A program made the translations under genes and the position numbers. Under the pieces are notes generated by a model. It had not been told where the DNA came from, ran no database searches, and worked only from the letters and a program-made list of their open reading frames with translations. Positions 1 to 64,000 of a stretch of 64,000 nucleotides of DNA are shown here, piece by piece. The DNA is from Parabacteroides distasonis. Lineage in GTDB: Bacteria; Bacillota; Clostridia; Lachnospirales; Lachnospiraceae. The stretch is taken from positions 10,839-74,838 of the forward strand of contig CAVAKZ010000003.1 in NCBI GenBank assembly GCA_963589425.1, read 5' to 3'. Positions within the stretch are counted from its first letter, which is position 1. Each line of letters begins with the position of its first letter.

Positions 1-17
1 TTAGTATCAAACATAAA

Positions 18-63
18 AGGACCGATACAGGTATGAAAAATCATTCTGTATTGGTCTTTTTTG
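18..63 (+). terminator. Rho-independent terminator of a gene ending upstream of the window
   Basis: Stem gaccgatacag (20-30) pairs with ctgtattggtc (46-56, one G-U). A T-run follows at 57-62. Confidence 0.6.
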
Positions 64-161
64 TGAAAAAAATTAGATTTTCATAATATCTTAAGAATTT
101 TGAGCAAAAGGATTTAAGATTTTCCACCTATTCTTGTATAGTAGGAAGTGAGGTGAAAAAG

Positions 162-857
162 ATGTCAAAAATATTAGTTTGTGATGATGATAAAGAAATC
201 GCTGAGGCAATTGAAATCTATCTGATGCAGGAAGGTTACGAGGTATGCAAGGCCTATGACGGCCAGGAGGCCTTAGAGATTTTGAAGAAAGAAGCCATTG
301 ACCTTTTGGTGATTGATGTGATGATGCCAAGATTAGATGGCATCCGAGCAACATTAAAAATTCGTGAGAAGGATAATATGCCTATCATTATTTTGTCGGC
401 AAAATCAGAGGATGCAGACAAAATCTTAGGACTTAATATTGGGGCAGATGATTACATGACCAAACCCTTTAATCCCCTAGAGCTTGTGGCAAGGGTGAAA
501 TCCCAGCTTCGCAGATATACCAAACTGGGAAGTGCAGAAGAATACAGGGAAGAGAATGTTTATGTGACGGGAGGTCTGGTGATCAATGACGACCTAAAAA
601 AGGTGACTGTGGATGGGGAGCCTGTAAGACTAACCCCGATTCAATATAAGATCCTATTGTTGCTAATGAAGAACCAGGGAAAAGTATTTTCTATTAATCA
701 GATTTATGAGAGCATCTGGAAGGAGGATGCCTTTGGGGTGGATAATACGGTGGCGGTACATATTCGGCATATTCGTGAGAAAATCGAGATTAATCCCAAG
801 GAACCAAGATACCTAAAGGTGGTGTGGGGTGTAGGATATAAAATTGAAAAAAATTGA
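162..857 (+). CDS. OmpR-family response regulator
   Basis: Receiver motifs 'ILVCDDD' and 'DLLVIDVMMP', plus 'KPFNPLELVARVK'. C-terminal winged helix 'RYLKVVWGVGYK'. I chose ATG 162 (SD aggaagtgagg upstream) over the GTG 153 of the ORF track. Confidence 0.9.
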   Translation: MSKILVCDDDKEIAEAIEIYLMQEGYEVCKAYDGQEALEILKKEAIDLLVIDVMMPRLDGIRATLKIREKDNMPIIILSAKSEDADKILGLNIGADDYMTKPFNPLELVARVKSQLRRYTKLGSAEEYREENVYVTGGLVINDDLKKVTVDGEPVRLTPIQYKILLLLMKNQGKVFSINQIYESIWKEDAFGVDNTVAVHIRHIREKIEINPKEPRYLKVVWGVGYKIEKN

Positions 858-871
858 GATGGAGTGAGTAT

Positions 872-3448
872 ATGAATAAATGGTATAAGACAAATCTAGC
901 TGAGGCTATATTGATTTTTTTGGCAATACTTCTTCCTATGACAGGGGTATTGAGTCTGGCGATCTTGTATAATGCATCCACATTGGATACAGCTTTATTG
1001 GGAAAGAAAACGACTGGATATGAGGAAAGCGAGGCTTTTGAAGGCTTGCTTCGGAATGTGACTTCTCAGACAATGATTACCCTAAAGGCTAGGAAAGAAT
1101 TTGAAAAAAATGGACAATATGATCCGAATCAAAAAGTAGATATTAAAAGTTATTATGATGCTAATGTCTTCTACAGTAAGGAAGTATCTTCCGGATTAAT
1201 CTATAGCCTTGACCAGCTGGCAAACTGGGGAGACCAATGGAACCAGGATGAGGATGAACAAGAGGAAAATTTGGTTGTCTGCCAAAAACCAGATGACAGC
1301 TATTACTATTATTATATGAGTGATTTTAAGGACTTGCTAAATTCAAAGAAATTGCGCATAGAATTGGATCAGGACACTCTGGGATCTTTTTTGGCAGATT
1401 TGGAAGATGGCTACTATGATTCTGGATATGCCGACAGTGAAACAGTAATACAAGATGAAAATGGAGATACCATTTATGATGACTGTTGGACCTTCTGTGC
1501 GCCTGAAAAAGGAAAATTTGCACCGGAAGGATATGACAGCCTGTTAGAGGCTATAAACGAAAATCAGGACCTAAATGGCCACTTATCCGAGGTCTACGAT
1601 TGGCTGGAAAATGCAGGCTATGGCCTGGCGCAGGAGAGAGAGGATTACCAGAATCCATCGGGAACTTGGGCAGAGGGAAATACCAACTACAGGTATTTGT
1701 ATTTGAATGCAGAAGACAAGACAGTCTATACCAACAATAGCGCCTGGTCAGATTATGAAAATGCTAAGAAGCTACTGACAAATTTGGAAGAGGGTCAGGG
1801 AAAAGCTTCAGAAAATTTAAAGTACATTATTGTAAGAAATACCCGGCAGGATTTTGCAACAAATATTAACAGAGACTTAAATCTGGAAAATTGGCAAAAG
1901 CGTGCAAGTGACCTGGATTTAGGAAAAGAAGATGCTTTTTTGGTAGCGGTGGATACGACTTATTCCATTCAGGATGTTTTTTGGTCCAATAGGAAAACCT
2001 ATGAACAGTATCAGCCTTATGTTGGTATCAGCAAAGCCGGATTAGTAATCTCTGTCTCGGGCTTTATTCTTTGTCTGGGCTGGCTTACATGGATTGCAGG
2101 AAGAAAAAATACAGAAGATAATCTCCTTCTTCTGAATAGATTTGATTATTGGAAGACGGAAATTGCAGCAGGAATCCTAATCTGCTTATGTGTGGGATGG
2201 ACCTTTGTGCTTGCCGCATTATGGTCAATCAATTATGTAAATGTAAACAGCTTTTCTGCAGGAGGGGCAGATTCCTATGGTTATTATTTTATGACCAGCG
2301 AGATAGGCTTGCTTTTGTTGTACGCGGGAGGAAGTGCCCTCTTCTTCATTATTGGATATTTAAGCCTGGTTCGGAGAATCAAGGGAAAAATTCTCTGGAA
2401 AAACAGTATTTTAAGATGCTTTTGCCTATGTTTAAAAAAGGCAGGAAAAGAAATCTGTATTTTTTGGAAGGGTAGAAAACAGATATGGAGAACCCTTCTA
2501 ATCTGCCTAGGTCTATTCTTTTTAAATCTGATTGGAGCTAATACAGGAGCCTTAGCTATTCCTATGATCATAGCAGATGTTTACGTATGTTATTATTTAT
2601 GTAGGAAGGCCCTGGCAGAGGACAAGCTTCAGACCGGAATTAAGAGAATTGCCACAGGAGATGTGTCTTATAAAATTCCTCTGGAGGGCTTGAAAGGGGA
2701 AGCAAAAGAGACTGCCCAGGCGGTGAATTGTATTGGAGAAGGCATGAACCTTGCCCTGGAAAATAGCATGAAGAGCGAGCGGTTAAAAACAGATCTGATC
2801 ACTAACGTTTCCCATGATATTAAAACCCCCTTAACCTCTATTATCAATTATGTGGAACTTTTAAAGCAGGAGAATTTCGAGGATCCTAAAATACAGCGTT
2901 ATTTGGAAATATTAAGTGAGAAATCCCAACGGTTAAAAATTCTGACAGAGGATGTGGTAGAGGCTTCCAAGCTAAGTTCCGGAAATATAAAATTAGAATA
3001 CAATAATATTAACTTGGTGGAAATGATACAGCAGACTAGCGGAGAGTTTGCGGAAAAATTTGAGGCGAAGCATCTGACAGAAGTTATGAATGTGCCGGAA
3101 TATCCGGTGGTCATTCGCGTAGATGGCAGGAGACTTTGGAGAGTGCTCTCAAATATTTATAATAATGCAGCAAAATATGCCATGGCCGATACCAGGGTCT
3201 ATGCAGATTTGCAGGTAAGGGATGGGGCTGCCATATTTAGTTTAAAGAATATCTCAGAACAATCCTTAAATATTTCAGCTGATGAACTGACAGAGCGTTT
3301 TGTCAGGGGGGATCTTTCGAGAAATTCTGAGGGAAGCGGACTGGGACTTTCCATCGCAGAATCCTTAACTAAGATACAGGGAGGAGATTTCAAATTATAT
3401 CTAGATGGAGATCTTTTCAAAGTAATGATTTCATTTCCCCTTGTGTAA
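872..3448 (+). CDS. Sensor histidine kinase with a large extracytoplasmic N-terminal domain and multi-TM region
   Basis: H-box 'NVSHDIKTPLTSI', N-box 'NIYNNAAKYA', G-box 'GSGLGLSIA'. Hydrophobic segments lie at aa ~15-40 and ~400-600. Its start overlaps the stop of the response regulator. Start is ATG 872 (SD ggagtgag) or TTG 854. Confidence 0.88.
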   Translation: MNKWYKTNLAEAILIFLAILLPMTGVLSLAILYNASTLDTALLGKKTTGYEESEAFEGLLRNVTSQTMITLKARKEFEKNGQYDPNQKVDIKSYYDANVFYSKEVSSGLIYSLDQLANWGDQWNQDEDEQEENLVVCQKPDDSYYYYYMSDFKDLLNSKKLRIELDQDTLGSFLADLEDGYYDSGYADSETVIQDENGDTIYDDCWTFCAPEKGKFAPEGYDSLLEAINENQDLNGHLSEVYDWLENAGYGLAQEREDYQNPSGTWAEGNTNYRYLYLNAEDKTVYTNNSAWSDYENAKKLLTNLEEGQGKASENLKYIIVRNTRQDFATNINRDLNLENWQKRASDLDLGKEDAFLVAVDTTYSIQDVFWSNRKTYEQYQPYVGISKAGLVISVSGFILCLGWLTWIAGRKNTEDNLLLLNRFDYWKTEIAAGILICLCVGWTFVLAALWSINYVNVNSFSAGGADSYGYYFMTSEIGLLLLYAGGSALFFIIGYLSLVRRIKGKILWKNSILRCFCLCLKKAGKEICIFWKGRKQIWRTLLICLGLFFLNLIGANTGALAIPMIIADVYVCYYLCRKALAEDKLQTGIKRIATGDVSYKIPLEGLKGEAKETAQAVNCIGEGMNLALENSMKSERLKTDLITNVSHDIKTPLTSIINYVELLKQENFEDPKIQRYLEILSEKSQRLKILTEDVVEASKLSSGNIKLEYNNINLVEMIQQTSGEFAEKFEAKHLTEVMNVPEYPVVIRVDGRRLWRVLSNIYNNAAKYAMADTRVYADLQVRDGAAIFSLKNISEQSLNISADELTERFVRGDLSRNSEGSGLGLSIAESLTKIQGGDFKLYLDGDLFKVMISFPLV

Positions 3449-3490
3449 TGATCGTTTGTATGAAATAAATAAGATAGAAATTAAAGAATA

Positions 3491-3524
3491 AGGAGAGCTT
3501 TTTAAACGAAAGCCCTCCTTTTCT
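3491..3524 (+). terminator. Rho-independent terminator after the histidine kinase gene
   Basis: Stem aggagagcttt / aaagccctcct with one mismatch, a 7-nt loop, then ttt. Confidence 0.55.
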
Positions 3525-3567
3525 GTTATAATAAAATCAAAAATCGGTTTTGGAAAGGGTGAGTATA

Positions 3568-5211
3568 ATGAAGGCCATACCAATAGGGCTTAATAATTTT
3601 ACAAAATTAATAGAGGAAAATTGCTATTTTGTGGATAAGACCTTGATCATCCGAGAATTTTTGGAAAGAAAAAGTGCAGTAACCTTGATTACAAGGCCAA
3701 GAAGATTTGGAAAAACTATGAATATGTCCATGATGGCAGAGTTTTTTGATATTACCAAAGATTCAAGGGAACTTTTTGAGGGGACTAAGATCATGGACAC
3801 TCCTTATGCAAGTGAAATGAATCAATACCCAATCATTTTTCTTTCCTTTGCAGATGCCAAAGAAAACAAAACCACTGTGGTGAATTTTATTAAAAATCAA
3901 ATTCAAAAAGAATATGAAAAATATATGTTTCTGTTTAATGATTTATCTATATTTGACAAGAATGATTTTGATCATATCATTAATGGTTTACTTCAAAAAA
4001 ACAATGGAACATTGGATGATATAAACAATGCAATTATCTTTTTGATGAAAAAATTAAAGGAGCATTACGGAAAAGATGTAATGGTCTTTATTGATGAATA
4101 TGACACGCCATTTATTGAGGCAAGAGTCGGCGGTTTTTATTCAGAAATTAAGGGAGGATTGGCTACCCTTCTTCGCAGTTCCCTGAAAAATTCCAGTGAT
4201 CTGAAATACGCTATGCTAACAGGAATTCAGAGAGTGGCGAAGGAAAATATTTTTAGTGATTTGAATAATTTAGATGTATATACGGTAAAGGATAATAATT
4301 ACAGTGAATATTTTGGATTTGGCGTAGAAGAGACCAAAGGATTATTAGAGTATTATCAGTTAAAATTAGATGATAATGTGAAAGAAATGTATGATGGTTA
4401 TAAGATAGGAAATGAAGAAATTTACAATCCATGGTCTATTTTGAACTACGTAAAAAGAAAAGAACTAATTCCTTACTGGGTTAATACCAGTGCCAATACA
4501 ATGATCAAACAGGCAATAAAAAAATCAAAAGCTGATTTTAAAGAACAATACGAAAAATTGATCAGGAATAATTATCTGGAAACAACCATTGTTTTGCAAA
4601 CTAGTTTTTATGAGATGGAAAATACCCCATCTTTATGGGGCTTGTTTGTGAATGCCGGATATCTGACCATCACAAAAACAATTAATGCCATTACCGATCG
4701 TTATCGGGTGGAGATTCCAAATAAAGAAGTTAGAAAAGAATTTATTGATTTAACTGAACAGTATTTGGAATTAAATATGGGTCAAATGAATAATGTAATT
4801 GAGAGCATCCTTCAGGAAGACAGGGAAGAGTTTTATGATAGCTATAAAAATATTCTGATGTTACCAAGCTATCATGACTTGACCAGTGAAAATAGTTATC
4901 ACATGATGATGCTTGGAATGTGTGTAGGTCTGTCCGATAATTACAAAGTGATTTCCAATAGAGAAGAAGGAAAGGGAAGATGTGATCTTGTGATTCAGGC
5001 AAAGGATGAGAAGAGAACTTCTTTTGTGATAGAATTTAAATATTTGAAAGAAAGTAAAGATAAGGTGAAAGAAGAATTAGAGCGACTCTCAAAAGAAGCA
5101 ATTAAGCAAATTCAGGATAGAAAATATGATTTTGATTTAAAAGGCAAAGTTATATATATAGGTTTGGCACATCATGGAAAGGATGTGGCCATGGAGTGGG
5201 TCAATCGATAA
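3568..5211 (+). CDS. AAA-ATPase-like protein with a C-terminal PD-(D/E)XK nuclease-like domain
   Basis: N-terminal 'TRPRRFGKTMNMSM' P-loop-like motif typical of the predicted AAA-ATPase family. C-terminal 'GRCDLVIQ...SFVIEFKYLK' fits a D...E-x-K nuclease motif. It is a monocistronic unit between two hairpins. Confidence 0.7.
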   Translation: MKAIPIGLNNFTKLIEENCYFVDKTLIIREFLERKSAVTLITRPRRFGKTMNMSMMAEFFDITKDSRELFEGTKIMDTPYASEMNQYPIIFLSFADAKENKTTVVNFIKNQIQKEYEKYMFLFNDLSIFDKNDFDHIINGLLQKNNGTLDDINNAIIFLMKKLKEHYGKDVMVFIDEYDTPFIEARVGGFYSEIKGGLATLLRSSLKNSSDLKYAMLTGIQRVAKENIFSDLNNLDVYTVKDNNYSEYFGFGVEETKGLLEYYQLKLDDNVKEMYDGYKIGNEEIYNPWSILNYVKRKELIPYWVNTSANTMIKQAIKKSKADFKEQYEKLIRNNYLETTIVLQTSFYEMENTPSLWGLFVNAGYLTITKTINAITDRYRVEIPNKEVRKEFIDLTEQYLELNMGQMNNVIESILQEDREEFYDSYKNILMLPSYHDLTSENSYHMMMLGMCVGLSDNYKVISNREEGKGRCDLVIQAKDEKRTSFVIEFKYLKESKDKVKEELERLSKEAIKQIQDRKYDFDLKGKVIYIGLAHHGKDVAMEWVNR

Positions 5212-5212
5212 G

Positions 5213-5252
5213 CCATAAGCCCCTTGCCGGAGTAATCCGACAAGGGGCTTAT
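5213..5252. terminator. Strong hairpin between convergent genes (putative bidirectional terminator)
   Basis: cataagccccttg(c)cgg / ccg(a)caaggggcttatg. There is no clean T-run on either side. Confidence 0.45.
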
Positions 5253-5260
5253 GCATATCC

Positions 5261-6751
5261 TTATACAGTCCCTGCTACCCGATCGTAAAGAACCATCTCT
5301 CTACGAATCTTTCTAGCAAGAGTATCATTTATATCTTCTTTATTACATCTCCATACCCAGTTATTTCCCAAGGTAGAGGGGGTATTCATACGGCCTTCAT
5401 GGCCAAGACCCAAGAAGTCTTGCATCTGCATGATAGCGGTGTCTGCCACGCTGGCCCAGCCGCTTCGCATCAGGCCCCAGTTGTATCCCTCTTCCTTGTT
5501 CAGGCGGAAATACCGGATAGTATTCTTGGCATCTTCCGGCAAGGCGGTATCAAACCATCCAAGGATCGTCTCGTTGTCATGGGTGCCGGCATATACCACA
5601 CAGTTATGATCATATAAATGTGGTTTGTAACCTCTTCCTGTATCTCTGGAGTCAAAGGCAAATTCCAAAACCTTCATTCCCGGGAAGCCGGTTTCCTTTA
5701 ACAGCTCATAGACAGAATCCGTAAGAAAGCCAAGGTCTTCAGCAATAATAGGAAGGTCTCCCAGCTTTTCTTTTACAGCATGGAAGAAATTGATTCCGGG
5801 CCCTGGCTTCCACTGACCCCTGGCAGCAGTCTTATCTCCGTAGGGGATAGCATAGTAGGAATCAAAGCCTCGGAAATGATCAATTCGCAGTACATCATAA
5901 ATCTTCATAAGATGGGCAATTCTTGCAATCCACCAAGAGTAGCCGTCCTCTTTCATGGCCTCCCAGTTAAAGAGAGGATTCCCCCAAAGCTGTCCGTCAG
6001 CAGAAAATCCATCCGGGGGACATCCTGCAACTTCCGTGGGAATCAAATTCTCATCCAGCTGAAATTGGTCCGGGTGGGACCAGGCATCCACGCTGTCATC
6101 GGAAACATAGATGGGAAGGTCGCCTATAATCTTTATGTGATGGTCTCCGGCGAAGTCCTTTAATTTCCGCCATTGTTTAAAGAAAAGAAACTGGACAGTC
6201 TTCCAAAATACTATGTCCTCTTTTAGGGAGTCTCGAAGTATATCCAGAACCTTGCTATTTTTCACCCGAATCTCTTGGGGCCATTTAGACCAGGGGGCTC
6301 CTTGGTATTTTCTCTTAATGGCCATGAATAGGGCATAGTCATTAAGCCAATAAGCTTCCTCTTTACAGAAGCTATCAAATTCATCAGAAAACTTAGCTAA
6401 TACATTGGGTACGGTAGATGCAAGTATCGTAAATCTTTGCTTGTATTGTAGTTCGTACTCTACTTTTGTGGGGGATTCGCCCCAAGTAAGGTCTTTAAAG
6501 GTAGATTCCTCCAGTAAGCCTTCAGCTACAAGATCATCCAAGTCAATCATGTAGGGGCTTCCTGCAAAGGTAGAACAGGAAGAGTAGGGGGAATCTCCAT
6601 ATCCAAGAGGGCCTATGGGAAGAATCTGCCAATAGGTTTGCCCTGCCTTCTCCAGAAAGCAAATGAAATCTCTGGCATCCTGTCCCAAGGTTCCTATTCC
6701 ATAAGGGGATGGGAGAGAGGTGATCGGCATTAATATACCTGCGGTTCTCAT
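5261..6751 (-). CDS. malQ: 4-alpha-glucanotransferase (amylomaltase)
   Basis: N-terminus 'RTAGILMPITSLPSPYGIGTLG', 'LRIDHFRGF' and 'GTHDNET' match GH77 amylomaltases. Length is 496 aa. Confidence 0.92.
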   Translation of the reverse strand: MRTAGILMPITSLPSPYGIGTLGQDARDFICFLEKAGQTYWQILPIGPLGYGDSPYSSCSTFAGSPYMIDLDDLVAEGLLEESTFKDLTWGESPTKVEYELQYKQRFTILASTVPNVLAKFSDEFDSFCKEEAYWLNDYALFMAIKRKYQGAPWSKWPQEIRVKNSKVLDILRDSLKEDIVFWKTVQFLFFKQWRKLKDFAGDHHIKIIGDLPIYVSDDSVDAWSHPDQFQLDENLIPTEVAGCPPDGFSADGQLWGNPLFNWEAMKEDGYSWWIARIAHLMKIYDVLRIDHFRGFDSYYAIPYGDKTAARGQWKPGPGINFFHAVKEKLGDLPIIAEDLGFLTDSVYELLKETGFPGMKVLEFAFDSRDTGRGYKPHLYDHNCVVYAGTHDNETILGWFDTALPEDAKNTIRYFRLNKEEGYNWGLMRSGWASVADTAIMQMQDFLGLGHEGRMNTPSTLGNNWVWRCNKEDINDTLARKIRREMVLYDRVAGTV

Positions 6752-6784
6752 CCAAAACCCTCCTTTCTATTTGATAATATGAAG

Positions 6785-6981
6785 ATGTTTGCGAAAGGGT
6801 AGTTATTTCACGGATTGTCCACAATAACCGAAAGCAACAAAGACCCGCTTTCGCTCCGTTCCGCTGGAAGCGGTACTAAGGGGCTAAAAAACAGCCCCTT
6901 AGTACCGGCCAGCTCCAAGGGTCTTTTTTGCTTTGGTTATTGTGGATAATCTAGTGTAAGTATGTTTGGGTTCGCAAACAT
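6785..6981. repeat. About 200-bp nested palindromic intergenic element
   Basis: Outer arms are tgtttgcgaa (6786-6795) and ttcgcaaaca (6971-6980). Middle arms are 6812-6846 and 6919-6952, about 35 nt with a few mismatches. The perfect 13-bp central hairpin is ggtactaaggggc (6872-6884) with gccccttagtacc (6894-6906). Confidence 0.8.
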
Positions 6982-7009
6982 CTATAGATAATATTGAAAT
7001 TGCAAGTAG

Positions 7010-8041
7010 TTATTGTATGTGACCCGACATAGCTTTCACGCTCTCGGCAGCTACAAAGCTATAGGGTATGGTTTTGTGCAGGGCCTTGTAGGGGTAATGG
7101 ATTCTCTGCAGCATCAAGTCTACCCCCTGCTTTGCCATCTGGTCTGTATCCTGGCAGATGGTGGCCAGTCTGGGGGTTGAGAATCTGGCAAGATCTATGC
7201 CGTCATATCCTACAATGGAAATATCCTCGGGAATCTGTTTTCCCATGTCCCGAATTGCCCGCATGGCTCCAAAGGCCACAGTATCGCCCAGGGCAAAGAT
7301 AGCAGTTAGGGAAGGATCCTTTGTAAGCAGGGTTTTGGCAGCCTCATAGCCTTCTTCCATAGAATAACGACAGGGTTCAAATTGTCTTTCCAGATCAAAG
7401 GGAAGTTTGTGCTTTTTAAATCCTAAAATACAGCCATTGAGACGCTTGTAACTAATCTGGGTATCGGATCCTGTCTCCGGCTTATTACCCCCTAAAATCC
7501 CAATATGTTTGTGGCCTTGCTCTGCCAGATAGTCGATTACCGCCTCGGCGGCACCGGTATCATCTGTAGTTAAAGAAGATAGATTGTTATAGGGAAGGCT
7601 TTTGGCACTGTTTGTAAGAAGAACACAGGGAACGGAAATATGTTTAAAGTTCTTTTTAAAAAATTCCAAATCCCCTCCAAGGAAGAAGATCCCCTTGGGA
7701 TTATTCTCCCTGCAAAGACTCATGGCAAAGGCCACTTCGTCCTCATCTTCATCAATATAACTTACCACAGCTTCCTCGTCATTTTTAATGAGGCGGTGCT
7801 GGATCTGCTCCACCAAGGTCTGAAAGAGCATATTTTTATTTCCCTTTACAATAATGGCAATGGAAGAGCTGGCCCGCATTTTTAAAAACTTGGCATTGGA
7901 ATTAGGCTGAAAACCGGTTTCCTCAATAACCTTCATCACTGCTTTTCGTGTTTTATCGCTGACACCAGGATGATTATTAATGACACGGGATACAGTTCCA
8001 ATCCCATATCCTGAAAGTTTGGCTATATCTTTAATGGTCAT
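7010..8041 (-). CDS. LacI-family transcriptional regulator (probable maltodextrin locus repressor)
   Basis: N-terminal HTH 'MTIKDIAKLSGYGIGTVSRVINN' followed by a periplasmic-binding-protein-like core. It sits adjacent to the sugar ABC genes and malQ. Confidence 0.9.
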   Translation of the reverse strand: MTIKDIAKLSGYGIGTVSRVINNHPGVSDKTRKAVMKVIEETGFQPNSNAKFLKMRASSSIAIIVKGNKNMLFQTLVEQIQHRLIKNDEEAVVSYIDEDEDEVAFAMSLCRENNPKGIFFLGGDLEFFKKNFKHISVPCVLLTNSAKSLPYNNLSSLTTDDTGAAEAVIDYLAEQGHKHIGILGGNKPETGSDTQISYKRLNGCILGFKKHKLPFDLERQFEPCRYSMEEGYEAAKTLLTKDPSLTAIFALGDTVAFGAMRAIRDMGKQIPEDISIVGYDGIDLARFSTPRLATICQDTDQMAKQGVDLMLQRIHYPYKALHKTIPYSFVAAESVKAMSGHIQ

Positions 8042-8097
8042 AAGTAAATATCCTTTCTGTCTTCTTAAGTTCCGTAAAATTAGTTATCCTTGATATT

Positions 8098-8931
8098 TTA
8101 CCCTTTTACAGCACCAGCCGCAACACCTTTGATAATGTACTTCTGGCAGCTTAAGTAAAATACAATAACCGGGATGATGGCCATAATGAGGCAGGCCATA
8201 ATGGCTCCCATATCTACACGACCGTAGCTTCCCTTCATGTACTGCACCACAATGGAAATGGTTTTGTATTTCTTAATATCCAGTACAAGGTAAGGAAGAA
8301 GAAAATCGTTCCAGATCCACATAGCTTCCAAAATACCTACGGAAATATAGGTTGGCTTCATAATCGGAAGGACTACGGTGAAGAAGGTGCGAATAGGATT
8401 GCATCCGTCGATCATAGCAGCTTCTTCAATCTCCAAAGGAATGGCCTTTACAAAACCACAGAACATAAAGACAGCCAGCCCCGCACCAAATCCCAGGTAG
8501 ACAATGATAATTCCCCAAGGAGTATTAAGTCCCAAAGAATCAGCAGTTCCGGAAAGGGTAAACATTACCATCTGGAAAGGAATTACCATAGAAAATACAC
8601 AGAGAAGATAGATCATTTTTGTAATCTTATTCTGCACTCTGGTGATATACCATGCGCACATAGAGCAGCATACCAAAATAACAAGTACAGAAAGAACTGT
8701 GATAAATAATGTCCAGCCCACTGCTTTTAAAAAGTCATATTTGGTAATACTGGTCATGTAATTGTCTAATCCGGTAAAACTCTTCTCGTCAGGAAGAGAA
8801 AAAGGAGCAAGGTTAATAAAGGCTTTCTTTTTAAAAGAGTTCATCAGCACAATAATAATCGGTGCTACAAACAAAATAGAAATAATCGAAAAAAACATTG
8901 AGGCAAAAATGCCCTTTGATTTCTTGGTCAT
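8098..8931 (-). CDS. Carbohydrate ABC transporter permease (MalG-like)
   Basis: Six predicted TM segments. EAA-like loop 'EEAAMIDGCNPIRTFFTVVLP'. Confidence 0.88.
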   Translation of the reverse strand: MTKKSKGIFASMFFSIISILFVAPIIIVLMNSFKKKAFINLAPFSLPDEKSFTGLDNYMTSITKYDFLKAVGWTLFITVLSVLVILVCCSMCAWYITRVQNKITKMIYLLCVFSMVIPFQMVMFTLSGTADSLGLNTPWGIIIVYLGFGAGLAVFMFCGFVKAIPLEIEEAAMIDGCNPIRTFFTVVLPIMKPTYISVGILEAMWIWNDFLLPYLVLDIKKYKTISIVVQYMKGSYGRVDMGAIMACLIMAIIPVIVFYLSCQKYIIKGVAAGAVKG

Positions 8932-9773
8932 TATTGCTGCACCTCCTTATCCCTGGTGACACGAAGCTGAATTAATCCAATAGCTACAACGATGATGAAG
9001 AAAATAACGGCCTTGGCCTGACCGACACCTTCGAATCCTACACGGCCATAGAAGGTATCGTAGATATTAAGGGCCATCATTTCTGTCTGATGCATAGGTT
9101 CTCCCGCGGTAAGAGACAGGTTTTGGTCGAAAAGTTTAAATGAATTTGTAATGGTTAGGAAGGTACAAATGGTGATGGAAGGCATCATCATTGGAATGGT
9201 GACTTTAAAAAGTCTCTGCACAGCATTTGCACCGTCGATCATAGCGGCTTCATTTAAGGATCCGGGAATGGACTGAAGACCTGCAATATAGACAATCATC
9301 ATATATCCGATTTGCTGCCAGCAGATCAGGATAACTAATCCCCAGAAACCAAATTTTGAACTAAGCTTTAAGGCTGTGTCAAATTTACTGAGAATTCCAT
9401 CGAAGATCAGCTGCCATACATAGCCAAGTACAATACCACCGATCAGGTTAGGCATAAAGAATACGGTACGGAAAATATTGGTTCCCTTAATCTTCTGGGT
9501 GAGAGCCAGGGCTACTGCAAAAGCCAGCACATTGATCAAAATTAAAGTTACAATGGCAAAGGCAGTAGTAAACCAAAAAGCATGGGTAAAGGTAGTATCC
9601 TTAAGTGCCTCCACGTAGTTTTTGATTCCTACAAAGCTTGCATCCTTAATGGTAGTAAATTCACAGAAAGATAAATAAATACCTTCTAAGAAGGGAACTA
9701 CAAATCCAATCATAAATGCGGCCATGGTAGGAAGTACAAATATAGGCCAATAACGTTTAATTGCTTTTTCCAT
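8931..9773 (-). CDS. Carbohydrate ABC transporter permease (MalF-like)
   Basis: EAA-like loop 'NEAAMIDGANAVQRLFKVTIP'. I chose the start at 'MEKAIKRYWP' (SD aagagga upstream) over the longer ORF start at 9830. Confidence 0.85.
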   Translation of the reverse strand: MEKAIKRYWPIFVLPTMAAFMIGFVVPFLEGIYLSFCEFTTIKDASFVGIKNYVEALKDTTFTHAFWFTTAFAIVTLILINVLAFAVALALTQKIKGTNIFRTVFFMPNLIGGIVLGYVWQLIFDGILSKFDTALKLSSKFGFWGLVILICWQQIGYMMIVYIAGLQSIPGSLNEAAMIDGANAVQRLFKVTIPMMMPSITICTFLTITNSFKLFDQNLSLTAGEPMHQTEMMALNIYDTFYGRVGFEGVGQAKAVIFFIIVVAIGLIQLRVTRDKEVQQ

Positions 9774-9864
9774 GTAATGTCCTCTTTCGTAAAAACAGGG
9801 GAGCAGCGATGGCTCCCCTGCAAAATTCAATTGTTATTTCTTTCGGTCCTATAAGCAATACAAC

Positions 9865-11181
9865 TTATTTGCTTGCAGCTGCTTCAGTAGCCCATCCGTC
9901 TACGAATGCAGTCTTAACCTGATCCCAGTTGGCATCTGTCTGGTCTGCTGCGTAAGTGGTGAGGGCAGAACCTACATCATTCTTCCACTGCTCAGAAGGC
10001 ATAGTAGAGAAATTCCATGAAACAGGAGTCTTTCCATCTTCTACATACTGATTAGCAATATTTACTAACGGATTGTCAGACTCTAAATTGTTCTTGAAAG
10101 GAATTACAAATCCCATTCCATCTGCGCTGCACATTTTTTCTGTTCCTTCATCAGAGGTTACACACCAGTTCATAAAATCAAGAGTTGCCTGAATGTCTTC
10201 CTCGGAAGCATTCTTATTTACACACCAGTAGTTCTCAGTACCGGTACAAAGTCCCTGATCCTCTTCACCGTCTACACCAATGTAAATCGGAAGCATTCCC
10301 AGGTTGTCATCTCCGATATCAGAGATATCGCTGTAAGCCCAGGTACCATTCTGATAGAAGACTGCCTGTTCTGTGGTAAATTCAGCTACTGCATCATCAC
10401 CGGTCTTGGTGCTTAACTGCTTTGGACTGCAGGTAGAGTTGTTGATGTAAAGATCCCAAACTTCTCTGTAGTTGTCAAGGTAGGTTCCCTTGATAGCATC
10501 AGTGTCGTCAATGCCATCTGCCTGATATTCATAGTAGATTGGAAGATTTGCTAAGTGGGTTTTAAATCTCCAGTCAGAAGATCCGTCCATACCAGCAGAG
10601 GTAAATGCGCTAAAGCCTAATTCATCAGATCTTGAGGTAATATCTTCAGCCACCTTCTTTAAATCATCGAAACAAGTAATGTCATCTTGAGTATATCCCG
10701 CTTCTTTAAGAAGGGTCTTGTTGTAAATGATTCCGTAGGACTCAATAACATAACCGATACCCGCAACAGAATCCCCATCCTTTAAGGCGAAGTCTTCAGA
10801 CGTAAGCTCTCCGTAAATATCTGAATCAGACAAGTCGTAGCAGTAATCCTTCCAAGAAGCAAGTCCTACAGGTCCGTTTACCTGGAAAAGGGTAGGCGCT
10901 TCGGATTTACCCATCTCACTTTTTAATGTAGTTTCATACTGGCCGGATGCTGCAGTAACAACTGTTACAGGAACCCCAGTTTCCTCAGTGTACTCTTCAG
11001 CAAGCTCCTGCCAGGCCTCGTCTGCTTCTGGCTTAAAGTTTAAATAGTAAACAGATCCGCTGGCTTCTTTTGAACTGTCATTGGAACTAGAACTAGAACT
11101 AGATGAGCTGCCACATCCAACTGCTAAAGATGCGGTCATTGCAAGTGCAAGTCCGAGAGCCAATACTTTTTTCTTTTTCAT
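9865..11181 (-). CDS. Sugar ABC transporter substrate-binding lipoprotein
   Basis: Lipoprotein signal 'MKKKKVLALGLALAMTASLAVGC' followed by a Ser-rich linker. Size and position (first gene of the ABC operon) fit. Confidence 0.85.
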   Translation of the reverse strand: MKKKKVLALGLALAMTASLAVGCGSSSSSSSSSNDSSKEASGSVYYLNFKPEADEAWQELAEEYTEETGVPVTVVTAASGQYETTLKSEMGKSEAPTLFQVNGPVGLASWKDYCYDLSDSDIYGELTSEDFALKDGDSVAGIGYVIESYGIIYNKTLLKEAGYTQDDITCFDDLKKVAEDITSRSDELGFSAFTSAGMDGSSDWRFKTHLANLPIYYEYQADGIDDTDAIKGTYLDNYREVWDLYINNSTCSPKQLSTKTGDDAVAEFTTEQAVFYQNGTWAYSDISDIGDDNLGMLPIYIGVDGEEDQGLCTGTENYWCVNKNASEEDIQATLDFMNWCVTSDEGTEKMCSADGMGFVIPFKNNLESDNPLVNIANQYVEDGKTPVSWNFSTMPSEQWKNDVGSALTTYAADQTDANWDQVKTAFVDGWATEAAASK

Positions 11182-11237
11182 AAAATGTTTCCTCCCTTAT
11201 ATAATTTTTAATGATTGTTACGGAATGGAACTGTTTC

Positions 11238-11251
11238 CGAAAACGTTTCCA
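11238..11251. promoter_or_regulatory. LacI/CcpA-type operator-like palindrome upstream of the sugar ABC operon
   Basis: cgaaaacgtttcca has a central CG, with arms GAAAAC/GTTTCC close to the TGNAANCGNTTNCA type. Confidence 0.5.
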
Positions 11252-11293
11252 TCTGTTGAGGCTATAGTAGCACCTTTGACAAAGGATTACAAT

Positions 11294-11307
11294 ATAAAAC
11301 GTTTCCA
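11294..11307. promoter_or_regulatory. Second LacI/CcpA-type operator-like site
   Basis: ataaaacgtttcca shares the core aaaacgtttcca with the site at 11238 and lies 56 bp away. Confidence 0.45.
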
Positions 11308-11465
11308 AACAACAAATTCGTGAGAAATAACAAAAATAATGCCTTGTGTTTAGGTAAATATTACAAAAACTAAGAGGGACTTGAACATGTAATGCCTTTA
11401 ATCGTATAATTTAATATAAGTAACATAGGAATATAATTAATGAAAGAGATGGGAGATTTTTGCTT

Positions 11466-12263
11466 ATGAGTGAGAAGAAAATTTGCAAGCATCCCTTGGG
11501 AAAAACTTTTTTAGCTTTTTTCTTGTATGGGATCTTGTATGTGGTGTTAGTGAATGTCAAGGGACTGTTTGAAGGGGGAAGGACCTTCCTTGGAAGCACC
11601 TATGCCTTTTCCAATATTTTTGATATTCTAATTGGAATTCTTATATTGGTCCTTTACTGGGCCTTGCATAGAAGGGATCTAAAAGATTTCTTTACGGTAA
11701 AGAAGACCGGTAAGGGACTCCTTATGGGATGGAGCCTTTTGTTTTTAGGCTTTTCTATGTGGTTTTTAAATTTTATTCAAGGAGTCCCTCAGGGAAATGT
11801 TATTGTAGCTTTGATCATGGGTATTGCCCCGGGATTTTGTGAAGAACTCCTCTTCCGCATTATCCCTATTTCAACAATCAAAAGGCTGCCTGCCAAGAAT
11901 AAAAAGAAAGCCCTCTTTATCACCTACCTAGTTTCAGGCATGGGATTTGGCTTGATTCATGCCTTTAATGTTTTAGTAGGAGCGGATCCTGTAAATACCA
12001 TAATCCAGGTTCTCTATGCCGTGGGAATTGGCTTGTTGTTTGGAGGTCTCTATCTGATTACAAGCAATCTTTGGATTACGGTTATTCTTCATTCATTTGT
12101 AGACTTTGCAAGCCTTATGACCGTCAGCGGACAGCAGACAGGAGGGGTATTAGAAGAGGCCAACAATTGGCAGAGTAATGTGCTTATTTTGATTTATACA
12201 GGCTTGATTTATATAAATGCATTTTTAGTTTGGCGAAAGATGAAAGAGGAGAAAATTTTCTAA
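11466..12263 (+). CDS. CPBP-family intramembrane glutamic endopeptidase (CAAX protease-like)
   Basis: Polytopic membrane protein with 'FCEELLFRIIP' (EExxxR motif) and 'FGLIHAFN' / 'ILHSFVDF' His motifs. Confidence 0.8.
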   Translation: MSEKKICKHPLGKTFLAFFLYGILYVVLVNVKGLFEGGRTFLGSTYAFSNIFDILIGILILVLYWALHRRDLKDFFTVKKTGKGLLMGWSLLFLGFSMWFLNFIQGVPQGNVIVALIMGIAPGFCEELLFRIIPISTIKRLPAKNKKKALFITYLVSGMGFGLIHAFNVLVGADPVNTIIQVLYAVGIGLLFGGLYLITSNLWITVILHSFVDFASLMTVSGQQTGGVLEEANNWQSNVLILIYTGLIYINAFLVWRKMKEEKIF

Positions 12264-12269
12264 AAGAGT

Positions 12270-12306
12270 AAAAAGGGACCCCGAGGTTTAGGCCTCGGGG
12301 TTTTTG
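12270..12306. terminator. Bidirectional rho-independent terminator
   Basis: ccccgagg (12279-12286) pairs with cctcgggg (12293-12300). An A-run lies upstream and a T-run (12301-12305) downstream. It sits between convergent genes. Confidence 0.75.
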
Positions 12307-12322
12307 TGGCTTGTTACAAGTT

Positions 12323-15300
12323 TTAATTGATTCTTTTAAGATAGCATACGCCGGTTCTTGTATACGGTACATTTTCGTCGTCGATGAAATATTTTTTAAG
12401 ACTTTTCAGACTTAGTCTAGAAGGTTTCTGAGCTGGATGAAGCGAGTCGTGTACATAAAGAATTGTATTTCCAGGCTCAGTTGTTTTTAGATTCTCAAAT
12501 CCTAAAATAGTGATTACATGTTTGTCATTTGTTAAAGTCATTGCTGATGAGTGATTAGCTGTAAAATTCTCGCCACCAAAAGCTTCTTTAAGTTTGGAGA
12601 TAAACCAATTTTCCCACTCGAGTTTTTTATCATCTCGCTGTGCATCTTCAAAATTACTTTCCTCACAGTGATAATTTTTAACCATATCAAGATGGGAAAT
12701 TTGCTTGAAGCCTCGACGTACATTTCCTGCTTCTCCACGTCCGCTTTGGGAGTGGATAGTAGAACTATTAATATAGTCTAGGTTCAATTCAAAAGGAGCG
12801 TTTTCTACCCGGCCGGCACGAATTAGCTGGGAGGGGACTTTAATACCCTGACACGCTAGCAAATTTGATAAAGCAATGGACCAACAGATGTTGGAGTGAT
12901 TCAAATCTTGGAATTCTAGTTTCGCTAATTTAAAATGATTGTTTTCGATGCTACAAGGCATCGGTTTCTGCTTGGCATATTTATCATCAAGTGCATTAAG
13001 CTTCTCAAGTAAGGCAGCTCTGTCTTTAAGATGTTTCAATAAATAGCTATCAATTTGTTTATCTGTTTTGTTATAGTAATACTTCTGGTATAAGTTGTTT
13101 CGTTCTTCCTTAAGTATCTTTGGATCATTACACTTTAAAAGATTTACAAGCTTAACAAGAAGGACGTTTTCGGGATTATTTTCCATTGCGTCATATAATT
13201 GATGAAAGTTCACGTAATATTCGGGCATATGTTTGGCATTCGGCTTTGTGACTTTATGCTTAGAGCGTTTTATTAAGTTTTTTTGTACAGCAATAAAATC
13301 TTTTTCCATCTGTGCTGTTACCATATAAGATGTATTTCTCATTTCCTGGAAGGTGCGAGGAAGATTCCTTGTATCTAACACTATCTGCCCATTTTTTTTG
13401 GAACTTTGTTGGATTGAGGATTTTGCTCTACTTTCATTGATCTGATTATTATTTGCTTTTTGCAAGCGAGTATATTCTGCATCTGTCTTCTCTTTTGAAT
13501 TTTTTGCTAGTTTGTTCACTCTTTCTTCTTGTTTTAGCTCTTTTTGCAATTTTTCTATGTCAGCATTAACATCCGAATGGTCTTCATTCTCGGACTTGTA
13601 CTTTATAAAGACATCTCCAACAGTTGAATTCTTGGAGGCTTGGTTTTCTCTTTGGTTGTTTTCCTCTTCTTTATCATTTTCTATCTCTAACTGCTTTATT
13701 TGTTCATCCATTTCTGGATCATTGTTCTCATCCACTATTGTTTTGTCTTGCACTGGTTCTACATTTTTCTCTTCTTGTTTTTCCTTGGCCTCCTTCTTGT
13801 TTTCTTCTAGTATAAGGTCATTCAGTTCTTCGTTGATGTCATTTTCATAGTTTATATTTTCATAGTTTATATTTTCGACTTTTACTTCTTCTTTTTTTGC
13901 TGACTCTTGTACCGATGCTTTTTTTATTGCTTCTGAAATTTTTTCATCAGTTACCTCCACTAAAGAACCGGAATTATCTATTTCCTGCATTAGAAGATCG
14001 GTGTCTGCAGTTACCGTAGCTTTTGTGGTTTTCTTCTTAAAGAGTCTAGAAAGCCATGCTGCAATAGTAGTGATGAAACCAGTCTTTTTTGCTTGAATTT
14101 TGAGTGGTTTTAGTTCTTTTGTAGAAGCTAGATCAAGCTTGTCTACAGATTGTAAACTACTATGTCTTTCCACAATATCTTCTTCTTGTATCTTATTGAG
14201 TTGCTTGCTGATCTGTTGATTCAGGATACTTTGAGCCTTTCTTTCTTGTATTTTCTGTCTTTCTTTTTCTTCAGAGACAGCTTCTTCCACCAGAACCTTC
14301 TCACGGTATTCTTTTTCATCAGGATAAAATCTGAGAGTTCCGGACTGAAATTCGCCCATGGTTTTTGCCTTGGGAATTTCGTCTTTTATCTCATCTTTTA
14401 TCTCATCTTTTATCTCATCTTTTATCTCATCCTTTACCTGCTGTTCAGATTCTTTCTGTTCTGCCTGCAAAGCTTTTACAATCACAGGATAAGAAGCGAA
14501 GGCGCTTGTAAGTGCCTCGGCCTTTGCCAGGCCATCTACTTGATCTTTCTTCATAATCGCATCAGAAAGGCTTATGAAATGTTCTAAATTCTCGGGCTTC
14601 TCTATAACTGTAGCAGCATATGGAGAGGTGAGAACTTCAGAGATGAGATTGTATATTTCCGCATTCTCATCCTCAGCATCAACCGGGAAGTTTGTAAGGA
14701 ATTTTTTTAGGTTGTCAATAAGATTCTGACAGTTCTCTGCGGCAATTTTTCCTTCTTTATCCTTCGTTGATACTTCTTTTCTTAAACTTTCTATTTGTTC
14801 TGACAGAGTCTGGCTAACTTCCTCTTTTTCTTTTTGTGCGACTTCTGCCGGATATTTTTTGTACCAGTTTTCTAAAATCGGAAGAGAAGTATCTAATTCC
14901 TGAGAAATTTCATCTAAGCTAGTGTAATACTTATCCTTTTGAAGATTTTGATTTTCCAAGATGTAGAGAGCATGGTCTAAGGTAATCAGATAGGAAAGCT
15001 CATCAAATTGTTCCTTTTCAAATGTAGCTGAGGTGTTTGTCATTAAAGCGTCGAAGGCTTTGGGGTCGCAAACAATTTTTTTGATAACAGAATATAGATT
15101 GTTGTATTTTTCTAATTTTTTACTATGGAATCCGCTATAGGCTTCTGTTTGTATGCGAAGATAATCCTGTGTGTGTCCGCTATCATTTAATAGCAGTATG
15201 CCAGGCTCTTCTAAAACCTGAGCAGCCTGTTTTGCTTCTTCCTTCTTTTTTGTAATATAAGTCTTCCAGTAATATTCGGACAGATTTTCTGCTAGATTTT

Positions 15301-16795
15301 CCCCGGTGTTTTCTTTGGAAATAGCAGAGTCAGGCACTAGATAGGTGATGGCTTTCATAAAGATGTCCAATCCGGTGGAAGAATTTTTGTTTAGGAAATG
15401 ATCGTAGGCAAAGGGGTCAGCTGCGATTGTTTCTACATTGCTCCTTATATTACTCTTGACAGAGGCCAAACGAGGTTCTTCTTTGTCGACTTTTTCCTCG
15501 GGCTGATTTTTGCAAATTTCAGCGGCAACGTTTAATATGTTCTTTAAATTTTTGAAAAGAAATTGTTCTTTATCCTTTTCGGAAAGGTTTGTGTATTCCT
15601 TATAGAGCTGGATAAATTTGGTGTTGACTGCAAGGTCTTTTTCTTGCTCTTTTTCTTGGTTTCCTTCCTTTTTTAAACTATTCTCAGCCTTTGCATCCTC
15701 TTTTTTTAAGGCTTCCGAGAATTTGTCTTGAAAACTTTTCTTAAGCTCTGTCTTAGCTGAAAGCTCTGTCAGGAGTCGATTGGTTTCTTTCTTTTGGGCT
15801 TGTAGGAAGGTATATTCTTCTAAGTGCAGTATCCTCAAATCCTTTCCATCCGTGGCCTTGAAAAGGGTTATCTTGTTAATTGCTATATCCATCTGGTTTA
15901 GGATTTGGCTATAGTAGATCATCTGGAGAAGCTTGGGATGATTCTCCTGGGCATATTGCAGGGCTTCCTGACTGGCAGCCATTCCTGTGACTAGTTTGAA
16001 AATATAGCTGCTAACGCTGCCCTTAAAGAAAAACTTATCTTTTAAATCTGAAATATGCTGGGAGGAGAGGCTACCATTTCCTTCTTGAAAGTAATTTAAT
16101 TGCCCCTGAAGCTGCTTGAACCGTTTTTGGGCAGACATTGCCTCTTGGACATCCCTAAGTTTTTTTTCTAGTTCCGGAAGGGAGGGATCCTTCCGTCCTT
16201 TTTCTTTTTTATTTTTCTTGTCTTTTTTGACTTTTAGGTTCGCGATCTGGGCAGTCAGGTCATTCTCCATTTGCATAAGATCTTGGCTGGGGTCTTGAGC
16301 TTGATCAGTCTTGAAAAAGTGCCCGTTTTTTGCCATGGAGGAGAAGGCTTCATAGAAATTTTCCACTGGTATCTTTTCCTTCTCGCCTTGCTTATTATTC
16401 TCCATCTGAGGCTCTTGAAGCTCTTCTTCCGGAAGATTTTCGTATAGTATTTGATCAGACTCTTCCCTTATTCTTTGGGACACCTGGTCAAGGTTAAAAG
16501 TTTCCCATTTGGCCTTTGTCTTTTTATAAAGGCTACCGTAGTTAGGCATTCCGGTAAGAAATCTGCCTAAAGCCTTGAAAGATTTTTTGAATTTGGAGGC
16601 AGACTCTAACTGCTCCGGAGTTTCTCCCTTTTTTTCAGCAGTTTTATAATAATACTGCATTTTTTCCTGATCATGGGCGTAAGTGTCCATAATGGAGTCT
16701 CCCCGAAGCTTCTGCTCTTTATCTTGCTTGAGGGAGATGTAAGGAGACTTTATTTGTTGAGCTTTTTTTTGTACTTGTTCATCTGGTCCTGGCAT
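12323..16795 (-). CDS. 1490-aa Lys/Glu/Gln-rich, largely low-complexity or coiled-coil protein with a C-terminal papain-like (Cys-His-Asp) thiol hydrolase-like domain
   Basis: Uninterrupted 4.47-kb ORF with SD aggagg 6 nt upstream. No signal peptide. C-terminal ~220 aa carries 'NHSNICWSIALSNLL' (Cys codon 12884-12886), 'DKHVITILGFE' (His codon 12518-12520) and 'ILYVHDS'. This resembles the papain CW / H-x-V-x-x-x-G-[YF] layout. Confidence 0.6.
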   Translation of the reverse strand: MPGPDEQVQKKAQQIKSPYISLKQDKEQKLRGDSIMDTYAHDQEKMQYYYKTAEKKGETPEQLESASKFKKSFKALGRFLTGMPNYGSLYKKTKAKWETFNLDQVSQRIREESDQILYENLPEEELQEPQMENNKQGEKEKIPVENFYEAFSSMAKNGHFFKTDQAQDPSQDLMQMENDLTAQIANLKVKKDKKNKKEKGRKDPSLPELEKKLRDVQEAMSAQKRFKQLQGQLNYFQEGNGSLSSQHISDLKDKFFFKGSVSSYIFKLVTGMAASQEALQYAQENHPKLLQMIYYSQILNQMDIAINKITLFKATDGKDLRILHLEEYTFLQAQKKETNRLLTELSAKTELKKSFQDKFSEALKKEDAKAENSLKKEGNQEKEQEKDLAVNTKFIQLYKEYTNLSEKDKEQFLFKNLKNILNVAAEICKNQPEEKVDKEEPRLASVKSNIRSNVETIAADPFAYDHFLNKNSSTGLDIFMKAITYLVPDSAISKENTGENLAENLSEYYWKTYITKKKEEAKQAAQVLEEPGILLLNDSGHTQDYLRIQTEAYSGFHSKKLEKYNNLYSVIKKIVCDPKAFDALMTNTSATFEKEQFDELSYLITLDHALYILENQNLQKDKYYTSLDEISQELDTSLPILENWYKKYPAEVAQKEKEEVSQTLSEQIESLRKEVSTKDKEGKIAAENCQNLIDNLKKFLTNFPVDAEDENAEIYNLISEVLTSPYAATVIEKPENLEHFISLSDAIMKKDQVDGLAKAEALTSAFASYPVIVKALQAEQKESEQQVKDEIKDEIKDEIKDEIKDEIPKAKTMGEFQSGTLRFYPDEKEYREKVLVEEAVSEEKERQKIQERKAQSILNQQISKQLNKIQEEDIVERHSSLQSVDKLDLASTKELKPLKIQAKKTGFITTIAAWLSRLFKKKTTKATVTADTDLLMQEIDNSGSLVEVTDEKISEAIKKASVQESAKKEEVKVENINYENINYENDINEELNDLILEENKKEAKEKQEEKNVEPVQDKTIVDENNDPEMDEQIKQLEIENDKEEENNQRENQASKNSTVGDVFIKYKSENEDHSDVNADIEKLQKELKQEERVNKLAKNSKEKTDAEYTRLQKANNNQINESRAKSSIQQSSKKNGQIVLDTRNLPRTFQEMRNTSYMVTAQMEKDFIAVQKNLIKRSKHKVTKPNAKHMPEYYVNFHQLYDAMENNPENVLLVKLVNLLKCNDPKILKEERNNLYQKYYYNKTDKQIDSYLLKHLKDRAALLEKLNALDDKYAKQKPMPCSIENNHFKLAKLEFQDLNHSNICWSIALSNLLACQGIKVPSQLIRAGRVENAPFELNLDYINSSTIHSQSGRGEAGNVRRGFKQISHLDMVKNYHCEESNFEDAQRDDKKLEWENWFISKLKEAFGGENFTANHSSAMTLTNDKHVITILGFENLKTTEPGNTILYVHDSLHPAQKPSRLSLKSLKKYFIDDENVPYTRTGVCYLKRIN
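13841..13876. repeat. In-frame 15-bp tandem repeat, about 2.4 copies
   Basis: attttcatagtttat occurs twice perfectly plus a partial copy. It encodes 'NINYENINYEN' in the large protein. Confidence 0.9.
14382..14441. repeat. In-frame 12-bp tandem repeat, 4 perfect and 1 degenerate copy
   Basis: tcttttatctca x4 encodes '(DEIK)n' in the large protein. Confidence 0.95.
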
Positions 16796-16804
16796 GGCTA
16801 CCTC

Positions 16805-17683
16805 CTAAATATTGCTTGTAACGTTGGACTGCAAATTTTTCCATCCGGTGGTGATGCCGGCGTTTGTAATGTTGTGGTCCGGAAGAAGGGCTTTTGCTGC
16901 CTTTAACATGGAATCAAGACCACAGGTAAATTCGATTCGATTCAGAGTTTCCCTTCCGGTTAATAGCTGATCGGAGACTGTTTTCATAAGTCGGATCAGG
17001 GCTTTTAGATAATTTTTTTCTATAAAACAAAGTTCCAGGGAATAGATACCTTCCCCTACGCGGTCTACTAAGATGGCTCCTACGATCTGAGAATTAGAGA
17101 CTAAAAGCCTGCTTAAGCTAGGATCCGCAGAGGCATAGTCGGCCCGGCTGGCCACATAGTTGTGATGGCGCTCCCGGTTCTTTATGAAGTACTCTAACTG
17201 CCTGGATTTTGCATATCTAAGAGAAACAATGCTGTCATCGGAGGAAATTTTGGGACCAAGAATTTCAGGCTGGCTGTAGAAGAGGGCTTGCTTTAGCTGG
17301 TCTCTGCTTACAGAGAAAACAGGCTCTACATGGAAATCAATAAAGAAACCTCGGCGCCCTAGCATAGCCATAAGTCTTCTTTCCTGGTCGGTCTCTCCGC
17401 CTAATGCCACCTCCAGATTTTGGGTGCCATTTTTCTTTGCTTCTAAAATAGCTTTGTCAAGAAGCCGGCTTCCAATTCCTTGTTCTTGATATTCCGGAAG
17501 GACGTAAATCCAAGTAAGCCCCCAATTTTTATCTTTTTTCATCAGAATTACGATGCCTACAGCCTCTTCCTCTATCAAACAGGATAGAACAATGCTAGCT
17601 GTGCGAAGACCATGGATGGGGGCCATATTCCTTACCTTAAAATATTCTGATTCTGTAATTTTTCTTATCTTAAATTGATCCAT
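16805..17683 (-). CDS. GNAT-like N-acetyltransferase domain protein with an uncharacterised C-terminal half
   Basis: 'IYVLPEYQEQGIGSRLLDKAILEAKKNG' fits the acetyl-CoA-binding Q/R-x-x-G-x-G/A motif of GNATs. Its stop overlaps the SD of the downstream 1490-aa gene. Confidence 0.6.
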   Translation of the reverse strand: MDQFKIRKITESEYFKVRNMAPIHGLRTASIVLSCLIEEEAVGIVILMKKDKNWGLTWIYVLPEYQEQGIGSRLLDKAILEAKKNGTQNLEVALGGETDQERRLMAMLGRRGFFIDFHVEPVFSVSRDQLKQALFYSQPEILGPKISSDDSIVSLRYAKSRQLEYFIKNRERHHNYVASRADYASADPSLSRLLVSNSQIVGAILVDRVGEGIYSLELCFIEKNYLKALIRLMKTVSDQLLTGRETLNRIEFTCGLDSMLKAAKALLPDHNITNAGITTGWKNLQSNVTSNI

Positions 17684-17737
17684 ATTTAAAATTCCTCATT
17701 GTTTTATACGATGATAATTACATGTCGGTTAACTTGG

Positions 17738-17746
17738 ATTGTAACA
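17738..17746 (-). promoter_or_regulatory. Candidate extended -10 promoter element for the GNAT/large-protein operon
   Basis: The minus strand reads tgttacaat (TGnTAnAAT type) about 55 nt upstream of the GNAT start codon. Confidence 0.35.
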
Positions 17747-17773
17747 TGTTTTTTTACTTTTAAGATGCAAAAT

Positions 17774-17802
17774 TTGCCATCTTTTTTGGATTTTGATACA
17801 AT
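17774..17802 (+). promoter_or_regulatory. Candidate sigma-A promoter for the jetABC-like operon
   Basis: TTGCCA, 17-nt spacer, TACAAT, located 43 nt upstream of the ATG at 17845. Confidence 0.45.
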
Positions 17803-17844
17803 TCACTGTGCGAAACACGTAAATTAGCTGATTTTGGGGAACTT

Positions 17845-19281
17845 ATGAAATTAATCGATCAAATTCCAAAAAAATTTTATAAATTATTTGCAAGTAAATA
17901 TATGGACTACTACCAGCAGTTTCTGGTAGACCTTTATGCGGCTTCAGGAAGGTCTTATTCTCTTTTGGGCTTGACAGAAGCGGAGTGCAAGGCTGTGATG
18001 AATGAGCGGATTGCTGAGACCACCCTGGATTGGGACCAGGAGGCCTACGATGAGGAAGGGGACCTCCTTACCAAAGCCAACATGGCGTCGGTCTGTTTAA
18101 AACACTTAGAGGATTGGGGCTGGCTTAAGCAGGATTATGATGAGTCTTTAAATAGCTATGTGGTATCCTTTCCTGAGTACAGCAGGCAGTTTGTAGAACT
18201 TTTTCGAGAGCTTAGGCTGGAAGATCAAAACAAAGAGCGGGAGAGTATTCTTGCCATTTATAGTTACCTTCATACCTACCACACGGACAAGGAAAAGAAT
18301 GTGGAGATCCTGAGAAGTACCTGGTCCATGTCTAAGGGGCTTTTGCAGCAGTTAGCCGGTATGCAGGAAAGCATGCGGGGATATTTTGATGAGCTGTCTA
18401 AGCAGAAAAGTTTTCTTGGAGTGCAAAAGGTTCTGGTAGAGGAGCTTAATAATACGGATAGCAAGAAATATGCCATTCTTACCACCACAGACAGTTTCTA
18501 TCGCTACAAGGAGGCGGTGAAAGAACTGGTATCTGAGATTCGTATAGAAAATGAAGAGCGCTATGAGGAGCTGTTAGGTAAGAAGGAAGTCTATGAGGCG
18601 TCTAAGAAAGATACTATGGATGCAGCAGAGGAGTATTTGTTTCAGTTAAAGGCTCCCTACTACCGCATGGAAAGGAGTCTTAAAAGGGCCAAGGAGGCCT
18701 CAGAGCTTTTGCTTCGCATCGACCGGGAGTTTGACGCCATTGAGCGAAGATATAATATGCTGATTGAGCAAAAGACTGTATTTGCCGGTCGGGCAGCAGC
18801 TAGAATCCGCTATCTTCTGTCAGAGGGAAATGTGGAAGAAGACCAGACAGTAAGCCTTATAAATCTCATAAACAAAAGCCGGAGAAAAGAAGAAATTTTA
18901 GAAAAACTTGGGGAGAAAATAAGCCTTACCCAAAGGTTTAAATTCTTATCAGAAAAAAGCCTTTATAAGAAGAGAAATACAGACAGGGAGGCCTTTGCAC
19001 CGGAGGCAGTAAGCCTAGAGGAAAAAGAGGAAGCCTTGGACGGCTTTGTATTAAAGCCCCTGTATACCAGGCAGGAGCTTGAAGAGTTTAGAAAGAAAAA
19101 TGAGCAGGATGGAGCTTTCCAGGTGACAGAGGATACGGTAAGGTCTATGGAAGATTTGGAAAAATTATTTTTTGTCTGGCAGGAAGCTACGGAAGTGGCA
19201 GACAGTGAAAATGAAATTGAGATTGGAAAAGACTATGAGAACGCAGAAGGCTTCCGCTTTTCTAAGCTTGTGATTCGATAA
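17845..19281 (+). CDS. jetA: JetA/MksF-like (kleisin-like) subunit of a Wadjet/MksBEF-type SMC complex
   Basis: 478 aa, first gene of a three-gene cassette whose order and sizes (about 480/210/1120 aa) fit jetA-jetB-jetC. Predicted mostly helical. The call is made from context, not from a recognised motif. Confidence 0.5.
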   Translation: MKLIDQIPKKFYKLFASKYMDYYQQFLVDLYAASGRSYSLLGLTEAECKAVMNERIAETTLDWDQEAYDEEGDLLTKANMASVCLKHLEDWGWLKQDYDESLNSYVVSFPEYSRQFVELFRELRLEDQNKERESILAIYSYLHTYHTDKEKNVEILRSTWSMSKGLLQQLAGMQESMRGYFDELSKQKSFLGVQKVLVEELNNTDSKKYAILTTTDSFYRYKEAVKELVSEIRIENEERYEELLGKKEVYEASKKDTMDAAEEYLFQLKAPYYRMERSLKRAKEASELLLRIDREFDAIERRYNMLIEQKTVFAGRAAARIRYLLSEGNVEEDQTVSLINLINKSRRKEEILEKLGEKISLTQRFKFLSEKSLYKKRNTDREAFAPEAVSLEEKEEALDGFVLKPLYTRQELEEFRKKNEQDGAFQVTEDTVRSMEDLEKLFFVWQEATEVADSENEIEIGKDYENAEGFRFSKLVIR

Positions 19282-19300
19282 ACAAGAAGCATAAATAAAA

Positions 19301-19372
19301 GGCGTAATAGATGTGTAGATGGAAGCGTAGATAGATGTGTATATAGATACGTAGATAGAAGCATATGTAAAT
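19301..19372. repeat. Degenerate 12-nt tandem repeat (about 6 units) in the jetA-jetB spacer
   Basis: Units are gcgtaatagatg, tgtagatggaag, cgtagatagatg, tgtatatagata, cgtagatagaag and catatgtaaatg. Consensus is YGTAGATAGAWG. Confidence 0.85.
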
Positions 19373-19393
19373 GCGTAAAAAAGGAGCATATAT

Positions 19394-20026
19394 ATGATGG
19401 AATATATAGAAAGTTTGTCCTTATCTGAGGCAGACAATCTGAAAAAAACCATAGGACGGTTATTTAGGCAAACCTGCATTTTGCAAATGCGCTATGATCC
19501 TGAGACCTTAATTCCCAAGGATAATCCGGACTATGAAACCTGTGTGAGGCATAAGGAGTTTATAGAAGATTACCTGTCCGTACTAGGTTGTGAACTGATC
19601 CATGATCCTCAGGAGCATATTTTTCTCCTAAAAGGGGAGGGAGTGGAACTTGAAAAACTAAGTCTTACCACCACCATTATTTTATTGATCGTAAGAATTC
19701 TTTATAGGGATAAAATTCTTGGGGCAGGGCTGGAGGCCACGGTTACCAATCTGAAAGAAATTAGAAGTTATGGAAGAAATACTGGCCTGCTAAATCGAAA
19801 ACTAACTACAGCAGAGTGGAGAGATGCCCTCTATCTAATGAATCGTCACCAGATTATTGAAGTGCCTGGAGCCGTTAAGGATGTGGAGGATGAGACCCCC
19901 ATTTACCTTTATAGCACCATTAATCTGTATATTAGAAATTCGGACATTGGGGAGCTTATAGAGGAGTATAAGGAGGATGCGGTAAATGAGACAATCGAAG
20001 AAAGTCTTTACCCGGATGGTGATTAA
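19394..20026 (+). CDS. jetB: JetB/MksE-like (DUF4194-like) subunit
   Basis: 210 aa. 'FIEDYLSVLGCELIHDPQEHIFLLKGEG' resembles the conserved DUF4194 segment (x-Y-F-x-x-x-G-L-E-L-x-x-D-x-x-x-G-x-x-F-L). It is followed by a hydrophobic helix and overlaps the next gene by 41 nt. Confidence 0.6.
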   Translation: MMEYIESLSLSEADNLKKTIGRLFRQTCILQMRYDPETLIPKDNPDYETCVRHKEFIEDYLSVLGCELIHDPQEHIFLLKGEGVELEKLSLTTTIILLIVRILYRDKILGAGLEATVTNLKEIRSYGRNTGLLNRKLTTAEWRDALYLMNRHQIIEVPGAVKDVEDETPIYLYSTINLYIRNSDIGELIEEYKEDAVNETIEESLYPDGD

Positions 20027-23000
20027 TAACTGGGGAGGAATTAGTCATAAGCTCATGGAATTTCATGAGTACGTGAACCTTTTCAGTGGCAAGAGTGGTT
20101 CGGGAAAGTCCACGGTTATGGATGCCTTGCAGGTGGTTTTGTATGGAAGTACCAAGGCCACCTTTTTAAATAAAGCGGCAGATGATGCCAAGAACAGACG
20201 AAGCGTCTTTAGTTATCTTAGGGGAGCCCAGAAGGATGGCAGTGCCAACCGTCAGGGCATGGACTTTTGTTCCCAACTGGTCCTGGAAATTTGGGATACA
20301 GGAAGTGACACCTATACCTGTATCGGAGTCACCTTTCAGGTAGGAAAGCAGGACAGGGAACTTTCCGATGCCAAATATTCTTTCTTTAGCCACTCCGGAA
20401 AGATCCCGGAAGATGAATATCTAGATGTTAACGGAAGACCATATACTCTGGCAAACATCCAAAAGCTTATTAAAGAGCGGGGAAATTCTCTGGATAATAA
20501 AGGTCGGGGCGAGGTGAACAAGGTCTATCTTACCAACAGAGATTACCTGGGCACTCTCTATGAGCTGGTCTTAGGTCATATGGATCCCGGCCGCTTTATC
20601 ACTATGGAAAAAAGTGCGATTGCTCTTCGCATGAGCAACGGTACCGGTCAGTTTATTAAAGATTACATGTTTCCAAGAAGCAAGGAAGATACCGTCTCTA
20701 CCATCAGTGATCAGTTGGGAGCCTACCGGGAGATTAAGGAGAAGGTGGAAGATTTAGAGCACAGAATCGACCTTCTTTCGGAGGTAAAGCTTGAAAACCA
20801 AGCCCTTATGGAAGCCCAGGCAGACAAGCTTCGGACAGAAGCCCTTCTGCGGATTCTTGATATAGAAGGAACTAAGGCAAGGCTTGCAAGTAAGAAGGGG
20901 CAGAGAGAAAGCATTTTGGATAAGATTGCAGAACTGGAAAAAAAGCAGGAAATTTTGGACCAGGAGAAAAATGCTAAATCTGAGGACCTGATCGAGGTGA
21001 AGGCGGAACTGCAATCCAGTGATTTTGGTGCTAAGAAAAAGGAATTGGAAAATTTAGAGCGCACCATTTCCCAGGCCAAGATTAATGCCGGCCAGTGGAA
21101 GGAGATTTTGGAAGGCCTTGAAAAATGGACCACTGATGAGGAGATAGGCGGCTATATAAGCAATCCAACTCTTCAGGCTATGGAAGATTTGCTTGAGGGC
21201 CAGGTTACAGAAGAAGCTATTGATAAAATTAAAAAAGGCCTTGCCCTTGCCATGGAAAGTATTGAGGAAGAACTTTCGGATTTAGGAGTAAATATTCGGG
21301 AAAAGACCAAAGACTTAAAGGAAAAGAAGGAGATGGTGGAAGATCTAAAAAACGATCGAAAGCCATACAAAAAAGAATTAAAAAGCGCCAGGGTAGAGCT
21401 TCAAAGAGAGCTGTCTAACCGCTATGGCCGCAGCATACCGGTGCACATTTTTGGAGATCTTTTTGATATTACCGATGAGAAGTGGAAGAATGCCATTGAG
21501 GGGCGATTAGGAAGATTAAAGCATAGTCTTATTACAGAACCTAGATATGCCTTAGATGCAGCAGGGGTCTTTCGCTCTATGAAGCGGCGGGAGTATGAAG
21601 AAATTGACCTTATTAACACGGCGGCTATTTTAAGAGAACAGCCAGAGGCTAATGAAGGGACTCTTTATGAGGCGGTAAGCACCAAGGAAGCCTATGTGGA
21701 CCAGTGCCTAAAACGTTATCTTGGAAGAATAAAAAAATGCGACAGCATAGAGGACCTTCATGAGGTCAGGGAAGGCGTTACCGCAGATTGTTATTCCTAC
21801 AGTAATTATATTTTCAGGCACCTAAGGGAAGTGGATTATACCCGTTATGCCTGCATTGGCACCAGGGTTTCCAGGGGAAAGCTTCAGGAAGTAGAAGACG
21901 AGATTATGGACCTTGAGACTAGCCTTCTTTCGGACAACCAAGGCAAAGCCCTTTTAAGCGGTGCAAAAAAAATGGAACAGCTACGGCAAAGCACCAAGAC
22001 TCTCTTGGAACTGGCATCTGCATCAGAGTCTCTGGATGAATACTTAAAGCAGGAGGAAAAAATCAAGGCAGAGATAAAAGAACTCCAGGAGGGAGTAAGA
22101 ACCAAAGAGCTTCATAAGAAGCGGGAAAAATTAGAAGGAGAGCTTTCCCGTCTTGGAGGAGACATAAATAAAGTGCAGAGAAGCCTAGTTAGGGAATCTG
22201 AAAATAAGGGTCGGGTGGAAAAAGAAGAAAGAGAATTAAAGGATCGCCTAGCCTACCTAAAGGAAGGTCAGGCAGAAAATCCAGAGCTTCAAAAAGAAGT
22301 GGAAGAGAGCCTAAAAAATCTTAATGAACAGACCTACCGAGCTGGGTTAAACAAAAAACTGGAGACCCTATCTAAGAAGGAAGAGACTGCCTTAGAAAAA
22401 CGAAACACAGCCAGAATTCATTTTAACAATGAATACCCAAGTTACGGTTACAGCGGCTTAGAGCATGATAACGTCAGATATGATAAGCTCCTTTCCCAGT
22501 ATCAAAAAGACTTTGAGCCCCAGTATAAGGAGGAGTTTGAAAAGCAATATAAGCTGGTCTATCACTCTCTTAGGGAAAATGTCATTGCCACTATTCACGG
22601 GGAGATTAAGGCAGCCTACCGCCATAGAAAAGAAATTAATCGGATGCTGTCGAAAATTCGATTCTCCGACAGTACCTATCAGATTGATATTTTGCCGGCA
22701 GAAAATGAAAACGGCCAGTTCTACGACATGTTAATGGCGGAGGAGTTAGACAGTAAGGTCTTGGACGATGATGGATTTGAAGGCCAGCTTAGTTTAGGAG
22801 AAGATCTTTTCTATCAAAAATATGAAAAACAGATTGGTCTTTTAACAGAAAAATTCATGCCTCCAAGGGAGGAAGATGGAGAGAGACGAAGGCTCCACAA
22901 AGAAGAAATGGAGAAATATGCGGACTATCGAAATTATTTGACCTTCAGCATGTATGAGCGGGTGGAAGATGAATTTGGAAATGTAAAGAAAAATTCTGTA

Positions 23001-23345
23001 GACGATATGGCAGGCAGAGATTCCGGAGGAGAGGGACAAAATCCAAAATACGTGGCCCTATTGGCAGGCTTTGCCATGTTATACATGAACCAGGGCAGTG
23101 GAGATTCCAAGATCCGACTAGTGCTTTTAGATGAAGCCTTTTCTAAAATGGACAAGGAGCGAAGTGAGGTGTGTCTAAGATATGCCAGAGAATTGGACTT
23201 GCAGCTTATTGTATGTGTGCCGGATGAGCGTTTGCAATCCTTGATTCGAAATGTCGACAGTGTCTATGGATTCCGCCGTCATAAGAACCAGATTTCCATG
23301 ATGCATATTGACAAGGGCAGCTATCTGGAGATGATGGAGGGATAA
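19986..23345 (+). CDS. jetC: JetC/MksB-like SMC-family ATPase
   Basis: N-terminal 'VINNWGG...LFSGKSGSGKSTVMDAL' (P-loop head). About 700 aa of K/E/L-rich coiled coil with a central non-coil hinge-like segment. C-terminal 'SGGEGQ' signature-like motif and 'LVLLDEAFSKMD' Walker B. SD aggagg lies 7 nt upstream of ATG 19986. Confidence 0.75.
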   Translation: MRQSKKVFTRMVINNWGGISHKLMEFHEYVNLFSGKSGSGKSTVMDALQVVLYGSTKATFLNKAADDAKNRRSVFSYLRGAQKDGSANRQGMDFCSQLVLEIWDTGSDTYTCIGVTFQVGKQDRELSDAKYSFFSHSGKIPEDEYLDVNGRPYTLANIQKLIKERGNSLDNKGRGEVNKVYLTNRDYLGTLYELVLGHMDPGRFITMEKSAIALRMSNGTGQFIKDYMFPRSKEDTVSTISDQLGAYREIKEKVEDLEHRIDLLSEVKLENQALMEAQADKLRTEALLRILDIEGTKARLASKKGQRESILDKIAELEKKQEILDQEKNAKSEDLIEVKAELQSSDFGAKKKELENLERTISQAKINAGQWKEILEGLEKWTTDEEIGGYISNPTLQAMEDLLEGQVTEEAIDKIKKGLALAMESIEEELSDLGVNIREKTKDLKEKKEMVEDLKNDRKPYKKELKSARVELQRELSNRYGRSIPVHIFGDLFDITDEKWKNAIEGRLGRLKHSLITEPRYALDAAGVFRSMKRREYEEIDLINTAAILREQPEANEGTLYEAVSTKEAYVDQCLKRYLGRIKKCDSIEDLHEVREGVTADCYSYSNYIFRHLREVDYTRYACIGTRVSRGKLQEVEDEIMDLETSLLSDNQGKALLSGAKKMEQLRQSTKTLLELASASESLDEYLKQEEKIKAEIKELQEGVRTKELHKKREKLEGELSRLGGDINKVQRSLVRESENKGRVEKEERELKDRLAYLKEGQAENPELQKEVEESLKNLNEQTYRAGLNKKLETLSKKEETALEKRNTARIHFNNEYPSYGYSGLEHDNVRYDKLLSQYQKDFEPQYKEEFEKQYKLVYHSLRENVIATIHGEIKAAYRHRKEINRMLSKIRFSDSTYQIDILPAENENGQFYDMLMAEELDSKVLDDDGFEGQLSLGEDLFYQKYEKQIGLLTEKFMPPREEDGERRRLHKEEMEKYADYRNYLTFSMYERVEDEFGNVKKNSVDDMAGRDSGGEGQNPKYVALLAGFAMLYMNQGSGDSKIRLVLLDEAFSKMDKERSEVCLRYARELDLQLIVCVPDERLQSLIRNVDSVYGFRRHKNQISMMHIDKGSYLEMMEG

Positions 23346-23406
23346 AAAGCCCCCTGGTTTTTGGGACTTTCCTACAAAAGAAAAAATAGAATTGAGAGAA
23401 AGCTTG

Positions 23407-23435
23407 TTGAAATATTCTGAATGAATATCTATAAT
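23407..23435 (+). promoter_or_regulatory. Candidate sigma-A promoter for the parA-like unit
   Basis: TTGAAA, 17-nt spacer, TATAAT. tgaatgaa occurs twice (about 23418 and 23445) around it. Confidence 0.5.
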
Positions 23436-23471
23436 GGAGATAGTTGAATGAACAAAGCAAGGAGGTATCCC

Positions 23472-24263
23472 ATGGGAAAGACCATCACCATGTGTTTTAC
23501 CAACAATAAAGGAGGAAGCGGTAAGTCCACTACCTGTTCTAATTTAGGAGCAGCCCTAGCAAGAGCCGGAAAGAAAGTGCTCTTGGTGGACGGGGATATG
23601 CAGTTGAATCTTTCTCTATCATTTTTTCCTCAGGACTGGGTCTTAGAGCAGGCAGCAGGCGAGAAGAACCTCTACCGGGCTATTGGAAAGCAGGCAGATC
23701 TTACCGGCTATATTGTACATACCCCTTATGAGAATCTGGATCTGATTCCCTCTTCTACCCTAATGAGTTCCATTGAGTACGAGCTATTTACCAAGTGGCA
23801 GAGAGAATTCATTTTGAGAAAATGTTTAAAAAAGGTGAAAGAATCAGGCGCCTATGATTATATTCTCATTGATGCACCGCCAACCCTAGGAGGATGGGTG
23901 ATGAACATCCTATGTGCTTCCGACAAGGTCTTGATTCCGGTGGAGGCAAGTCCCTGGGGCATGTTTGGTTTGGCCAATATGGTTGATTTTCTCAATGAGG
24001 TGCAGCAGATTTCCCCAGACTTATCAGTGGCAGGAATCGTGGTAACCAAGGCAGACACTAGGAAGAATTATTTTAAACAGACTTTGGAAACATTACATGA
24101 TTTGGAAGATATTTACGTATTTGATTCCATTATTCGAGTAGACAGCTCTGTGGAATGGGCCCAGGACAACAGCGCTCCCGTAGTGGAATACAAAAAATCC
24201 AGCAGAAGTGCAAAGGAATACATAAGTTTAGCAGAGGAGGTAATGGAACATGTCGGTAGGTAA
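23472..24263 (+). CDS. ParA/Soj-family ATPase
   Basis: Deviant Walker A 'NNKGGSGKST', plus 'LLVDGDMQ' and 'YILIDAPP'. Start at ATG 23472 with SD aaggagg. Confidence 0.88.
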   Translation: MGKTITMCFTNNKGGSGKSTTCSNLGAALARAGKKVLLVDGDMQLNLSLSFFPQDWVLEQAAGEKNLYRAIGKQADLTGYIVHTPYENLDLIPSSTLMSSIEYELFTKWQREFILRKCLKKVKESGAYDYILIDAPPTLGGWVMNILCASDKVLIPVEASPWGMFGLANMVDFLNEVQQISPDLSVAGIVVTKADTRKNYFKQTLETLHDLEDIYVFDSIIRVDSSVEWAQDNSAPVVEYKKSSRSAKEYISLAEEVMEHVGR

Positions 24264-24504
24264 GGATAGCTTAAAGAGGGCAGCCAGCGCAACAGCTGCG
24301 AAAGAAACAAAGACGACGGCTACAAAAACAGCCGGTAAAAAGCCGGTAGCCAAGAAGGCAGAGACTAAGCTTGAGAATCAATCAGAGAATAAAGAGGTAA
24401 CAGCAGTGGTGAATACCGGAACCAGCAAGGAAGTAAAGGACATGTTTGTGCCGGAGGAGAGAGTCAGCCATGTAAGGGAAGAACTTCCGGTATATTTGTT
24501 GTAG
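24250..24504 (+). CDS. 84-aa Lys/Ala/Thr-rich, probably disordered protein (candidate ParA partner)
   Basis: SD gaggagg lies upstream and the start overlaps the parA stop by 14 nt. The N-terminus 'SLKRAASATAAKETKTTATKTAGKKPVAKKAETK' is basic and low complexity. The C-terminus is 'VSHVREELPVYLL'. No recognisable DNA-binding fold. Confidence 0.55.
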   Translation: MSVGKDSLKRAASATAAKETKTTATKTAGKKPVAKKAETKLENQSENKEVTAVVNTGTSKEVKDMFVPEERVSHVREELPVYLL

Positions 24505-24563
24505 TTAAATTGTTTTGGAAGCTTAAATGTTTTATAAGAAAAACCACAAAAAGGAGAACTTAT

Positions 24564-25247
24564 ATGAAATACGAAATTAAAGGCGACACATTACCTGTAG
24601 TTATCTGTCAGTTAGAAGACGGAGAGAAGATCATTACAGAAGGAGGCGGCATGTCCTGGATGTCTCCCAACATGGTAATGGAGACTACTACCAACGGTGG
24701 CATTGGCAAGGCATTTGGAAGAATGTTCTCCGGAGAGAAGATGTTCCAGAATGTATATACAGCAACTAATGGAAATGGAATGATTGCATTTGCATCTTGC
24801 TTCCCCGGAGTCATCAAGGCTTTTGATATTGCTCCCGGAAGAGAGATCATCCTTCAGAAAAAAGGCTATTTGGCAGGAGAGCCAGGTGTAAGTCTTTCTG
24901 TACATTTTAATAAGAAAATCAGTTCCGGATTCTTCGGTGGTGAGGGATTTGTTTTGCAGAAGGTTAGCGGACAGGGACTGGTTTTTGCAGAGTTTGATGG
25001 GCATGTGGAGGAATATAATCTTCAGCCCGGCCAGCAGATTGTGGTGGATACGGGACATCTTGCAGCTATGGATGCTACTTGCCAGATGGAGATCCAGACA
25101 GTTCCTGGGGTAAAGAATATCCTGTTTGGAGGCGAGGGTCTCTTTAATACAGTGATTTCAGGACCGGGCAGGGTATGGCTTCAGACAATGCCGCTTCAGA
25201 ATCTGGCAGCAGAGATCAGTAACTATATTCCTCAGAAGTCAAATTAA
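24564..25247 (+). CDS. AIM24 / TIGR00266-family protein
   Basis: 'MKYEIKGDTLPVVICQLEDGEKIITEGGGMSWM', 'FGGEGFVLQKVSGQGLVF' and 'GGEGLFNTVISGPGRVWLQ' fit the repeated GGEG pattern of this family. Start at ATG 24564 with SD aaaggag. Confidence 0.8.
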   Translation: MKYEIKGDTLPVVICQLEDGEKIITEGGGMSWMSPNMVMETTTNGGIGKAFGRMFSGEKMFQNVYTATNGNGMIAFASCFPGVIKAFDIAPGREIILQKKGYLAGEPGVSLSVHFNKKISSGFFGGEGFVLQKVSGQGLVFAEFDGHVEEYNLQPGQQIVVDTGHLAAMDATCQMEIQTVPGVKNILFGGEGLFNTVISGPGRVWLQTMPLQNLAAEISNYIPQKSN

Positions 25248-25269
25248 TTGCTTGATTGCGAATTATTTA

Positions 25270-25306
25270 GAAAGGGGTGGCAGCTTTTGCTTCCCCTTTC
25301 TTTGCT
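25270..25306 (+). terminator. Rho-independent terminator after the AIM24-family gene
   Basis: gaaagggg (25270-25277) pairs with cccctttc (25293-25300), followed by tttgctt. Confidence 0.6.
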
Positions 25307-25324
25307 TATTAACCTATATATAAC

Positions 25325-25353
25325 TTGAATATTAAGGGGCTTCTGGATATAAT
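25325..25353 (+). promoter_or_regulatory. Candidate sigma-A promoter for the peptide/sigma/exporter operon
   Basis: TTGAAT, 17-nt spacer, TATAAT, located 37 nt upstream of ATG 25390. Confidence 0.5.
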
Positions 25354-25389
25354 AAGGAGAAAAGCAAAAGTTAGAAAGGGGTGCGGATT

Positions 25390-25608
25390 ATGAGTGGAAA
25401 ATTACAACAATTATTTGATTTACAGCATTTTGCAGAGAATAAGAAATTGCAGTCCTTAATCGATGATACCATGAGCAGATATGGAGCTGGATCCACAGGA
25501 AGAATGGAGCTTGAGGAAGATGATCTTGATATGCTTTTTGCGGCAGGAGATTCCCATATGGTTGGCAGAGGCAGCAATTTATTTGGAAAAGATGAGGAGA
25601 GTATATAA
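25390..25608 (+). CDS. 72-aa peptide with a double-glycine-type leader-like segment (candidate exported peptide precursor)
   Basis: SD gaaagggg lies upstream. 'MELEEDDLDMLFAAG|DSHM' resembles the L-x-x-x-E-L-x-x-[IVL]-x-G-[GA] leader end cleaved by C39 exporters. The N-terminus 'MSGKLQQLFDLQHFAENKKLQSLI' is loosely Nif11-leader-like. The stop TAA shares one nt with the sigma gene ATG. Confidence 0.5.
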   Translation: MSGKLQQLFDLQHFAENKKLQSLIDDTMSRYGAGSTGRMELEEDDLDMLFAAGDSHMVGRGSNLFGKDEESI

Positions 25609-26120
25609 TGCAGACAGTTACTGCGGAGACTATTTACAGAGATTACTATAAAAAGATTTGTGGATTTGTATATAAGAAAGTAGGAGACTCCAATGCGGCG
25701 GAGGATCTGGTGTCGGATATTTTTTTAAAGATCACAGCCAATATTGATCGGTTTGACCCGGAGAAGGCAGCGGTTTCTACTTGGGTATATACTATAGCCA
25801 ACAACACAGTGCTGGATTATTATCGTACCCGGAAGGTTCACGGACAGCTTCCGGAGGACAATGGAGAGAACGGAGCCTTGCCGGATAGTTTGGTAGAGTC
25901 TAAGGGCTTGGATGCAGGTCTTTTGGAGGAAGAACAACTGGAGGAACTGGCAGATGCCTTAGCAAAACTGCCTGAGCGGTCCAGAGATATTATTATACTT
26001 CATTACTATGGGAATATGACCTTGAAGGAAGTTGCCTTTAAGATGGGAATGTCCTATGCCAATATTAAGATTGTGCACAAGAAGGCTATCCAGGAATTAA
26101 AAAGGCTAATGACAGAATAA
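25608..26120 (+). CDS. ECF-like sigma-70 family RNA polymerase sigma factor
   Basis: Region 2 'AEDLVSDIFLKI...FDPEKAAVSTWVYTIANNTVLDYYR'. Region 4 HTH 'IIILHYYGNMTLKEVAFKMGMSYANIKIVHKKAIQELK'. Length is 170 aa. Confidence 0.88.
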   Translation: MQTVTAETIYRDYYKKICGFVYKKVGDSNAAEDLVSDIFLKITANIDRFDPEKAAVSTWVYTIANNTVLDYYRTRKVHGQLPEDNGENGALPDSLVESKGLDAGLLEEEQLEELADALAKLPERSRDIIILHYYGNMTLKEVAFKMGMSYANIKIVHKKAIQELKRLMTE

Positions 26121-26132
26121 GAGGTATTTCGT

Positions 26133-26618
26133 ATGTCGGAAGAAAAAGGGACATCTTTGTTTCGTAAAAAAAGCGAGGAATATATTGATTCCCCGGAGAA
26201 ACTTGACCACTATCTTCACGTTACGAATCCAGGGATATGGGCACTGCTTTTGGCAGTGCTCCTGTTGTTCATAGGATTTGTTGCATGGAGTTTTATGGCA
26301 AGATTGGAAACCCATGTGGCAGTGGCGGTGGTTTCGGAAAATGATACTTGTACGGCCTATGTGCCGGCCAAGGCCTTGGATGCAGTGGTGAAGGCCAGAA
26401 CCGTGACCCTTAATGATCGGGAGTATTCTTTATCTCCTGATTCTCCAAAACCGGAGACGGTTACAGATGAAACCAATATTTATATTCGTCTGGCAGCAGA
26501 CTTGTCCATAGGGGATGTGGTATATGCGATCCCTATGGATGGAGATTTGAAAAATGGAGTCTACAGTGGAGTAGTTGCTACGGAGACCTTGTCTCCCATT
26601 TCCTTGCTGTTAGATTAA
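26133..26618 (+). CDS. Short single-TM HlyD-like accessory protein (NHLM-type secretion protein N-terminus, truncated form)
   Basis: 'LFRKKSEEYIDSPEKLDHYLHVTNPGIWALLLAVLLLFIGF' matches the typical N-terminus and TM of bacteriocin-exporter HlyD partners. At only 161 aa it lacks the long coiled-coil hairpin. Confidence 0.55.
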   Translation: MSEEKGTSLFRKKSEEYIDSPEKLDHYLHVTNPGIWALLLAVLLLFIGFVAWSFMARLETHVAVAVVSENDTCTAYVPAKALDAVVKARTVTLNDREYSLSPDSPKPETVTDETNIYIRLAADLSIGDVVYAIPMDGDLKNGVYSGVVATETLSPISLLLD

Positions 26619-26627
26619 AGAGGGCCC

Positions 26628-28805
26628 ATGTCTATGAGAAAGAAAAAAATGAATCAACCCCTAAGCAAGGGCGTGGCAAGGGTTCCGGTGATTATGCAGC
26701 TGGAGATGCTGGAGTGCGGTGCGGCCTGTTTTGCCATGATTATGGGATATTATGGGAAATGGATTACTCTGGAGCAGGCAAGGATTGACTGTGGAGTGTC
26801 CAGAGACGGGTCCAGTGCGAAAAATATTATGCGGGCAGCAAAAGGCTATGGTATGGAAGTGCATGCTTACAAACTGGAGCCGGAAGCCCTTTTCAAAGAG
26901 GGCCCTTTTCCCTGTATGATTCACTGGGGATTTAACCATTTTGTGGTACTTGATGGCTTCCATGGAAATAAGGCCGTGCTTAATGACCCGGCAAGAGGCC
27001 GGATTGTGGTATCCTGGGAGGAGTTCGATAGGGAATTTACAGGAGTCTGCATGACCATGGCACCAGGGCCTGACTTTGTGCCGGAGGGGGCCAGAAAGAA
27101 TGTTTGGAAATATGCCGGAGAACGTATAAAAGGAACGGGAAGCTCTACGATATTTGTGGCCTTAACTACGGTGATTATTGCCTTTTTAGGAATCCTACAA
27201 CCTATATTTAATCAGATTTTTTTGGATCGTTTGCTTACAGGAACCAATAAAGACTGGCTTTTTGGATTTCTTGTGGTTCTGGGAGTTTATTCGGGAGTCC
27301 TGGTGCTAATGAGCTGGATCAATGCGATTTATGGATTAAAGATTCAGGGAAAGATTTCCGCTGTGGGGAATTCTTCCTATTTGTGGAAAATCCTGCGGCT
27401 TCCCATGCAATTTTTTGATCAGCGACTTCCCAGAGACTTGGTGGAGAGGCAAAGTACCAATGCTTCCATTGCAGGAGACTTGGTTAACACCTTTGGCCCT
27501 CTGGTGATCAATAGCTGGATGATGGTATTCTATCTGGTGCTGATGCTAAGAAGAAGCCTTTTTCTTACCCTGATTGGAGTGGGCTCACTAGCTATCAACT
27601 TGCTGGTATCAGGTTGGATTACCCAAAGACGAGTAAATATACAGCGAGTCCAGATGAGAGATCAAAGTAAATTTTCCAGTGCAGTTGTCACCGGAATTGA
27701 TATGATCGAGACCATAAAGGCCAGCGGTGTGGAAAAAGGATATTTCGCCAGACTTTCTGGATATCAGGCCAGCGTTAATGAGGGAGAAACCAGATTTGCA
27801 AAATTTAACCAGTGGCTGGAGATTATTCCCAGACTTTGTGGAGCCCTAGCTAACCTTGCAGTTTTAGGTTATGGAATGGACCTGGTCATAAACGGAGAAA
27901 TGACCCTTGGTATGATTATGGCTTTTCAAGGCTTTTTAAATGCTTTTACAGCTCCCGCAACTTCTATGGTATCTGCAGGCCAGTCTCTCCAGGAAATGTT
28001 GACCCAGATGGAACGAGTAGACGATGTTATGAATTATGAAAATGACGCCTGGTTTCAGGAGCGGGAAATTATAGACCGACAGGAGAAATTAAGTGGTCAA
28101 ATAGAGCTAAAAAATGTTACTTTTGGATATTCAAGGTTTGCAGCTCCCGTTATTGAAAACTTTTCCATGAAGGTAAAAGCCGGGGAAAAGATTGCCATTG
28201 TGGGAGCTTCAGGCTGTGGAAAATCAACCCTGGTAAAACTTCTCACCGGCCTTAGTAAGGCCTGGTCCGGAGAGATTTTATTTGACGGAATTGAGATTTC
28301 GAAAATGGACAGAGATATATTTACAGCCTCTGTATCGGTGGTAGACCAGGAAGTAATTCTTTTTGACGATACCATTGCCAACAACATTTCCATGTGGGAT
28401 GACACTATGGAGGATGGGGATATTATAGCAGCTGCCAAGGACGCTCAGATTCATGAGGACATCCGAAAGGCAGGGGGCTATCAAAATAAGATCCAAGAAG
28501 AGGGTAGGGACCTGTCAGGAGGCCAAAGGCAGAGACTTGAGATTGCAAGAGCCTTGGCCAAGAACCCCTCCATCTGCATTCTGGATGAGGCTACTTCAGC
28601 TTTAGATGCCAAGACAGAATATGATGTGGTAAATGCTATAAGTAAAAGAGGAATCACTTGTATTGTGGTTGCCCACCGCCTGTCCACTATCAGGGATTGT
28701 GATGAGATCATTGTCTTGGATCAGGGGCAGATTGTAGAGTCTGGTACCCATGATGAATTAATGAAACTTGATGGATTTTATAAATTGCTGATTACAAACG
28801 ACTAG
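26628..28805 (+). CDS. Peptidase-C39-domain ABC exporter (PCAT, peptidase/ATP-binding)
   Basis: C39 motifs 'QLEMLECGAAC' (Cys), 'GFNHFVVL' (His) and 'LNDP'. Six-TM exporter core. Walker A 'GASGCGKST', signature 'LSGGQRQR', Walker B 'ILDEATSALD'. Confidence 0.9.
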   Translation: MSMRKKKMNQPLSKGVARVPVIMQLEMLECGAACFAMIMGYYGKWITLEQARIDCGVSRDGSSAKNIMRAAKGYGMEVHAYKLEPEALFKEGPFPCMIHWGFNHFVVLDGFHGNKAVLNDPARGRIVVSWEEFDREFTGVCMTMAPGPDFVPEGARKNVWKYAGERIKGTGSSTIFVALTTVIIAFLGILQPIFNQIFLDRLLTGTNKDWLFGFLVVLGVYSGVLVLMSWINAIYGLKIQGKISAVGNSSYLWKILRLPMQFFDQRLPRDLVERQSTNASIAGDLVNTFGPLVINSWMMVFYLVLMLRRSLFLTLIGVGSLAINLLVSGWITQRRVNIQRVQMRDQSKFSSAVVTGIDMIETIKASGVEKGYFARLSGYQASVNEGETRFAKFNQWLEIIPRLCGALANLAVLGYGMDLVINGEMTLGMIMAFQGFLNAFTAPATSMVSAGQSLQEMLTQMERVDDVMNYENDAWFQEREIIDRQEKLSGQIELKNVTFGYSRFAAPVIENFSMKVKAGEKIAIVGASGCGKSTLVKLLTGLSKAWSGEILFDGIEISKMDRDIFTASVSVVDQEVILFDDTIANNISMWDDTMEDGDIIAAAKDAQIHEDIRKAGGYQNKIQEEGRDLSGGQRQRLEIARALAKNPSICILDEATSALDAKTEYDVVNAISKRGITCIVVAHRLSTIRDCDEIIVLDQGQIVESGTHDELMKLDGFYKLLITND

Positions 28806-28820
28806 AAAGGAGATTATTTC

Positions 28821-30998
28821 GTGGAAGGATTTAACCGGCAAATTGAAAATCGAAAAAAACACGAAAATGAGCTCCTTACAGAAGCCTTTCAGGACATTTC
28901 TAAGGCCGTTGCCCATAAGAAAATTTCCCAGGAATTATTTCAGGAGGGAAAGGATACTAAGGATGCGGTATCCCAGCTTTTGAGACATTACGGAATCAGA
29001 GAAAAGGAGGTCCCTAAGAGTTTAAAAAGCTTAGAGGATCGATTGGACTTCCTTCTTTCCTCTGCAGGAGTCTACTATCGTCCTATCCGTTTGGAGGAAG
29101 GATGGCAAAAAGATGCCATGGGGGTCATGATGAGCAGCATGAAAGAAGATGGCGCAGTCATTACCATTCTTCCCTGGGAGGGGGGAGGCTTTTACTATGT
29201 AAATCCCCATACAGGAAAGCGCACCAGAATAGATAAGACGGAGGCTGCCAAAATCGGCCAGGAGGGCTATTGCTTTTACCGGGCCCTTCCCATGCGGAAA
29301 TTAAGAGCTTATGATATTTGGAATTATATGAGAGAGTGTCTGACAGCCTGGGATATTTTAAGCTTCACTACAGTGACAGGAATTGTTACCCTGGTAGGCT
29401 TGCTTCTTCCAAAACTTAGCAAGCTTCTTACCGGCACAGTCTTGGATTTTGAAAGTGAACAGCTCCTTCTTGCAGTGATGGTCTTTATGGCTTGCACATC
29501 CTTTAGTTATATTCTCTTTGAGTCTATGAAGGATATCTTAGTGAAGCGCATGAGTACCAAACTGACACAGCACTTGATTACCGCTACAATGATGCGGGTA
29601 ATATCTCTTCCGGTGGAATTTTTTAAAAATTATTCTACAGGTGAACTCAATCAATATCTTGCCTACATGTCCAGCATTTGCAATACAGCGATTAAGGGAT
29701 TTTTTGCCACAGGAATAACAGGTTTATTTTCCCTTGTATTCCTGGTTCAGGTATTTACCTTTGCAAAACCTTTGGTGATTCCTTCCTTGATTGTGACAGC
29801 ATTTACCTTGATTGTCAGTGCTCTTACAGGAATTACACAGTCCGCTATTAGTAGAGAACAAATGCAGATGGCTGCCAAGGAAAAGGGTCTGGTGTATTCC
29901 CTTATTAAGGGGATTAGGAAGATCCGACTGGCAGGGGCTGAAAAAAGAGCCTTTGTAAATTGGGCTCACAGCTATGCCAGGGAGGCAGAACTTCAGTACG
30001 ATCCTCCGGCCCAGATTAAGTTAAGTAAGGTATTTACTACAGCTATTTCTTTGGGAGGAACTATAGCAGTTTATATTGTAGCAGTGAGAAGCCAGGTGAC
30101 GGTGTCGGATTATTATGCCTTTACTATATCCTATGCCTTCGTATCTGTGGCCTTATTGTCTATGGCAAATGTTGCCGCAAAGGTGGCGACGATCCGACCT
30201 ACCATGGATTTGATTCGCCCTCTGATGGAAGCGGTTCCTGAGGAGGGAGAGGACTTAGAGACCGTTACAGAACTTCAGGGAGAAATTGAGGTAGATAGTG
30301 TTAGCTTCCGATATGAAGCGGATGCGCCTCTGATTTTGGAAGATTTATCTATAAAGATTCCGGCAGGCCAGTATGTGGCTATTGTAGGAAAAACCGGATG
30401 CGGAAAGTCCACCCTTCTCCGCTTGCTTTTGGGATTTGAGACCCCAACCAAGGGAAGTATTTATTACGATAAAAAAGATTCCAGAGGATTGGACATGCGG
30501 TCTGTAAGAAAACAGATCGGAACCGTTATGCAGGATGGAAAGTTGTTTCAGGGAAGTATTTACGAAAATATTTCCATAGGAGCTCCGGGCCTTTCTATGG
30601 ACCAAGTTTGGGAAGCGGCTGAGATGGCCGGGATTGCAGAAGATATCAGGCGGATGCCTATGGGCATGCATACCATTATTGCAGGAACCGGAGGAAGTAT
30701 GTCCGGAGGCCAAAAACAGCGCCTTATGATAGCAAGAGCAGTGGCTCCAAAGCCCAAAATCCTCTTTTTAGATGAGGCAACATCCGCCCTAGATAACATA
30801 ACCCAAAAGAGGGTGTCGAAGTCTTTAGACAAATTAAATTGCACTAGAATCGTGGTGGCTCATAGACTTTCCACCATCCGTCATTGCGACCGAATCCTGG
30901 TGCTGGATCAGGGGAAGATTATAGAGGATGGAAGCTACTGGGAGCTTATGGAGAAGCAGGGGTTTTTTGCTGAGTTAGTTGAGAGGCAGCGACTTTGA
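28821..30998 (+). CDS. ABC exporter with a degenerate (Cys-less) C39-like N-terminal domain
   Basis: The N-terminal ~160 aa occupies the C39 position but has no catalytic Cys motif. 'GKTGCGKST', 'MSGGQKQR', 'LFLDEATSALD'. GTG start with SD aaaggag. Confidence 0.85.
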   Translation: MEGFNRQIENRKKHENELLTEAFQDISKAVAHKKISQELFQEGKDTKDAVSQLLRHYGIREKEVPKSLKSLEDRLDFLLSSAGVYYRPIRLEEGWQKDAMGVMMSSMKEDGAVITILPWEGGGFYYVNPHTGKRTRIDKTEAAKIGQEGYCFYRALPMRKLRAYDIWNYMRECLTAWDILSFTTVTGIVTLVGLLLPKLSKLLTGTVLDFESEQLLLAVMVFMACTSFSYILFESMKDILVKRMSTKLTQHLITATMMRVISLPVEFFKNYSTGELNQYLAYMSSICNTAIKGFFATGITGLFSLVFLVQVFTFAKPLVIPSLIVTAFTLIVSALTGITQSAISREQMQMAAKEKGLVYSLIKGIRKIRLAGAEKRAFVNWAHSYAREAELQYDPPAQIKLSKVFTTAISLGGTIAVYIVAVRSQVTVSDYYAFTISYAFVSVALLSMANVAAKVATIRPTMDLIRPLMEAVPEEGEDLETVTELQGEIEVDSVSFRYEADAPLILEDLSIKIPAGQYVAIVGKTGCGKSTLLRLLLGFETPTKGSIYYDKKDSRGLDMRSVRKQIGTVMQDGKLFQGSIYENISIGAPGLSMDQVWEAAEMAGIAEDIRRMPMGMHTIIAGTGGSMSGGQKQRLMIARAVAPKPKILFLDEATSALDNITQKRVSKSLDKLNCTRIVVAHRLSTIRHCDRILVLDQGKIIEDGSYWELMEKQGFFAELVERQRL

Positions 30999-31011
30999 CG
31001 TCGAGGGAGGA

Positions 31012-31455
31012 TGCACCGCAGGGACGGACGCATACGAGGGGATGAGATATACCGTCAAAATGGACTGCGTTTCCTGCTCGCTGCAGGCGCCGAGCCACTC
31101 CGGCTCCAGCGCAACTCGCCCAAAAAGCGGGCTCAAACAAGCGCTCGCCTTCGTTGCTAGCCTGCAGCTCCCTACGGAAGCATATACAAAAGCCCCCAGT
31201 AGTGGTTGCTACTGGGGGCTTCTTGTTTAGGATATTTTCTGAAGCAAACAGCAAAGCTGGGAGCGAGACATGTTCTTCGCAAACAATTGCGAGGCTTCCG
31301 TAGGGACTTGCACGCTAGCAGCGAAGGCGGGCGCTTGTTTGAGCCACCCTGTTTTTGGGGTGGCGAGTTGCGCCTAGAGCCTTCGCGAATCAGCGCGTGC
31401 AAGGAGCAGGAAACGTAGCATGTTTGCGAAGAACATGTCTCGCTCCCTGCGGTGC
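31012..31455. repeat. GC-rich nested inverted-repeat element filling a convergent intergenic region
   Basis: Arm A (31012-31181) and arm B (31294-31455) are reverse complements at roughly 75% identity. Examples are tgcaccgcaggga/tccctgcggtgc and ctcaaacaagcgc...tccctacggaagc/gcttccgtaggga...gcgcttgtttgag. A third partial copy at 31258-31286 is complementary to 31421-31448. Confidence 0.85.
31191..31228. terminator. Bidirectional-looking terminator hairpin at the centre of the inverted-repeat element
   Basis: agcccccagtag (31191-31202) pairs with ctactgggggct (31210-31221). caaaa lies before it and tcttgttt after it. Confidence 0.6.
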
Positions 31456-31499
31456 GTCCGTTTTTAGACAATTGCCAGGCTCCCCTGTAATGCGTCCGT

Positions 31500-32990
31500 T
31501 TAAAAGTCAGATGCTAAACTTCCTTCTGAAGGAGTGCTCTGTTTGGAGGTATGCTTTCCCTTTTCCCAAGCTCGGGTATCATCAGCAATTCCAAAGGCTT
31601 CCGGATCAAAACTAGGATCCTTCCCTTCTTTTTTCTGAGCCTCGTAATCTTTAAGCATAGCCCCGGCTTTTGGTGCTAAAAGTGCAATGGCAATTATATT
31701 TGCCCATCCAAGAAGGCCGTAACCGATATCGCCCATAGCCCACATGGCATCTGCATTTACAACAGCTCCTAAGAAGGATGCTAGGATAAATAAGGCTCTG
31801 GCTGCTGTAATAGCATGTTTGTTGTTGCCGGATAAATAGCGGATATTGCTTTCTGCCTGATAGCAGTAGCCGGTCATGGAAGTGAATACAAATAGTACAA
31901 TAATAATGGCCAGGACCTTGCCGCTCCAGTCGCCGTAGGTGCTCATAAGAGCATGCTGGGTCCACTTAATTCCGGCTTCAATACCACCGGTTTGACTAAT
32001 GATTAGATTTCCTGCACTGTCACAGACATCGAAGGTGCCGGTGAGAAGTACAATAAATGCAGTGGCAGATCCTACAAAAAGTGTATCAACGTAAATAGAG
32101 AAAGATTGGATCAGTCCCTGCTTTACCGGATGGGAACACTCTGCAGCGGCAGATACAATGGCGCCGCATCCCATGCCGGCTTCATTTGAGTAGATGCCTC
32201 GCTTTACACCCCAGGAAATTGCAGAACCTAGAATTCCGCCAAGTAAGGCATTTGTGCCAAAGGCAGAGCTGATGATCATCTGCAGGATGCTTGGAAGCTT
32301 GCCAATGTTTAATCCGATGATTACCAGAGCTGCAAGAATATAAATCATGCACATGACAGGGGCCAAGAGTTCAGCGATGGCTGCAATTCTTTTAATGCTT
32401 CCATAGACCACGATGGCTAGGAATACACAGCAAATGGCTCCTACAATGACCTTGTTTACGGAAAAGGCTTCCTCGAATACGGTAACTAAGGAATTGATCT
32501 GGACGCCGGGCATTAATAATCCAGGCCCTAAAAAGGCAATGATTGCAAATAAAATGGCATAGGGTTTGCACTTTAATCCCTTTTCAATATAGTAGGCTGG
32601 GCCCCCTAGGAATTCTCCCTCCGGATTTTTTACCTTATAGGCTTGTCCTAAAGTAGATTCTACAAAGGCAGAAGCTGCTCCTATAATGGCAATGATCCAC
32701 ATCCAGAATACAGATCCGGGACCTCCATAAAAAATTGCAGAGGCAACCCCGGCAATATTTCCCATTCCAACTCTTGCCCCTACGGTAGTGGCAAAGGACT
32801 GGAATGGCGTGATTCCGCTTTCACTTTCTTCTTTTGTGGTTAACAGACGAATCATTTCCTTCAACAGGCGAACTTGTGGGAACCTCAGTCGAATAGATAA
32901 ATAGAGACCAACTCCCAGGCACAAAGCCACCAAGAGCATGCTCCAGACAATGCCATCCAACTGGTTTACCCATGTTGTAAATTGTTCCAT
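31500..32990 (-). CDS. Sodium:alanine (AGCS-family) symporter
   Basis: 'MEQFTTWVNQLDGIVWSMLLV', 'GPGSVFWMWIIAIIGAASAFVESTLGQAYK' and 'GIYSNEAGMG' are typical of AGCS. I chose the start at ATG 32990 (SD gaagagggg) over the longer ORF start at 33155. Confidence 0.88.
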   Translation of the reverse strand: MEQFTTWVNQLDGIVWSMLLVALCLGVGLYLSIRLRFPQVRLLKEMIRLLTTKEESESGITPFQSFATTVGARVGMGNIAGVASAIFYGGPGSVFWMWIIAIIGAASAFVESTLGQAYKVKNPEGEFLGGPAYYIEKGLKCKPYAILFAIIAFLGPGLLMPGVQINSLVTVFEEAFSVNKVIVGAICCVFLAIVVYGSIKRIAAIAELLAPVMCMIYILAALVIIGLNIGKLPSILQMIISSAFGTNALLGGILGSAISWGVKRGIYSNEAGMGCGAIVSAAAECSHPVKQGLIQSFSIYVDTLFVGSATAFIVLLTGTFDVCDSAGNLIISQTGGIEAGIKWTQHALMSTYGDWSGKVLAIIIVLFVFTSMTGYCYQAESNIRYLSGNNKHAITAARALFILASFLGAVVNADAMWAMGDIGYGLLGWANIIAIALLAPKAGAMLKDYEAQKKEGKDPSFDPEAFGIADDTRAWEKGKHTSKQSTPSEGSLASDF

Positions 32991-33024
32991 AATACCCCTC
33001 TTCTCTTTCTTTATCCTTATTTGT

Positions 33025-33057
33025 AAAAACGCCTCTGTCATAAAAGATGACGAGGCG
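33025..33057 (-). terminator. Terminator-like hairpin in the 5' leader of the symporter gene (possible attenuator)
   Basis: The minus strand reads cgcctcgtcat-cttt-tatgacagaggcg followed by ttttt. It lies 35 nt upstream of the start codon. Confidence 0.45.
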
Positions 33058-33069
33058 AAAACTATTCTT

Positions 33070-33098
33070 ATTATAAAATCGCCTATGAAAGAAGTCAA
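33070..33098 (-). promoter_or_regulatory. Candidate sigma-A promoter for the symporter gene
   Basis: The minus strand reads TTGACT, 17-nt spacer, TATAAT. Confidence 0.5.
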
Positions 33099-33300
33099 AC
33101 AAATACTTGCAAAAATTGATGCCAAATGGGATTTTGATTGATGAAAAATGAACAAAATAAAAATGGGATATTCATGGTGGTGGAGGGAAGAAAAATAGAT
33201 TATACTTAAGCTAGATTTTTAGCTTGGATTGTGATAGGATATCAAGGTTGCAAATGACTAACTAAAATGATAAATGGATAATATGAAATCAGGGGGGGCT

Positions 33301-34953
33301 ATGAAAAGGGATAGCAAGAAGAAAGTCGAAATGATTGTGGATCTCTTTCTGCTTGTTTTTGTACTGGTGCTGGCGGGTGGCATGTACCGATATGAGCAGG
33401 AGAAGAATCCTTCTGTAAAATATGTAACAGAAGGATGGTATCAGTTGATGGATGGAGACAAGGAAGAGCTTGTCCTTCCGGCCAAGGTTCAGGCAGGGCA
33501 GGATGGGAAAATTTTGCTCTATAATGACAGCCTAAAGGGGGAGGAAGGAAGTGTCCTTTCTGTAAGTAATGTGCAGAATGAATTGCAGATCTTGGTAGGA
33601 GATCAGGTTCTTTATAGCTATAAGAACTCCCTTTTTGAGCGAAATAACCAGATGAAAGGAAAACTTTGGGGGGATGCAATTCTTCCAAGTTCCATTAAAG
33701 AAGGACCCCTTGTGCTGTCCTACACTTGTAAGCCGGGACAAGTTTTTGAGGTTGAGGCTCCTTATTTTGGAAGTATGGATAGCGTAGTCAGTAGTCACAT
33801 TTCTGAAAACTACCTTTCTCTTTTGGTGATCGCCGGCATCTTTGCTTTGGCTATAGTTGCTATTATGATTTTTCTTTATGGAATGAGTCAGGGGATGCTG
33901 GAGAGGCGGTTTTTTGACATGGCCATTTTCCTTTTCCTTACGGGAATCTGGTGTGTGACCGATTCTTCCCTTTATCAGATGTATGGAGGAGAGGTGGCAG
34001 CGGGAGGAGTGATTTCCTTCTATAGTTTCATGCTCTTAGCTATACCTATGGTACACTTTGTAAAAAATACGGGAACCATAAACAAATTTATACTTCCGGA
34101 CCTTATCATTGGGCTTTTTTATGGAAATGCAGTGATTCAGGGACTGGTTCATAGTTATTTTAAGATTTCCTTTGTAAAAATGCTGGGAGCAACACATATC
34201 CTTTTAGTGTTAGGAGTGGTGTCCCTAATCTATCTTCTTTGGAAGGAATATAAGGCCTATCACAGAGAACAGGTAAAAATCTGTCTGATAGCCTTTGGGG
34301 CTATGTCTTTTGGGGGAATTCTATCTTTGATTCTCTATTGGGCTTTGCAGATTTACTGGTATGATGTGATTTTCCAGCTGGGGATTTTGCTGGCCATTGG
34401 CATTATGACCTGGGGAATCTTAAGAGAAATCATCTATGAACGTCAACTAATGGCAGAGGAAGAGGCTTACGAACGGATGTCTGGGGAAGACCGTCTGACA
34501 GGACTTAAGAATCGAAAGGCCTTTGAACAATACTTGTTAATGGTGCAAAATAATACGACAAATCCCAAGGAGACCCTCCTGATTTTTGTTGATTTGGAGG
34601 ACCTTCATCAGGTGAATGAAGACCACGGAAATGCTGTGGGAGATGAAATGGTTATGGGGGCGGCCAGATGTATTCAGCGCGCCTGCGAGATTTTTGAAAA
34701 TGAAATTAAATGCTTCCGAATCCATGGGGATGAATTTGCGGTGGTGCTGCTTCCGGGAGCAGATCGTTATGTTTGGGAAAAACGATTATATCGGGAGGTG
34801 GAGAAATATAATCGAACCGGCCATCACCCCTTCCGTTTGACCTGTGGCTATGGAGTCCTGGAAGAAGGGGGAGAAACGATTAAGAGTTTAAGCCAATGGA
34901 AGTGGCATACCGATTATGACTTGGAAAAACAGAAAGGAGGCGAGAAAAGTTGA
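33301..34953 (+). CDS. Membrane sensor diguanylate-cyclase-type protein (extracellular domain, multi-TM region, GGDEF domain with an HGDEF motif)
   Basis: 'DRLTGLKNRKAF' and 'FRIHGDEFAVVL' are GGDEF-domain hallmarks, with the first Gly replaced by His. An N-terminal extracytoplasmic region is followed by about 7 TM segments. Start is ATG 33301 (G-rich SD) or ATG 33274. Confidence 0.8.
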   Translation: MKRDSKKKVEMIVDLFLLVFVLVLAGGMYRYEQEKNPSVKYVTEGWYQLMDGDKEELVLPAKVQAGQDGKILLYNDSLKGEEGSVLSVSNVQNELQILVGDQVLYSYKNSLFERNNQMKGKLWGDAILPSSIKEGPLVLSYTCKPGQVFEVEAPYFGSMDSVVSSHISENYLSLLVIAGIFALAIVAIMIFLYGMSQGMLERRFFDMAIFLFLTGIWCVTDSSLYQMYGGEVAAGGVISFYSFMLLAIPMVHFVKNTGTINKFILPDLIIGLFYGNAVIQGLVHSYFKISFVKMLGATHILLVLGVVSLIYLLWKEYKAYHREQVKICLIAFGAMSFGGILSLILYWALQIYWYDVIFQLGILLAIGIMTWGILREIIYERQLMAEEEAYERMSGEDRLTGLKNRKAFEQYLLMVQNNTTNPKETLLIFVDLEDLHQVNEDHGNAVGDEMVMGAARCIQRACEIFENEIKCFRIHGDEFAVVLLPGADRYVWEKRLYREVEKYNRTGHHPFRLTCGYGVLEEGGETIKSLSQWKWHTDYDLEKQKGGEKS

Positions 34954-36851
34954 ACACCTACAATATAGATTTCCTTATTACTGCCTTTTTTATCTTAGCT
35001 TTAGTAATTCTCCATTTTATTCCTCATAAGAATTTGGAGGATATTAATAGCCGAACCTTTTGTATCTTTGCTTTTCTTGGCCTGGCGGACGTGGTGTTTG
35101 AACTTGTCAGCACCTATTATATTGCCACGGAAAACTATGGTATGGCAGCAACTTTTGTTAACACATTGTTCTATATGATGCAGGTGCTTTTACCCTTTAC
35201 ATTGGTGTGCTACATAGAATCTCTGCGGGAGAATCAGCTGCTTTCCATAGGAAGGTTATTTCTTTGGGGAATCCCAACCATAGGAATGCTTCTGGTAGTT
35301 CTTACTAATACATTTACAGGTCTTCTTTTTTCTTTTGATTCCGAAAAAGGCTATGTCCGGGGATCTTGCTATTTGCTGACTTATTTCTTCGCTCTGGCCA
35401 ATATTTTGGTGGCTTCTTTTATTGTGATTAGAGGAAGAAAAGAGCTTGGACGACAGAAAATAAAAACCCTGTGTGAGATTTTTGCGATAACCACTGTGGG
35501 GATTTTTGTTCAGCTGCAAAAAGGAGCTCTTCTGACTACAGGTTTTGGAGTAAGCCTGGGAGTCTTAGTATTATTTTTCACCCTTAATAATCCCTATGTT
35601 CATACAGACCATATGACGGGACTTTATGATAAGACCTATTTCGTTCGCCAGTGTAAGGAACTAATTGCCAGCGGACAGAAGTTTCATATTATCGAGGTGG
35701 AGCTTTACCAACTTCGCCATGTAAATCAAGTAGCAGGAAGCCGCCACGGAGATTATCTTTTGCAGATTGTATCCCAAAGATTAAGTGAAATATGTGGGCG
35801 GCGAGCTTTTCATATTAGCGGCAAGCGATTTGTGTTTCTGTTAAACAGCATTAAAGAGTACGAGGATTGCCTGGATTCTCTGGAAGAATTTTTTGATAGG
35901 CTACATCAGACAGAAGATGGAGTGATGGAATTCCCGGCTATTTTCAGTGGTATTATAAATGCCGGAAGATTAAACTCAGGGGAGGACATCCTGGACTATG
36001 GAGAGTATCTGGCTTCCTTGGCCGCTAGATCAGGGCCCACAGAGCTGGTGCAGGATGACAAGCAGACATTAGAAAATTTTCGATACGGCAAGAAGGTAGA
36101 GAGGTACCTTTATCAGGCAGTGGAAGAGAATTTTTTTGAAGTATATTTCCAGCCTATCTATGATCTGAAAGAAAAGAAGTTTGTAGCGGTAGAGGCACTG
36201 AGCCGCCTGAACCATCCGGAACTTGGCTTTATTCCTCCGGATGTATTTATCGTCCAGGCGGAGAAAAATGGTTTAATTACAAAGATCACCAATCTCCAGA
36301 TTGGCAGAATTTGCGAATTCATCAGAGACCATAGGGAATTAATGGGAAAACTTCAGAATGTTAAGATCAATCTGTCTCCTATGGATCTTTTGGCACCGGG
36401 AAGTGGACGGGAAAAAGTCGATATTATAAAATCCTATGGTCTTCCCTGTAATTGGTTTCAAATGGAAATTACAGAGACTGTTGCCACCCAGTACAGAGAT
36501 AGTCTCATGCCGGCAGTGGAAACTTTTGAGGAGGCAGGTATCGGACTTTGCCTGGATGATTTTGGTTCCGGTTATGCCAACCTAAATACCGTCACCCAGC
36601 AGCCCTTTCAGGTTATTAAATTAGATCGGTCCTTGCTATTTAGCATTTTGGAAGATGAAAAAGTAGCCACTTTCTATGAAAGTATTGTAGGAGCCTTCAA
36701 AAATATGGGATACTATTTAGTAGCTGAAGGGGTGGAGGCAAAAGAAGAGGTTGAACTTTTGGGACGATGGGGCGTAGACTTTATTCAGGGGTATTACTAT
36801 TCCAAACCTTTGCCGGCTGCAGACCTAGTGAAATTTATGGAAGAACATTAA
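34950..36851 (+). CDS. Membrane protein with a degenerate GGDEF-like domain and an intact EAL phosphodiesterase domain
   Basis: 'DHMTGLYDKTYF' with a degenerate 'ISGKRFVFLL' in place of GGDEF. EAL-domain motifs 'VEALSRL', 'MEITET', 'DDFGSGYANL', 'AEGVE' and 'QGYYYSKP'. The TTG start overlaps the upstream stop, with SD aggagg. Confidence 0.82.
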   Translation: MNTYNIDFLITAFFILALVILHFIPHKNLEDINSRTFCIFAFLGLADVVFELVSTYYIATENYGMAATFVNTLFYMMQVLLPFTLVCYIESLRENQLLSIGRLFLWGIPTIGMLLVVLTNTFTGLLFSFDSEKGYVRGSCYLLTYFFALANILVASFIVIRGRKELGRQKIKTLCEIFAITTVGIFVQLQKGALLTTGFGVSLGVLVLFFTLNNPYVHTDHMTGLYDKTYFVRQCKELIASGQKFHIIEVELYQLRHVNQVAGSRHGDYLLQIVSQRLSEICGRRAFHISGKRFVFLLNSIKEYEDCLDSLEEFFDRLHQTEDGVMEFPAIFSGIINAGRLNSGEDILDYGEYLASLAARSGPTELVQDDKQTLENFRYGKKVERYLYQAVEENFFEVYFQPIYDLKEKKFVAVEALSRLNHPELGFIPPDVFIVQAEKNGLITKITNLQIGRICEFIRDHRELMGKLQNVKINLSPMDLLAPGSGREKVDIIKSYGLPCNWFQMEITETVATQYRDSLMPAVETFEEAGIGLCLDDFGSGYANLNTVTQQPFQVIKLDRSLLFSILEDEKVATFYESIVGAFKNMGYYLVAEGVEAKEEVELLGRWGVDFIQGYYYSKPLPAADLVKFMEEH

Positions 36852-36869
36852 GCGAGAGAGGTGTATGCA

Positions 36870-37739
36870 ATGAATATTAGACAATTATTGACTCAGGAGA
36901 AGCCTACCCTATCCTTTGAAGTATTTCCACCAAAGAAGGATGTGGATTTTGCAACAGTGGAGGAGGCTGCCTTTGGTATTGCGAAACTTAGGCCGGATTA
37001 TATGAGCGTAACCTATGGGGCCGGGGGAAGCACTAAAGGTCTCACTATTCGTCTGGCCGAAAGCATTCAAAGGGAGTATCAGGTTCCCACCATTGCCCAT
37101 TTGACCTGTGTATGTGCCGGAAGGGACAGCATTTTAAAGGCTCTTTTGGAAATGAAAGAGGCAGGGATCCAAAATATTTTGGCCCTCAGAGGAGACCTTC
37201 CTAAAAATTATGAGGGAGAGATTTTCACGGACTTTAGCCATGCATCAGAACTGGTAAGCTTTATTAAGGAGCAGGGAGATTATTGCGTAGGAGGGGCCTG
37301 CTATCCAGAGGTACACCCGGATTCTGCAAACAAATCTGAAGATCTTCAAGGACTTAGGAAGAAGGTGGATGCAGGATGTGAATATCTGACCACCCAAATG
37401 TTTTTTGACAATAATATTTTCTATAATTTCATGTATCGCCTAAGAGAGGAAGGAATCTTAGTGCCGGTGATTCCGGGAATCATGCCCATTACGAAAAGGG
37501 TCCAGGTGAAAAATGCAGTAAAACTTTCCGGTTGCAATGTGCCGGAACGATTTAAGAATATTGTAGATCGATTCGGAGATACAGAGGCCGCTATGCAGCA
37601 GGCAGGAATTGCCTACGCCACAGATCAGATCATTGATCTTTTGGCTAATGGGGTAAAACATATTCATGTGTATTCCATGAATAAACCGGAGGTGGCCCTG
37701 CAAATTCAAAAAAATATAGGGGAAATTATGAAGGTATAG
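36870..37739 (+). CDS. metF: Methylenetetrahydrofolate reductase
   Basis: 'LSFEVFPPK', 'MSVTYGAGGST', 'HLTC', 'NILALRGD' and 'YPEVHPD' are typical MetF motifs. Confidence 0.9.
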   Translation: MNIRQLLTQEKPTLSFEVFPPKKDVDFATVEEAAFGIAKLRPDYMSVTYGAGGSTKGLTIRLAESIQREYQVPTIAHLTCVCAGRDSILKALLEMKEAGIQNILALRGDLPKNYEGEIFTDFSHASELVSFIKEQGDYCVGGACYPEVHPDSANKSEDLQGLRKKVDAGCEYLTTQMFFDNNIFYNFMYRLREEGILVPVIPGIMPITKRVQVKNAVKLSGCNVPERFKNIVDRFGDTEAAMQQAGIAYATDQIIDLLANGVKHIHVYSMNKPEVALQIQKNIGEIMKV

Positions 37740-37797
37740 ACGGAAGTTTATGGATGTTAAAGTAAGCTTGCCTAGATGTTAAGATTTAGAAGTTTGG

Positions 37798-37827
37798 TTG
37801 AATTTATAGAGTCTTCTATAGTATAAT
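37798..37827 (+). promoter_or_regulatory. Candidate sigma-A promoter for pgi
   Basis: TTGAAT, 18-nt spacer, TATAAT, located 48 nt upstream of ATG 37876. Confidence 0.45.
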
Positions 37828-37875
37828 GACCAGGTTGAGGGAAAATCTAATAGGCAATTAAAGGAGGATTTAAAA

Positions 37876-39456
37876 ATGGCTTCATGGAAGAATTTGGATA
37901 CAATTGCTGCCTATGACAAACTTGCAAAAGTGGAAGCAGTGGATCTTAAGAAGGTTATGGAAGGTGCAAATGGCGCCGAGAGAGTAAAGAATTACTCTGT
38001 ACCTATGGCAGCCGGTATGGCATATAATTTTGCTGCAAAACAGGTAGATGATAAGGTGCTAGCTGCTTTGGCTGACCTGGCAAAAGAGACTGAGCTTACT
38101 GAGAAGTTTAAAGAATTATATAATGGCGCTGTGATTAATACAGGAGAGAACCGTCTGGTACTTCACCAGCTTACCAGAGGACAGCTTGGAGATGCTGTGG
38201 TTGCAGACGGAACAGATAAGCGAGCTTTTTATGTAGAACAGCAGGAGAAGATTGCTGACTTTGCCGCTAAAGTACATGCCGGAGAGATTACCAACGAGGC
38301 CGGAGAGAAATTTACTTCTGTAGTGCAGATTGGTATCGGTGGAAGTGACCTAGGACCAAGAGCTATGTACCTTGCTTTAGAGAACTGGGCAAAGGTAAAT
38401 CATACTTTCAAAATGGAAGCGAAGTTTATTAGTAACGTAGACCCGGATGATGCCTCTGCTGTTTTATATGGGTTGGACGTAGCTCATTCTATATTTATCT
38501 TGGTTTCAAAGTCAGGAACAACTCTTGAGACTTTAACCAATGAGTCCTTTGTAAAGGATGCCCTTGTAAAAGCTGGACTGAATCCTTCAAAGCATATGAT
38601 CGCAGTAACCAGTGAGACTTCACCTCTTGCAAAGAGTGATGATTATCTGGCAGCCTTCTTTATGGATGACTACATCGGAGGCCGTTTCTCTTCTACTTCA
38701 GCAGTAGGAGGAGCAGTACTATCCTTAGCATTTGGACCTGATATTTTTGCAAGATTCTTACAGGGAGCAGCAGAAGAAGACCTTCTTGCAAAGAATGAAA
38801 ATCTTATGGAGAACCCTGCAATGTTAGATGCTCTGATCGGTGTTTATGAGAGAAATGTCTTGGGATATGCCGCAACAGCAGTTCTTCCATATTCTCAGGC
38901 TCTTAGCCGATTCCCGGCACATTTACAGCAGGCAGATATGGAGTCTAATGGTAAGTCTGTCAATCGTTTTGGCGAACCTGTTAATTACAAGACCGGACCG
39001 ATTATCTTCGGAGAGCCGGGAACTAACGGACAGCATTCCTTCTATCAGCTCTTACACCAGGGAACTGATATTATTCCTCTTCAGTTTGTTGGATTTAAGA
39101 ACAACCAGATGGAGAGTGATGTAGTGATCCAGGATAGCACCAGCCAGCAGAAGCTTTGCGCAAATGTAGTGGCTCAGATCGTAGCTTTTGCCAGCGGAAA
39201 AGCTGATGAGAACCGTAACAAGAACTTCGAAGGCGGACGCCCATCCAGCATTATTGTTGGAGACAAACTGACACCGGAGGCTCTTGGAGCCTTACTTTCC
39301 CACTTTGAGAATAAGATCATGTTCCAGGGATTTGTATGGAACCTAAACAGCTTCGATCAGGAGGGTGTACAGTTAGGAAAAGTTCTGGCAAAGAAGGTTC
39401 TGGCTCATGAGACAGATGGGGCCTTAGCAGCTTACAGTGATCTGTTAAATATCTAA
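37876..39456 (+). CDS. pgi: Glucose-6-phosphate isomerase
   Basis: 'IGIGGSDLGPRA', 'VSKSGTTLETL', 'GGRFSSTSAVG' and 'MESNGK' are PGI family signatures. Length is 526 aa. Confidence 0.92.
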   Translation: MASWKNLDTIAAYDKLAKVEAVDLKKVMEGANGAERVKNYSVPMAAGMAYNFAAKQVDDKVLAALADLAKETELTEKFKELYNGAVINTGENRLVLHQLTRGQLGDAVVADGTDKRAFYVEQQEKIADFAAKVHAGEITNEAGEKFTSVVQIGIGGSDLGPRAMYLALENWAKVNHTFKMEAKFISNVDPDDASAVLYGLDVAHSIFILVSKSGTTLETLTNESFVKDALVKAGLNPSKHMIAVTSETSPLAKSDDYLAAFFMDDYIGGRFSSTSAVGGAVLSLAFGPDIFARFLQGAAEEDLLAKNENLMENPAMLDALIGVYERNVLGYAATAVLPYSQALSRFPAHLQQADMESNGKSVNRFGEPVNYKTGPIIFGEPGTNGQHSFYQLLHQGTDIIPLQFVGFKNNQMESDVVIQDSTSQQKLCANVVAQIVAFASGKADENRNKNFEGGRPSSIIVGDKLTPEALGALLSHFENKIMFQGFVWNLNSFDQEGVQLGKVLAKKVLAHETDGALAAYSDLLNI

Positions 39457-39550
39457 GAGTGTGTAACTGTTTGATCGCGAAGTTTGAATCTGGCACTTTG
39501 TGGCTGCATTTCGCCTCGGGCTTTTGCTTAAGCCTATAAAACAGGAATAT

Positions 39551-39597
39551 AAAAAGCTCCTGCAGTAACTTGTTTGATTACTGCAGGGGCCTTTGTT
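39551..39597. terminator. Bidirectional terminator between pgi and the M24 peptidase gene
   Basis: ctcctgcagtaa pairs with ttactgcagggg (one mismatch), flanked by aaaaag and cctttgtt. Confidence 0.65.
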
Positions 39598-39636
39598 AGC
39601 TTATGATATTTTTAATTGTTGCAGAACAAATTGAAT

Positions 39637-40722
39637 CTATCCTACAATTCTCCACTTCTTATCAACAGCATTTAATAATTCGTGGCCGTCCTCTGTAACT
39701 AGTACCAGATCCTCAATGCGAACACCGTATTTTCCTTCTAGATAGATACCTGGCTCAATAGAGAAAATCATACCTGGTTTTGCTTCATTCTTGTTGATCG
39801 GACTTACATCTCCGTATTCATGATCTTCCTGACCGATGAAATGTCCCAGACGGATTCGCCAGTACTCACTGTAACCTGCCTCGTCAATTAAGTCTCTGGC
39901 CTGAGCATCAATATCACAGAAACGTACTCCGGGTTTAATAACAGCCTCAGCTTTTAAAACAGCTTGGCGAACCAGATCGTGAATTGCTTTCTGCTCTTCA
40001 TCTACTTCCTTACAGTAGAAGGTCCTGGTCATGTCTGAACAGTATCCCTTCCAAACACATCCCATGTCAATGAGCACACATTCGCCGGCAGCTAATTTTC
40101 TTGTATCACTTGGTTCATGGTGCTGGTCTGCGGCATTAGGTCCAAAGCAAACGATTGTATCGAAACTTACGCCGCTGGCCCCTTCTTTTAAATACTCTGA
40201 GTCAATAAAGTTGGCAACTTCCTTCTCGGTCATGCCTTCTTTGATAAAATCAGCTACCCGTTCCATAACCTTATCGTTGATAATGGAAGCTTCCTTCATG
40301 ATCTGAATTTCTTCCGGTGTTTTAACGGCTCTTACATCATCAATGCAATCAGAACCCCAGATGGTTTTAAGTTTAGGGCATCTCTCCTGAAGGGGGATTA
40401 AGAAGCGTGCCGGCCAGGTCTTGTCAATACCAAGAACTCCTTCTGTATCAATGTGGTCCATAAGAACGCCGATCTGATCGTCCATATCACTAAACCAGAC
40501 TTCCTCCAGTCCGGTATTAGAAACATAATACAGGTAATTGAAGAAGAAGGTATGTTTTCCGTTGGTTCTAAGAAGAAGAGCATAAAGTCTCTCTCCCGGA
40601 TTTACCATAACTCCTGTTAAAATGTTGATGCTTAAAGGATCAGAAACCAGAAATTGGTCGATTCCTTTTTCCTTCATTTTTTCTAAAACGCGATTAATTC
40701 TTTCGTTATCCATTTTTTGCAT
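39637..40722 (-). CDS. M24-family Xaa-Pro aminopeptidase/dipeptidase
   Basis: Creatinase-like N-domain plus a pita-bread fold with 'VLIDMGC', 'YCSDMTRTF', 'GHFIGQEDHE', 'FSIEPGIY' and 'VRIEDLV' metal-ligand motifs. Confidence 0.88.
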   Translation of the reverse strand: MQKMDNERINRVLEKMKEKGIDQFLVSDPLSINILTGVMVNPGERLYALLLRTNGKHTFFFNYLYYVSNTGLEEVWFSDMDDQIGVLMDHIDTEGVLGIDKTWPARFLIPLQERCPKLKTIWGSDCIDDVRAVKTPEEIQIMKEASIINDKVMERVADFIKEGMTEKEVANFIDSEYLKEGASGVSFDTIVCFGPNAADQHHEPSDTRKLAAGECVLIDMGCVWKGYCSDMTRTFYCKEVDEEQKAIHDLVRQAVLKAEAVIKPGVRFCDIDAQARDLIDEAGYSEYWRIRLGHFIGQEDHEYGDVSPINKNEAKPGMIFSIEPGIYLEGKYGVRIEDLVLVTEDGHELLNAVDKKWRIVG

Positions 40723-40987
40723 TCCTCCTGCTTAAAATAATCTGTATTTATTTTAGCACAATGGCTTTTTGAAAACTACGAAAAGAAAAATAGAAAAATA
40801 AATTAAACTCTGGTTTGTACAGGAAGAGATTATTGGCCTTTAAAAAATGGCTGGGGAGGTGGATTTTGAGCTGTTTCTAGAGTTTGGTTGAAAGAAAGGG
40901 CGTTTTATGGTAAAATTTAGAGGTTAATGTTATGAAAAAGACTAGCAGATGTGAGATTTTATTTCACGATTCAAAGAAAGGACAAGT

Positions 40988-41896
40988 ATGAAACCAACAT
41001 TAATTATAATGGCAGCGGGTATTGGATCTAGATTTGGAACCGGTATCAAACAGTTGGCTAAGATGGGGAAGAATGGCGAAGTGATCATGGATTATTCCAT
41101 TTACGACGCCAAAGAGGCCGGATTTGAGAAGGTTGTTTTTATCATTCGCAAAGATATCGAAGAAGAATTTAGAGAAGTAATCGGAGATCGTATTGCAAAA
41201 CAGATCGAAGTGGAATATGTATATCAGTCAGTAGATGATCTTCCGGAAGGATTTGAGGCTAACGGACGCACCAAACCTTGGGGAACCGGCCAGGCCATCC
41301 TTTGCTGTAAGGACGTAGTAAAGGATCCTTATGTAATTATCAATGCAGATGATTACTATGGAAAACAGGCATTTAAACTCCTCCATGATTTTTTGGTAGA
41401 GACTCCCAATAAAGCTGATACCTATACCATGGGAATGGCTGGATTTATTTTAAAGAATACCTTAAGTGAGAATGGAACAGTTACAAGAGGTCTCTGTAAG
41501 ACCGATGCAGAGGGAATGCTTGCAGATGTATATGAGACTCATGAGATTAAGAAAGAGGCGGACGGCACAATGAGCTGCAAGGAGCCAGAGATGCAGGAGT
41601 GGATTAGCGAGGATCTTAATGTATCCATGAACATGTGGGCAGGCTTCCCGGATTTCATTGAATATCTGGAAGAGGGATTCACAGAGTTTTTAAAGAATCT
41701 GGAATCAGAGACTGCTGAGTATTTGCTTCCTACTATCGTAGGTCAGCTTTTGGAAGAGAAAAAAGCTACGGTTAAGGTCTTAGAAACTACTGATCGCTGG
41801 ATAGGAATTACTTACAAAGAGGATGTGGCATTAGCCCAGAAATCCTTTGAAAAGATGATTCGGGATGGAATTTATCCTGAAAAATTGTGGGATTAA
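40988..41896 (+). CDS. Sugar-phosphate nucleotidyltransferase-family protein
   Basis: N-terminal 'LIIMAAGIGSRFG..IKQL' G-x-G-[ST]-R motif of NTP-transferases. It lies immediately upstream of glmS. Confidence 0.7.
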   Translation: MKPTLIIMAAGIGSRFGTGIKQLAKMGKNGEVIMDYSIYDAKEAGFEKVVFIIRKDIEEEFREVIGDRIAKQIEVEYVYQSVDDLPEGFEANGRTKPWGTGQAILCCKDVVKDPYVIINADDYYGKQAFKLLHDFLVETPNKADTYTMGMAGFILKNTLSENGTVTRGLCKTDAEGMLADVYETHEIKKEADGTMSCKEPEMQEWISEDLNVSMNMWAGFPDFIEYLEEGFTEFLKNLESETAEYLLPTIVGQLLEEKKATVKVLETTDRWIGITYKEDVALAQKSFEKMIRDGIYPEKLWD

Positions 41897-41945
41897 TCTT
41901 TGGATAGGCCCGCAATTATGGGTTTTATAAGAGGAGGAAAATGAT

Positions 41946-43784
41946 ATGTGTGGAATCGTAGGATTCACAGGCAATCGCCAGGCGGCTCCAATTCTTTTGG
42001 ATGGATTGTCAAAACTAGAATATAGGGGATATGATTCGGCAGGGATTGCTGTGAGAGATGGTGTGGCTCAGGCAGAGGTTATTAAGGCAAAGGGACGCTT
42101 GAAGGCTTTGGTGGAGAAAACCAATGGGGGCGCCAGCGTTCCGGGAACTTGTGGAATTGGACATACCAGATGGGCGACCCATGGAGAGCCTTCTGAAGAT
42201 AATGCTCATCCACACTGCTCCGATGATGGTAATGTAGTGGCAGTTCACAATGGTATTATTGAAAACTATCAGGAACTGAAAGAAAAATTGACCAGAAAAG
42301 GATATAAGTTCTACTCTGAGACAGATACAGAAATTGCAGTAAAGCTTATTGATTATTACTATAAGAAATATGAGGGAACACCTGTAGATGCAGTGAATCA
42401 TGCCCTGGTTCGTATTCGTGGTTCCTATGCCCTTGCAGTACTATTTAAAGATTATCCGGAGGAGATTTATGTAGCCCGCAAGGATAGCCCAATGATTCTG
42501 GGAGTGGCTGATGGGGAGTCCTTCATTGCTTCCGATGTTCCAGCAATTTTAAAATATACAAGAAATGTTTACTATATCGGCAACCTTGAGATGGCCAGAG
42601 TAAGAAAAGGTGAGATCACTTTTTACAACCTGGACGGAGAGGAAATCCAAAAAGAAGCTAAGCTTATCGAGTGGGATACTGAGGCTGCAGAGAAGGCTGG
42701 ATATGAGCATTTCATGATCAAGGAGATCCATGAGCAGCCAAAGGCTATTGCGGATACTCTCAATTCTGTACTTAAGGATGGCCAGATTGATCTGTCTGAG
42801 GTGGGACTGGATGATGATGCCATTAAAGAGATTAACCAGATTTATATTGTGGCTTGTGGTTCCGCATACCATGTAGGTGTGGCTGCCCAGTACGTTATTG
42901 AAGATCTGGCAAGAATCCCGGTGAGAGTGGAGCTTGCTTCTGAATTCCGTTACCGCAGACAGCTTCTGCATCCCAAGGATTTAGTAGTAATTATCAGTCA
43001 GTCCGGAGAGACTGCCGACAGTTTGGCGGCCCTAAGGGCATCTAAGGCTCAGGGAGTTAGGACTTTAGGTATTGTCAATGTAATTGGTTCTTCCATTGCA
43101 AGAGAAGCTGACAATGTATTCTATACTCTTGCAGGACCGGAGATTTCCGTTGCAACCACCAAGGCTTACAGCACACAGCTCATTGCAACTTACGCCTTAG
43201 CCTTGCAGTTTGCAAAGGTAAGAGAAAATATAGACGAGGACCAGTATGCTTCTTATATTTCAGAGATGCAGGCTATTCCGGAGAAGATCAAGAAGATCAT
43301 TGAAGATAAAGAGAGAATCCAGTGGTTTGCTTCCAAGCAGGCCAACAGCAGGGATGCCTTTTTTATCGGACGTGGAATTGACTATGCTACCTGTTTGGAG
43401 GGTAGCTTGAAGATGAAGGAAATCAGCTATGTTCACAGCGAGGCCTATGCGGCGGGAGAATTAAAGCATGGAACTATTTCTCTTATTGAGGATGGAACCC
43501 TAATGATCGGCGTGTTGACCCAGCCGGACCTTTATGAGAAAACCATCAGTAACATGGTAGAGTGTAAGAGCCGAGGAGCATACCTTATGGGAGTGACCAC
43601 CTACGGTAATTACAGCATTGAGGACAGTGCAGACTTTGTAATTTACATTCCTCAGATAGATCCCCATTTTGCTACCTCTTTGGCAGTGATTCCCTTACAG
43701 CTCCTAGGATACTATGTATCCGTATCTAAGGGATTGGACGTAGATAAGCCGAGAAATTTGGCGAAGAGTGTAACTGTTGAATAA
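41946..43784 (+). CDS. glmS: Glutamine--fructose-6-phosphate aminotransferase
   Basis: 'MCGIVGF' N-terminal nucleophile, two SIS domains ('SQSGETADSL'), C-terminal 'NLAKSVTVE'. Length is 612 aa. Confidence 0.95.
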   Translation: MCGIVGFTGNRQAAPILLDGLSKLEYRGYDSAGIAVRDGVAQAEVIKAKGRLKALVEKTNGGASVPGTCGIGHTRWATHGEPSEDNAHPHCSDDGNVVAVHNGIIENYQELKEKLTRKGYKFYSETDTEIAVKLIDYYYKKYEGTPVDAVNHALVRIRGSYALAVLFKDYPEEIYVARKDSPMILGVADGESFIASDVPAILKYTRNVYYIGNLEMARVRKGEITFYNLDGEEIQKEAKLIEWDTEAAEKAGYEHFMIKEIHEQPKAIADTLNSVLKDGQIDLSEVGLDDDAIKEINQIYIVACGSAYHVGVAAQYVIEDLARIPVRVELASEFRYRRQLLHPKDLVVIISQSGETADSLAALRASKAQGVRTLGIVNVIGSSIAREADNVFYTLAGPEISVATTKAYSTQLIATYALALQFAKVRENIDEDQYASYISEMQAIPEKIKKIIEDKERIQWFASKQANSRDAFFIGRGIDYATCLEGSLKMKEISYVHSEAYAAGELKHGTISLIEDGTLMIGVLTQPDLYEKTISNMVECKSRGAYLMGVTTYGNYSIEDSADFVIYIPQIDPHFATSLAVIPLQLLGYYVSVSKGLDVDKPRNLAKSVTVE

Positions 43785-43805
43785 GGGATTGTAGAATCAA
43801 TATAG

Positions 43806-43849
43806 AACCGACTGTAGAGTCTCTAAGTAGATGATACAGTCGGTTTTTG
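43806..43849 (+). terminator. Rho-independent terminator after glmS
   Basis: aaccgactgta (43806-43816) pairs with tacagtcggtt (43835-43845), followed by a T-run. Confidence 0.75.
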
Positions 43850-44246
43850 CGTTATAGAAAATTTGGACGAAAGTCTTTATTATAAAAAGTCAGAAAATTC
43901 TGAATAAATAAAAATAAATAAAAAGATTGCAAAAAATAGTTGACATAGGTCGGAAAAAGTATTAACATATAGCCATACAAAAGAAACGGAGCATTACATG
44001 ATAAGGGAAATTTATTCCAGAGATGATTATTAGTAAGTATTGCAGTTCGATTCTTAGAAAATGGAGGGTGGTCCAATGGGACACTAATCTAACTTAAAAA
44101 CAATATAATAGAAGTCGGAGGTTATACAGTGAAGCTTTTGATTATTCCTTAAAAGGGCTATCTGATCATTCAAAAAGAAGATCCGATAGCCCTTAACCAT
44201 GTCATAAAATAAATAACATCTGTTTTGAATTTCCGGAAGATCAGAA

Positions 44247-45275
44247 GTGACCTGTAAAAATATTATGAAAAAGAAATTATTAGCAATGCTCCTTGCAATG
44301 TCAGTTGCCTGCAGTCTTGCTGCATGTGGTCAGCAAAGGGACACATCCAAAAGTGATACAGAAAAGACGGAAAATGCGGAAAGCACGGGAAGTACGGAAG
44401 GTGACAAGGAAACGACTACAGATTCATCTGATCAGAAGACGAATTCTGAAACTTCAGAAGAAGTTGAAAAAAAAGAGGATGCTGCAAGACAGGAGAGCCA
44501 ACAAAATCAGCAGACCAAGGAGCAGAAGACAGAGATTCAGGCCTTTATTGATTCGGATTTGGAATATGCGATGAAGCAGTTGGCTGCAAATTACGAAAGT
44601 GCCCACCCAGATGTGGAAGTCATCTATAATGTGGATTCCTCAGTAAGCCTCATGCCCCAGATTCAGGCAGGTATTCCCTGTGATCTTTATTTTTCCGGGA
44701 CTGAGTCTCAGATGGAAAACCTTAGAAATAGTGGCTGGATCATCTCAGATGCTTATACCAATGTAGTGGGAGACAATCTGATCGTGATCGGGAAAAAGGG
44801 AAGCACAAGAACGGTGACAAGCCTGGAAAATATTGCCGATGCAGGAAGCATTGCTTTGGCCAAGGGAAGCCTTTCGCTGGGAGTATATACCAGAAGAGCC
44901 ATGGTAGTATCTGGATTGATCATAGAGACAGATGATTTGTCGGCTATCACTGCTGCTGAGATTTCGGACCAGTTAAATGGAACCACAATCCAGGAAAAAG
45001 ATAGTGGTGCCCAGATAATATCCGCAGTGACAGATGGAAGCTGTGAGGTAGGATGTGTGCTTTATTCGGATATTTGTGGCTATGAGGATAAGTTGGACGT
45101 GCTGCAGACTTTAGGAAATGATTATTCCGGAAGAATCGTATATTCACTTGCCCAGATAAAAAATGAGAAAGCCAGCCAGGAGGAGTCTGCTGCGGCCGCA
45201 GCATTTATGGAATATATAAAAAGTCAGGAAGCTGCCACAGTATTTAGCCAGTGTCATTTTTGGACGATACAGTAA
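44247..45275 (+). CDS. ModA-like (molybdate/tungstate-type) substrate-binding lipoprotein with a long acidic Ser/Thr/Glu-rich linker
   Basis: Lipobox 'LLAMSVACSLAAC', then about 70 aa of low-complexity linker. The core 'AFIDSDLEYAMKQLAANYESAHPDVEVIYNVDSSVSLMPQIQAGIPCDLYFSG' resembles the ModA N-lobe. Alternative start is ATG 44265. No modB/modC gene is adjacent. Confidence 0.6.
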   Translation: MTCKNIMKKKLLAMLLAMSVACSLAACGQQRDTSKSDTEKTENAESTGSTEGDKETTTDSSDQKTNSETSEEVEKKEDAARQESQQNQQTKEQKTEIQAFIDSDLEYAMKQLAANYESAHPDVEVIYNVDSSVSLMPQIQAGIPCDLYFSGTESQMENLRNSGWIISDAYTNVVGDNLIVIGKKGSTRTVTSLENIADAGSIALAKGSLSLGVYTRRAMVVSGLIIETDDLSAITAAEISDQLNGTTIQEKDSGAQIISAVTDGSCEVGCVLYSDICGYEDKLDVLQTLGNDYSGRIVYSLAQIKNEKASQEESAAAAAFMEYIKSQEAATVFSQCHFWTIQ

Positions 45276-45416
45276 TGCATCTTTTGGTTGACAGCTTCCA
45301 TAGGAGATAGCACTGGATGCCCCTTGACCTTCTAAGGTTTTCTGTGATACCATGACAAGTACGATGTTTGTTATGACATAGAATATTTTGTGATATTTTT
45401 AAAGGAGATCGGGAAC

Positions 45417-47324
45417 ATGAGTGATAAACCTAAGTATTATATAACCACAGCTATTGCTTATGCATCAGGCAAGCCTCATATTGGCAATACCTATGAGATT
45501 GTTTTGGCAGATGCTATTGCAAGATACAAAAGAAGTCAGGGATATGATGTTTTCTTCCAGACAGGAACTGACGAGCACGGACAGAAGATTGAGCTTAAGG
45601 CTGAGGAAGCTGGGGTAACTCCGAAGCAGTTCGTGGATGAGGCTGCCGGAGAGATTAAGATTATTTGGGATTTGATGAACACTTCTTATGACAAGTTTAT
45701 CCGTACTACAGATGAAGATCACGAGAAGCAGGTACAGAAGATTTTCAAGAAATTATATGACCAGGGAGATATTTACAAGGGAGCTTATGAAGGACTTTAC
45801 TGTACACCATGTGAGTCTTTCTGGACAGAGTCTCAGTTGGTAGACGGCAAGTGCCCTGACTGTGGACGGGAAGTAAAGCCGGCCCAGGAGGAAGCCTACT
45901 TCTTTAAGATGAGTAAGTATGCAGATCGCCTTATTGAACATATCAACACTCATCCGGAATTTATTCAGCCGGTGTCTCGTAAGAATGAGATGATGAATAA
46001 CTTCTTAATTCCGGGACTTCAGGACTTGTGCGTATCCAGAACTTCCTTTAAGTGGGGAATTCCGGTGGACTTTGATGACAAGCATGTAGTTTATGTATGG
46101 TTAGATGCCCTTACCAACTATATTACAGGAATCGGATATGACGCAGATGGCAACAGCAGTGACCAGTACAAGAAAAACTGGCCGGCAGACCTGCATTTAA
46201 TCGGTAAAGACATTATCCGCTTCCATACCATTTACTGGCCAATCTTTTTGATGGCCCTTGGAGAGCCCCTGCCAAAACAGGTATTTGGACATCCATGGCT
46301 GCTTCAAGGTGACGGTAAGATGAGTAAGTCCAAGGGAAATGTTCTCTATGCAGACGAGTTGGTAGACTTCTTTGGCGTAGATGCTGTCCGTTACTTTGTG
46401 CTTCACGAGATGCCATTTGAAAACGATGGGGTTATTTCCTGGGAGCTTATGGTAGAGCGTTTGAACTCTGACCTTGCAAACACCTTAGGAAACCTTGTAA
46501 ACAGAACCATTTCCATGACCAACAAATATTTTGGCGGAGTGGTAGAAGACAAGGGTGTTAGTGAAGAAGTAGATGCTGATTTACAGGCAGTAGTTGAGGC
46601 AACACCAAAGGCAGTAGCTGCTAAGATGGAAGATTTAAGAGTAGCAGATGCCATGACAGAGATTTTCAATCTCTTTAAGAGATGTAATAAATATATTGAT
46701 GAGACCATGCCTTGGGCTCTGGCAAAAGACCCGGAGAAGGCAGACCGCCTGGAGACTGTACTTTATAATTTGATCGAGGCCATTAAGTCCGGAGCAAGGC
46801 AGTTAGAGCCATATATGCCAGAGACATCTGAGAAGATCCTGGCCCAGCTTGGAGATGGCAAAGTAACAGAGAAACCGGAAATCCTCTTTGCAAGAATGGA
46901 TGTAGAAGAAGTTTTAAAGAAAGTAGAAGAACTTCATCCTTCTGTGGAGGAAGACGTGATGGCAGAAGATGAAGATGTCATCGATATAGAAGCAAAGCCG
47001 GAAATCAGCTTTGATGATTTCGGAAAGATGCAGTTCCAGGTAGGAGAGATCATTGCCTGCGAAGAAGTGCCAAAGTCTAAGAAATTACTTTGCTCCCAGG
47101 TGAAGATCGGAAGCCAGGTAAAGCAGATTGTTTCCGGAATCAAGAAACACTATAGCGCCGAGGAGATGGTAGGAAAGAAGGTAATGGTGTTAGTAAACCT
47201 AAAACCGGCAAAACTAGCTGGTGTGCTGTCAGAAGGAATGCTCCTTTGTGCAGAAGACGCAGAAGGAAACCTATCCCTTATGACCCCGGAAAAACCAATG
47301 CCAGCCGGAGCAGAAATCTGCTAG
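45417..47324 (+). CDS. metG: Methionine--tRNA ligase with a C-terminal tRNA-binding domain
   Basis: 'AYASGKPHIGN' (HIGH), 'KMSKSKGN' (KMSKS), Zn knuckle 'CPDCG'. SD aaaggag lies upstream of ATG 45417. Confidence 0.95.
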   Translation: MSDKPKYYITTAIAYASGKPHIGNTYEIVLADAIARYKRSQGYDVFFQTGTDEHGQKIELKAEEAGVTPKQFVDEAAGEIKIIWDLMNTSYDKFIRTTDEDHEKQVQKIFKKLYDQGDIYKGAYEGLYCTPCESFWTESQLVDGKCPDCGREVKPAQEEAYFFKMSKYADRLIEHINTHPEFIQPVSRKNEMMNNFLIPGLQDLCVSRTSFKWGIPVDFDDKHVVYVWLDALTNYITGIGYDADGNSSDQYKKNWPADLHLIGKDIIRFHTIYWPIFLMALGEPLPKQVFGHPWLLQGDGKMSKSKGNVLYADELVDFFGVDAVRYFVLHEMPFENDGVISWELMVERLNSDLANTLGNLVNRTISMTNKYFGGVVEDKGVSEEVDADLQAVVEATPKAVAAKMEDLRVADAMTEIFNLFKRCNKYIDETMPWALAKDPEKADRLETVLYNLIEAIKSGARQLEPYMPETSEKILAQLGDGKVTEKPEILFARMDVEEVLKKVEELHPSVEEDVMAEDEDVIDIEAKPEISFDDFGKMQFQVGEIIACEEVPKSKKLLCSQVKIGSQVKQIVSGIKKHYSAEEMVGKKVMVLVNLKPAKLAGVLSEGMLLCAEDAEGNLSLMTPEKPMPAGAEIC

Positions 47325-47355
47325 CTTGCAGCCTATCCGAAAAACAAGAACATAT

Positions 47356-47394
47356 GCACTCACGAGACTCTAAACTCCCGTGAGTGCGTTTTTG
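47356..47394 (+). terminator. Rho-independent terminator after metG
   Basis: gcactcacg (47356-47364) pairs with cgtgagtgc (47379-47387), followed by gtttttg. Confidence 0.7.
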
Positions 47395-47493
47395 CGTATA
47401 TATAGACCATTGCGAACCCCTAAAGAACAATCCATGAAGAATGTAAAGGGGTTCGCTAATATCTATACAAACCAAAATCGCAAGGAGGAACCT

Positions 47494-48255
47494 ATGATAT
47501 TTGACACCCACGCACATTATGATGATCCGCAATTTGATGAAGACCGGGACAGCTTGCTAAGCTCCATGGAGTCTTTGGGGGTAGCTGCCATCGTAAATGC
47601 TGCAGCAGATCCAGAAAGCTGGGATCAGATTGTGGAACTTACAGAAAAATATCCCAATGTCTACGGCATGGTGGGAGCCCATCCTGATGAGGTGGGGAAA
47701 ATGAATGACAATGAGCTTGCCCGTATGATCAGCCTGTTAGAACTTCCTAAGATGGTGGCAGTGGGAGAAATCGGTCTTGACTACCACTGGAATGTGGAAA
47801 GTGAGGACCTGCAAAAACACTGGTTTAAAAGGCAGCTAGACTTGGCCAGACAGCTAAAACTTCCTGTAAATATCCATAGCCGGGATGCCACAGAAGATAC
47901 CCTGGAAATTATGAGAGAATACCGGGACCTTTCCGGAATTATCCACTGCTTTTCTGGATCTAGAGAAATCGCGAAAGAATACGTGAAGATGGGATTTCTC
48001 ATTGGAGTTGGAGGTGTGGTGACCTTCAAAAATGGAAAGAAACTTAGAAGGGTAGTGGAGAGCACCACCTTAGAATATTTAGTGCTGGAGACAGATTGCC
48101 CATATCTTGCGCCGGAACCAAACCGTGGAAAACGTAATCGCTCGGATTACATTAGATATGTGGCAGAGACTATTGCCCATATCAAAGAAATTTCTGTGGA
48201 AGAAGTCCTTGCACAAACAGAGAAGAATGCAAGGCGGCTGTATGGCATTAAGTAG
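47494..48255 (+). CDS. tatD: TatD-family metal-dependent hydrolase
   Basis: 'MIFDTHAHYDD', 'GEIGLDY', 'VNIHSRDA' and 'LVLETDCPYL'. SD aaggagg lies upstream of ATG 47494. Confidence 0.9.
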   Translation: MIFDTHAHYDDPQFDEDRDSLLSSMESLGVAAIVNAAADPESWDQIVELTEKYPNVYGMVGAHPDEVGKMNDNELARMISLLELPKMVAVGEIGLDYHWNVESEDLQKHWFKRQLDLARQLKLPVNIHSRDATEDTLEIMREYRDLSGIIHCFSGSREIAKEYVKMGFLIGVGGVVTFKNGKKLRRVVESTTLEYLVLETDCPYLAPEPNRGKRNRSDYIRYVAETIAHIKEISVEEVLAQTEKNARRLYGIK

Positions 48256-48349
48256 TCGGGTCTGTTATAATGTTGCAAGAGTGAAAAATAAATGCATTAA
48301 AGATTCAGTAGATCAAAGATTCAGAAGATAGAAAGATGAGGAAGCTTAT

Positions 48350-49219
48350 ATGAGCCCAACCTTAGGAAATCCGCAGAATACCATAGAGATTCTGCAGAAG
48401 TATAACTTTAATTTTCAAAAGAAATTCGGACAGAATTTTCTTATAGATACCCATGTGCTGGATAAGATTATTTCCGCAGCAGAGATTAGCAAGGAAGATA
48501 TGGTTCTTGAGATTGGGCCGGGGATTGGAACTATGACCCAGTATTTGGCAGAAGCTGCGGGAAAAGTGATTGCGGTAGAGATTGACAAAAATCTGATTCC
48601 TATCTTGCAGGATACTTTAAGTGGGTATGACAATGTAAGGGTAATCAATGAAGATGTGATGAGGCTTGATATCCAAAAGCTGGTCGAGACGGAGAATGCA
48701 GGTCGTCCTATTAAGGTGGTGGCTAATCTTCCCTACTACATTACTACCCCCATTATCATGGGTCTTTTTGAGAAACATGTGCCCCTCCATAGTATTACCG
48801 TTATGGTACAAAAGGAAGTGGCAGACCGTATGCAGACAGGACCGGGAAATAAGGATTATGGAGCCCTGTCTTTGGCAGTGCAATATTATGCTAAGCCTTA
48901 TATTGTGGCAAATGTACCACCAAATTGTTTTATGCCAAGACCAAAGGTAGGGTCGGCAGTAATTCGTCTGACCTGCCATGAGAAGCCACCGGTGCAGGTT
49001 GCGGATGAAAAATTAATGTTTGATATTATTCGGGCATCTTTTAATCAGCGAAGAAAAACCTTGGCCAATGGGTTGAATAATTCTGATTTATTGGATTTTC
49101 CCAAGGAAAAGATTTTGGCAGCGATTGAGAGCCTTGGGAAGGGCTCAAGCATTAGGGGGGAGGCTTTGAGCCTTCAGGAATTTGCTGCTCTCAGTAATTT
49201 TCTCTCGGAAGGAAACTAG
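48350..49219 (+). CDS. rsmA: 16S rRNA (adenine1518/1519-N6)-dimethyltransferase
   Basis: 'KKFGQNFLID', 'VLEIGPGIGTMT' and 'VVANLPYYITTPI'. Confidence 0.93.
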   Translation: MSPTLGNPQNTIEILQKYNFNFQKKFGQNFLIDTHVLDKIISAAEISKEDMVLEIGPGIGTMTQYLAEAAGKVIAVEIDKNLIPILQDTLSGYDNVRVINEDVMRLDIQKLVETENAGRPIKVVANLPYYITTPIIMGLFEKHVPLHSITVMVQKEVADRMQTGPGNKDYGALSLAVQYYAKPYIVANVPPNCFMPRPKVGSAVIRLTCHEKPPVQVADEKLMFDIIRASFNQRRKTLANGLNNSDLLDFPKEKILAAIESLGKGSSIRGEALSLQEFAALSNFLSEGN

Positions 49220-49220
49220 G

Positions 49221-50378
49221 ATGGATGAACTAAAACAGATATTACAAGCAAAGCTCAATATAGATTTTCTTTCTGCTACCTTAAGTAATCCAAGAGAAAA
49301 AGAGGGGCCTACAAAGATTAAGGTTCGCCCCTTATTGAAGGATGATCAGCTTATTTTTCAATTGGAAAGTTTTTCGGGCAACCAGGCCTTTCACAAAAAT
49401 GCAGAAGTTAAAGAAGCGGTAGATCTAATCCTTTCTCATATGGAAAATATGAAGCAGATGCAATTGGAGACCAGACAAGAGATTTATAGTGTTCTGGTAA
49501 GCAAAAAGGGAAAGGTCACTATAAAGAAAAAAATGCAAAAGTGCCAGAAAGAGGTGGCCGATTTAAGTCATAACCGCAAGAAGAAATATGTGCTGGAGGA
49601 GGGGAGGCCAGTGCCCTTCTTAAGAGACCTTGGGGTTATGACAGAGGAGGGCAAGATTGTTCGCGCAAGATTTGATAAATTTAAGCAGATCAATCGCTTT
49701 TTGGAATTTATTGAGGATATTTTGCCTCAGTTAGACAAGGGGAGAGAACTGACCATCCTGGACTTTGGATGCGGAAAGTCCTATCTTACCTTTGCCATGT
49801 ACTATTATCTCCACGAGCTTAAGGCTTATGATATTCGGATTATTGGTTTGGACTTAAAAAAAGATGTGATTCGTCATTGTAATGAACTGGCAGAAAAATA
49901 TGGCTATGAGAAACTGAAATTCCTGGAGGGGAATATTGCGGATTATACAGGAGTTGACAAGGTGGATATGGTGGTGACCCTTCATGCCTGTGATACCGCT
50001 ACAGACTTTGCTTTGGCCAAGGCCATCGGCTGGGATGCCAAAGTTATCCTGTCTGTTCCTTGCTGCCAGCATGAGCTAAATCGTCAGATTGAAAATGAGC
50101 TTTTGGCTCCTGTTTTAAAATATGGTCTTGTTAAGGAGCGAATGGCGGCTTTGATTACCGATGCCTTGCGGGCAGAATATTTGGAGCAGGAGGGCTATGA
50201 TGCCCAGATCCTGGAATTTATTGATATGGAACATACGCCAAAAAATATTTTGATCCGGGCAGTAAAAACCGGCAAGAAAAAAGATCAGGGACAGGCTCTA
50301 AAGGCCTGCATAAGTGCCCTTCATGTGGATCCTATGTTAGGAAGGCTTTTGCAGCAAAAAGAAGGGGAGAGTATTTAA
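49221..50378 (+). CDS. Class I SAM-dependent methyltransferase-domain protein
   Basis: Motif I 'ILDFGCGKSYLTF' with downstream 'IIGLDL' and 'MVVTLHACDTATD'. The start lies 1 nt after the rsmA stop. Confidence 0.7.
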   Translation: MDELKQILQAKLNIDFLSATLSNPREKEGPTKIKVRPLLKDDQLIFQLESFSGNQAFHKNAEVKEAVDLILSHMENMKQMQLETRQEIYSVLVSKKGKVTIKKKMQKCQKEVADLSHNRKKKYVLEEGRPVPFLRDLGVMTEEGKIVRARFDKFKQINRFLEFIEDILPQLDKGRELTILDFGCGKSYLTFAMYYYLHELKAYDIRIIGLDLKKDVIRHCNELAEKYGYEKLKFLEGNIADYTGVDKVDMVVTLHACDTATDFALAKAIGWDAKVILSVPCCQHELNRQIENELLAPVLKYGLVKERMAALITDALRAEYLEQEGYDAQILEFIDMEHTPKNILIRAVKTGKKKDQGQALKACISALHVDPMLGRLLQQKEGESI

Positions 50379-50406
50379 TAAATAGTTACAGAGGTAAATT
50401 TTACAT

Positions 50407-52941
50407 ATGAAGAAACATTTGATCAATGCAGGAATTCTCCTGGCAGTCTTTTTAATAGCTGTTAACGTGTTTAGCTTGCTTACCAACAAAGGAAATGAGA
50501 GCACAACGGCAGACATGAGCGGAGCTACCCTGCCTCAGATATCCTTTTCCTATAATGGGTATAACATGAACCTTCTGCCGGGATACGTGGAGAAGATGGA
50601 AATAAACTCCATGCGGGATACCATAACGCCGGTGGCAGATGGGAAGATTTCTGCAAATATTTCTGCCTATGGAAATACCTACACTTCCCTGGAATATCAA
50701 ATCTATACCCTAGATGGCAGTGAGAAGCTGGCTGCCGGTACTATTAAGGAAGTTAAGGATACGGTGGAGATTGATCTAAAGGACAGTAAGCTTAAAAATT
50801 CTGCAAGAAAGGCCCTTGATGAGGCTGCCATGGATGAGGAAGCGAAAGACCAGGACCAGGCAGGTGTGAATTACATTTTGCAGGAAGAGAGGGCCTTGGT
50901 CCTGATCCTTACAGATGAAGATGACAAAGCTGTTTACTTTTACACTAGAATTCGAGATGTGGCAGACACAGGAATGCTAAATTGCCTGGATTATGTAAGT
51001 TCCTTCCATGACAATGCCCTGGCAGGTCAGGATCCGGATGATGAAATAAGCTCTGCCCTTGAGACTGACTCTTCGGCAGTGGATAGTTATCGCCATGTCA
51101 CGATCAATTCCGCTTACAAAACCGTGCTTTGGGGAGAGTTGAAGCCGGAGATCGTAGGTGGAATGCGGTGGAATGTAAAGGAGTTGGCAGATAATTATAC
51201 CGCCCTTCAACTGCAATATCAGGTGCGGTGTACCGGGGAGGAAAATGATACTGACCTTTATGTAGTAACAGAATTTTTCCGAGTGCGGTATGATTCCTAC
51301 ACCAAGACCAACTATCTCCTAAATTATGACCGCAGCATGTCCCAGGTATTTGATACTAGCAAACAGGTGTTAAGCACTAAGGGGATTCTTCTTGGAATTG
51401 TGCCGGTAGATACCCAGTATCAGGTCAACAAAAACGGAACCATTGTTTCTTTTGTGGTAAGTGGGGAACTTTGGAATTATAATAAATCCAGTGATGAAAT
51501 GTCCAAGGTATTTTCCTTTGCAGACACAGAAAGGGCAGATCTTCGAAACTTGAATCCCAAGTACGATATTAAGATCCTGGATGTGGACAAAAATGGAAAT
51601 ACAAGCTTCGCAGTTTATGGCTATATGAACCGTGGAGGTCATGAAGGCCAGGTGGGAGTTGCCGTTTACTATTACGATATTAGCAAGAATTCTGTTGATG
51701 AGAGGGTATTTATAAAGAGCAACAAGTCCTACGAGATTGTACAGCAGGAATTAGAAAGCCTGATTTACTATGATGAGGCCCAAAACCGTTTGTATGCTAT
51801 GGTGGATGGAAATCTCTATGACTGCAATATTACTTTGAATACAAAAGATAAGCTGGTAACAGACCTTTCAGAAAATCAGTACATGGTGTCTGATGATAGC
51901 TCCATGGTAGCTTATCAGACCAATGGGGGCTTAGATACAGCCACAGAAATGGAAGTTAGAAATCTGGCAGAAGGAACAAGTTTTAAGCTTTCCTGTCAGG
52001 AAGGAGAATGCATCAGACCTTTAGGTTTTGTGAAGACGGATGTGGTTTATGGTCTGGCAAAAGCTGCCGATACAGGAAGCACCGCTTCTGGGGAGACCGT
52101 GCTTCCTATGTACAAGATTGAGATTGCAGATGAAACGGGAACAGTAGTGAAAACCTATGAAAAACAGGGCGTCTACATTTCCGGAATCAGTATTGATGAT
52201 AATATGATCATGGTGGAGCGGCTGACCAAGGAGGGGGAAGGCTATGCTTCAGCAGCCAAGGATTATATTGCCAACAACGACCAGCAAAAGGAGAGCAATA
52301 TTACTTTAGAGACCTACCTTACGGATCTTAAGGGAACCCAGGTGAGACTTACTTACACGGAAGGTATTTCAGACCAGAATCCAAAAGTCTTGAATCCTAA
52401 ACAGGTCATGTATGAAAATACAGTGGAGCTATCATTTGATGAAAAAGCGACCGATTCAACAGATAAGTATTATGTATATGCTACAGGCGCTTTACAAAAG
52501 ATCTATAATAAAGCAGCTACAGCTATCCAGGCGGCAGACAGCCTCTATGGAGTTGTGGTAGATGAAAAGCAACAGTATATCTGGGAGCGGGGAAACAGAG
52601 ATCTTTACTGTGAACTTGATTGTAGCGAGGAAAGCATTAGCAAGTTGAAATCTGCTCTAAGTCAGGGCAAATCTGCGGTAGATGCAGTTGGAGAGGTTAA
52701 TGATGGAAAGACCTTGGACCTTAGCGGATGTTCAGTGGAAGAACTCTTATATATCATTGACCAGGGAAATCCTGTTGTGGCAATGTTAGACAGCAATACA
52801 TCTGTGCTGTTAGTGGGCTATGATGATAGTAAGGTGTATTATCTTGGACTTTCTGATGAGGAGTCAACGGAAATTACTTACGAGGAACTAGGTAGCAAGA
52901 CAGCTGCTAGCGGCCATACCTACATTGGATTCGGAAAATAA
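50407..52941 (+). CDS. 844-aa N-terminally membrane-anchored extracytoplasmic protein of unknown function
   Basis: Signal-anchor '[25 protein letters not shown]' followed by a long non-repetitive beta-rich-looking sequence. No catalytic motif recognised. Confidence 0.6.
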
Positions 52942-52967
52942 AAAAGTCAGAAGGAGAAGGAACAAAC

Positions 52968-54359
52968 ATGGAACTTATTACAATTCGAGAATTATACAAA
53001 AATAGCGAGAAATATTTGGATAAGAAAATTTCTGTAGGAGGATGGGTTCGAAGCGTTAGAGATTCCAAATCCTTTGGATTTATTGTCCTCAGTGATGGAA
53101 CTTTCTTCCAGCCTCTGCAGGTGGTTTACCATGACACCATGGATAATTTTGCGGAAATTTCTAAGATGAATGTGGGAGCAGCCTTGATCGTTACCGGAAC
53201 CTTGGTGGCAACCCCTCAGGCAAAACAGCCTTTTGAAATCCAGGCAGACACCGTGGAGGTAGAGGGTAATTCTGCACCGGATTATCCTTTGCAGAAGAAA
53301 CGTCATAGCTTCGAATATTTGCGAACCATTTCCCATTTAAGACCTAGGGCAAATGCTTTCCAGGCAGTTTTCCGCGTCCGTTCCTTAACAGCCTATGCCA
53401 TTCATAAATTCTTTCAAGAGCGGGGCTTTGTCTATGTCCACACTCCCTTGATCACCGGAAGTGATTGTGAGGGAGCAGGAGAGATGTTTAGGGTTACTAC
53501 CTTAGATATGGAGAACCTTCCCAAAAAGGAGGATGCTAGTGTAGATTACAGCAAGGATTTCTTCGGAAAAGAAACCAGCCTTACGGTAAGTGGCCAACTA
53601 AATGCAGAGACCTTTGCCCAAGCCTTCCGCAATGTCTATACTTTTGGACCAACCTTCCGGGCAGAGAACTCCAATACCACCCGCCATGCGGCAGAGTTCT
53701 GGATGATCGAGCCGGAGATTGCATTTGCAGATTTAAATGATGATATGGAACTGGCAGAGGATATGCTGAAATATGTCATTAATTATGTCCTGGAAAATGC
53801 CCCGGAGGAAATGAATTTCTTTAATTCCTTTGTGGACAAGGGACTTCTTGATCGCCTTCATAACGTAGTAGATTCTGAGTTTGCAAGAGTTACTTACACA
53901 GAGGCTATTGAGATTCTGGAAAAGAACAATGACAACTTTGAATATAAGGTTTCCTGGGGTGCAGATCTTCAGACAGAGCATGAGAGATATCTGACAGAGG
54001 AAGTCTATAAAAGACCGGTATTTGTTACAGATTATCCGAAAGAGATTAAGGCCTTCTATATGAAAATGAATGAGGATAACAAGACAGTAGCGGCAGTGGA
54101 TTGTTTGGTTCCGGGAATCGGGGAGATTATCGGCGGCAGCCAGAGAGAAGATGACTACGACAAGTTGCTGGCTCGTATGAAGGAACTGGGAATGAAAGTT
54201 GAAGAATACAGCTTCTACACAGACCTTAGAAAATATGGATCCACCCGCCATGCAGGATTTGGCCTGGGATTTGAAAGGTGTATTATGTATCTTACAGGTA
54301 TGGGCAATATCAGAGATGTAATTCCCTTCCCCAGAACTGTAAATAACTGTGATCTATAA
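52968..54359 (+). CDS. asnS: Asparagine--tRNA ligase
   Basis: OB-fold N-domain plus class II motifs '[21 protein letters not shown]' and '[12 protein letters not shown]'. Length is 463 aa. Confidence 0.93.
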
Positions 54360-54406
54360 TTGTAAATAGTATAAAGTATGCAGGACCTAAGTAAAGGAGG
54401 CTTGCC

Positions 54407-55096
54407 ATGAATATCTTAGTAGTAGATGATGAGAAGGAGATTGCTGACGTTGTGGAGCTTTATCTCCAAAATGACCAGTATGATGTCTATAAATTTTACA
54501 CTGGCATGGATGCTTTAAAATGCATCGAATCCACCAAGATCGATTTGGCTATTTTGGACATTATGCTTCCGGACATTGACGGCTTTCAGATTTTAAAAAA
54601 GATTCGAGAAAATTATACCTTTCCGGTACTGATGTTGACAGCTAAGACCGGGGATATGGACAAAATTAACGGATTAACCTTAGGGGCTGACGATTATATT
54701 CCAAAGCCCTTTAATCCCCTGGAGCTTGTGGCTAGAGTAAAGGCCCAGATCCGCCGCTCTACCCAGTACAACGACGGGGCAAGAGCTGACGAGACTGTTA
54801 TTGACTTTGGAGGCTTAGTATTAAATAAAAGTTCCCATGAGTGCGTTTATAATGAAGTGCCCTTAACCTTAACTCCTATTGAATTTGATATTCTGTGGCT
54901 TCTCTGTGAGAATAGGGGGAAGGTTATAAGTTCCGAGGAACTTTTTGAAAATGTATGGCATGAGAAGTACTACAAAAATAGCAACAATACGGTAATGGTG
55001 CATATCCGTCACCTTCGAGAGAAAATGAGCGGACCAACAGGAAAATCTGATTTTATAAAAACTGTGTGGGGAGTGGGATATAAAGTTGAAGAATAA
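54407..55096 (+). CDS. OmpR-family response regulator (VanR-like)
   Basis: 'ILVVDDE', 'DLAILDIMLPDIDG', 'KPFNPLELVARVK' and 'IKTVWGVGYKV'. Confidence 0.9.
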   Translation: MNILVVDDEKEIADVVELYLQNDQYDVYKFYTGMDALKCIESTKIDLAILDIMLPDIDGFQILKKIRENYTFPVLMLTAKTGDMDKINGLTLGADDYIPKPFNPLELVARVKAQIRRSTQYNDGARADETVIDFGGLVLNKSSHECVYNEVPLTLTPIEFDILWLLCENRGKVISSEELFENVWHEKYYKNSNNTVMVHIRHLREKMSGPTGKSDFIKTVWGVGYKVEE

Positions 55097-56402
55097 TTAT
55101 CGAAAACTGAAATTCAGTATTTTGGTGCAGACTGTGCTGGTCACTGCGGTGACCATGCTGGTAGGCCTTTTTTTGCTGAATTATGTCATCGACGGTATAT
55201 ATAACGATAATTTTGCGACTTTTTTTGTAAAAGTTTTAGTGTACTTTAATGTGGAGGAGCAGACGGCAGTAAACCTTTACTGGAGCCTTATTGGAGATAA
55301 TAAGTTCTTTTTTGTTATCGTAGGTTTCTTGCTGTTGTTTGCTCTTTTTTTCTATATTTCCCTGTCTAGGCTTACCACCTATTTGGACCAGATCGGAGAT
55401 GGTATTGAAAATATTGTGGCAGACTCCAATGAACCTATCCGCCTTGTTACGGAGCTAAAACCCATAGAAATTCGATTAAATGAAATTAAGGCTACCATAA
55501 AAAGGCAGGAGCTTGAAGCAGAAGAAGGGGAAAAGAAAAAAGATGATATGGTGCTGTTTTTGGCCCATGATCTAAAGACTCCCTTAACCTCTATTGTAGC
55601 CTATCTAAGTATGCTGGATGGAAATCCCGATATGCCAAAGGAGGAGCGAGAAAAATATATCCATATCGCAATGGAAAAATCTCTGCGACTAGGAGAATTA
55701 ATCCAGGAATTTTTTGATATTACCAGATATAACCTGCAGAATATTGAGTTGGAGCCTGTGGAAATTGATCTGTCTATGATGCTAGAACAACTGGCAGATG
55801 AGCTTTACGGAGTGCTTAGGGATAAAAATCTTGTATGCAAGGTTGCAGCAGAGGAAAATCTTACTGTTTACGGAGATCCGGATAAATTAGCCAGAGTCTT
55901 TGATAATATTTTAAGGAATGCTATTTCCTACTGCTATCCAAACACTGCCATTGAAATTGCTGCTATGAAAAAGCAGGGGGAGATTGAGATTGTATTTACT
56001 AACCAGGGAGATAGGATTCCGGGAGTAATGCTGCAAACTATTTTTGAAAAATTTTACCGGGTGGATGGGTCTAGATCCAGCGGTACCGGAGGAGCAGGAT
56101 TAGGTCTTGCTATTGCAAAGGAAATTGTAGAACTTCACGGAGGCCGGATCATGGCTAGAAGCGATGACCTTTGCACCAGATTTGTGGTGAATCTTCCTAT
56201 ACCGGAGGAGTCTGGAGAAGATGAGGAAGGAAAGGACGCTCAAAAGCATTCCCCTTTAAGTCATCCCTTTAAAAGAAAAGCCATAAGTTTTACGGCCCCT
56301 TGGATTAAAAGCAATAAGGAAAAATCGGGCAAGGAAAATACCCAGGAAGAAGAGGCTAAGGAGACCCAGGAAGTCCCAGAGAAACAAGGCCAAAAGAAAT
56401 AA
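55086..56402 (+). CDS. Sensor histidine kinase (VanS-like) with a Lys/Glu-rich C-terminal tail
   Basis: Two N-terminal TM segments, H-box 'LAHDLKTPLTSIVAY', N-box 'NILRNAISY', G-box 'GGAGLGLAIAKEIV'. The TTG start overlaps the regulator stop. Confidence 0.85.
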   Translation: MKNNYRKLKFSILVQTVLVTAVTMLVGLFLLNYVIDGIYNDNFATFFVKVLVYFNVEEQTAVNLYWSLIGDNKFFFVIVGFLLLFALFFYISLSRLTTYLDQIGDGIENIVADSNEPIRLVTELKPIEIRLNEIKATIKRQELEAEEGEKKKDDMVLFLAHDLKTPLTSIVAYLSMLDGNPDMPKEEREKYIHIAMEKSLRLGELIQEFFDITRYNLQNIELEPVEIDLSMMLEQLADELYGVLRDKNLVCKVAAEENLTVYGDPDKLARVFDNILRNAISYCYPNTAIEIAAMKKQGEIEIVFTNQGDRIPGVMLQTIFEKFYRVDGSRSSGTGGAGLGLAIAKEIVELHGGRIMARSDDLCTRFVVNLPIPEESGEDEEGKDAQKHSPLSHPFKRKAISFTAPWIKSNKEKSGKENTQEEEAKETQEVPEKQGQKK

Positions 56403-56422
56403 AGAATAAGCGAGTTTGGACA

Positions 56423-57100
56423 ATGAGAAGAGAACGCAATAAAGAAGAGATTGAAATTCTCTATGAAGATAAAGATATCCTGGTGTGTGTAAAGCCCCAC
56501 GGCATTCCGACCCAAAGTAAGAATCTTCGGATTATGGATTTAGAGCGGTGGGGAAAAAATCATGTTTTTCAGGAGAATCCGGGGAAAAGTCCCTATATAG
56601 CAGTGATCCACAGACTGGACCAACCGGTGAAGGGAATCTTGGTTCTTGGGAAGAATAAAAAGGCGGCAGGAAACTTAAGCAGTCAATTACAAACAGGAGA
56701 ATTTGGGAAATACTATATGGCCAAGGTGGAAGGAATCACTGAAAAGAAAGAGGGGAATCTTGCAAACTATATAGTAAAAAATGGAAGAGAAAATACTTCC
56801 TGTATCTGCGAAAAAGAAAGCTTAGGGGCCAAGGAGGCCAGGCTTTCTTATCGAGTGGTGGAAACTTTTGAAGATTCCTCCCTTTTGGAAATTCATTTGG
56901 ATACGGGAAGACACCACCAGATTCGGGTACAGATGGCCCACATGGGAAATCCCCTGGTGGGAGATGCCAAATATAATACCCGGACCCAGGAAAATTTTTC
57001 TGAAAGTGTCTTGTGCCTGTGCGCCTATAAGTTGGAATTTCGACATCCTACTACAGGAAATTTTATGGACTTTCAGCTGAAAGCTGAGGAATGGTGGTAA
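56423..57100 (+). CDS. RluA-family pseudouridine synthase
   Basis: 'VIHRLDQPVKGILVLGKN' (catalytic Asp motif) and 'GRHHQIRVQMAH'. Confidence 0.88.
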   Translation: MRRERNKEEIEILYEDKDILVCVKPHGIPTQSKNLRIMDLERWGKNHVFQENPGKSPYIAVIHRLDQPVKGILVLGKNKKAAGNLSSQLQTGEFGKYYMAKVEGITEKKEGNLANYIVKNGRENTSCICEKESLGAKEARLSYRVVETFEDSSLLEIHLDTGRHHQIRVQMAHMGNPLVGDAKYNTRTQENFSESVLCLCAYKLEFRHPTTGNFMDFQLKAEEWW

Positions 57101-57190
57101 CAAGATTTGCAAAATCCTGCTTTGTGTCTTATGATAGTGATGATGCAGATGCAGATGAAAACTTATGATAATCAAAGAAAAGAGGATATC

Positions 57191-58576
57191 ATGCATACAT
57201 ATCAAATTGATTTTAAGAAACCGGTACATGTACATTTTATTGGAATCGGTGGCATTAGTATGAGCGGTCTGGCAGAGATCCTGTTAAAGGAAGGCTTTAC
57301 CATTTCCGGCTCGGACAACAAGGAATCAGCCCTGACCACTCATTTGGAGGGCTTGGGCGCCACTGTATTTTATGGACAGAAGGCTTCTAACATTATAGAA
57401 GGGATTGATGTAGTGGTTTACACTGCGGCAATTCATGAAGACAATGAGGAATATCAGGCGGCAGTAAAAAAGAATCTGCCTATGCTTACAAGAGCAGAGC
57501 TTTTAGGACAGCTTATGAAAAATTATGAGACACCGGTGGCTATTTCCGGAACCCACGGAAAAACCACTACTACATCTATGCTGTCCCATATTCTATTGGA
57601 GGGAGAACTAGACCCAACTATTTCCGTAGGGGGGATTTTAAAGGCCATTGGAGGAAATATCCGGGTGGGCGATTCTGAAGTCTTTGTCACAGAAGCCTGT
57701 GAGTACACCAACAGCTTCTTGGATTTCTTCCCAAAGATTGGCCTAATCTTAAATATCGAGGAAGATCACCTGGATTTCTTCAAAGATCTTCAGGATATTC
57801 GAAATTCCTTCCACAAATTTGCAAAGCTCTTGCCGGAAGATGGGACCTTAATTATAAACCATTCCATTGAAAATTTAGAAGAACTAACAGGGGATTTGCC
57901 TTGTAAGGTGCTTTGCTTTGGAATGGAAGAAGCTTGCGATTATAGTGCTACAAATATCAGCCACGATGAAAAGGGAGATGCTTCTTTTGACCTCTTAAAG
58001 AAGGGAGCCTTTGTACAGCGCATTGCCTTATCTGTTAATGGAGACCACAATGTACAAAATGCCCTGGCAGCTATTGCGGCAGCAGATACTATGGGAGTTC
58101 CTATGGATGTAATTGCAAGAGGAATCAAGAGCTTTACGGGAACAGACCGAAGATTCCAGTTAAAGGGAGAGAAAAATGGCATCACTATTGTAGATGATTA
58201 TGCCCACCATCCAACGGAGATTAAAGCAACCCTGACCGCAGCGGAGCATTACCCCCATAAAGAGATTTGGTGTATCTTCCAACCCCATACCTATACAAGG
58301 ACAAAATCCCTCTTTGATGACTTTGTGGAAGCCCTGGCTCACACAGATCATGTGATCATGGCAGATATCTATGCTGCAAGAGAGACAGATACCTTGGGGG
58401 TGTCCTCAGAGGATTTGGCTAAAGCATTAAAGGAAAAAGGATGCGATGCCTACTATCTGCCATCCTTTGAAGCTATTGAAAACTTTTGTTTAGACCACTG
58501 CCAAAAAGGAGATTTGTTGATAACTATGGGAGCCGGAGATGTTGTAAACATTGGGGAAGAGCTCCTTAAGGCTTAG
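57191..58576 (+). CDS. murC: UDP-N-acetylmuramate--L-alanine ligase
   Basis: 'VHFIGIGGISMSGLAEIL', 'ISGTHGKTTTTSM' and 'DDYAHHPTEI'. SD agagga lies upstream of ATG 57191. Confidence 0.93.
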   Translation: MHTYQIDFKKPVHVHFIGIGGISMSGLAEILLKEGFTISGSDNKESALTTHLEGLGATVFYGQKASNIIEGIDVVVYTAAIHEDNEEYQAAVKKNLPMLTRAELLGQLMKNYETPVAISGTHGKTTTTSMLSHILLEGELDPTISVGGILKAIGGNIRVGDSEVFVTEACEYTNSFLDFFPKIGLILNIEEDHLDFFKDLQDIRNSFHKFAKLLPEDGTLIINHSIENLEELTGDLPCKVLCFGMEEACDYSATNISHDEKGDASFDLLKKGAFVQRIALSVNGDHNVQNALAAIAAADTMGVPMDVIARGIKSFTGTDRRFQLKGEKNGITIVDDYAHHPTEIKATLTAAEHYPHKEIWCIFQPHTYTRTKSLFDDFVEALAHTDHVIMADIYAARETDTLGVSSEDLAKALKEKGCDAYYLPSFEAIENFCLDHCQKGDLLITMGAGDVVNIGEELLKA

Positions 58577-58608
58577 TTATCCACATTTTCCACAAGGAAT
58601 TATCCACA
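58577..58608 (+). promoter_or_regulatory. Cluster of three direct DnaA-box motifs
   Basis: ttatccaca (58577-58585, perfect), ttttccaca (58586-58594, one mismatch), ttatccaca (58600-58608, perfect). The cluster lies about 160 nt upstream of the dnaD-like gene. Confidence 0.6.
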
Positions 58609-58769
58609 AAAAAGTCAAAAATTGTCACGAAAATTTCTTTTTCGGGAGATGCAGCAATGTTATAATGAGTAACATAATGCCTGTATCTCCTAGGGGCAAA
58701 ACCCTGAAGCAAGCTTACAGGCAGTATTTTCGGGAGTATAACAGAAGTTAAGAGGAGTTTAGACAAGTT

Positions 58770-59867
58770 ATGACAAAGTTGACATTGAGGAATTATCCTC
58801 AGGATACAACCACGGTGTTGGATAATGAATTTATAGATAAATATATGGCCCAGGCCAATGGAGAGTATGTGAAGGTTTATCTTCTTCTCCAACGTTATAT
58901 GAATCGCTCCACAGAGCTTTTGTCGGTAGCCCAGATGGCAGACCGCCTAGAGTGTACCGAGAAAGATGTAACCCGGGCGCTCAAATATTGGAAGAAACAG
59001 GGTCTCTTAGACTACGAAGAGGCTAATGAATCGCAGGCAGGGGAAGGTTTAAGTGAGGATCAGGCCCTTTTAGATCAAGCAGGAGAAAGCTTGCTTCCAA
59101 AAACAGAAGAACCCTCTAAAAACGATCTTTCCCAAGAGTTGCCTTCTTTGCTAATACCAGAGAAGGAGGCAGAATCTGCAAAAACCAATAATGATATTTT
59201 GAACTATCGAAGCCGCAAGGATCAGGCTGTTTTGAAAGAACGCCTTTATGTGGCTGAACAGTATCTGGAGAAGACTTTGACTTCCAGGGAAGTTGATACC
59301 ATTGCCTACTTCCTTGAAAAGTTAAATCTGTCAGAGGATTTAATCGATTATCTTATTGAATCCTGCGTGGAGGCAGGCCATAAGAGTATGCGTTATATTG
59401 AGAAGGTGGCGATTTCCTGGCATGAACAGGGGATTAAGACCGTAAAACAGGCAAAAAGTTGCTCGCAAGTTTATAATACTGCCTGCTATTCGGTATTGAA
59501 TGCTTATGGAATCAAGAACCGAGCTCCTGTAGCTGCAGAGATTAACTTTATCCGCAAGTGGACCCAGGAGTATGCATTTTCCTTGGATATTATTTTGGAA
59601 GCATGTACCAGAACCATGCAGACCATCCATAATCCAAGCTTTGAATATACCGATTCCATCTTAAAGAAATGGTTCAATAAGAAGGTTCATTCTCTTAAAG
59701 ACGTGGAAGCTCTGGATGCAGAATATTTAAAAAATAAGAGTAGGCAGGCTAATGAGAAAAAGGAGGCCAGCCTTCCGGCAAAGAAGACAGCTAAGACTAA
59801 GTTTAATAACTTTGATGAGAGAGAATATAATATGAGTGACCTAGAGCGGCGTTTGGTACAGCAATAA
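58770..59867 (+). CDS. DnaD-domain replication initiation / helicase-loading protein
   Basis: N-terminal winged-helix-like region, acidic linker, and C-terminal repeated DnaD-like region ('YIEKVAISWHEQGIKTVKQA', 'YTDSILKKWFNKKVHSLKDV'). It is followed by a DnaC/DnaI-like ATPase gene. Confidence 0.7.
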   Translation: MTKLTLRNYPQDTTTVLDNEFIDKYMAQANGEYVKVYLLLQRYMNRSTELLSVAQMADRLECTEKDVTRALKYWKKQGLLDYEEANESQAGEGLSEDQALLDQAGESLLPKTEEPSKNDLSQELPSLLIPEKEAESAKTNNDILNYRSRKDQAVLKERLYVAEQYLEKTLTSREVDTIAYFLEKLNLSEDLIDYLIESCVEAGHKSMRYIEKVAISWHEQGIKTVKQAKSCSQVYNTACYSVLNAYGIKNRAPVAAEINFIRKWTQEYAFSLDIILEACTRTMQTIHNPSFEYTDSILKKWFNKKVHSLKDVEALDAEYLKNKSRQANEKKEASLPAKKTAKTKFNNFDEREYNMSDLERRLVQQ

Positions 59868-59890
59868 CAGTAGTAGCAAGGAGTAATTAT

Positions 59891-60904
59891 ATGGCCTTAT
59901 CTAATTCCCAGTATGACCGACTTATGCGATCCTATGAGCAGCGACAACTAGATAATGAACGGGACCAGAAAGTTCGCTATGAGGAAGCTGTGAAAAAAAT
60001 CCCTGAGATTGCACAGATTGACAATCAGATTGCTTCCCTCAGTGTTTCTAGGGCCAAGGCTCTTCTTTTCGAAGGAGCCAAAGATATTGGAAATCTAAAA
60101 GAAGAAATTGAAGCCCTTTCTCTTAAAAAGAAAAAAGCCCTGGCAGCGGCAGGATTCCCGGAGAATTATCTGGAGGAACATTATACCTGTCCTGATTGTA
60201 AGGATACCGGCTATATTGGCAGCCAGAAGTGTCACTGTTTAAAGAAGGCTATAGGAGACCTTTTGTATACCCAGTCCAATCTGAAAGGAATTTTAGAAGA
60301 AGAGAACTTTGAACATTGCTGCCTGGACTATTACTCCAGCAACCACATAGATCCTATGACCGGGCGGTCCTCTTTGGATGCTATGAAAACTGCTTTAAAA
60401 ACTTGTCGTAGATTTGTTGATAACTTTTCTACAGAGTTTCACAATATATACTTGTATGGAGACACAGGAGTGGGAAAGACCTTTCTCTCTCATTGTGTGG
60501 CCAAGGAGCTGATGGACCAATCTCGCTCGGTAATTTATCTTACCTCAGATCAGCTCTTTAAGATATTTTCAAAAAATGTCTTTGGAGGGCGGGATGAAAA
60601 GGAAGAAGAAGCCTATCAATATATCTATGACTGTGAGCTTTTGATCATTGATGATCTTGGAACAGAAAGTCCCAACTCTTTTAGTATCTCACAACTCTTT
60701 GTATGTTTAAATGAGCGGATTCTTCGAAAAAAATCTACCATGATATCCACCAACCTAGCGTTGGAAGATATAAAGAACATTTATTCCGAAAGGATTTTCT
60801 CCCGGATCAGCAGTGATTATACTATACTGCGTCTGACCGGCGACGATATCCGTGTCCAGAAAAAATTACTTAACCTTGGAGGTACAAAAAATGTTACGAC
60901 GTAA
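59891..60904 (+). CDS. DnaC/DnaI-like AAA+ helicase loader
   Basis: Zn-ribbon-like 'CPDCKDTGYIGSQKCHC', Walker A 'GDTGVGKTF', Walker B 'LLIIDDLG'. Confidence 0.82.
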   Translation: MALSNSQYDRLMRSYEQRQLDNERDQKVRYEEAVKKIPEIAQIDNQIASLSVSRAKALLFEGAKDIGNLKEEIEALSLKKKKALAAAGFPENYLEEHYTCPDCKDTGYIGSQKCHCLKKAIGDLLYTQSNLKGILEEENFEHCCLDYYSSNHIDPMTGRSSLDAMKTALKTCRRFVDNFSTEFHNIYLYGDTGVGKTFLSHCVAKELMDQSRSVIYLTSDQLFKIFSKNVFGGRDEKEEEAYQYIYDCELLIIDDLGTESPNSFSISQLFVCLNERILRKKSTMISTNLALEDIKNIYSERIFSRISSDYTILRLTGDDIRVQKKLLNLGGTKNVTT

Positions 60905-62075
60905 TGATCGCAAACTGGAAAATATTCCTGCAGGACCTATAGGCATTATCGCCATTGATGGCTGCCAGGTTATGGGAAATAAGGTAAACAACTACCTGGT
61001 ACAGTGGAGACATGAAGATGGTCCCGAATTCAAGAATGACATTGTTTTTAGCGGATATGAGAAAGATAATTACCTAATTCAGGCAAAACTTCCAAGATTT
61101 GGTTCTGGTGAGGCAAAGGGAAGTATTGAGGAATCAGTAAGAGGTAGAGATATTTATATTATGGTAGATGTATGTAATTATAGTCTTACCTACAATATGA
61201 ATGGACACGAAAATCATATGTCCCCGGATGATCATTATCAGAATTTGAAGCGTGTAATTGCTGCTATTGGCGGAAAAGCCAAGAGAATTACAGTTATTAT
61301 GCCCTTCTTATATGAAAGTCGTCAGCACAAGAGAAGCAGCAGAGAATCTTTGGACTGTGCTCTGGCTTTGCAGGAATTGGTAGGAATGGGTGTAGATAAT
61401 ATTATTACCTTTGATGCCCATGACCCAAGAGTACAGAATGCAATTCCCTTACACGGTTTTGAGACAGTACGACCGACTTATCAGTTTGTGAAGGCTCTGC
61501 TTCGTAATTTTACTGACTTAAAGGTGGACAGTGAACATATGATGGCTATCAGTCCGGACGAGGGTGCCACAGAAAGAGCAGTATACCTTGCCAATGTATT
61601 GAATCTGGATATGGGTATGTTTTACAAGAGAAGAGACTATACCAAGATTGTAAATGGACGCAACCCTATTGTGGCTCATGAATTTTTGGGATCTTCTGTG
61701 GAAGGAAAGGATGTCATCATCCTAGACGATATGATTTCTTCAGGAGATAGTATCTTGGATGTAGCCCGTCAGTTGAAGCAGCGTAAGGCAAAGAGGGTTT
61801 TTGCAGCGGCAACCTTTGGACTTTTTACCAATGGCTTGGCGAAATTTGATGAGGCTTATGAAGAAGGCATTATCGATGCAGTGCTGACTACAAATCTGAT
61901 TTATCAGACACCGGAGCTTTTAGAGCGTCCTTACTACATCAGCTGCGGCATGAGTAAGTATGTGGCATTATTGATTGATACCTTGAATCACGATGGTTCT
62001 ATCAGTGATATATTAAATCCAAGCGAGCGTATTCAGGATGTAACTACTCGTTATAAAAACGGAGAGACCATTTAG
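60891..62075 (+). CDS. prs: Ribose-phosphate pyrophosphokinase (long form)
   Basis: 'LPRFGSGEAKGSIEESVRGRDIYIM', 'PFLYESRQHKR' and the PRPP loop 'VIILDDMISSGDS'. The start overlaps the upstream stop by 14 nt. Confidence 0.85.
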   Translation: MLRRNDRKLENIPAGPIGIIAIDGCQVMGNKVNNYLVQWRHEDGPEFKNDIVFSGYEKDNYLIQAKLPRFGSGEAKGSIEESVRGRDIYIMVDVCNYSLTYNMNGHENHMSPDDHYQNLKRVIAAIGGKAKRITVIMPFLYESRQHKRSSRESLDCALALQELVGMGVDNIITFDAHDPRVQNAIPLHGFETVRPTYQFVKALLRNFTDLKVDSEHMMAISPDEGATERAVYLANVLNLDMGMFYKRRDYTKIVNGRNPIVAHEFLGSSVEGKDVIILDDMISSGDSILDVARQLKQRKAKRVFAAATFGLFTNGLAKFDEAYEEGIIDAVLTTNLIYQTPELLERPYYISCGMSKYVALLIDTLNHDGSISDILNPSERIQDVTTRYKNGETI

Positions 62076-62177
62076 GACTTGCAAAAAAGGGTTTGCAAAC
62101 AATGCTTGTAAGAGTTGACATTATGTCGGGGGACTTGCCCCGCTTGTTTATAAAAAAATGCAAAAAGGAGAAGAGAC

Positions 62178-63620
62178 ATGGCAAAAGATAAGAAATTAGT
62201 CAAAAACATTACACCACGTGACGTGGATTTCGCACAGTGGTACACCGACGTTGTTAGAGAGGCTGAGCTTTGCGATTATTCCAGCGTAAAGGGATGTTTA
62301 AACTATCTGCCAAATGGCTATGCCATCTGGGAGAGAATTCAGGCTGACTTAGACAGACGTTTTAAAGAAACCGGAGTAGAGAATGTATATCTGCCGTGTC
62401 TGATTCCAGAAAGCCTTCTTCAGAAAGAAAAGGATCATATTGAAGGATTTGCACCGGAAGTTGCCTGGGTAACCCACGGAGGAACTGAGAAACTTCAGGA
62501 GAAGATGTGTATCCGCCCGACTTCTGAGACCTTATTCTGCGATCTTTGGGCAAGAACCGTGCAGTCTTACAGAGATCTTCCAAAGGTATGGAACCAGTGG
62601 AACTCAGTACTTCGTTGGGAGAAGACTACAAGACCCTTCCTTCGTTCCAGAGAATTCTTGTGGCAGGAGGGTCATACTATCCATGCAACCTATGAAGAAG
62701 CTGAGGAGCGAACCATCCAGATGTTCCATGTATATGAGGATTGCTACCGTGAGACAATGGCAATTCCTTTCGTATCCGGAAGAAAGGCAGAGCATGAAAA
62801 GTTTGCAGGAGCCCAGGATACCTATACCATTGAAGCTCTGATGCATGATGGTAAGGCATTACAGTCAGCTACCAGCCACTTCTTCGGAAGCGCCTTCCCA
62901 GACGCATTTGGTATCAAATACGTGGATAAGGATGGCAAATTAAAGAGCGTATATGAGACATCCTGGGGATGGTCTACCAGAAGTATCGGAGCCCTTATTA
63001 TGGTACACAGTGACGATGATGGCTTGGTATTGCCCCCTCATGTTGCACCGATCGAGTGTCGCGTGATTCCGGTTGCCCAGCACAAGGAAGGGGTCTTAGA
63101 CCGTGCAAATGACTTGTTGGCAGAATTAAAGGCAGCAGGATACCGTGTAAATATTGATGACTCAGAGAAGAGCCCGGGATGGAAGTTCTCCGAGCAGGAG
63201 ATTGTAGGAATTCCTACCCGTATCGAGATCGGACCAAAGGATATTGAGAATAATCAGGCGGTTATCGTTCGAAGAGATACCCGTGAGAAGTATTTTGTTC
63301 CTTTGGATGAGATTGCTGTAAAGCTTCGTGAAATCTTAGAGCAGATGCAGGAAGACATGTATCAGCGTGCAGTGGAATTCCTTCAAAGCCATATTGATAC
63401 AGCTACTAACATGGACGAGATGAAGGAAAAATTTAATGCCAACAGAGGTTTTGTAAAAGCTTGCTGGTGCGGAAATCCTGAATGTGAGGATGAAGTAAAG
63501 GCGGCCACAGGCGGAGCAGCAACCAGATGTCTGATTGAAGATGAAGAAATGATCTCCGACAGCTGTATTTGGTGTGGAAAGCCGGCAAAACACATGGCAT
63601 ACTGGGGAAAATCTTACTAG
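62178..63620 (+). CDS. proS: Proline--tRNA ligase (archaeal/eukaryote-like short type with C-terminal Zn-binding domain)
   Basis: 'FAQWYTDVV', 'IRPTSET', 'NQWNSVLRWE', 'FLWQEGHT' and the C-terminal 'CIWCGKPAKHMAYWGKSY'. Confidence 0.92.
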   Translation: MAKDKKLVKNITPRDVDFAQWYTDVVREAELCDYSSVKGCLNYLPNGYAIWERIQADLDRRFKETGVENVYLPCLIPESLLQKEKDHIEGFAPEVAWVTHGGTEKLQEKMCIRPTSETLFCDLWARTVQSYRDLPKVWNQWNSVLRWEKTTRPFLRSREFLWQEGHTIHATYEEAEERTIQMFHVYEDCYRETMAIPFVSGRKAEHEKFAGAQDTYTIEALMHDGKALQSATSHFFGSAFPDAFGIKYVDKDGKLKSVYETSWGWSTRSIGALIMVHSDDDGLVLPPHVAPIECRVIPVAQHKEGVLDRANDLLAELKAAGYRVNIDDSEKSPGWKFSEQEIVGIPTRIEIGPKDIENNQAVIVRRDTREKYFVPLDEIAVKLREILEQMQEDMYQRAVEFLQSHIDTATNMDEMKEKFNANRGFVKACWCGNPECEDEVKAATGGAATRCLIEDEEMISDSCIWCGKPAKHMAYWGKSY

Positions 63621-63628
63621 GAAAACAC

Positions 63629-64000
63629 ATGAAAATTAACTTACCGGAAAAAGTGAATCAGATTATACATAAGCTGCAGGCAAATGGCTATGAGGCCTAT
63701 GCAGTGGGAGGTTGTGTCAGAGACTCTTTATTAGGCAGGGTGCCTGGGGATTGGGATATTACTACATCGGCCCTGCCTGATGAGACTAAGGCCTTATTTT
63801 CCCATACTTTCGATACAGGAATAGAGCATGGTACTGTGACGGTATTGCTTGATAAAGATAGCTTTGAGGTTACCACCTACCGTATTGATGGAAAGTATGA
63901 AGACAGCAGGCATCCTACAGAGGTTACCTTTACCAGAAGCCTTACAGAGGACTTGCTGCGGAGGGACTTTACCATTAATGCCATGGCTTATAATGATGAC
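63629..64000 (+). CDS. cca: CCA-adding tRNA nucleotidyltransferase, 5' partial (runs off the window)
   Basis: 'GYEAYAVGGCVRDSLLG', 'DWDITT' and 'RRDFTINAMAY'. The frame stays open to the window end. Confidence 0.88.
   Translation, partial: MKINLPEKVNQIIHKLQANGYEAYAVGGCVRDSLLGRVPGDWDITTSALPDETKALFSHTFDTGIEHGTVTVLLDKDSFEVTTYRIDGKYEDSRHPTEVTFTRSLTEDLLRRDFTINAMAYNDD

Follow-up and report, generated by a model that had tools for sequence, protein, structure and literature searches.

A GNAT acetyltransferase gene and a gene for a giant protein of 1490 amino acids form an operon that is a hypervariable, clade-restricted cassette. It was analyzed here within a 64-kb stretch of DNA (the window) and in its few homologous loci. 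The C-terminal ~200 amino acids of the giant protein are predicted to adopt a papain fold similar to that of clan CA, and they contain a conserved Cys...His...Asp triad. The presence of old, recombining allele classes, together with amino acid replacements around an unchanged active site, makes a conflict module the most likely function of the cassette, and a clade-specific, balanced-polymorphic module of this kind with an active cysteine hydrolase is put forward tentatively as the leading explanation.

Organization of the operon

The giant ORF (12323..16795, minus strand, 1490 aa) begins with ATG and is preceded by an AGGAGG Shine-Dalgarno sequence 6 nt 5' of this codon. The GNAT gene (16805..17683, minus strand, 292 aa) lies upstream, with its stop codon 9 nt before the giant ORF. 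Both the uninterrupted reading frame with a strong ribosome-binding site and the coupling to an upstream GNAT gene had been proposed from the sequence of the window, and both were recovered here.

The region upstream of the two genes (17684..17844) comprises a divergent promoter and 5' untranslated region (5'-UTR) that is common to jetA on the plus strand and to the GNAT-giant operon on the minus strand. It contains an extended −10 element (TGTTACAAT) and a GAGGA ribosome-binding site for the GNAT gene. Across seven loci from several species, its mean column identity is 92%, and a block of approximately 50 nt is invariant. A riboswitch or structured 5'-UTR was ruled out, as the region neither matches an Rfam family nor shows a significant fold.

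At the other end, an intrinsic terminator (12278..12301, minus strand) is located 3' of the stop codon of the giant ORF, with a hairpin stem of 9 bp, including seven GC pairs, followed by a T-run. A convergent gene follows the terminator, and a CPBP/Rce1-like gene lies convergently downstream. The neighboring JetABC genes lack JetD and are conserved across Lachnospiraceae, so that the case for a “defense island” context is weak.

The C-terminal domain of the giant protein

The predicted catalytic core spans amino acids 1291 to 1455 (12431..12925; this and all other regions of the giant protein are encoded on the minus strand) and contains the motifs NICWSIALSNLL, DKHVITILGFE, and VHDS. The putative nucleophile C1304 (codon 12884-12886), H1426 (codon 12518-12520), and D1450 (codon 12446-12448) follow each other in the order Cys...His...Asp, as originally predicted, and are invariant in all of the six to seven alleles compared, which are 40 to 59% identical overall. 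Gln1296 (codon 12908-12910) is a candidate oxyanion residue, and both Q1296 and N1302, located 8 and 2 residues before C1304, are invariant. No other part of the giant protein is as conserved as the core, in which 32% of the positions are invariant. The last ~200 amino acids also differ in composition from the remainder, as had been noted, being less charged (0.23 to 0.24 versus 0.28 to 0.46 elsewhere).

The AF2 model of amino acids 1137 to 1490 (pLDDT, 79.8; pTM, 0.81) places C1304 (model residue 168) at the N terminus of a helix (168 to 178), H1426 (model residue 290) directly before a strand (291 to 298), and D1450 (model residue 314) at the end of the next strand after the histidine (309 to 314). 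The Cys-His spacing is 122 amino acids and includes an inserted helical subdomain, and the aspartate follows 24 residues after the histidine.

All credible Foldseek matches of this model in the PDB belong to clan CA, with weak scores throughout (none with an E value of <1e-3). The best match is UfSP 5ejj_B (E = 0.023; probability, 0.97), and a further match is UfSP2 3oqc_B (E = 0.068). The highest TM score, 0.56 with respect to target length, is that of Alr0975 2bu3_A, with E values of 0.1 to 0.26 and approximately 10% identity; PCAT1 C39 and OspI are also among the matches. In BFVD, the sole credible match is a Gordonia phage endolysin (probability, 0.99; TM score, 0.50). At the sequence level, the Peptidase_C39_2 profile (PF13529) was matched over positions ~3 to 142 of 143 in five of eight alleles, with E values of 0.017 to 0.08; these matches score 13.9 to 16.1 bits, under the 24-bit gathering threshold, and the allele of the window itself gives no match. 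The giant protein has no Pfam match to Peptidase_C39 (PF03412) or to Phytochelatin, no transporter is fused to its catalytic domain, and PDB sequences searched with phmmer and with profiles yielded chance matches only (proteasome subunit, GMP synthase, and prefoldin). A PCAT C39 domain is also encoded within the 64-kb window; hhalign gave a probability of 0.1 between the two domains, with the His motif alone being aligned.

The structural matches, consistent but weak, and the geometry of the motifs point to a clan CA fold. The clan CA layout of the original prediction is therefore retained at the level of the model and its matches, but no named family can be assigned. This holds for papain C1, YopT, OTU/UCH, CHAP, and transglutaminase, and the nearest relatives of the domain, at weak scores, appear to be C39-like, UfSP, and phytochelatin synthase-like proteins.

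Each of these three resembles the domain in a different manner. Peptidase_C39_2 and the N-terminal peptidase domains of actinophage LysA share with it the order Cys...His...Asp, a histidine that starts a strand in an “H-hydrophobic-x-hydrophobic-x-G” pattern, and an aspartate on the following strand. Unlike them, the domain of the giant protein ends a helical protein of 1,300 amino acids that has neither a signal peptide nor a cell wall-binding domain. In UfSP1 and UfSP2 (MEROPS C78), as here, the core of the papain fold is preceded by an additional N-terminal domain. However, their Asp-Pro-His box is absent here, as the position two residues before H1426 is occupied by D, N, G, or S, with no proline, and the histidine is followed 24 residues later by the third triad residue, an arrangement shared with papain and C39. 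The operon contains no gene for a Ufm1-like or ubiquitin-like protein. In Alr0975 (MEROPS C83), the Cys-His-Asp triad is similarly spaced, at about 110 and 18 residues in the phytochelatin synthase-like family. Nothing ties the locus of the giant protein to glutathione metabolism.

Regions outside the catalytic core

Lysine and glutamate together make up 24% of the giant protein, for which neither the full sequence nor the C-terminal domain has a Pfam, NCBIfam, or PADLOC family match. An N-terminal hydrophobic region, a signal peptide, and transmembrane segments are all absent; the top 19-residue Kyte-Doolittle mean is 1.17, under the transmembrane range, and it is located at the helix of the catalytic cysteine. 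Searches with seven N-terminal regions gave no match to LXG/WXG or other Pfam families at an E value of ≤10, in agreement with the earlier view that the protein has no recognizable export signal.

The same view held that about 1,250 amino acids are charged low-complexity or coiled-coil sequence with internal tandem repeats. This description applies to residues ~801 to 1136, which alone act as a variable charged linker, but not to residues ~160 to 800, where ~640 amino acids form conserved helical bundles, nor to residues 1 to 159. The tandem repeats are present but tiny.

The N-terminal region (amino acids 1 to 159; 16319..16795) has an invariant M-P-x-P start and low AF2 confidence (pLDDT below 50), yet 25% of its positions are invariant. 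It contains a strongly amphipathic basic helix at amino acids 68 to 85 (KFKKSFKALGRFLTGMPN, 16541-16594), whose hydrophobic moment of 0.59 ranks at the 99.8th percentile among the 18-mers of the giant protein. The region that follows (amino acids 160 to 800; 14396..16318) is an all-alpha array of helical bundles, as assigned from AF2 and conservation, with 116 invariant positions among seven divergent alleles. The AF2 model of the N-terminal 800 amino acids, built from five sequences, is all-helical and reaches pLDDT values of 80 to 88 at residues ~390 to 800; with it, Foldseek retrieved only nonspecific helical matches (alpha-catenin/vinculin, with a probability of ≤0.18). Within this array, a helical module of ~70 amino acids (amino acids 684 to 755; 14531-14746) is found in one copy here and in two to three copies in longer alleles.

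The linker (amino acids 801 to 1136; 13388..14395) has no invariant position and an occupancy of 0.54 to 0.88. It carries a DEIK repeat (12 nt × 4.6, 14382-14436; DEIK ×5) and a NINYE repeat (15 nt × 2.4, 13841-13876; NINYE ×2). A hydrophobic, lysine-flanked segment (KKTGFITTIAAWLSRLFKK, amino acids 903 to 921; 14033-14089) is present in four of nine alleles, and the patch at 13595-13793 is 90% identical to the allele of L002, the same-species locus described below, which otherwise diverges. The linker is followed by the pre-catalytic helical bundle (amino acids 1137 to 1290; 12926..13387), with the motifs LPRTF, PEYY, and LLVKLxNLLKCND and pLDDT values of 80 to 96. After the core, the C-terminal tail (amino acids 1456 to 1490; 12326..12430) is variable except for its final strand (T1481, Y1485, and L1486).

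The GNAT partner

The acetyltransferase domain is located at the N terminus of the GNAT protein (amino acids ~30 to 118) and matches Pfam Acetyltransf_1 with an E value of 1e-10 and 42.4 bits, against a cutoff of 20.7 bits. The closest PDB relative is RimI (E = 1.3e-4), over amino acids 38 to 90 only. The acetyl-CoA motif QEQGIGS is conserved in six GNAT alleles (as REQGAGN in one of them), and the C-terminal half of 170 amino acids is conserved without family assignment. This protein occurs in only seven clusters among 5.8 billion proteins, every one at this locus. Saturation obscures any statistical signal of co-divergence of GNAT and the giant protein between allele classes (Spearman coefficient, 0.08). 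The GNAT protein, the giant protein, and the C-terminal domain of the latter have no match in PADLOC-DB v2 at an E value of ≤1, and a literature search on defense systems that combine a GNAT with a papain-like protein gave nothing relevant.

Distribution of the cassette

The GNAT-giant pair is confined to one uncultured clade of Lachnospiraceae. For the giant protein, an exhaustive HMMER search retrieved 6 representatives in 1.84 billion clusters, and 8 sequences were found in 15 billion proteins; about 10 alleles of the pair are known among the 15 billion. A scan of 185,579 species genomes with the alignment of the giant protein gave a single match, in a metagenome-assembled genome (MAG). No match was obtained when genome contigs were scanned with the whole giant protein, when homologues were sought in a word-indexed search with its C-terminal 308 amino acids, or when JGI metagenomes were scanned with the protein alignment and an invariant promoter 34-mer; the exact-sequence lookup of the giant protein of the window returned no record. 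IMG/VR and the phage and plasmid collections contain no match to the cassette, which rules out a phage- or plasmid-borne origin.

At every homologous locus found, synteny is identical, with the cassette in the same chromosomal slot beside jetABC and the GNAT partner present.

Hypervariability and selection

The related genomes consist without exception of MAGs or metagenome contigs, with strain and species assigned from flank identity alone, and on this basis locus L002 belongs to the same species as the window. Between the two, flanking proteins are 96 to 100% identical, whereas GNAT is 66% and the giant protein 48% identical. The boundaries of the divergent block are sharp. DNA identity changes from ~96 to 98% to 50 to 70% exactly at the stop codon of the giant ORF, being back above 95% downstream of it, and the other boundary lies ~10 nt before the GNAT start. 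The Rce1-like gene is outside the block and is 98% identical. Synonymous divergence (dS) in the cassette amounts to 1.54 and 1.73, versus 0.09 to 0.23 in the flanks. The relationships among alleles of the cassette conflict with the flank relationships. Mosaicism is seen among close alleles, and the copy number of the helical module varies between alleles.

Several sources of this diversity were considered. Foreign origin was ruled out by composition, as the codon usage of the cassette is native. A paralogue or silent cassette as the source was also ruled out. A diversity-generating retroelement was rejected on the spectrum of the 179 substitutions between L007 and L001, which affect every base (including 42 A>G, 29 C>A, and 26 G>A changes); in addition, no reverse transcriptase is annotated in the window, and no internal or external repeat copy was found.

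Selection was assessed from pairwise Nei-Gojobori counts on three close pairs, rather than from a phylogenetic site model, and on these counts the dN/dS of the giant protein is 0.79 in the pair of the window and L009 and 1.95 in L007/L001 (P = 0.002), versus 0.02 to 0.19 for neighboring genes. The pre-catalytic bundle is a hotspot of amino acid replacement between near-identical strains, with 44 nonsynonymous and 2 synonymous substitutions in L007/L001 (dN/dS, 5.9; P = 0.003). In the catalytic core, the pair of the window and L009 shows 16 nonsynonymous and 0 synonymous substitutions (P = 0.02). The linker at amino acids 801 to 1136 has a dN/dS of 2.1 versus L009, and part of the fast evolution of the protein is that of a charged linker under low constraint.

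Possible functions of the cassette

The conflict module proposed above would be directed at phages, mobile elements, or other strains. The first product of the operon would be a GNAT that uses acetyl-CoA and has an additional conserved domain, and the second a giant protein that is probably cytoplasmic and possibly membrane-peripheral. In the latter, a helical-bundle array would be followed by the charged linker of variable sequence, by one more bundle, and by a divergent cysteine hydrolase of the C39-like/papain fold (Cys1304-His1426-Asp1450). Both within species of the clade and between them, the cassette would be kept in the form of allele classes that have diverged deeply, with alleles that recombine as mosaics and a giant protein that gains recurrent amino acid replacements around a constant active site. 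The helical regions beside the active site may recognize a fast-evolving partner, and the Cys-His-Asp domain would then either cut a peptide- or isopeptide-type bond or act as an acyl or peptidyl transferase. GNAT, which is inherited together with the giant protein, would belong to the same pathway and would either modify the giant protein itself or modify or neutralize the substrate of the latter.

A fuller version of this proposal is possible but doubtful. It describes a previously undescribed conflict or self/non-self system in which ancient trans-species allele classes are under balancing selection, a helical sensor positions the C39-like hydrolase against a rapidly evolving factor of a phage, mobile element, or rival strain, and an allele-matched acetyltransferase gates or neutralizes the hydrolase.

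The behavior of the cassette resembles that of loci under balanced polymorphism, such as capsule and O-antigen loci, type I restriction-modification specificity genes, and kin-discrimination loci. These likewise present a fixed slot with conserved flanks, allele classes far older than the genome around them (in the cassette, with a dS ~10-fold higher), a phylogeny that conflicts with that of the flanks, and sharp boundaries. The gene content of a GNAT and a giant papain-fold protein, in contrast, matches none of them. If the conflict reading is true, an uncultured gut commensal clade carries an orphan enzyme system that evolves in a way normally confined to immunity, toxin, and recognition loci: its allele classes predate the species, its recombination boundaries are sharp, and its active site stays intact while dN/dS around it exceeds 1. 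A giant helical scaffold combined with a papain-fold hydrolase and a GNAT would be a new architecture among conflict systems, and the cassette would serve as a strain-level marker for Lachnospiraceae population genetics, within the practical limit that the host is known from metagenomes only. About 10 sequences among 15 billion would suffice to define a well-folded new branch of clan CA.

Strong allelic diversification would also be expected of a non-classically released effector, leaving the cell by lysis or by a holin-type, type VII secretion system (T7SS)-like, or spore surface route and acting on the wall of a competitor or on host molecules, with competitor immunity or host recognition as the source of diversifying selection. 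Several large Firmicute toxins have no signal peptide either, and the domain has among its structural neighbors the peptidase domain of a phage endolysin as well as C39-like peptidases cleaving peptidoglycan or Gly-Gly sites. The gene convergently downstream belongs to the CPBP/Rce1-like family, which is often linked to bacteriocin self-immunity. The polymorphic toxin and LXG systems of Firmicutes resemble the cassette in having a large protein with no Sec signal and a C-terminal enzymatic domain, strong mosaic allelic diversification, and a tightly linked second gene. However, the giant protein has no LXG/WXG or other trafficking domain, export genes do not adjoin the operon, and no secretion apparatus, immunity gene, or target is evident at the locus. 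The catalytic core is conserved instead of swapped, being the most conserved part of the protein and not a variable “toxin tip,” and the partner is an upstream enzyme and not a small immunity protein encoded downstream, where the operon ends at its terminator. The Rce1-like gene, for its part, lies outside the divergent block and is 98% identical, versus 48 to 66% for the cassette. A released effector is thus considered unlikely.

Improbable as well is a structural or housekeeping role as a scaffold specific to the lineage, for example, that of a cytoskeletal protein at the membrane or of a protein bound to the chromosome, encoded beside the MksBEF-like JetABC; a weakly constrained charged helix would then drift fast, and the cysteine domain would perform routine processing. 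The fixed position beside jetABC in every genome, the unusually conserved shared promoter region, the all-alpha and Lys/Glu-rich architecture, the native codon usage, and the amphipathic basic helix at amino acids 68 to 85 all agree with such a role. Relaxed constraint, however, cannot lift synonymous divergence ~10-fold over the flanks within one species, nor can it explain a well-folded GNAT at 66% identity where neighbors have 96 to 100%, and dN/dS exceeds 1 in confidently folded domains. Moreover, sister lineages keep jetABC with no cassette beside their jetA, showing that the cassette is not part of the JetABC machinery.

Instead of a peptidase, the C-terminal domain could be a papain-fold transferase or amidase, for example, a gamma-glutamyl or acyl transferase similar to phytochelatin synthase or BtrH, or an OspI-like glutamine deamidase. 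Together with GNAT, it would make up a two-enzyme pathway that acts on small molecules or modifies proteins, with the giant protein as its scaffold. The best TM score is that of the phytochelatin synthase-like Alr0975 acyl-enzyme (0.56), OspI is among the Foldseek matches, and the tight translational coupling with an acetyl-CoA-dependent enzyme suggests consecutive chemistry. The fold matches are nevertheless too weak to separate a hydrolase from a transferase, no biosynthetic genes are found near the operon, and allelic diversification this extreme is atypical of metabolic enzymes, which leaves this pathway with a low probability.

The fusion or frameshift artifact that would have undone the original prediction, and likewise a functionless, decaying pseudogene, are effectively refuted: the one homologue that is not a full-length single ORF, L008 (split into ORFs of 169 and 1506 aa), comes from a MAG that also has a split neighboring gene, so that assembly errors are its likely source, while at least nine independent alleles of 1278 to 1778 aa are uninterrupted despite saturated dS, 242 residues including the triad are invariant across alleles, and the gene has its own Shine-Dalgarno sequence, promoter, and terminator.

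A giant ORF and its GNAT partner

The giant open reading frame of the original prediction (12323-16795, minus strand; 1490 aa) is real, with an ATG start and an AGGAGG Shine-Dalgarno sequence 6 nt upstream, and the codons of Cys1304, His1426, and Asp1450 lie where they had been placed. The upstream GNAT gene was recovered as a 292-aa ORF (16805-17683, minus strand) whose stop codon lies 9 nt ahead of the giant, and a GC-rich 9-bp terminator-like hairpin with a T-run (12301-12278) is found 3' of the giant gene. The codon usage of this two-gene cassette is like that of its neighbors. The stated lack of a signal peptide and transmembrane segment also held, with no N-terminal hydrophobic segment and no stretch of transmembrane-grade hydrophobicity (best 19-mer Kyte-Doolittle mean, 1.17). 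Searches with the giant retrieved no family from Pfam, NCBIfam, or PADLOC and no relative among PDB sequences.

The core of the GNAT protein is of the standard GNAT type, and its acetyl-CoA motif is intact. Among solved structures RimI is nearest, the likeness being limited to the cofactor-binding core, and the C-terminal half of the protein (170 aa) had no match. Between allele classes this half is 71% identical, versus 64% for the GNAT half. Seven clusters of the protein, all of 285 to 292 aa, occur among 5.8 billion proteins.

Architecture and predicted fold of the giant

The layout of the giant was drawn from the allele alignment and two AF2 models. An N-terminal region of low-confidence structure (aa 1 to 159; 25% of positions invariant, including an M-P-x-P start), with a basic, strongly amphipathic helix at aa 68 to 85, is followed by conserved all-alpha bundles (aa 160 to 800; 116 invariant positions; pLDDT of 80 to 88 over aa 390 to 800), for which Foldseek returned nonspecific helical matches only. 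Next come a variable charged linker with small repeats and no invariant position (aa 801 to 1136), a confidently modeled helical bundle (aa 1137 to 1290), the predicted catalytic core (aa 1291 to 1455; 32% of positions invariant), and a short tail (aa 1456 to 1490). About 1250 aa had been described as low complexity or coiled coil, which is thus correct only in part: it fits the linker but not the conserved bundles. The tandem repeats are trivial (DEIK five times and NINYE twice), and a K-flanked hydrophobic segment of the linker is found in just four of nine alleles. Allele lengths span 1278 to 1778 aa, largely through a helical module of ∼70 aa (one to three copies) and linker indels.

In the AF2 model of aa 1137 to 1490 (mean pLDDT, 79.8; pTM, 0.81), Cys1304 sits at the N terminus of a helix and His1426 just ahead of a β-strand, and the strand that follows ends with Asp1450; as modeled, this is the papain/C39 arrangement. 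Clan CA enzymes were the only matches of meaningful probability in a PDB structure search, namely, UfSP of C. elegans (E value, 0.023; probability, 0.97), UfSP2 (E value, 0.068), the phytochelatin-synthase-like Alr0975 (E value, 0.1 to 0.26; TM score, 0.56 by target length), the C39 domain of PCAT1, and the deamidase OspI. The sole credible match in BFVD was a Gordonia phage endolysin (probability, 0.99; TM score, 0.50). These results fit the papain-like Cys-His-Asp domain that had been proposed, and a papain fold with a predicted functional triad is well supported. Assignment to a named family is not supported: Peptidase_C39_2 of Pfam matched five of eight alleles over its full length but at 13.9 to 16.1 bits, below its threshold of 24 bits; the Asp-Pro-His box of UfSP is missing from the giant alleles; and a profile comparison with the bona fide C39 domain encoded in the window aligned the His motif alone, without significance. 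The catalytic fold is of a known kind, within which the domain forms a very divergent branch.

Distribution and locus

An exhaustive HMMER search with the C-terminal 308 aa as query, covering 1.84 billion cluster representatives, retrieved one fragment and five large proteins (1279 to 1778 aa; 46 to 58% identical over this region), and exact look-up found about 8 giant-type sequences in 15 billion proteins. Giant and GNAT are confined to one clade, with a relative of the giant encoded in 1 of 185,579 species genomes (a MAG) and no cassette relatives in JGI metagenomes, IMG/VR, or phage and plasmid records. Judged by relatives of its JetA, the clade belongs to the Lachnospiraceae; among named organisms, Blautia obeum, Dorea, and Bariatricus have the nearest of these (61 to 63% identity).

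Gene order is the same, GNAT included, in every related locus recovered from MAGs and metagenome contigs (L001 to L013): AIM24, a small ORF, a ParA-like gene, jetC, jetB, and jetA, then, divergently, GNAT and the giant, which faces a convergent Rce1-like gene; a sugar ABC operon, LacI, and GH77 lie beyond. In sister lineages (JetA 65 to 70% identical), unrelated genes adjoin jetA. The remaining window is ordinary core chromosome, including genes for MetRS, an Asp/Asn-type tRNA synthetase, ProRS, a Mur ligase, PGI, and GlmS. At L008 (GCA_963630295.1; 1-8218), both the giant (169 plus 1506 aa) and its Rce1-like neighbor (107 plus 130 aa) are split, which suggests assembly indel errors rather than pseudogenization.

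Allele divergence, recombination, and selection

By flank identity (proteins, 96 to 100%; DNA, ∼96 to 98%), loci L002 and L009/L010 belong to the window's species. L009 has a window-type allele (GNAT, 97%; giant, 90%), and L002 has a different one (GNAT, 66%; giant, 48%). Compared with L002, the window drops to 50 to 70% DNA identity exactly at the giant stop codon, and identity is restored ∼10 nt ahead of the GNAT start codon. The corresponding dS values are 1.54 for GNAT and 1.73 for the giant, against 0.09 to 0.23 for nine flanking genes, by which measure the cassette alleles are much older than the genome around them; their divergence is more than fast amino-acid drift. The GNAT of L002 shares more with those of L005 and L006 (74%) than with its window counterpart of the same species (66%); the window GNAT is itself closest to that of L011 (81%), from a more distant genome. 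A patch of the charged linker (13595-13793; aa 1001 to 1067) has ∼90% DNA identity to the L002 allele, versus 50 to 70% in the rest of the gene, and indicates recombination between allele classes. The giants of L005 and L006 are near-identical over the N-terminal 480 aa and differ in the remainder, including an indel of ∼250 aa.

The Rce1-like/CPBP membrane protease gene (11460-12263) is not part of the hypervariable block: it shares 98% identity with its L002 counterpart. It evolves much faster than the adjoining ABC transporter genes (62 to 82% versus 92 to 98% amino acid identity between species).

Among close alleles, dN/dS of the giant is 0.79 for window/L009 and 1.95 for L007/L001 (P = 0.002); for GNAT and every neighbor it is 0.02 to 0.19. 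Replacements cluster in three places: the helical bundle preceding the active site (44 nonsynonymous versus 2 synonymous; omega, 5.9; P = 0.003), the linker (omega, ∼2), and the catalytic core (window/L009, 16 versus 0; P = 0.02). A DGR is unlikely, because the substitution spectrum is not adenine specific.

Candidate functions of the cassette

The active site is intact, ancient alleles occupy a fixed locus, and mosaic recombination is joined by dN/dS above 1 on folded regions next to the active site; codon usage is native, and restriction to the clade is strict. Taken together, these features speak for antagonistic co-evolution or balancing selection, acting on a protein predicted to be catalytically active. 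On these signs a conflict module is tentatively favored, acting in defense against phages or mobile elements or in inter-strain antagonism or recognition. Specificity would come from the helical regions of the giant, the papain-fold domain would cleave (or transfer) a peptide or isopeptide-type bond, and GNAT would work in the same pathway. PADLOC gave no defense-family match for the cassette, and the adjacent JetABC, broadly conserved and without JetD, is not a persuasive defense context.

A nonclassically released effector or cell-wall hydrolase, to which the endolysin match and the absent signal peptide are both relevant, is unlikely. A papain-fold transferase or deamidase partnered with GNAT, with OspI among the structural matches, seems improbable. 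A weakly constrained structural scaffold is just as improbable, being contradicted by the dS excess of the cassette and by the divergence of GNAT. An artefact is hardly credible for an ORF with these start signals.

The system combines a giant helical scaffold, a predicted papain-fold hydrolase, and a two-domain GNAT, and is kept as a hypervariable cassette. The literature yielded no described counterpart of the overall system; that it stands for a conflict system of a truly new class is rather doubtful.

Promoter region and other loci of the window

The 160-bp jetA/GNAT intergenic promoter and 5'-UTR region (17684-17844) shows 92% column identity across species, versus ∼80% for neighboring coding DNA, and contains an invariant block of ∼50 nt (ACGTGTT.CGCACAGTGAATTGTATCAAAATCCAAAAAAGAT). 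Rfam had no match for it, and no RNA fold reached significance; it may serve as an operator at which a conserved regulator controls either or both of the divergent operons.

No JetD gene follows the Wadjet-type genes jetA, jetB, and jetC (17845-23345); in its place, all loci of the clade carry a ParA-like ATPase, a small ORF, and an AIM24-family gene (23448-25247). In the sister-lineage locus L016 (JetA 65% identical), jetC does have a JetD_C gene behind it, so the window's clade seems to have lost or replaced the nuclease subunit. Farther on, an ECF-type sigma factor (25608-26120), a 161-aa ORF without a Pfam match, and two tandem 725-aa PCAT-type ABC transporters, of which only the first has a recognizable C39 peptidase domain, look like a bacteriocin or peptide export module (25608-30998).

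An 844-aa ORF (50407-52941) matches no Pfam family at an E value of ≤1e-5 and is unrelated to the giant (BLASTP E value, 3). Just past GH77, L006 (GCA_963658535.1; 19437-19837) carries a 2680-aa surface-type protein with SHIRT, MBG_2, and YDG-like domains, which the window lacks at the corresponding position. A 553-aa protein with predicted AAA-ATPase_like and PD-(D/E)XK nuclease (PDDEXK_9) domains is encoded at 3550-5211, and its gene keeps the same position in most related loci.

What the first reader, a model, noticed from the sequence alone, without database searches (positions are those of the whole stretch)
17845..23345. Wadjet/MksBEF-like jetA-jetB-jetC cassette with no jetD nuclease gene
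Three co-oriented genes of 478, 210 and 1119 aa follow the order and sizes of jetA (kleisin-like), jetB (DUF4194-like) and jetC (SMC-like ATPase), and jetB and jetC overlap by 41 nt. jetC shows Walker A 'GKSGSGKST', a long coiled coil, an 'SGGEGQ' signature-like motif and Walker B 'LLDEAF'. In described Wadjet systems a roughly 400-aa JetD (Toprim/DUF2220-type nuclease) gene sits directly next to jetC and is needed for plasmid cleavage. Here the next gene starts 127 nt downstream, has its own near-consensus promoter and encodes a ParA ATPase. I see no other ORF of suitable size or motif on either strand between 12.3 and 25.3 kb. This could be a nuclease-less condensin-like MksBEF in a lineage that normally relies on SMC-ScpAB. 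It could also be a Wadjet derivative that uses a different, unrecognised effector from the neighbourhood.
Basis: partly seen in the sequence, partly recalled or inferred. Interest (0 to 1): 0.75.

Follow-up and report, generated by a model that had tools for sequence, protein, structure and literature searches.

The report
Wadjet JetABC operon lacking its nuclease
This is an intact three-gene Wadjet (JetABC) DNA-motor operon in a Blautia-like gut bacterium that has no gene for its DNA-cutting partner JetD nearby, a known kind of nuclease-less variant that proves to be very common among related gut bacteria.

Summary
jetA (17845-19281), jetB (19394-20026) and jetC (19986-23345) are full-length type I Wadjet genes, with PADLOC hits to JetA1 (6e-208), JetB1 (6e-105) and JetC1 (1420 bits). 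No JetD-like sequence occurs anywhere in the 64-kb window, as an ORF or as a fragment.

The junction from jetC to parA is the same in more than 15 independent assemblies, so it is not an assembly gap. ParA is not a replacement effector. ParA plus a small overlapping ORF is a conserved Blautia chromosomal pair that also occurs without jetABC.

Among 79 related Lachnospiraceae loci, 43 of the 68 with enough flanking DNA have no jetD nearby. This needs at least 13 state changes on the JetC tree. jetABC stays under strong purifying selection (dN/dS 0.03-0.13) and the ATPase residues are invariant. Genes after jetC in these loci are unrelated housekeeping genes.

The most likely reading is a selectively maintained, nuclease-free SMC loop-extruding motor (MksBEF-like). 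A jetD elsewhere in the genome cannot be excluded.

Nuclease-less Wadjet/MksBEF operons are already published (Bürmann 2025 Fig. S1A; Petrushenko 2011). This is therefore a new member of a known kind and of moderate interest.

The parts
17774..17802 (+). Promoter-like site upstream of jetA (TTGCCA-17-TACAAT, with TG before the -10 hexamer)
   Evidence: Consensus scan, 10 of 12 positions match. This is a consensus match only. The number of such sites in the region is no higher than in shuffled sequence.
17845..19281 (+). jetA, the kleisin subunit (478 aa)
   Evidence: Pfam JetA PF18982 at 2e-79 covering residues 37-478. PADLOC JetA1 PDLC00450 at 6e-208 over the full length. dN/dS is 0.04-0.06 within the window clade.
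19307..19366 (.). Tandem array with a 12-nt period (ATAGATGTGTAG-like units) in the jetA-jetB spacer
   Evidence: the repeat finder family D1. The spacer length varies among close relatives because these units are present or absent; L033 has almost no spacer. Function unknown; probably a hypervariable simple repeat.
19394..20026 (+). jetB, the KITE subunit (210 aa), preceded by an AAGGAG ribosome-binding site
   Evidence: Pfam DUF4194 at 1.9e-12. PADLOC JetB1 PDLC00471 at 6e-105. dN/dS is 0.03-0.08.
19986..23345 (+). jetC, the SMC-type ABC ATPase (1119 aa); overlaps jetB by 41 nt
   Evidence: PADLOC JetC1 PDLC00505 at 1420 bits covering residues 1-1119. Pfam AAA_29 and SbcC_Walker_B. Walker A at residue 35, signature motif at 1013, Walker B at 1047. 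K41, Q82, S1013, D1049 and E1050 are invariant in 77 homologues. dN/dS is 0.04-0.07.

Best explanation
The region is a complete, intact type I Wadjet motor module: JetA kleisin, JetB KITE and JetC SMC ATPase. It sits on the chromosome of a Blautia-like Lachnospiraceae bacterium and has no JetD Toprim nuclease gene at the locus. It belongs to one of many lineages in this family in which jetD is missing from the locus while jetABC has been kept under purifying selection.

Shown: the gene identities, the intact ATPase motifs, the absence of jetD within 17.8 kb upstream and 40.6 kb downstream, the same junction across species and assemblies, purifying selection, and the lack of any shared replacement gene.

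Inferred: JetABC still assembles as a dimer-of-dimers SMC complex that loads onto DNA and extrudes loops using ATP. Without JetD it cannot cleave. It is therefore kept for a nuclease-independent role, as in MksBEF. That role could be accessory chromosome organisation, or entrapment and compaction of small circular DNA without cutting.
For: Identity. No JetD in the window.

The GNAT|jetABC|parA-orf84-AIM24 arrangement recurs in three other species-level genomes (L001, L002, L033; JetC 87-92% identical). It also recurs in 16 metagenome contigs and in three conspecific MAGs plus two Logan contigs.

Among 79 related loci, 43 of the 68 with enough flank lack jetD, and 34 of those have at least 9 kb downstream. 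At least 13 state changes are needed on the JetC tree. JetD-less clades contain 11, 8, 4 and 4 species.

Within JetD-less clades, dN/dS of jetA, jetB and jetC is 0.03-0.13 (0.14 in one jetA pair) at dS of 0.2-2.3. This matches JetD-positive clades. Catalytic residues are invariant.

In four of four sampled JetD clusters, jetD overlaps the end of jetC, so orphan jetD genes look rare.

[quoted passage not shown] Nuclease loss across the Wadjet group is documented (PMC7617805).
Against: Only 64 kb of the genome is visible, so a distal jetD is not excluded. In one related species, jetD lies 9-13 kb from jetC because other genes were inserted between them.

The cassette is accessory. It is absent upstream of parA in other Blautia, and its genomic context differs between clades. 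This is unlike a core condensin.

In all tested type I systems, restriction needs JetD. Nuclease-dead JetD abolishes it (10.1101/2022.10.04.510915). No nuclease-independent defence activity has been demonstrated.

The N-terminal motif of JetB corresponds by position to the helix proposed to dock JetD in other systems. It is as conserved in JetD-less loci as in JetD-positive loci.
Confidence: 0.6

Rival explanations
1. This is a canonical plasmid-cleaving Wadjet whose jetD is encoded elsewhere in the genome and acts in trans.
For: JetD binds JetABC transiently and works at sub-stoichiometric amounts in vitro. In Mediterraneibacter faecis-like genomes, jetD is separated from jetC by a 9-13 kb insertion. 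In L056 it lies 2.9 kb away. The JetB N-terminal motif is equally conserved in loci without jetD. Strong purifying selection is what one would expect if the full system still works.
Against: There is no jetD in the 17.8 kb upstream or the 40.6 kb downstream, and those flanks are housekeeping genes, not an inserted element. In 4 of 4 sampled JetD clusters, and in all but one JetD-positive locus of this set, jetD abuts jetABC or is split from it only by an insertion. If most JetD-less loci used a distal jetD, orphan jetD genes should be common, and none was seen. This sample is small and biased towards operonic JetD.
Confidence: 0.22
2. This is a Wadjet derivative that uses a different effector encoded next to it: ParA/orf84/AIM24 downstream, or the divergent GNAT gene plus the 1490-aa ORF upstream.
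For: These neighbours are syntenic with jetABC in all four species of the window clade. The 1490-aa protein has no known domain.
Against: ParA (85-90% identical) with its small overlapping ORF occurs in other Blautia without jetABC. It also has its own promoter-like site and ribosome-binding site. No neighbour family is shared among the other JetD-less clades. The genes after jetC there are MgsA/RarA, an NTP-transferase, an Fe-ADH, an MBOAT, an alanine symporter and response regulators. The 1490-aa ORF evolves quickly (37-66% identity) while jetABC stays at 85-92%.
Confidence: 0.05
3. This is a non-functional remnant decaying after recent loss of jetD.
For: jetD deletions can be recent. L062 keeps only 40-55 codons of jetD relative to its near-identical relative L003. 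L034 carries a frameshifted jetD.
Against: All three genes are full length in every assembly seen. dN/dS is 0.03-0.08 across synonymous divergence of 0.7-2.3 in the window clade. Catalytic residues are invariant.
Confidence: 0.03
4. This is an assembly or annotation artefact that hides jetD.
For: None found.
Against: The same junction from jetC to parA, of about 100-130 nt, appears in independent assemblies from several projects and species. There are no Ns or gaps in the sequence.
Confidence: 0.01

Closest known systems
Type I Wadjet JetABCD (B. cereus Q1, E. coli GF4-3, P. aeruginosa PA14; in Clostridia, the C. cellulovorans jetABCD of PMC12287153)
   Same: The JetA, JetB and JetC families match the PADLOC type I models over their full length. 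The gene order is A-B-C, with an overlapping B/C junction and the SMC ATPase motifs. Close relatives at 62-70% JetC identity carry jetD overlapping the end of jetC.
   Different: There is no jetD at the locus or within the 64 kb. jetD is the signature subunit and is needed for cleavage and for restriction in every tested system.
Three-gene MksBEF (P. aeruginosa PAO1 MksBEF; M. smegmatis MksB), nuclease-less members of the Wadjet group
   Same: It is a three-gene kleisin/KITE/SMC operon without the Toprim subunit. [quoted passage not shown] S1A).
   Different: It comes from a different sequence lineage: a Firmicutes type I clade nested among JetD-carrying relatives. The Pfam MksE and MukB N-terminal hits fall below their cut-offs. 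No evidence for a chromosomal role exists here. The cassette is accessory and patchy within Blautia-like genomes.
MukBEF of Enterobacteria
   Same: It has the same overall architecture and lacks MksG/JetD (PMC7617805).
   Different: MukBEF is an essential core condensin that replaces Smc-ScpAB. The sequence relationship is distant, with a MukB N-terminal hit of only 22 bits against a cut-off of 23.

Membership tests
Wadjet type I (JetABCD) | JetA kleisin (PF18982 / DUF5716) | tested here: met
   Pfam at 2e-79 and PADLOC JetA1 at 6e-208.
Wadjet type I (JetABCD) | JetB KITE (DUF4194) | tested here: met
   Pfam DUF4194 at 47.6 bits against a cut-off of 32.7. PADLOC JetB1 at 6e-105.
Wadjet type I (JetABCD) | JetC SMC-type ATPase with Walker A, Walker B and signature motifs and a long coiled coil | tested here: met
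   PADLOC JetC1 at 1420 bits. Motifs at residues 35, 1013 and 1047. Segments rich in coiled-coil-favouring residues at about 240-360 and 640-790.
Wadjet type I (JetABCD) | JetD Toprim nuclease (DUF2220/JetD_C, DUF2399, DUF3322) encoded in the operon | tested here: not met
   No hit in any ORF or six-frame segment of the window. No such Pfam family was found in any ORF of 150 aa or more. The same holds in the syntenic relatives.
Wadjet type I (JetABCD) | ATP-dependent cleavage or restriction of small circular DNA | not testable with these tools
   Needs transformation or conjugation assays, or biochemistry.
MksBEF-type nuclease-less SMC complex | Three-gene kleisin/KITE/SMC operon without MksG/JetD | tested here: met
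   This holds within the 64 kb examined; the whole genome was not available.
MksBEF-type nuclease-less SMC complex | Contributes to chromosome organisation or segregation | not testable with these tools
   Needs Hi-C, ChIP and deletion phenotypes.
MksBEF-type nuclease-less SMC complex | Maintained as a functional unit without the nuclease | tested here: met
   dN/dS is 0.03-0.13 in JetD-less clades of up to 11 species (0.14 in one jetA pair). Catalytic residues are invariant.
MukBEF proper | Sequence membership (Pfam MukB, MukE, MukF) | tested here: not met
   The MukB N-terminal hit scores 22.4 bits, below the cut-off of 23. MksE scores 20.1, below 27. There is no MukF or MukE hit.

The most novel reading that the evidence does not exclude
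Gut Lachnospiraceae may be repeatedly converting an immune type I Wadjet into a nuclease-free JetABC module that selection then keeps, with at least 13 changes of jetD state on the JetC tree. This would be a live, many-times-replicated version of the proposed Wadjet-to-MksBEF/MukBEF transition. JetABC alone would then have a selectable activity in these bacteria, either accessory chromosome folding or nuclease-independent entrapment or silencing of small circular DNA. The window clade would be one stable example.
Probability: 0.4. Interest if true: 0.6.

Novelty: new member of a known kind. Interest (0 to 1): 0.4.

Why it matters
Wadjet is currently understood as an extrude-then-cleave machine in which JetD is indispensable. 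A large set of closely related natural operons, with and without jetD, all under purifying selection, would help answer two questions. What does the SMC motor do on its own? How does an immune SMC complex turn into a chromosomal one? It also matters for annotation. Defence-system finders that require all four genes will miss these loci, and finders that accept three genes will over-call plasmid restriction in common gut commensals.

Tried and rejected
1. Mapping the JetD docking residue of E. coli JetC (F919, the 'larynx') onto this JetC failed. Sequence and profile searches of the PDB aligned only about 60 N-terminal residues to Rad50 and JetC.

2. Searching for columns conserved in JetD-positive loci but relaxed in JetD-negative loci gave only diffuse differences confounded by phylogeny.

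3. The JetB N-terminus does not discriminate between the two states.

4. The JetD-to-metagenome scan returned 79 loci from essentially one species. It did not sample orphan jetD broadly. The apparent orphans turned out to be jetD split from jetC by a 9-13 kb insertion.

5. The JetD profile search of the protein database returned no organism names, so it could not link JetD to JetD-less genomes.

6. Exact-match look-ups of the window's JetC and its 271-aa ParA ORF found nothing. JetB did match.

7. A 450-aa gene that overlaps the end of jetC in seven JetD-less loci looked like a replacement effector. It is MgsA/RarA, a housekeeping AAA+ protein.

8. A homologue search with the C-terminal domain of the 1490-aa ORF found nothing.

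9. No flanking direct repeats, tRNA genes or composition shift mark the cassette as a recent insertion.

Full report
**Observation.** The window carries three co-oriented ORFs at 17845-19281 (478 aa), 19394-20026 (210 aa) and 19986-23345 (1119 aa). The last two overlap by 41 nt. Profile searches leave no doubt about what they are.
- The first ORF matches Pfam JetA (PF18982, 2e-79) and PADLOC JetA1 (6e-208).
- The second matches DUF4194 (1.9e-12) and JetB1 (6e-105).
- The third matches JetC1 over its whole length (1420 bits), plus AAA_29 and SbcC_Walker_B.
K41, Q82, S1013, D1049 and E1050 are invariant in 77 homologues.

The next gene is a ParA-type ATPase. Its likely start is ATG 23472, 127 nt after jetC, behind an AAGGAGG ribosome-binding site and a TTGAAA-17-TATAAT promoter-like site. 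All best PADLOC hits are to type I models.

**Absence of JetD in the window.** I fetched 80 related loci with JetC. I confirmed by PADLOC that the roughly 400-430 aa gene following jetC in several of them is JetD1, and built an HMM from 22 such proteins.
- Against every ORF of 70 aa or more, and every six-frame segment of 25 aa or more, the best window score is E about 1-2.
- tblastn gives nothing better than E = 0.06 over 22-78 residues.
- Pfam scans of essentially every ORF of 150 aa or more return ordinary chromosomal functions. These include sugar ABC transport, MalQ, PGI, MTHFR, GlmS, MetRS, TatD, KsgA, AsnRS, a Mur ligase, DnaD, a DnaC-like protein, PRPP synthetase, ProRS, two-component systems, GGDEF/EAL proteins and a sigma factor with two C39/ABC exporters.
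- No DUF2220, DUF2399, DUF3322 or Toprim protein was found.

So jetD is absent from 17.8 kb upstream and 40.6 kb downstream of the cassette.

**Not an artefact, and not private to this genome.**
- Three species-level relatives (L001, L002, L033; JetC 87-92% identical) share the full arrangement CAAX protease, large ORF, GNAT, jetABC, parA, orf84, AIM24, sigma factor, ABC exporters.
- Sixteen metagenome contigs carrying a 98%-identical ParA all show jetA(478)-jetB(211)-jetC(1119)-parA.
- Three NCBI MAGs and two Logan contigs encode the identical JetB with the same junction.

**Neighbours are not replacement effectors.** ParA homologues of 85-90% identity are widespread in Blautia, which identifies the window as a Blautia-like chromosome. 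In those genomes ParA is again followed by a small overlapping ORF. It is preceded there by unrelated genes (an LRR/Big_2 surface protein, or MacB/FtsX) and not by jetABC. ParA plus the small ORF is therefore an independent conserved module.

Across the other JetD-less loci, the genes after jetC are unrelated housekeeping genes. They are MgsA/RarA, an NTP-transferase, an Fe-alcohol dehydrogenase, an MBOAT, an alanine symporter and response regulators. No gene family recurs.

**The wider pattern.** Of 79 loci with jetC:
- 19 have jetD directly after jetC and 2 have it upstream of jetA.
- One has jetD cut by a contig end, one has a frameshifted jetD, and one keeps only a 40-55 codon remnant (L062, compared with its near-identical relative L003).
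- One has jetD 2.9 kb downstream, and one has it 9.2 kb downstream behind inserted genes.
- 43 have none despite at least 2 kb of downstream flank; 34 of these have at least 9 kb.
- 10 are too short to judge.

On a neighbour-joining JetC tree the two states interleave, and Fitch parsimony needs at least 13 changes. JetD-less clades contain 11 species (minimum JetC identity 77%), 8 species (80%), 4 species (88%, the window clade) and 4 species (94%).

Nei-Gojobori dN/dS for jetA, jetB and jetC inside JetD-less clades is 0.03-0.13 (0.14 in one jetA pair) at dS of 0.2 to above 2. In the window clade it is 0.03-0.08 at dS 0.7-2.3. These values are indistinguishable from JetD-positive clades (0.03-0.16). 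JetD itself evolves two to three times faster at the protein level. JetABC is thus a selected, functional unit in lineages that have no jetD at the locus.

**Could jetD be elsewhere?** I cannot scan the whole genome, so this stays open. Two results bear on it.
- *Separation does occur.* A JetD-based metagenome scan returned 79 loci from one M. faecis-like species. Many of these show no jetABC within 10 kb upstream of jetD. Alignment with L041 shows they are the same locus, with a variable 9-13 kb insertion between jetC and jetD.
- *Orphan jetD genes look rare.* In four independently chosen JetD clusters on long contigs, jetD overlaps the end of jetC in every place shown. If the majority JetD-less state were served by unlinked jetD genes, orphans should be common. 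This sample is small and biased towards JetD proteins resembling operonic ones.

In the window the downstream 40 kb is uninterrupted housekeeping DNA, so the insertion scenario does not apply. One hint points the other way. The JetB N-terminal motif (Y4, E6, L8, S9, E12) is as conserved in JetD-less loci as in JetD-positive loci. By position it corresponds to the short helix proposed to bind the JetD aCAP domain in other type I systems (PMC10586767; 10.1101/2023.11.03.565488). I could not map the JetC docking residue F919, because PDB sequence searches aligned only the first 60 or so residues.

**Mechanism.** By homology, JetABC should form the dimer-of-dimers SMC motor that entraps DNA and extrudes loops. 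In characterised systems it stalls after extruding a whole small circle, and JetD then cleaves the bent DNA. All four subunits, and the JetD active site, are needed for restriction in the systems tested.

Without JetD the motor cannot cut. The selective retention therefore implies a nuclease-independent role, or a partner supplied in trans. [quoted passage not shown] Against a core-condensin role, the cassette is accessory. It is absent at this site in other Blautia, and its context differs between clades.

I rate the alternatives as follows:
- nuclease-free motor kept for its own activity: about 0.6
- jetD in trans: about 0.2
- neighbouring alternative effector: about 0.05
- decaying remnant: about 0.03

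**Novelty.** Three-gene MksBEF operons scattered by horizontal transfer have been known since Petrushenko 2011 (as cited). Bürmann et al. [quoted passage not shown] S1A. Their operon table contains 94 nuclease-less clusters against 775 nuclease-bearing ones.

The window is therefore a new member of a known kind. Two things seem not to have been described specifically. In this Lachnospiraceae type I clade, the nuclease-less state is the majority (43 of 68, against about 11% globally). It is also recurrent and stably maintained. Interest is moderate.

Noticed in passing
window 12323-16795 (-), with the GNAT gene at 16805-17683 (-) immediately upstream on the same strand: A 1490-aa ORF, very rich in Lys and Glu, has no Pfam or PADLOC hit. 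It is divergently transcribed from jetA. It is syntenic in the window clade but evolves fast (37-66% identity, length 1490-1818 aa) while its neighbours are 64-98% identical. Its C-terminal part of about 250 aa looks globular and contains an 'NICWSIALSNLL ... HVITILGF' pattern reminiscent of a papain-like Cys/His protease. That reading comes from the sequence alone. A homologue search with this domain found nothing.
   Followed up: partly
window 19307-19366 (jetA-jetB spacer): Five or so units of a 12-nt tandem repeat (ATAGATGTGTAG-like). The spacer ranges from almost nothing (L033) to about 137 nt (L160) among close relatives, through gain and loss of these units.
   Followed up: partly
window 23472-24504; loci L166-L173: ParA (263 aa) plus an overlapping small ORF (84-122 aa, no known domain) forms a conserved two-gene chromosomal module across Blautia, at 85-98% ParA identity. 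No ParB is adjacent. It is an orphan ParA system of unknown function.
   Followed up: partly
L041 13362-22585; L091, L102, L082, L098, L155, L081: In a Mediterraneibacter ([Ruminococcus]) faecis-like species, the Wadjet operon is polymorphic. jetC and jetD are 18 nt apart in some contigs. In others they are separated by insertions of about 0.8, 2.3, 3, 9 or more than 10 kb. The large inserts carry genes of 402, 725, 462 and 911 aa. In L041 jetC itself is also split.
   Followed up: partly
L062 13377-13541 compared with L003 13377-14483; L034 13347-14536: These are snapshots of jetD decay. L062 (Dorea ammoniilytica) keeps only the first 40-55 codons of jetD relative to its near-identical neighbour L003. 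L003's own JetD (368 aa) appears to be internally shortened. L034 has a frameshifted jetD.
   Followed up: partly
Related loci L003-L076 (JetD-positive clades): JetD evolves much faster than its partners. Pairwise dN is 0.25-0.41 for JetD and 0.11-0.20 for JetC in the same genome pairs.
   Followed up: no
window 3550-5211 (+): A 553-aa protein combining a predicted AAA-ATPase (PF09820) with a PD-(D/E)XK nuclease domain (PDDEXK_9). It lies 12.6 kb upstream of jetA. No link to the cassette was found or tested.
   Followed up: no
window 50407-52941 (+): An 844-aa ORF with no Pfam hit, sitting among housekeeping genes (a methyltransferase upstream, AsnRS downstream).
   Followed up: no
window 25608-30998 (+): A sigma-70 family (ECF-like) factor, a 161-aa ORF with no known domain, and two 725-aa ABC exporters, the first with a C39 peptidase domain. 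This looks like a bacteriocin or peptide export cluster. It is syntenic in all window-clade genomes.
   Followed up: no

Follow-up and report, generated by a model that had tools for sequence, protein, structure and literature searches.

The small gene studied here lies in a window of 64,000 nt (contig CAVAKZ010000003.1, positions 10,839 to 74,838, of assembly GCA_963589425.1, Parabacteroides distasonis). It is an ORF of 72 aa running from an ATG at 25390 to a TAA stop at 25606-25608 (25390..25608, plus strand), with an SD (GAAAGGGGTG) about 8 nt upstream of the start codon. A GTG at 25381 is not the start: all homologues begin at the ATG-equivalent position, with MSxKLQQLF. Farther upstream, at 25325..25353 (plus strand), is a sigma-70-type promoter-like site, TTGAAT-17-TATAAT (10 of 12 matches), which is conserved in close relatives (the related loci designated here L006, L010, and L011).

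The last A of the stop codon (25608) is also the first base of the ATG of a 170-aa sigma factor gene (25608..26120, plus strand; TAATG), whose own SD (GAGGAG) lies inside the last codons of the small ORF (junction at 25594..25610, plus strand). The sigma factor is of the ECF type (group 4), with sigma-2 and sigma-4 domains only (PF04542 and PF04545/PF08281; Sigma70_r2, 4.1e-19; Sigma70_r4, 1.2e-12), and matches TIGR02937 at 2.2e-32 (111.9 bits against a cutoff of 42.9). It fits no named family with a known partner (SigW, SigM, SigV, SigX, BldN, and others): every specific NCBIfam sigma model scores far below its cutoff, the best being the BldN family at 104 bits against 206, with SigW at 65 against 243.

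Next comes a 161-aa single-pass membrane protein (26133..26618, plus strand), probably a miniature HlyD-like accessory subunit of the exporter: it has a weak N-terminal match to TIGR03794 (E 0.005), limited to the first 45 or so residues of the 421-residue model. It was considered as a possible anti-sigma factor, but in rearranged loci (L029, L033, L035, and L036) its homologues sit immediately upstream of the first ABC gene and away from the sigma gene, making this unlikely. Two ABC proteins, apparently of the NHLP type, follow. The first (ABC1; 26628..28805, plus strand), which begins about 1 kb downstream of the small ORF, is a C39-peptidase ABC exporter (PCAT, NHLM ABC1 type; TIGR03796, 856.8 bits against a cutoff of 853.3; Peptidase_C39, 7.4e-34), whose N-terminal 160 aa match LahT150 (PDB 6mpz) at 5e-61, with the catalytic residues intact (Cys30, His104, and Asp120 aligned). 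The second (ABC2; 28821..30998, plus strand) is the peptidase-less partner, of the NHLM ABC2 type although TIGR03797 scores just below its cutoff (679 bits against 709.4), with no Pfam domain detected in its N-terminal 180 aa. An Rfam search of the whole window returned nothing.

The observation on which this analysis was based, a small ORF with a double-glycine-type leader end coupled to a sigma gene and followed by an exporter, is confirmed, and the C-terminal sequence originally given for it is exact. Two details differ: only one of the two ABC proteins, not both, carries a C39 peptidase, and the most likely scissile bond is Ala52|Gly53 (AA|G) rather than after AAG.

An unannotated protein family and its predicted cleavage register

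The ORF is far more than a chance reading frame. A profile search found 705 representative clusters (50% identity) at E<=1e-3, all of 48-135 aa and with the same architecture, and without a Pfam, NCBIfam, or source name. In the window protein, aa 1-32 are predicted to form a two-helix hairpin, aa 40-52 a C39 recognition helix, and aa 53-72 a disordered tail starting at G53 (GDSHMVGRGSNLFGKDEESI); the AF2 model (pLDDT 71.8) has helices at 2-15, 18-31, and 43-46. Nearly invariant residues lie in the hairpin (L8, F9, D10, Q12, N17, L20, I24, and R30) and in A51-A52-G53, while the tail is variable. Alignment of homologues, which had been proposed beforehand as a test, thus bears out a conserved leader and a variable tail.

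The leader-end motif (ELEEDDLDMLFAA, coding region 25507..25545, plus strand) places the predicted C39 cleavage site after Ala52, with L41 at -12, L46 at -7, L49 at -4, and A51-A52 at -2/-1. Over 253 members, with cleavage after Ala-Ala, -12 is L/I in 86%, -7 is L/M/V/I in 83%, and -4 is V/L/I in 95%. These are the positions required by LahT150 (PMC6363468), which is the closest solved protease. Cleavage after AAG was rejected for the main family, since it puts Asn at -4 and breaks the -7 and -12 pattern, although a minority subfamily does fit an AAG| or GG| register.

The residues at the site itself are not those of a canonical double-glycine leader. Ala-Ala-Gly is found in 253 of 260 members, while all 39 bona fide cargo leaders in the same loci end in Gly-Gly; documented C39 sites are GG, GA, and GS, and Ala-Ala is not among them, so that the peptide might be cleaved poorly or not at all. 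This leaves room for an uncleaved adaptor or decoy, which would bind the C39 domain, or the N-terminal domain of the peptidase-less ABC2, without being processed, and either tether the sigma factor to the idle exporter or compete with cargo, until cargo binding displaced it and so changed sigma activity. Retention of the docking residues at -4, -7, and -12, the uncharacterized N-terminal domain of ABC2, and the tight coupling of peptide and sigma factor are consistent with this. However, the near-invariant Gly at +1, the preferred [DE]-P after it, and a tail that is always present (at least 10 aa) suggest a real scissile site and a threaded cargo, and the catalytic residues of the peptidase are intact; such a role, like any binding, is hypothetical, and we consider it unlikely.

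A loose resemblance of the N-terminus to Nif11/NHLP leaders, part of the original prediction, is not supported. None of 14 close members matches an NCBIfam model (including TIGR03798 and TIGR03793) at E<=10, and the Pfam Nif11 model (PF07862) is not among the 25 families listed for 126 members at E<=1; as a positive control, TIGR03798 detects the true Nif11 cargo of the related locus L027 at 2.4e-7. Nor is there similarity to a known anti-sigma family (zf-HC2/ZAS, RskA, NepR, FlgM, or RsbW-type). The window peptide has no Pfam or NCBIfam hit, no anti-sigma family is among the 25 Pfam families listed for the 126 members, and a Foldseek search of the peptide model against the PDB gave no match. 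A PDB profile search gave only a weak match to Hha/YmoA (E 0.018) over the acidic ELSDDELEL..AA stretch, judged to be compositional. Literature searches found no description of a GG-type peptide paired with a sigma factor, and the ECF reclassification paper gave no matching group in its main text.

Association with the sigma gene, cargo, and promoters

Peptide, sigma factor, and exporter form a conserved unit found in many different genomic contexts, but the peptide follows the sigma gene rather than the exporter. The two genes are adjacent in 13 of 15 distinct architectures, and in 22 of 23 distinct loci the sigma start lies -11 to +4 nt from the peptide stop, with the sigma SD inside the tail codons; co-transcription and translational coupling are thereby shown by sequence in these loci. 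Most related loci also have a C39-peptidase ABC transporter, but the pair persists without an exporter within 8 kb in L021 and L028, and it sits inside radical-SAM/Nif11 clusters in L026, L027, and L032.

These features make it very unlikely that the peptide is ordinary exported cargo, such as a small unmodified bacteriocin whose gene merely sits next to the regulator of the cluster. The leader motif, the adjacent exporter, and its being the only GG-type ORF in the window would fit such a role. However, it is single-copy, and its leader differs from that of the cargo in the same loci (in L034 about 25 cargo genes share a different leader); its tail is short, acidic, disordered, and in most members Cys-free; it stays with the sigma gene where no exporter is within 8 kb; and there is no immunity gene. 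It was also considered as a substrate of the radical SAM/PqqD enzymes of related loci, but the window peptide, like most members, has no Cys, those loci have their own Cys-rich precursors, and the window lacks the enzymes.

A secreted autoinducer, in which the exported 20-residue tail would accumulate outside the cell and feed back on the sigma factor through an unidentified sensor, was the first of two mechanisms originally proposed. In its favor, the peptide has a GG-type leader next to a PCAT, as ComC and BlpC do, the tails vary between lineages in the way pherotypes do, and some loci have membrane sensors nearby (a SpoIIE protein with a 5TM domain in L034, and an MCP in L030). Against it, no histidine kinase and response regulator, or cytoplasmic receptor, is encoded in the window cassette, and no receptor, histidine kinase, or membrane anti-sigma factor is conserved with the pair across related loci. 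The tails (median 19 aa) are of low complexity, rich in G/K/D/E/N, and constrained at their ends at the nucleotide level by the embedded sigma SD, and look disposable. Nor would this model explain the strong conservation of the N-terminal hairpin, the systematic AA in the regulator versus GG in cargo, or the persistence of the peptide with the sigma gene where no exporter is near. It seems an unlikely alternative.

In related loci, a promoter motif of ECF-like form, TTAGCC-N16-CGTATAAA, precedes peptide-sigma operons, Cys-rich precursors, and GG cargo genes in independent loci, as well as an orphan copy of the peptide (L013) in a genome that also holds a cassette of the window type (L012). The promoter of the window cassette itself lacks the CGTATAAA-type -10 element, and autoregulation by its own sigma factor was rejected because the CGT-type -10 element is missing. 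There is one candidate promoter for this sigma family in the window, TTAACC-N16-CGTATAAA (17703..17732, minus strand), 7.7 kb away and about 20 nt upstream of the SD and ATG of a GNAT acetyltransferase gene (16805-17683, minus strand), which is followed by a 1490-aa ORF (GNAT/1490-aa operon at 12.3-17.7 kb). It exactly matches the motif derived from unrelated loci and is the only exact match in the window (shuffles give 0.73 matches at the loose criteria); it is conserved in L006-L012, but those are close relatives.

A possible exporter-gated regulator and its known counterparts

Our preferred explanation, which remains tentative, is that the small ORF encodes a regulatory partner of the adjacent sigma factor that is also a substrate of the neighboring PCAT. 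Its first element, that peptide and sigma factor are made in fixed ratio from overlapping genes, is shown by the sequence; the rest is inferred, including binding to the sigma factor, cleavage by the C39 domain, and export. The conserved two-helix N-terminus would bind the sigma factor and hold it inactive, in the manner of the small anti-sigma factors NepR and CnrY. The following helix, L-x4-L-x2-L-x-A-A, would dock in the C39 domain (inferred from the motif and from homology to LahT150), which would cut after Ala-Ala, the exporter taking away the short disordered tail. The cut would inactivate the inhibitor, most attractively by exposing a C-terminal x-Ala-Ala end of the kind ClpX recognizes on cleaved RseA or RsdA (PMC10202637; 10.1101/491043), and the freed sigma factor would transcribe promoters of the type TTAGCC-N16-CGTATAAA. 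Since co-resident cargo peptides carry canonical Gly-Gly sites, a regulator carrying Ala-Ala would report how free or active the exporter is, matching cargo synthesis to export capacity. The cassette in the window would be a minimal version (regulator, sigma factor, and exporter), with no cargo or maturase found within 64 kb, driven by a housekeeping-type promoter.

The original interpretation is therefore partly supported: of its two mechanisms, a sigma modulator acting until it is processed or exported is favored over an autoinducing peptide, though neither is demonstrated. Several arguments weigh against our own version. After PCAT cleavage the conserved N-terminal part would stay in the cytoplasm, so that release of the sigma factor needs a further step, such as degradation, which is pure inference; in the subfamily fitting an AAG| or GG| register, no Ala-Ala end would be left. 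Inhibitor before sigma is an atypical gene order. Several related loci also carry SpoIIE, HATPase_c_2, and STAS partner-switching genes, which could be the real sigma regulators. The peptide has no similarity to any known anti-sigma family, Ala-Ala is not a documented C39 site, and in this window the cassette has a sigma-70-like promoter and no cargo was found.

It is also conceivable, though unlikely, that the peptide is a positive partner of the sigma factor (a chaperone, stabilizer, or co-factor), with exporter-mediated processing turning the sigma factor off. The peptide gene lies upstream of the sigma gene and is translationally coupled to it, two-subunit or assisted sigma factors exist in Firmicutes (SigO-RsoA; cited in PMC7826278, reference 58), and RsbW-like proteins that could serve as the true inhibitor are present in some loci. 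On sequence grounds, however, the sigma factor has complete sigma-2 and sigma-4 domains and needs no extra subunit, and orphan peptide copies behind sigma-type promoters (L013) look like negative feedback.

In its fullest form, which is not excluded but is rather doubtful, this reading would make the family a widespread, unannotated class of exporter-gated anti-sigma factors in Clostridia: soluble mini-proteins whose leader-like helix is cut at a dedicated Ala-Ala|Gly site by the C39 peptidase of a bacteriocin-type ABC exporter, unmasking an ssrA-like Ala-Ala degron, so that ECF sigma activity, and with it synthesis of RiPP or bacteriocin cargo, is set by the free capacity of the exporter. It would be the first sigma/anti-sigma switch operated by an ABC peptide exporter, and would assign a new, intracellular regulatory role to double-glycine-type processing. 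PCATs are the last step of bacteriocin, RiPP, and pheromone maturation, and how producers match toxic precursor synthesis to export capacity is poorly understood; this family would provide a direct and genetically compact answer, and would add a large unannotated group to the catalogue of ECF sigma regulators. The promoter motif is a practical handle for finding regulons and for activating silent peptide clusters in gut Lachnospiraceae and related Clostridia, and the Ala-Ala versus Gly-Gly dichotomy makes a sharp, cheap experimental prediction about C39 specificity and ClpXP dependence. Should the regulatory model be wrong, the family would still be a new, very common class of PCAT-associated small proteins that genome annotation currently misses.

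The elements of the model have precedents: FlgM-like secretion coupling, proteolytic anti-sigma release, and double-glycine-leader export. In the FlgM/sigma-28 flagellar checkpoint (FlgM secretion is discussed in PMC6551532), and with ExsE in type III secretion, a small, largely disordered inhibitor is encoded with its sigma factor, and its removal through a dedicated export machine couples transcription to secretion competence. Here the machine is an ABC exporter with a C39 peptidase rather than a type III apparatus, the sigma factor is of the ECF type, the inhibitor would be cut with only its tail exported, and there is no sequence or fold relationship to FlgM. In regulated proteolysis of the ECF anti-sigma factors RseA, RsiW, and RsdA, an upstream cut creates a cytoplasmic fragment ending in x-Ala-Ala, which ClpX recognizes, and the sigma factor is then released (PMC10202637; 10.1101/491043). 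Cleavage at the Ala-Ala|Gly site of the family would leave exactly such an end, but the known cases are membrane proteins cut by site-1 and site-2 proteases, while the protein here is soluble and about 70 aa long, and its proposed protease is the C39 domain of an exporter.

Double-glycine leader peptides and their PCAT exporters (ComC/ComAB, BlpC, and LahA/LahT; PMC6363468, PMC10885120) share the amphipathic leader end with hydrophobic residues at -4, -7, and -12 and the adjacent C39-ABC exporter. In the present family the site is Ala-Ala, the conserved part is a 30-residue hairpin unrelated to ComC or Nif11 leaders, the "core" is a short low-complexity tail, there is no cognate kinase or response regulator, and the gene is fused in expression to a sigma gene. 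NHLP/Nif11 bacteriocin systems, with their three-gene export set (TIGR03794/03796/03797; reportedly Haft, 2010), have paired ABC exporters apparently of the same type, and related loci contain true Nif11-leader precursors and radical SAM maturases; however, the small protein is not detected by the Nif11 or NHLP models, the HlyD component is reduced to 161 aa, and the window has no precursor or maturase.

NepR and CnrY, short two-helix (class II) anti-sigma factors, are similar in size and have a pair of helices, as predicted here, that could clamp an ECF sigma factor. No sequence similarity to them was detected, and their release mechanisms (a PhyR partner switch, and metal sensing through CnrX) are unrelated to proteolysis by an exporter. 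Finally, the cluster-situated ECF/anti-sigma pairs of lantibiotic clusters, MibX/MibW and PspX/PspW, also involve an ECF sigma factor dedicated to a RiPP or bacteriocin cluster, with feed-forward control; those anti-sigma factors are membrane proteins thought to sense the mature product, while here the partner is itself shaped like an exporter substrate.

The cassette and its small ORF

The 72-aa ORF of the window runs from an ATG at 25390 to a TAA at 25606-25608, with a purine-rich SD and a promoter-like site, TTGAAT-17-TATAAT, at 25325-25353. The last A of its stop codon is the A of the ATG of a 170-aa protein with Sigma70_r2 and Sigma70_r4 domains, which makes the latter an ECF-type sigma factor; among the models searched it reaches only the generic TIGR02937 cutoff, and none of the named subfamilies. 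Three more genes follow, separated by gaps of 9-15 nt: a 161-aa single-pass membrane protein, whose N-terminus weakly matches the start of the NHLP HlyD model; a 725-aa ABC exporter with a C39 peptidase (ABC1; TIGR03796, 856.8 bits, above cutoff); and a second 725-aa ABC exporter without a peptidase (ABC2; TIGR03797, 679 bits, just below cutoff). The original prediction, of a small peptide gene overlapping a sigma gene with two C39 exporters downstream, therefore describes the locus correctly, except that only one of the two exporters carries C39. This C39 domain is a close homologue of LahT150, the structurally characterized double-glycine protease of a Lachnospiraceae PCAT (5e-61, with Cys30, His104, and Asp120 aligned).

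Two further features flank the cassette. Immediately after the ABC2 stop codon (31009-31460) is a GC-rich, near-perfect palindrome of about 450 nt, with a predicted RNA fold energy of -295 kcal/mol (z = -17) and nested inverted repeats; copies about 80% identical, in places two, sit at the same position in L006-L009 and L012 (L numbers designate the related loci collected for comparison). It has no hit in Rfam or in a plasmid collection; a terminator, an insulator, or a MITE-like element are possibilities. On the other side (17845-24504), JetA-, JetB-, and JetC-like (Wadjet/condensin-type) genes are followed not by a JetD-like gene but by a ParA-like ATPase (23448-24263) and an overlapping 84-aa basic protein (24250-24504), with an AIM24-family gene next (24564-25247); these domain names are taken from homologous loci and from the domain search of the window.

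The small ORF is a real, widespread, and unnamed gene. A word-indexed search found 13 close homologues, almost invariant over their first 53 residues and variable over the remainder. A profile search against 1.84 billion representatives found 705 clusters at E<=1e-3, all of them small proteins with the same plan: M-x-x-K-L-x-x-L-F-D-[YF]-Q-[RK]-F-x-x-N-x-x-L-x-x-[IL]-I-x-D-T-x-S-R-Y, then a short linker, then E-L-S-D-D-[DE]-L-E-x-V-x-A-A-G-[DE]-P, then a polar tail. No Pfam or NCBIfam model covers the family, and no source database gives it a name. The Nif11 and NHLP models, which the original prediction had loosely invoked for the N-terminus, do not detect it, although the Nif11 model does detect genuine Nif11 cargo in a related locus. 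An AlphaFold2 model built with 126 homologues predicts a two-helix hairpin (residues 2-15 and 18-31), a short helix in the leader-end motif, and a disordered tail (mean pLDDT 71.8).

The putative C39 site

The cleavage register was examined by placing the cut after the two alanines, with Gly at +1. In this register, across 253 members, position -4 is V/L/I in 95%, -7 is L/M/V/I in 83%, and -12 is L/I in 86%; in the window these residues are L49, L46, and L41. These are the three positions that sit in hydrophobic pockets of LahT150, where mutating them abolishes cleavage (PMC6363468; PMC10885120). A register with the cut after AAG instead puts Asn at -4 and loses the pattern. There is, however, a subfamily (members P0041, P0093, P0108, P0117, P0119, P0129, and P0144) in which the tail after the cleavage motif is a CxxC...CxxC zinc ribbon and the leader end fits an AAG| or GG| register.

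AAG is present in 253 of 260 sequences, while documented C39 sites are GG, GA, and GS. It remains possible that Ala-Ala cannot be cleaved at all, which would support an alternative in which the peptide is a decoy or adaptor. In the same loci, all 39 bona fide cargo peptides have leaders ending in GG, while the family peptides of those loci end in AA; this systematic difference is the most striking fact about the family, and needs a functional explanation.

Genomic context and a candidate promoter motif

Thirty-six related loci were collected and mapped. The five-gene cassette of the window recurs in many unrelated flanking contexts, but where the order is rearranged the peptide stays with the sigma gene, and the 161-aa protein with ABC1: L029, L033, and L035 have the order 157aa-ABC1-ABC2-peptide-sigma, and L036 has Nif11-peptide-sigma-...-157aa-ABC1-ABC2. 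The peptide-sigma pair occurs with no exporter within 8 kb in L021 and L028, and lies inside radical-SAM/Nif11 clusters in L026, L027, and L032. In L034 it sits beside an array (4258-13180 of that locus) of about 25 tandem small genes, which share one GG leader (MKTKEELNALKEEVETLNKKLAEL..E[LM]..V.GG), different from that of the peptide, and have hypervariable cores of 14-110 aa, with a glycosyltransferase gene near the downstream end; this is a large polymorphic secreted-peptide locus. SpoIIE-type phosphatase and HATPase_c_2 (RsbW-like) genes, with STAS genes in L034, lie next to the exporter/peptide/sigma module in L029, L033, L034, and L035; these may regulate the sigma factor, suggesting an extra partner-switching layer of control in some lineages.

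Many close relatives of the window carry a PqqD protein, a radical SAM/SPASM maturase, Cys-rich precursors, and a 77-98-aa GG-leader protein just upstream of the peptide. In L014-L024, these conserved GG-leader proteins (for example MSEKIALNEMELDDVQGG|LLKFSGGNMIMTYTHNDG...) and the Cys-rich precursors of about 50 aa (MKFTKPEM..FDAEDIIVTSGS|C...) match no Pfam or NCBIfam family, and the best hit of the neighboring maturase is TIGR04463, below its cutoff. The window lacks all of these: no cargo or maturase is present, and the small ORF is the only GG-type ORF in its 64 kb.

In 22 of 23 distinct loci the sigma start codon lies within -11 to +4 nt of the peptide stop, and the sigma SD lies inside the last five or so codons of the tail. 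The two proteins are therefore made in fixed ratio, and the G/D/E/K-rich tail end is partly a nucleotide-level constraint. The nature of the tails, together with the absence of any receptor conserved in the related loci, weakens the model in which the peptide is a pheromone, one of the two originally proposed, but does not exclude it. On balance the original interpretation is supported only in part.

A shared motif lies upstream of the peptide gene in independent loci (L001, L013, L029, L033/35, and L034), with the consensus aTTAgCC-N16(17)-CGTATA[AT]A, an ECF-like promoter with the typical CGT at -10. The same motif precedes Cys-rich precursor genes (L015, L017, L020, and L024) and GG-cargo genes (L020, L023, several in the L034 array, the Nif11 gene of L036, and a 76-aa gene in L030). 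This fits a cluster-situated sigma factor driving both its own operon and the cargo genes, although it is inferred from motif positions only. An orphan copy of the peptide (L013) sits behind this motif in a genome that also has a window-type cassette (L012), the arrangement that negative feedback by an inhibitor would be expected to produce.

The window cassette itself does not have the motif; its promoter is housekeeping-like. The only exact match in the window, TTAACC-N16-CGTATAAA, lies at 17732-17703 on the minus strand, just upstream of a GNAT acetyltransferase gene (16805-17683, minus strand) followed by a 1490-aa Lys/Glu-rich ORF with no Pfam domain (12323-16795, minus strand). Shuffled windows give 0.73 matches even at looser criteria, and conservation of the site in L006-L012 is not independent evidence, because these loci are close relatives. 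The two genes may be regulon members.

A possible mechanism and its precedents

The sequences themselves establish co-translation of the peptide with the sigma factor, a C39-type docking helix, an intact C39 exporter next door, single-copy status distinct from cargo, and a tail that looks disposable. The remaining steps are inferences: that the hairpin binds and inhibits the sigma factor, for which short two-helix anti-sigma factors such as NepR and CnrY are precedents; that the C39 domain cuts after Ala52 and the tail is exported; and that inhibition is then lost. One argument against such a role is that the peptide resembles no known anti-sigma family in the Pfam, PDB profile, and Foldseek searches made here.

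In PCATs the leader stays in the cytoplasm, so that a further step would be required. The Ala-Ala|Gly site offers one: the cleaved inhibitor would end in x-Ala-Ala-COOH (NAA in 60% of members, and FAA in the window), which is the ssrA-like signal by which ClpX recognizes anti-sigma fragments such as RseA and RsdA, once an upstream protease has exposed it (PMC10202637; 10.1101/491043). Alternatively or additionally, Ala-Ala may simply make the regulator a slower substrate than GG cargo, to be processed only when the exporter is not saturated. Either way, the sigma factor would read out exporter activity. That the peptide is a PCAT-recognized partner of the sigma factor seems likely; the full inhibitor-release model is more tentative, and its ClpXP degron detail is doubtful.

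The combination of a leader-bearing mini-protein, co-translated with a sigma factor and apparently gated by a bacteriocin exporter, with a dedicated Ala-Ala|Gly site, is not described in Pfam, in NCBIfam, or in the literature that could be searched. The parts themselves are of known kinds: an ECF sigma factor, a GG-type leader, and an NHLP-type PCAT. Each logical element likewise has a precedent, in the proteolysis that exposes an Ala-Ala degron (RseA, RsiW, and RsdA) and in the secretion-coupled anti-sigma release of FlgM, whose logic would here be transferred to an ABC peptide exporter.
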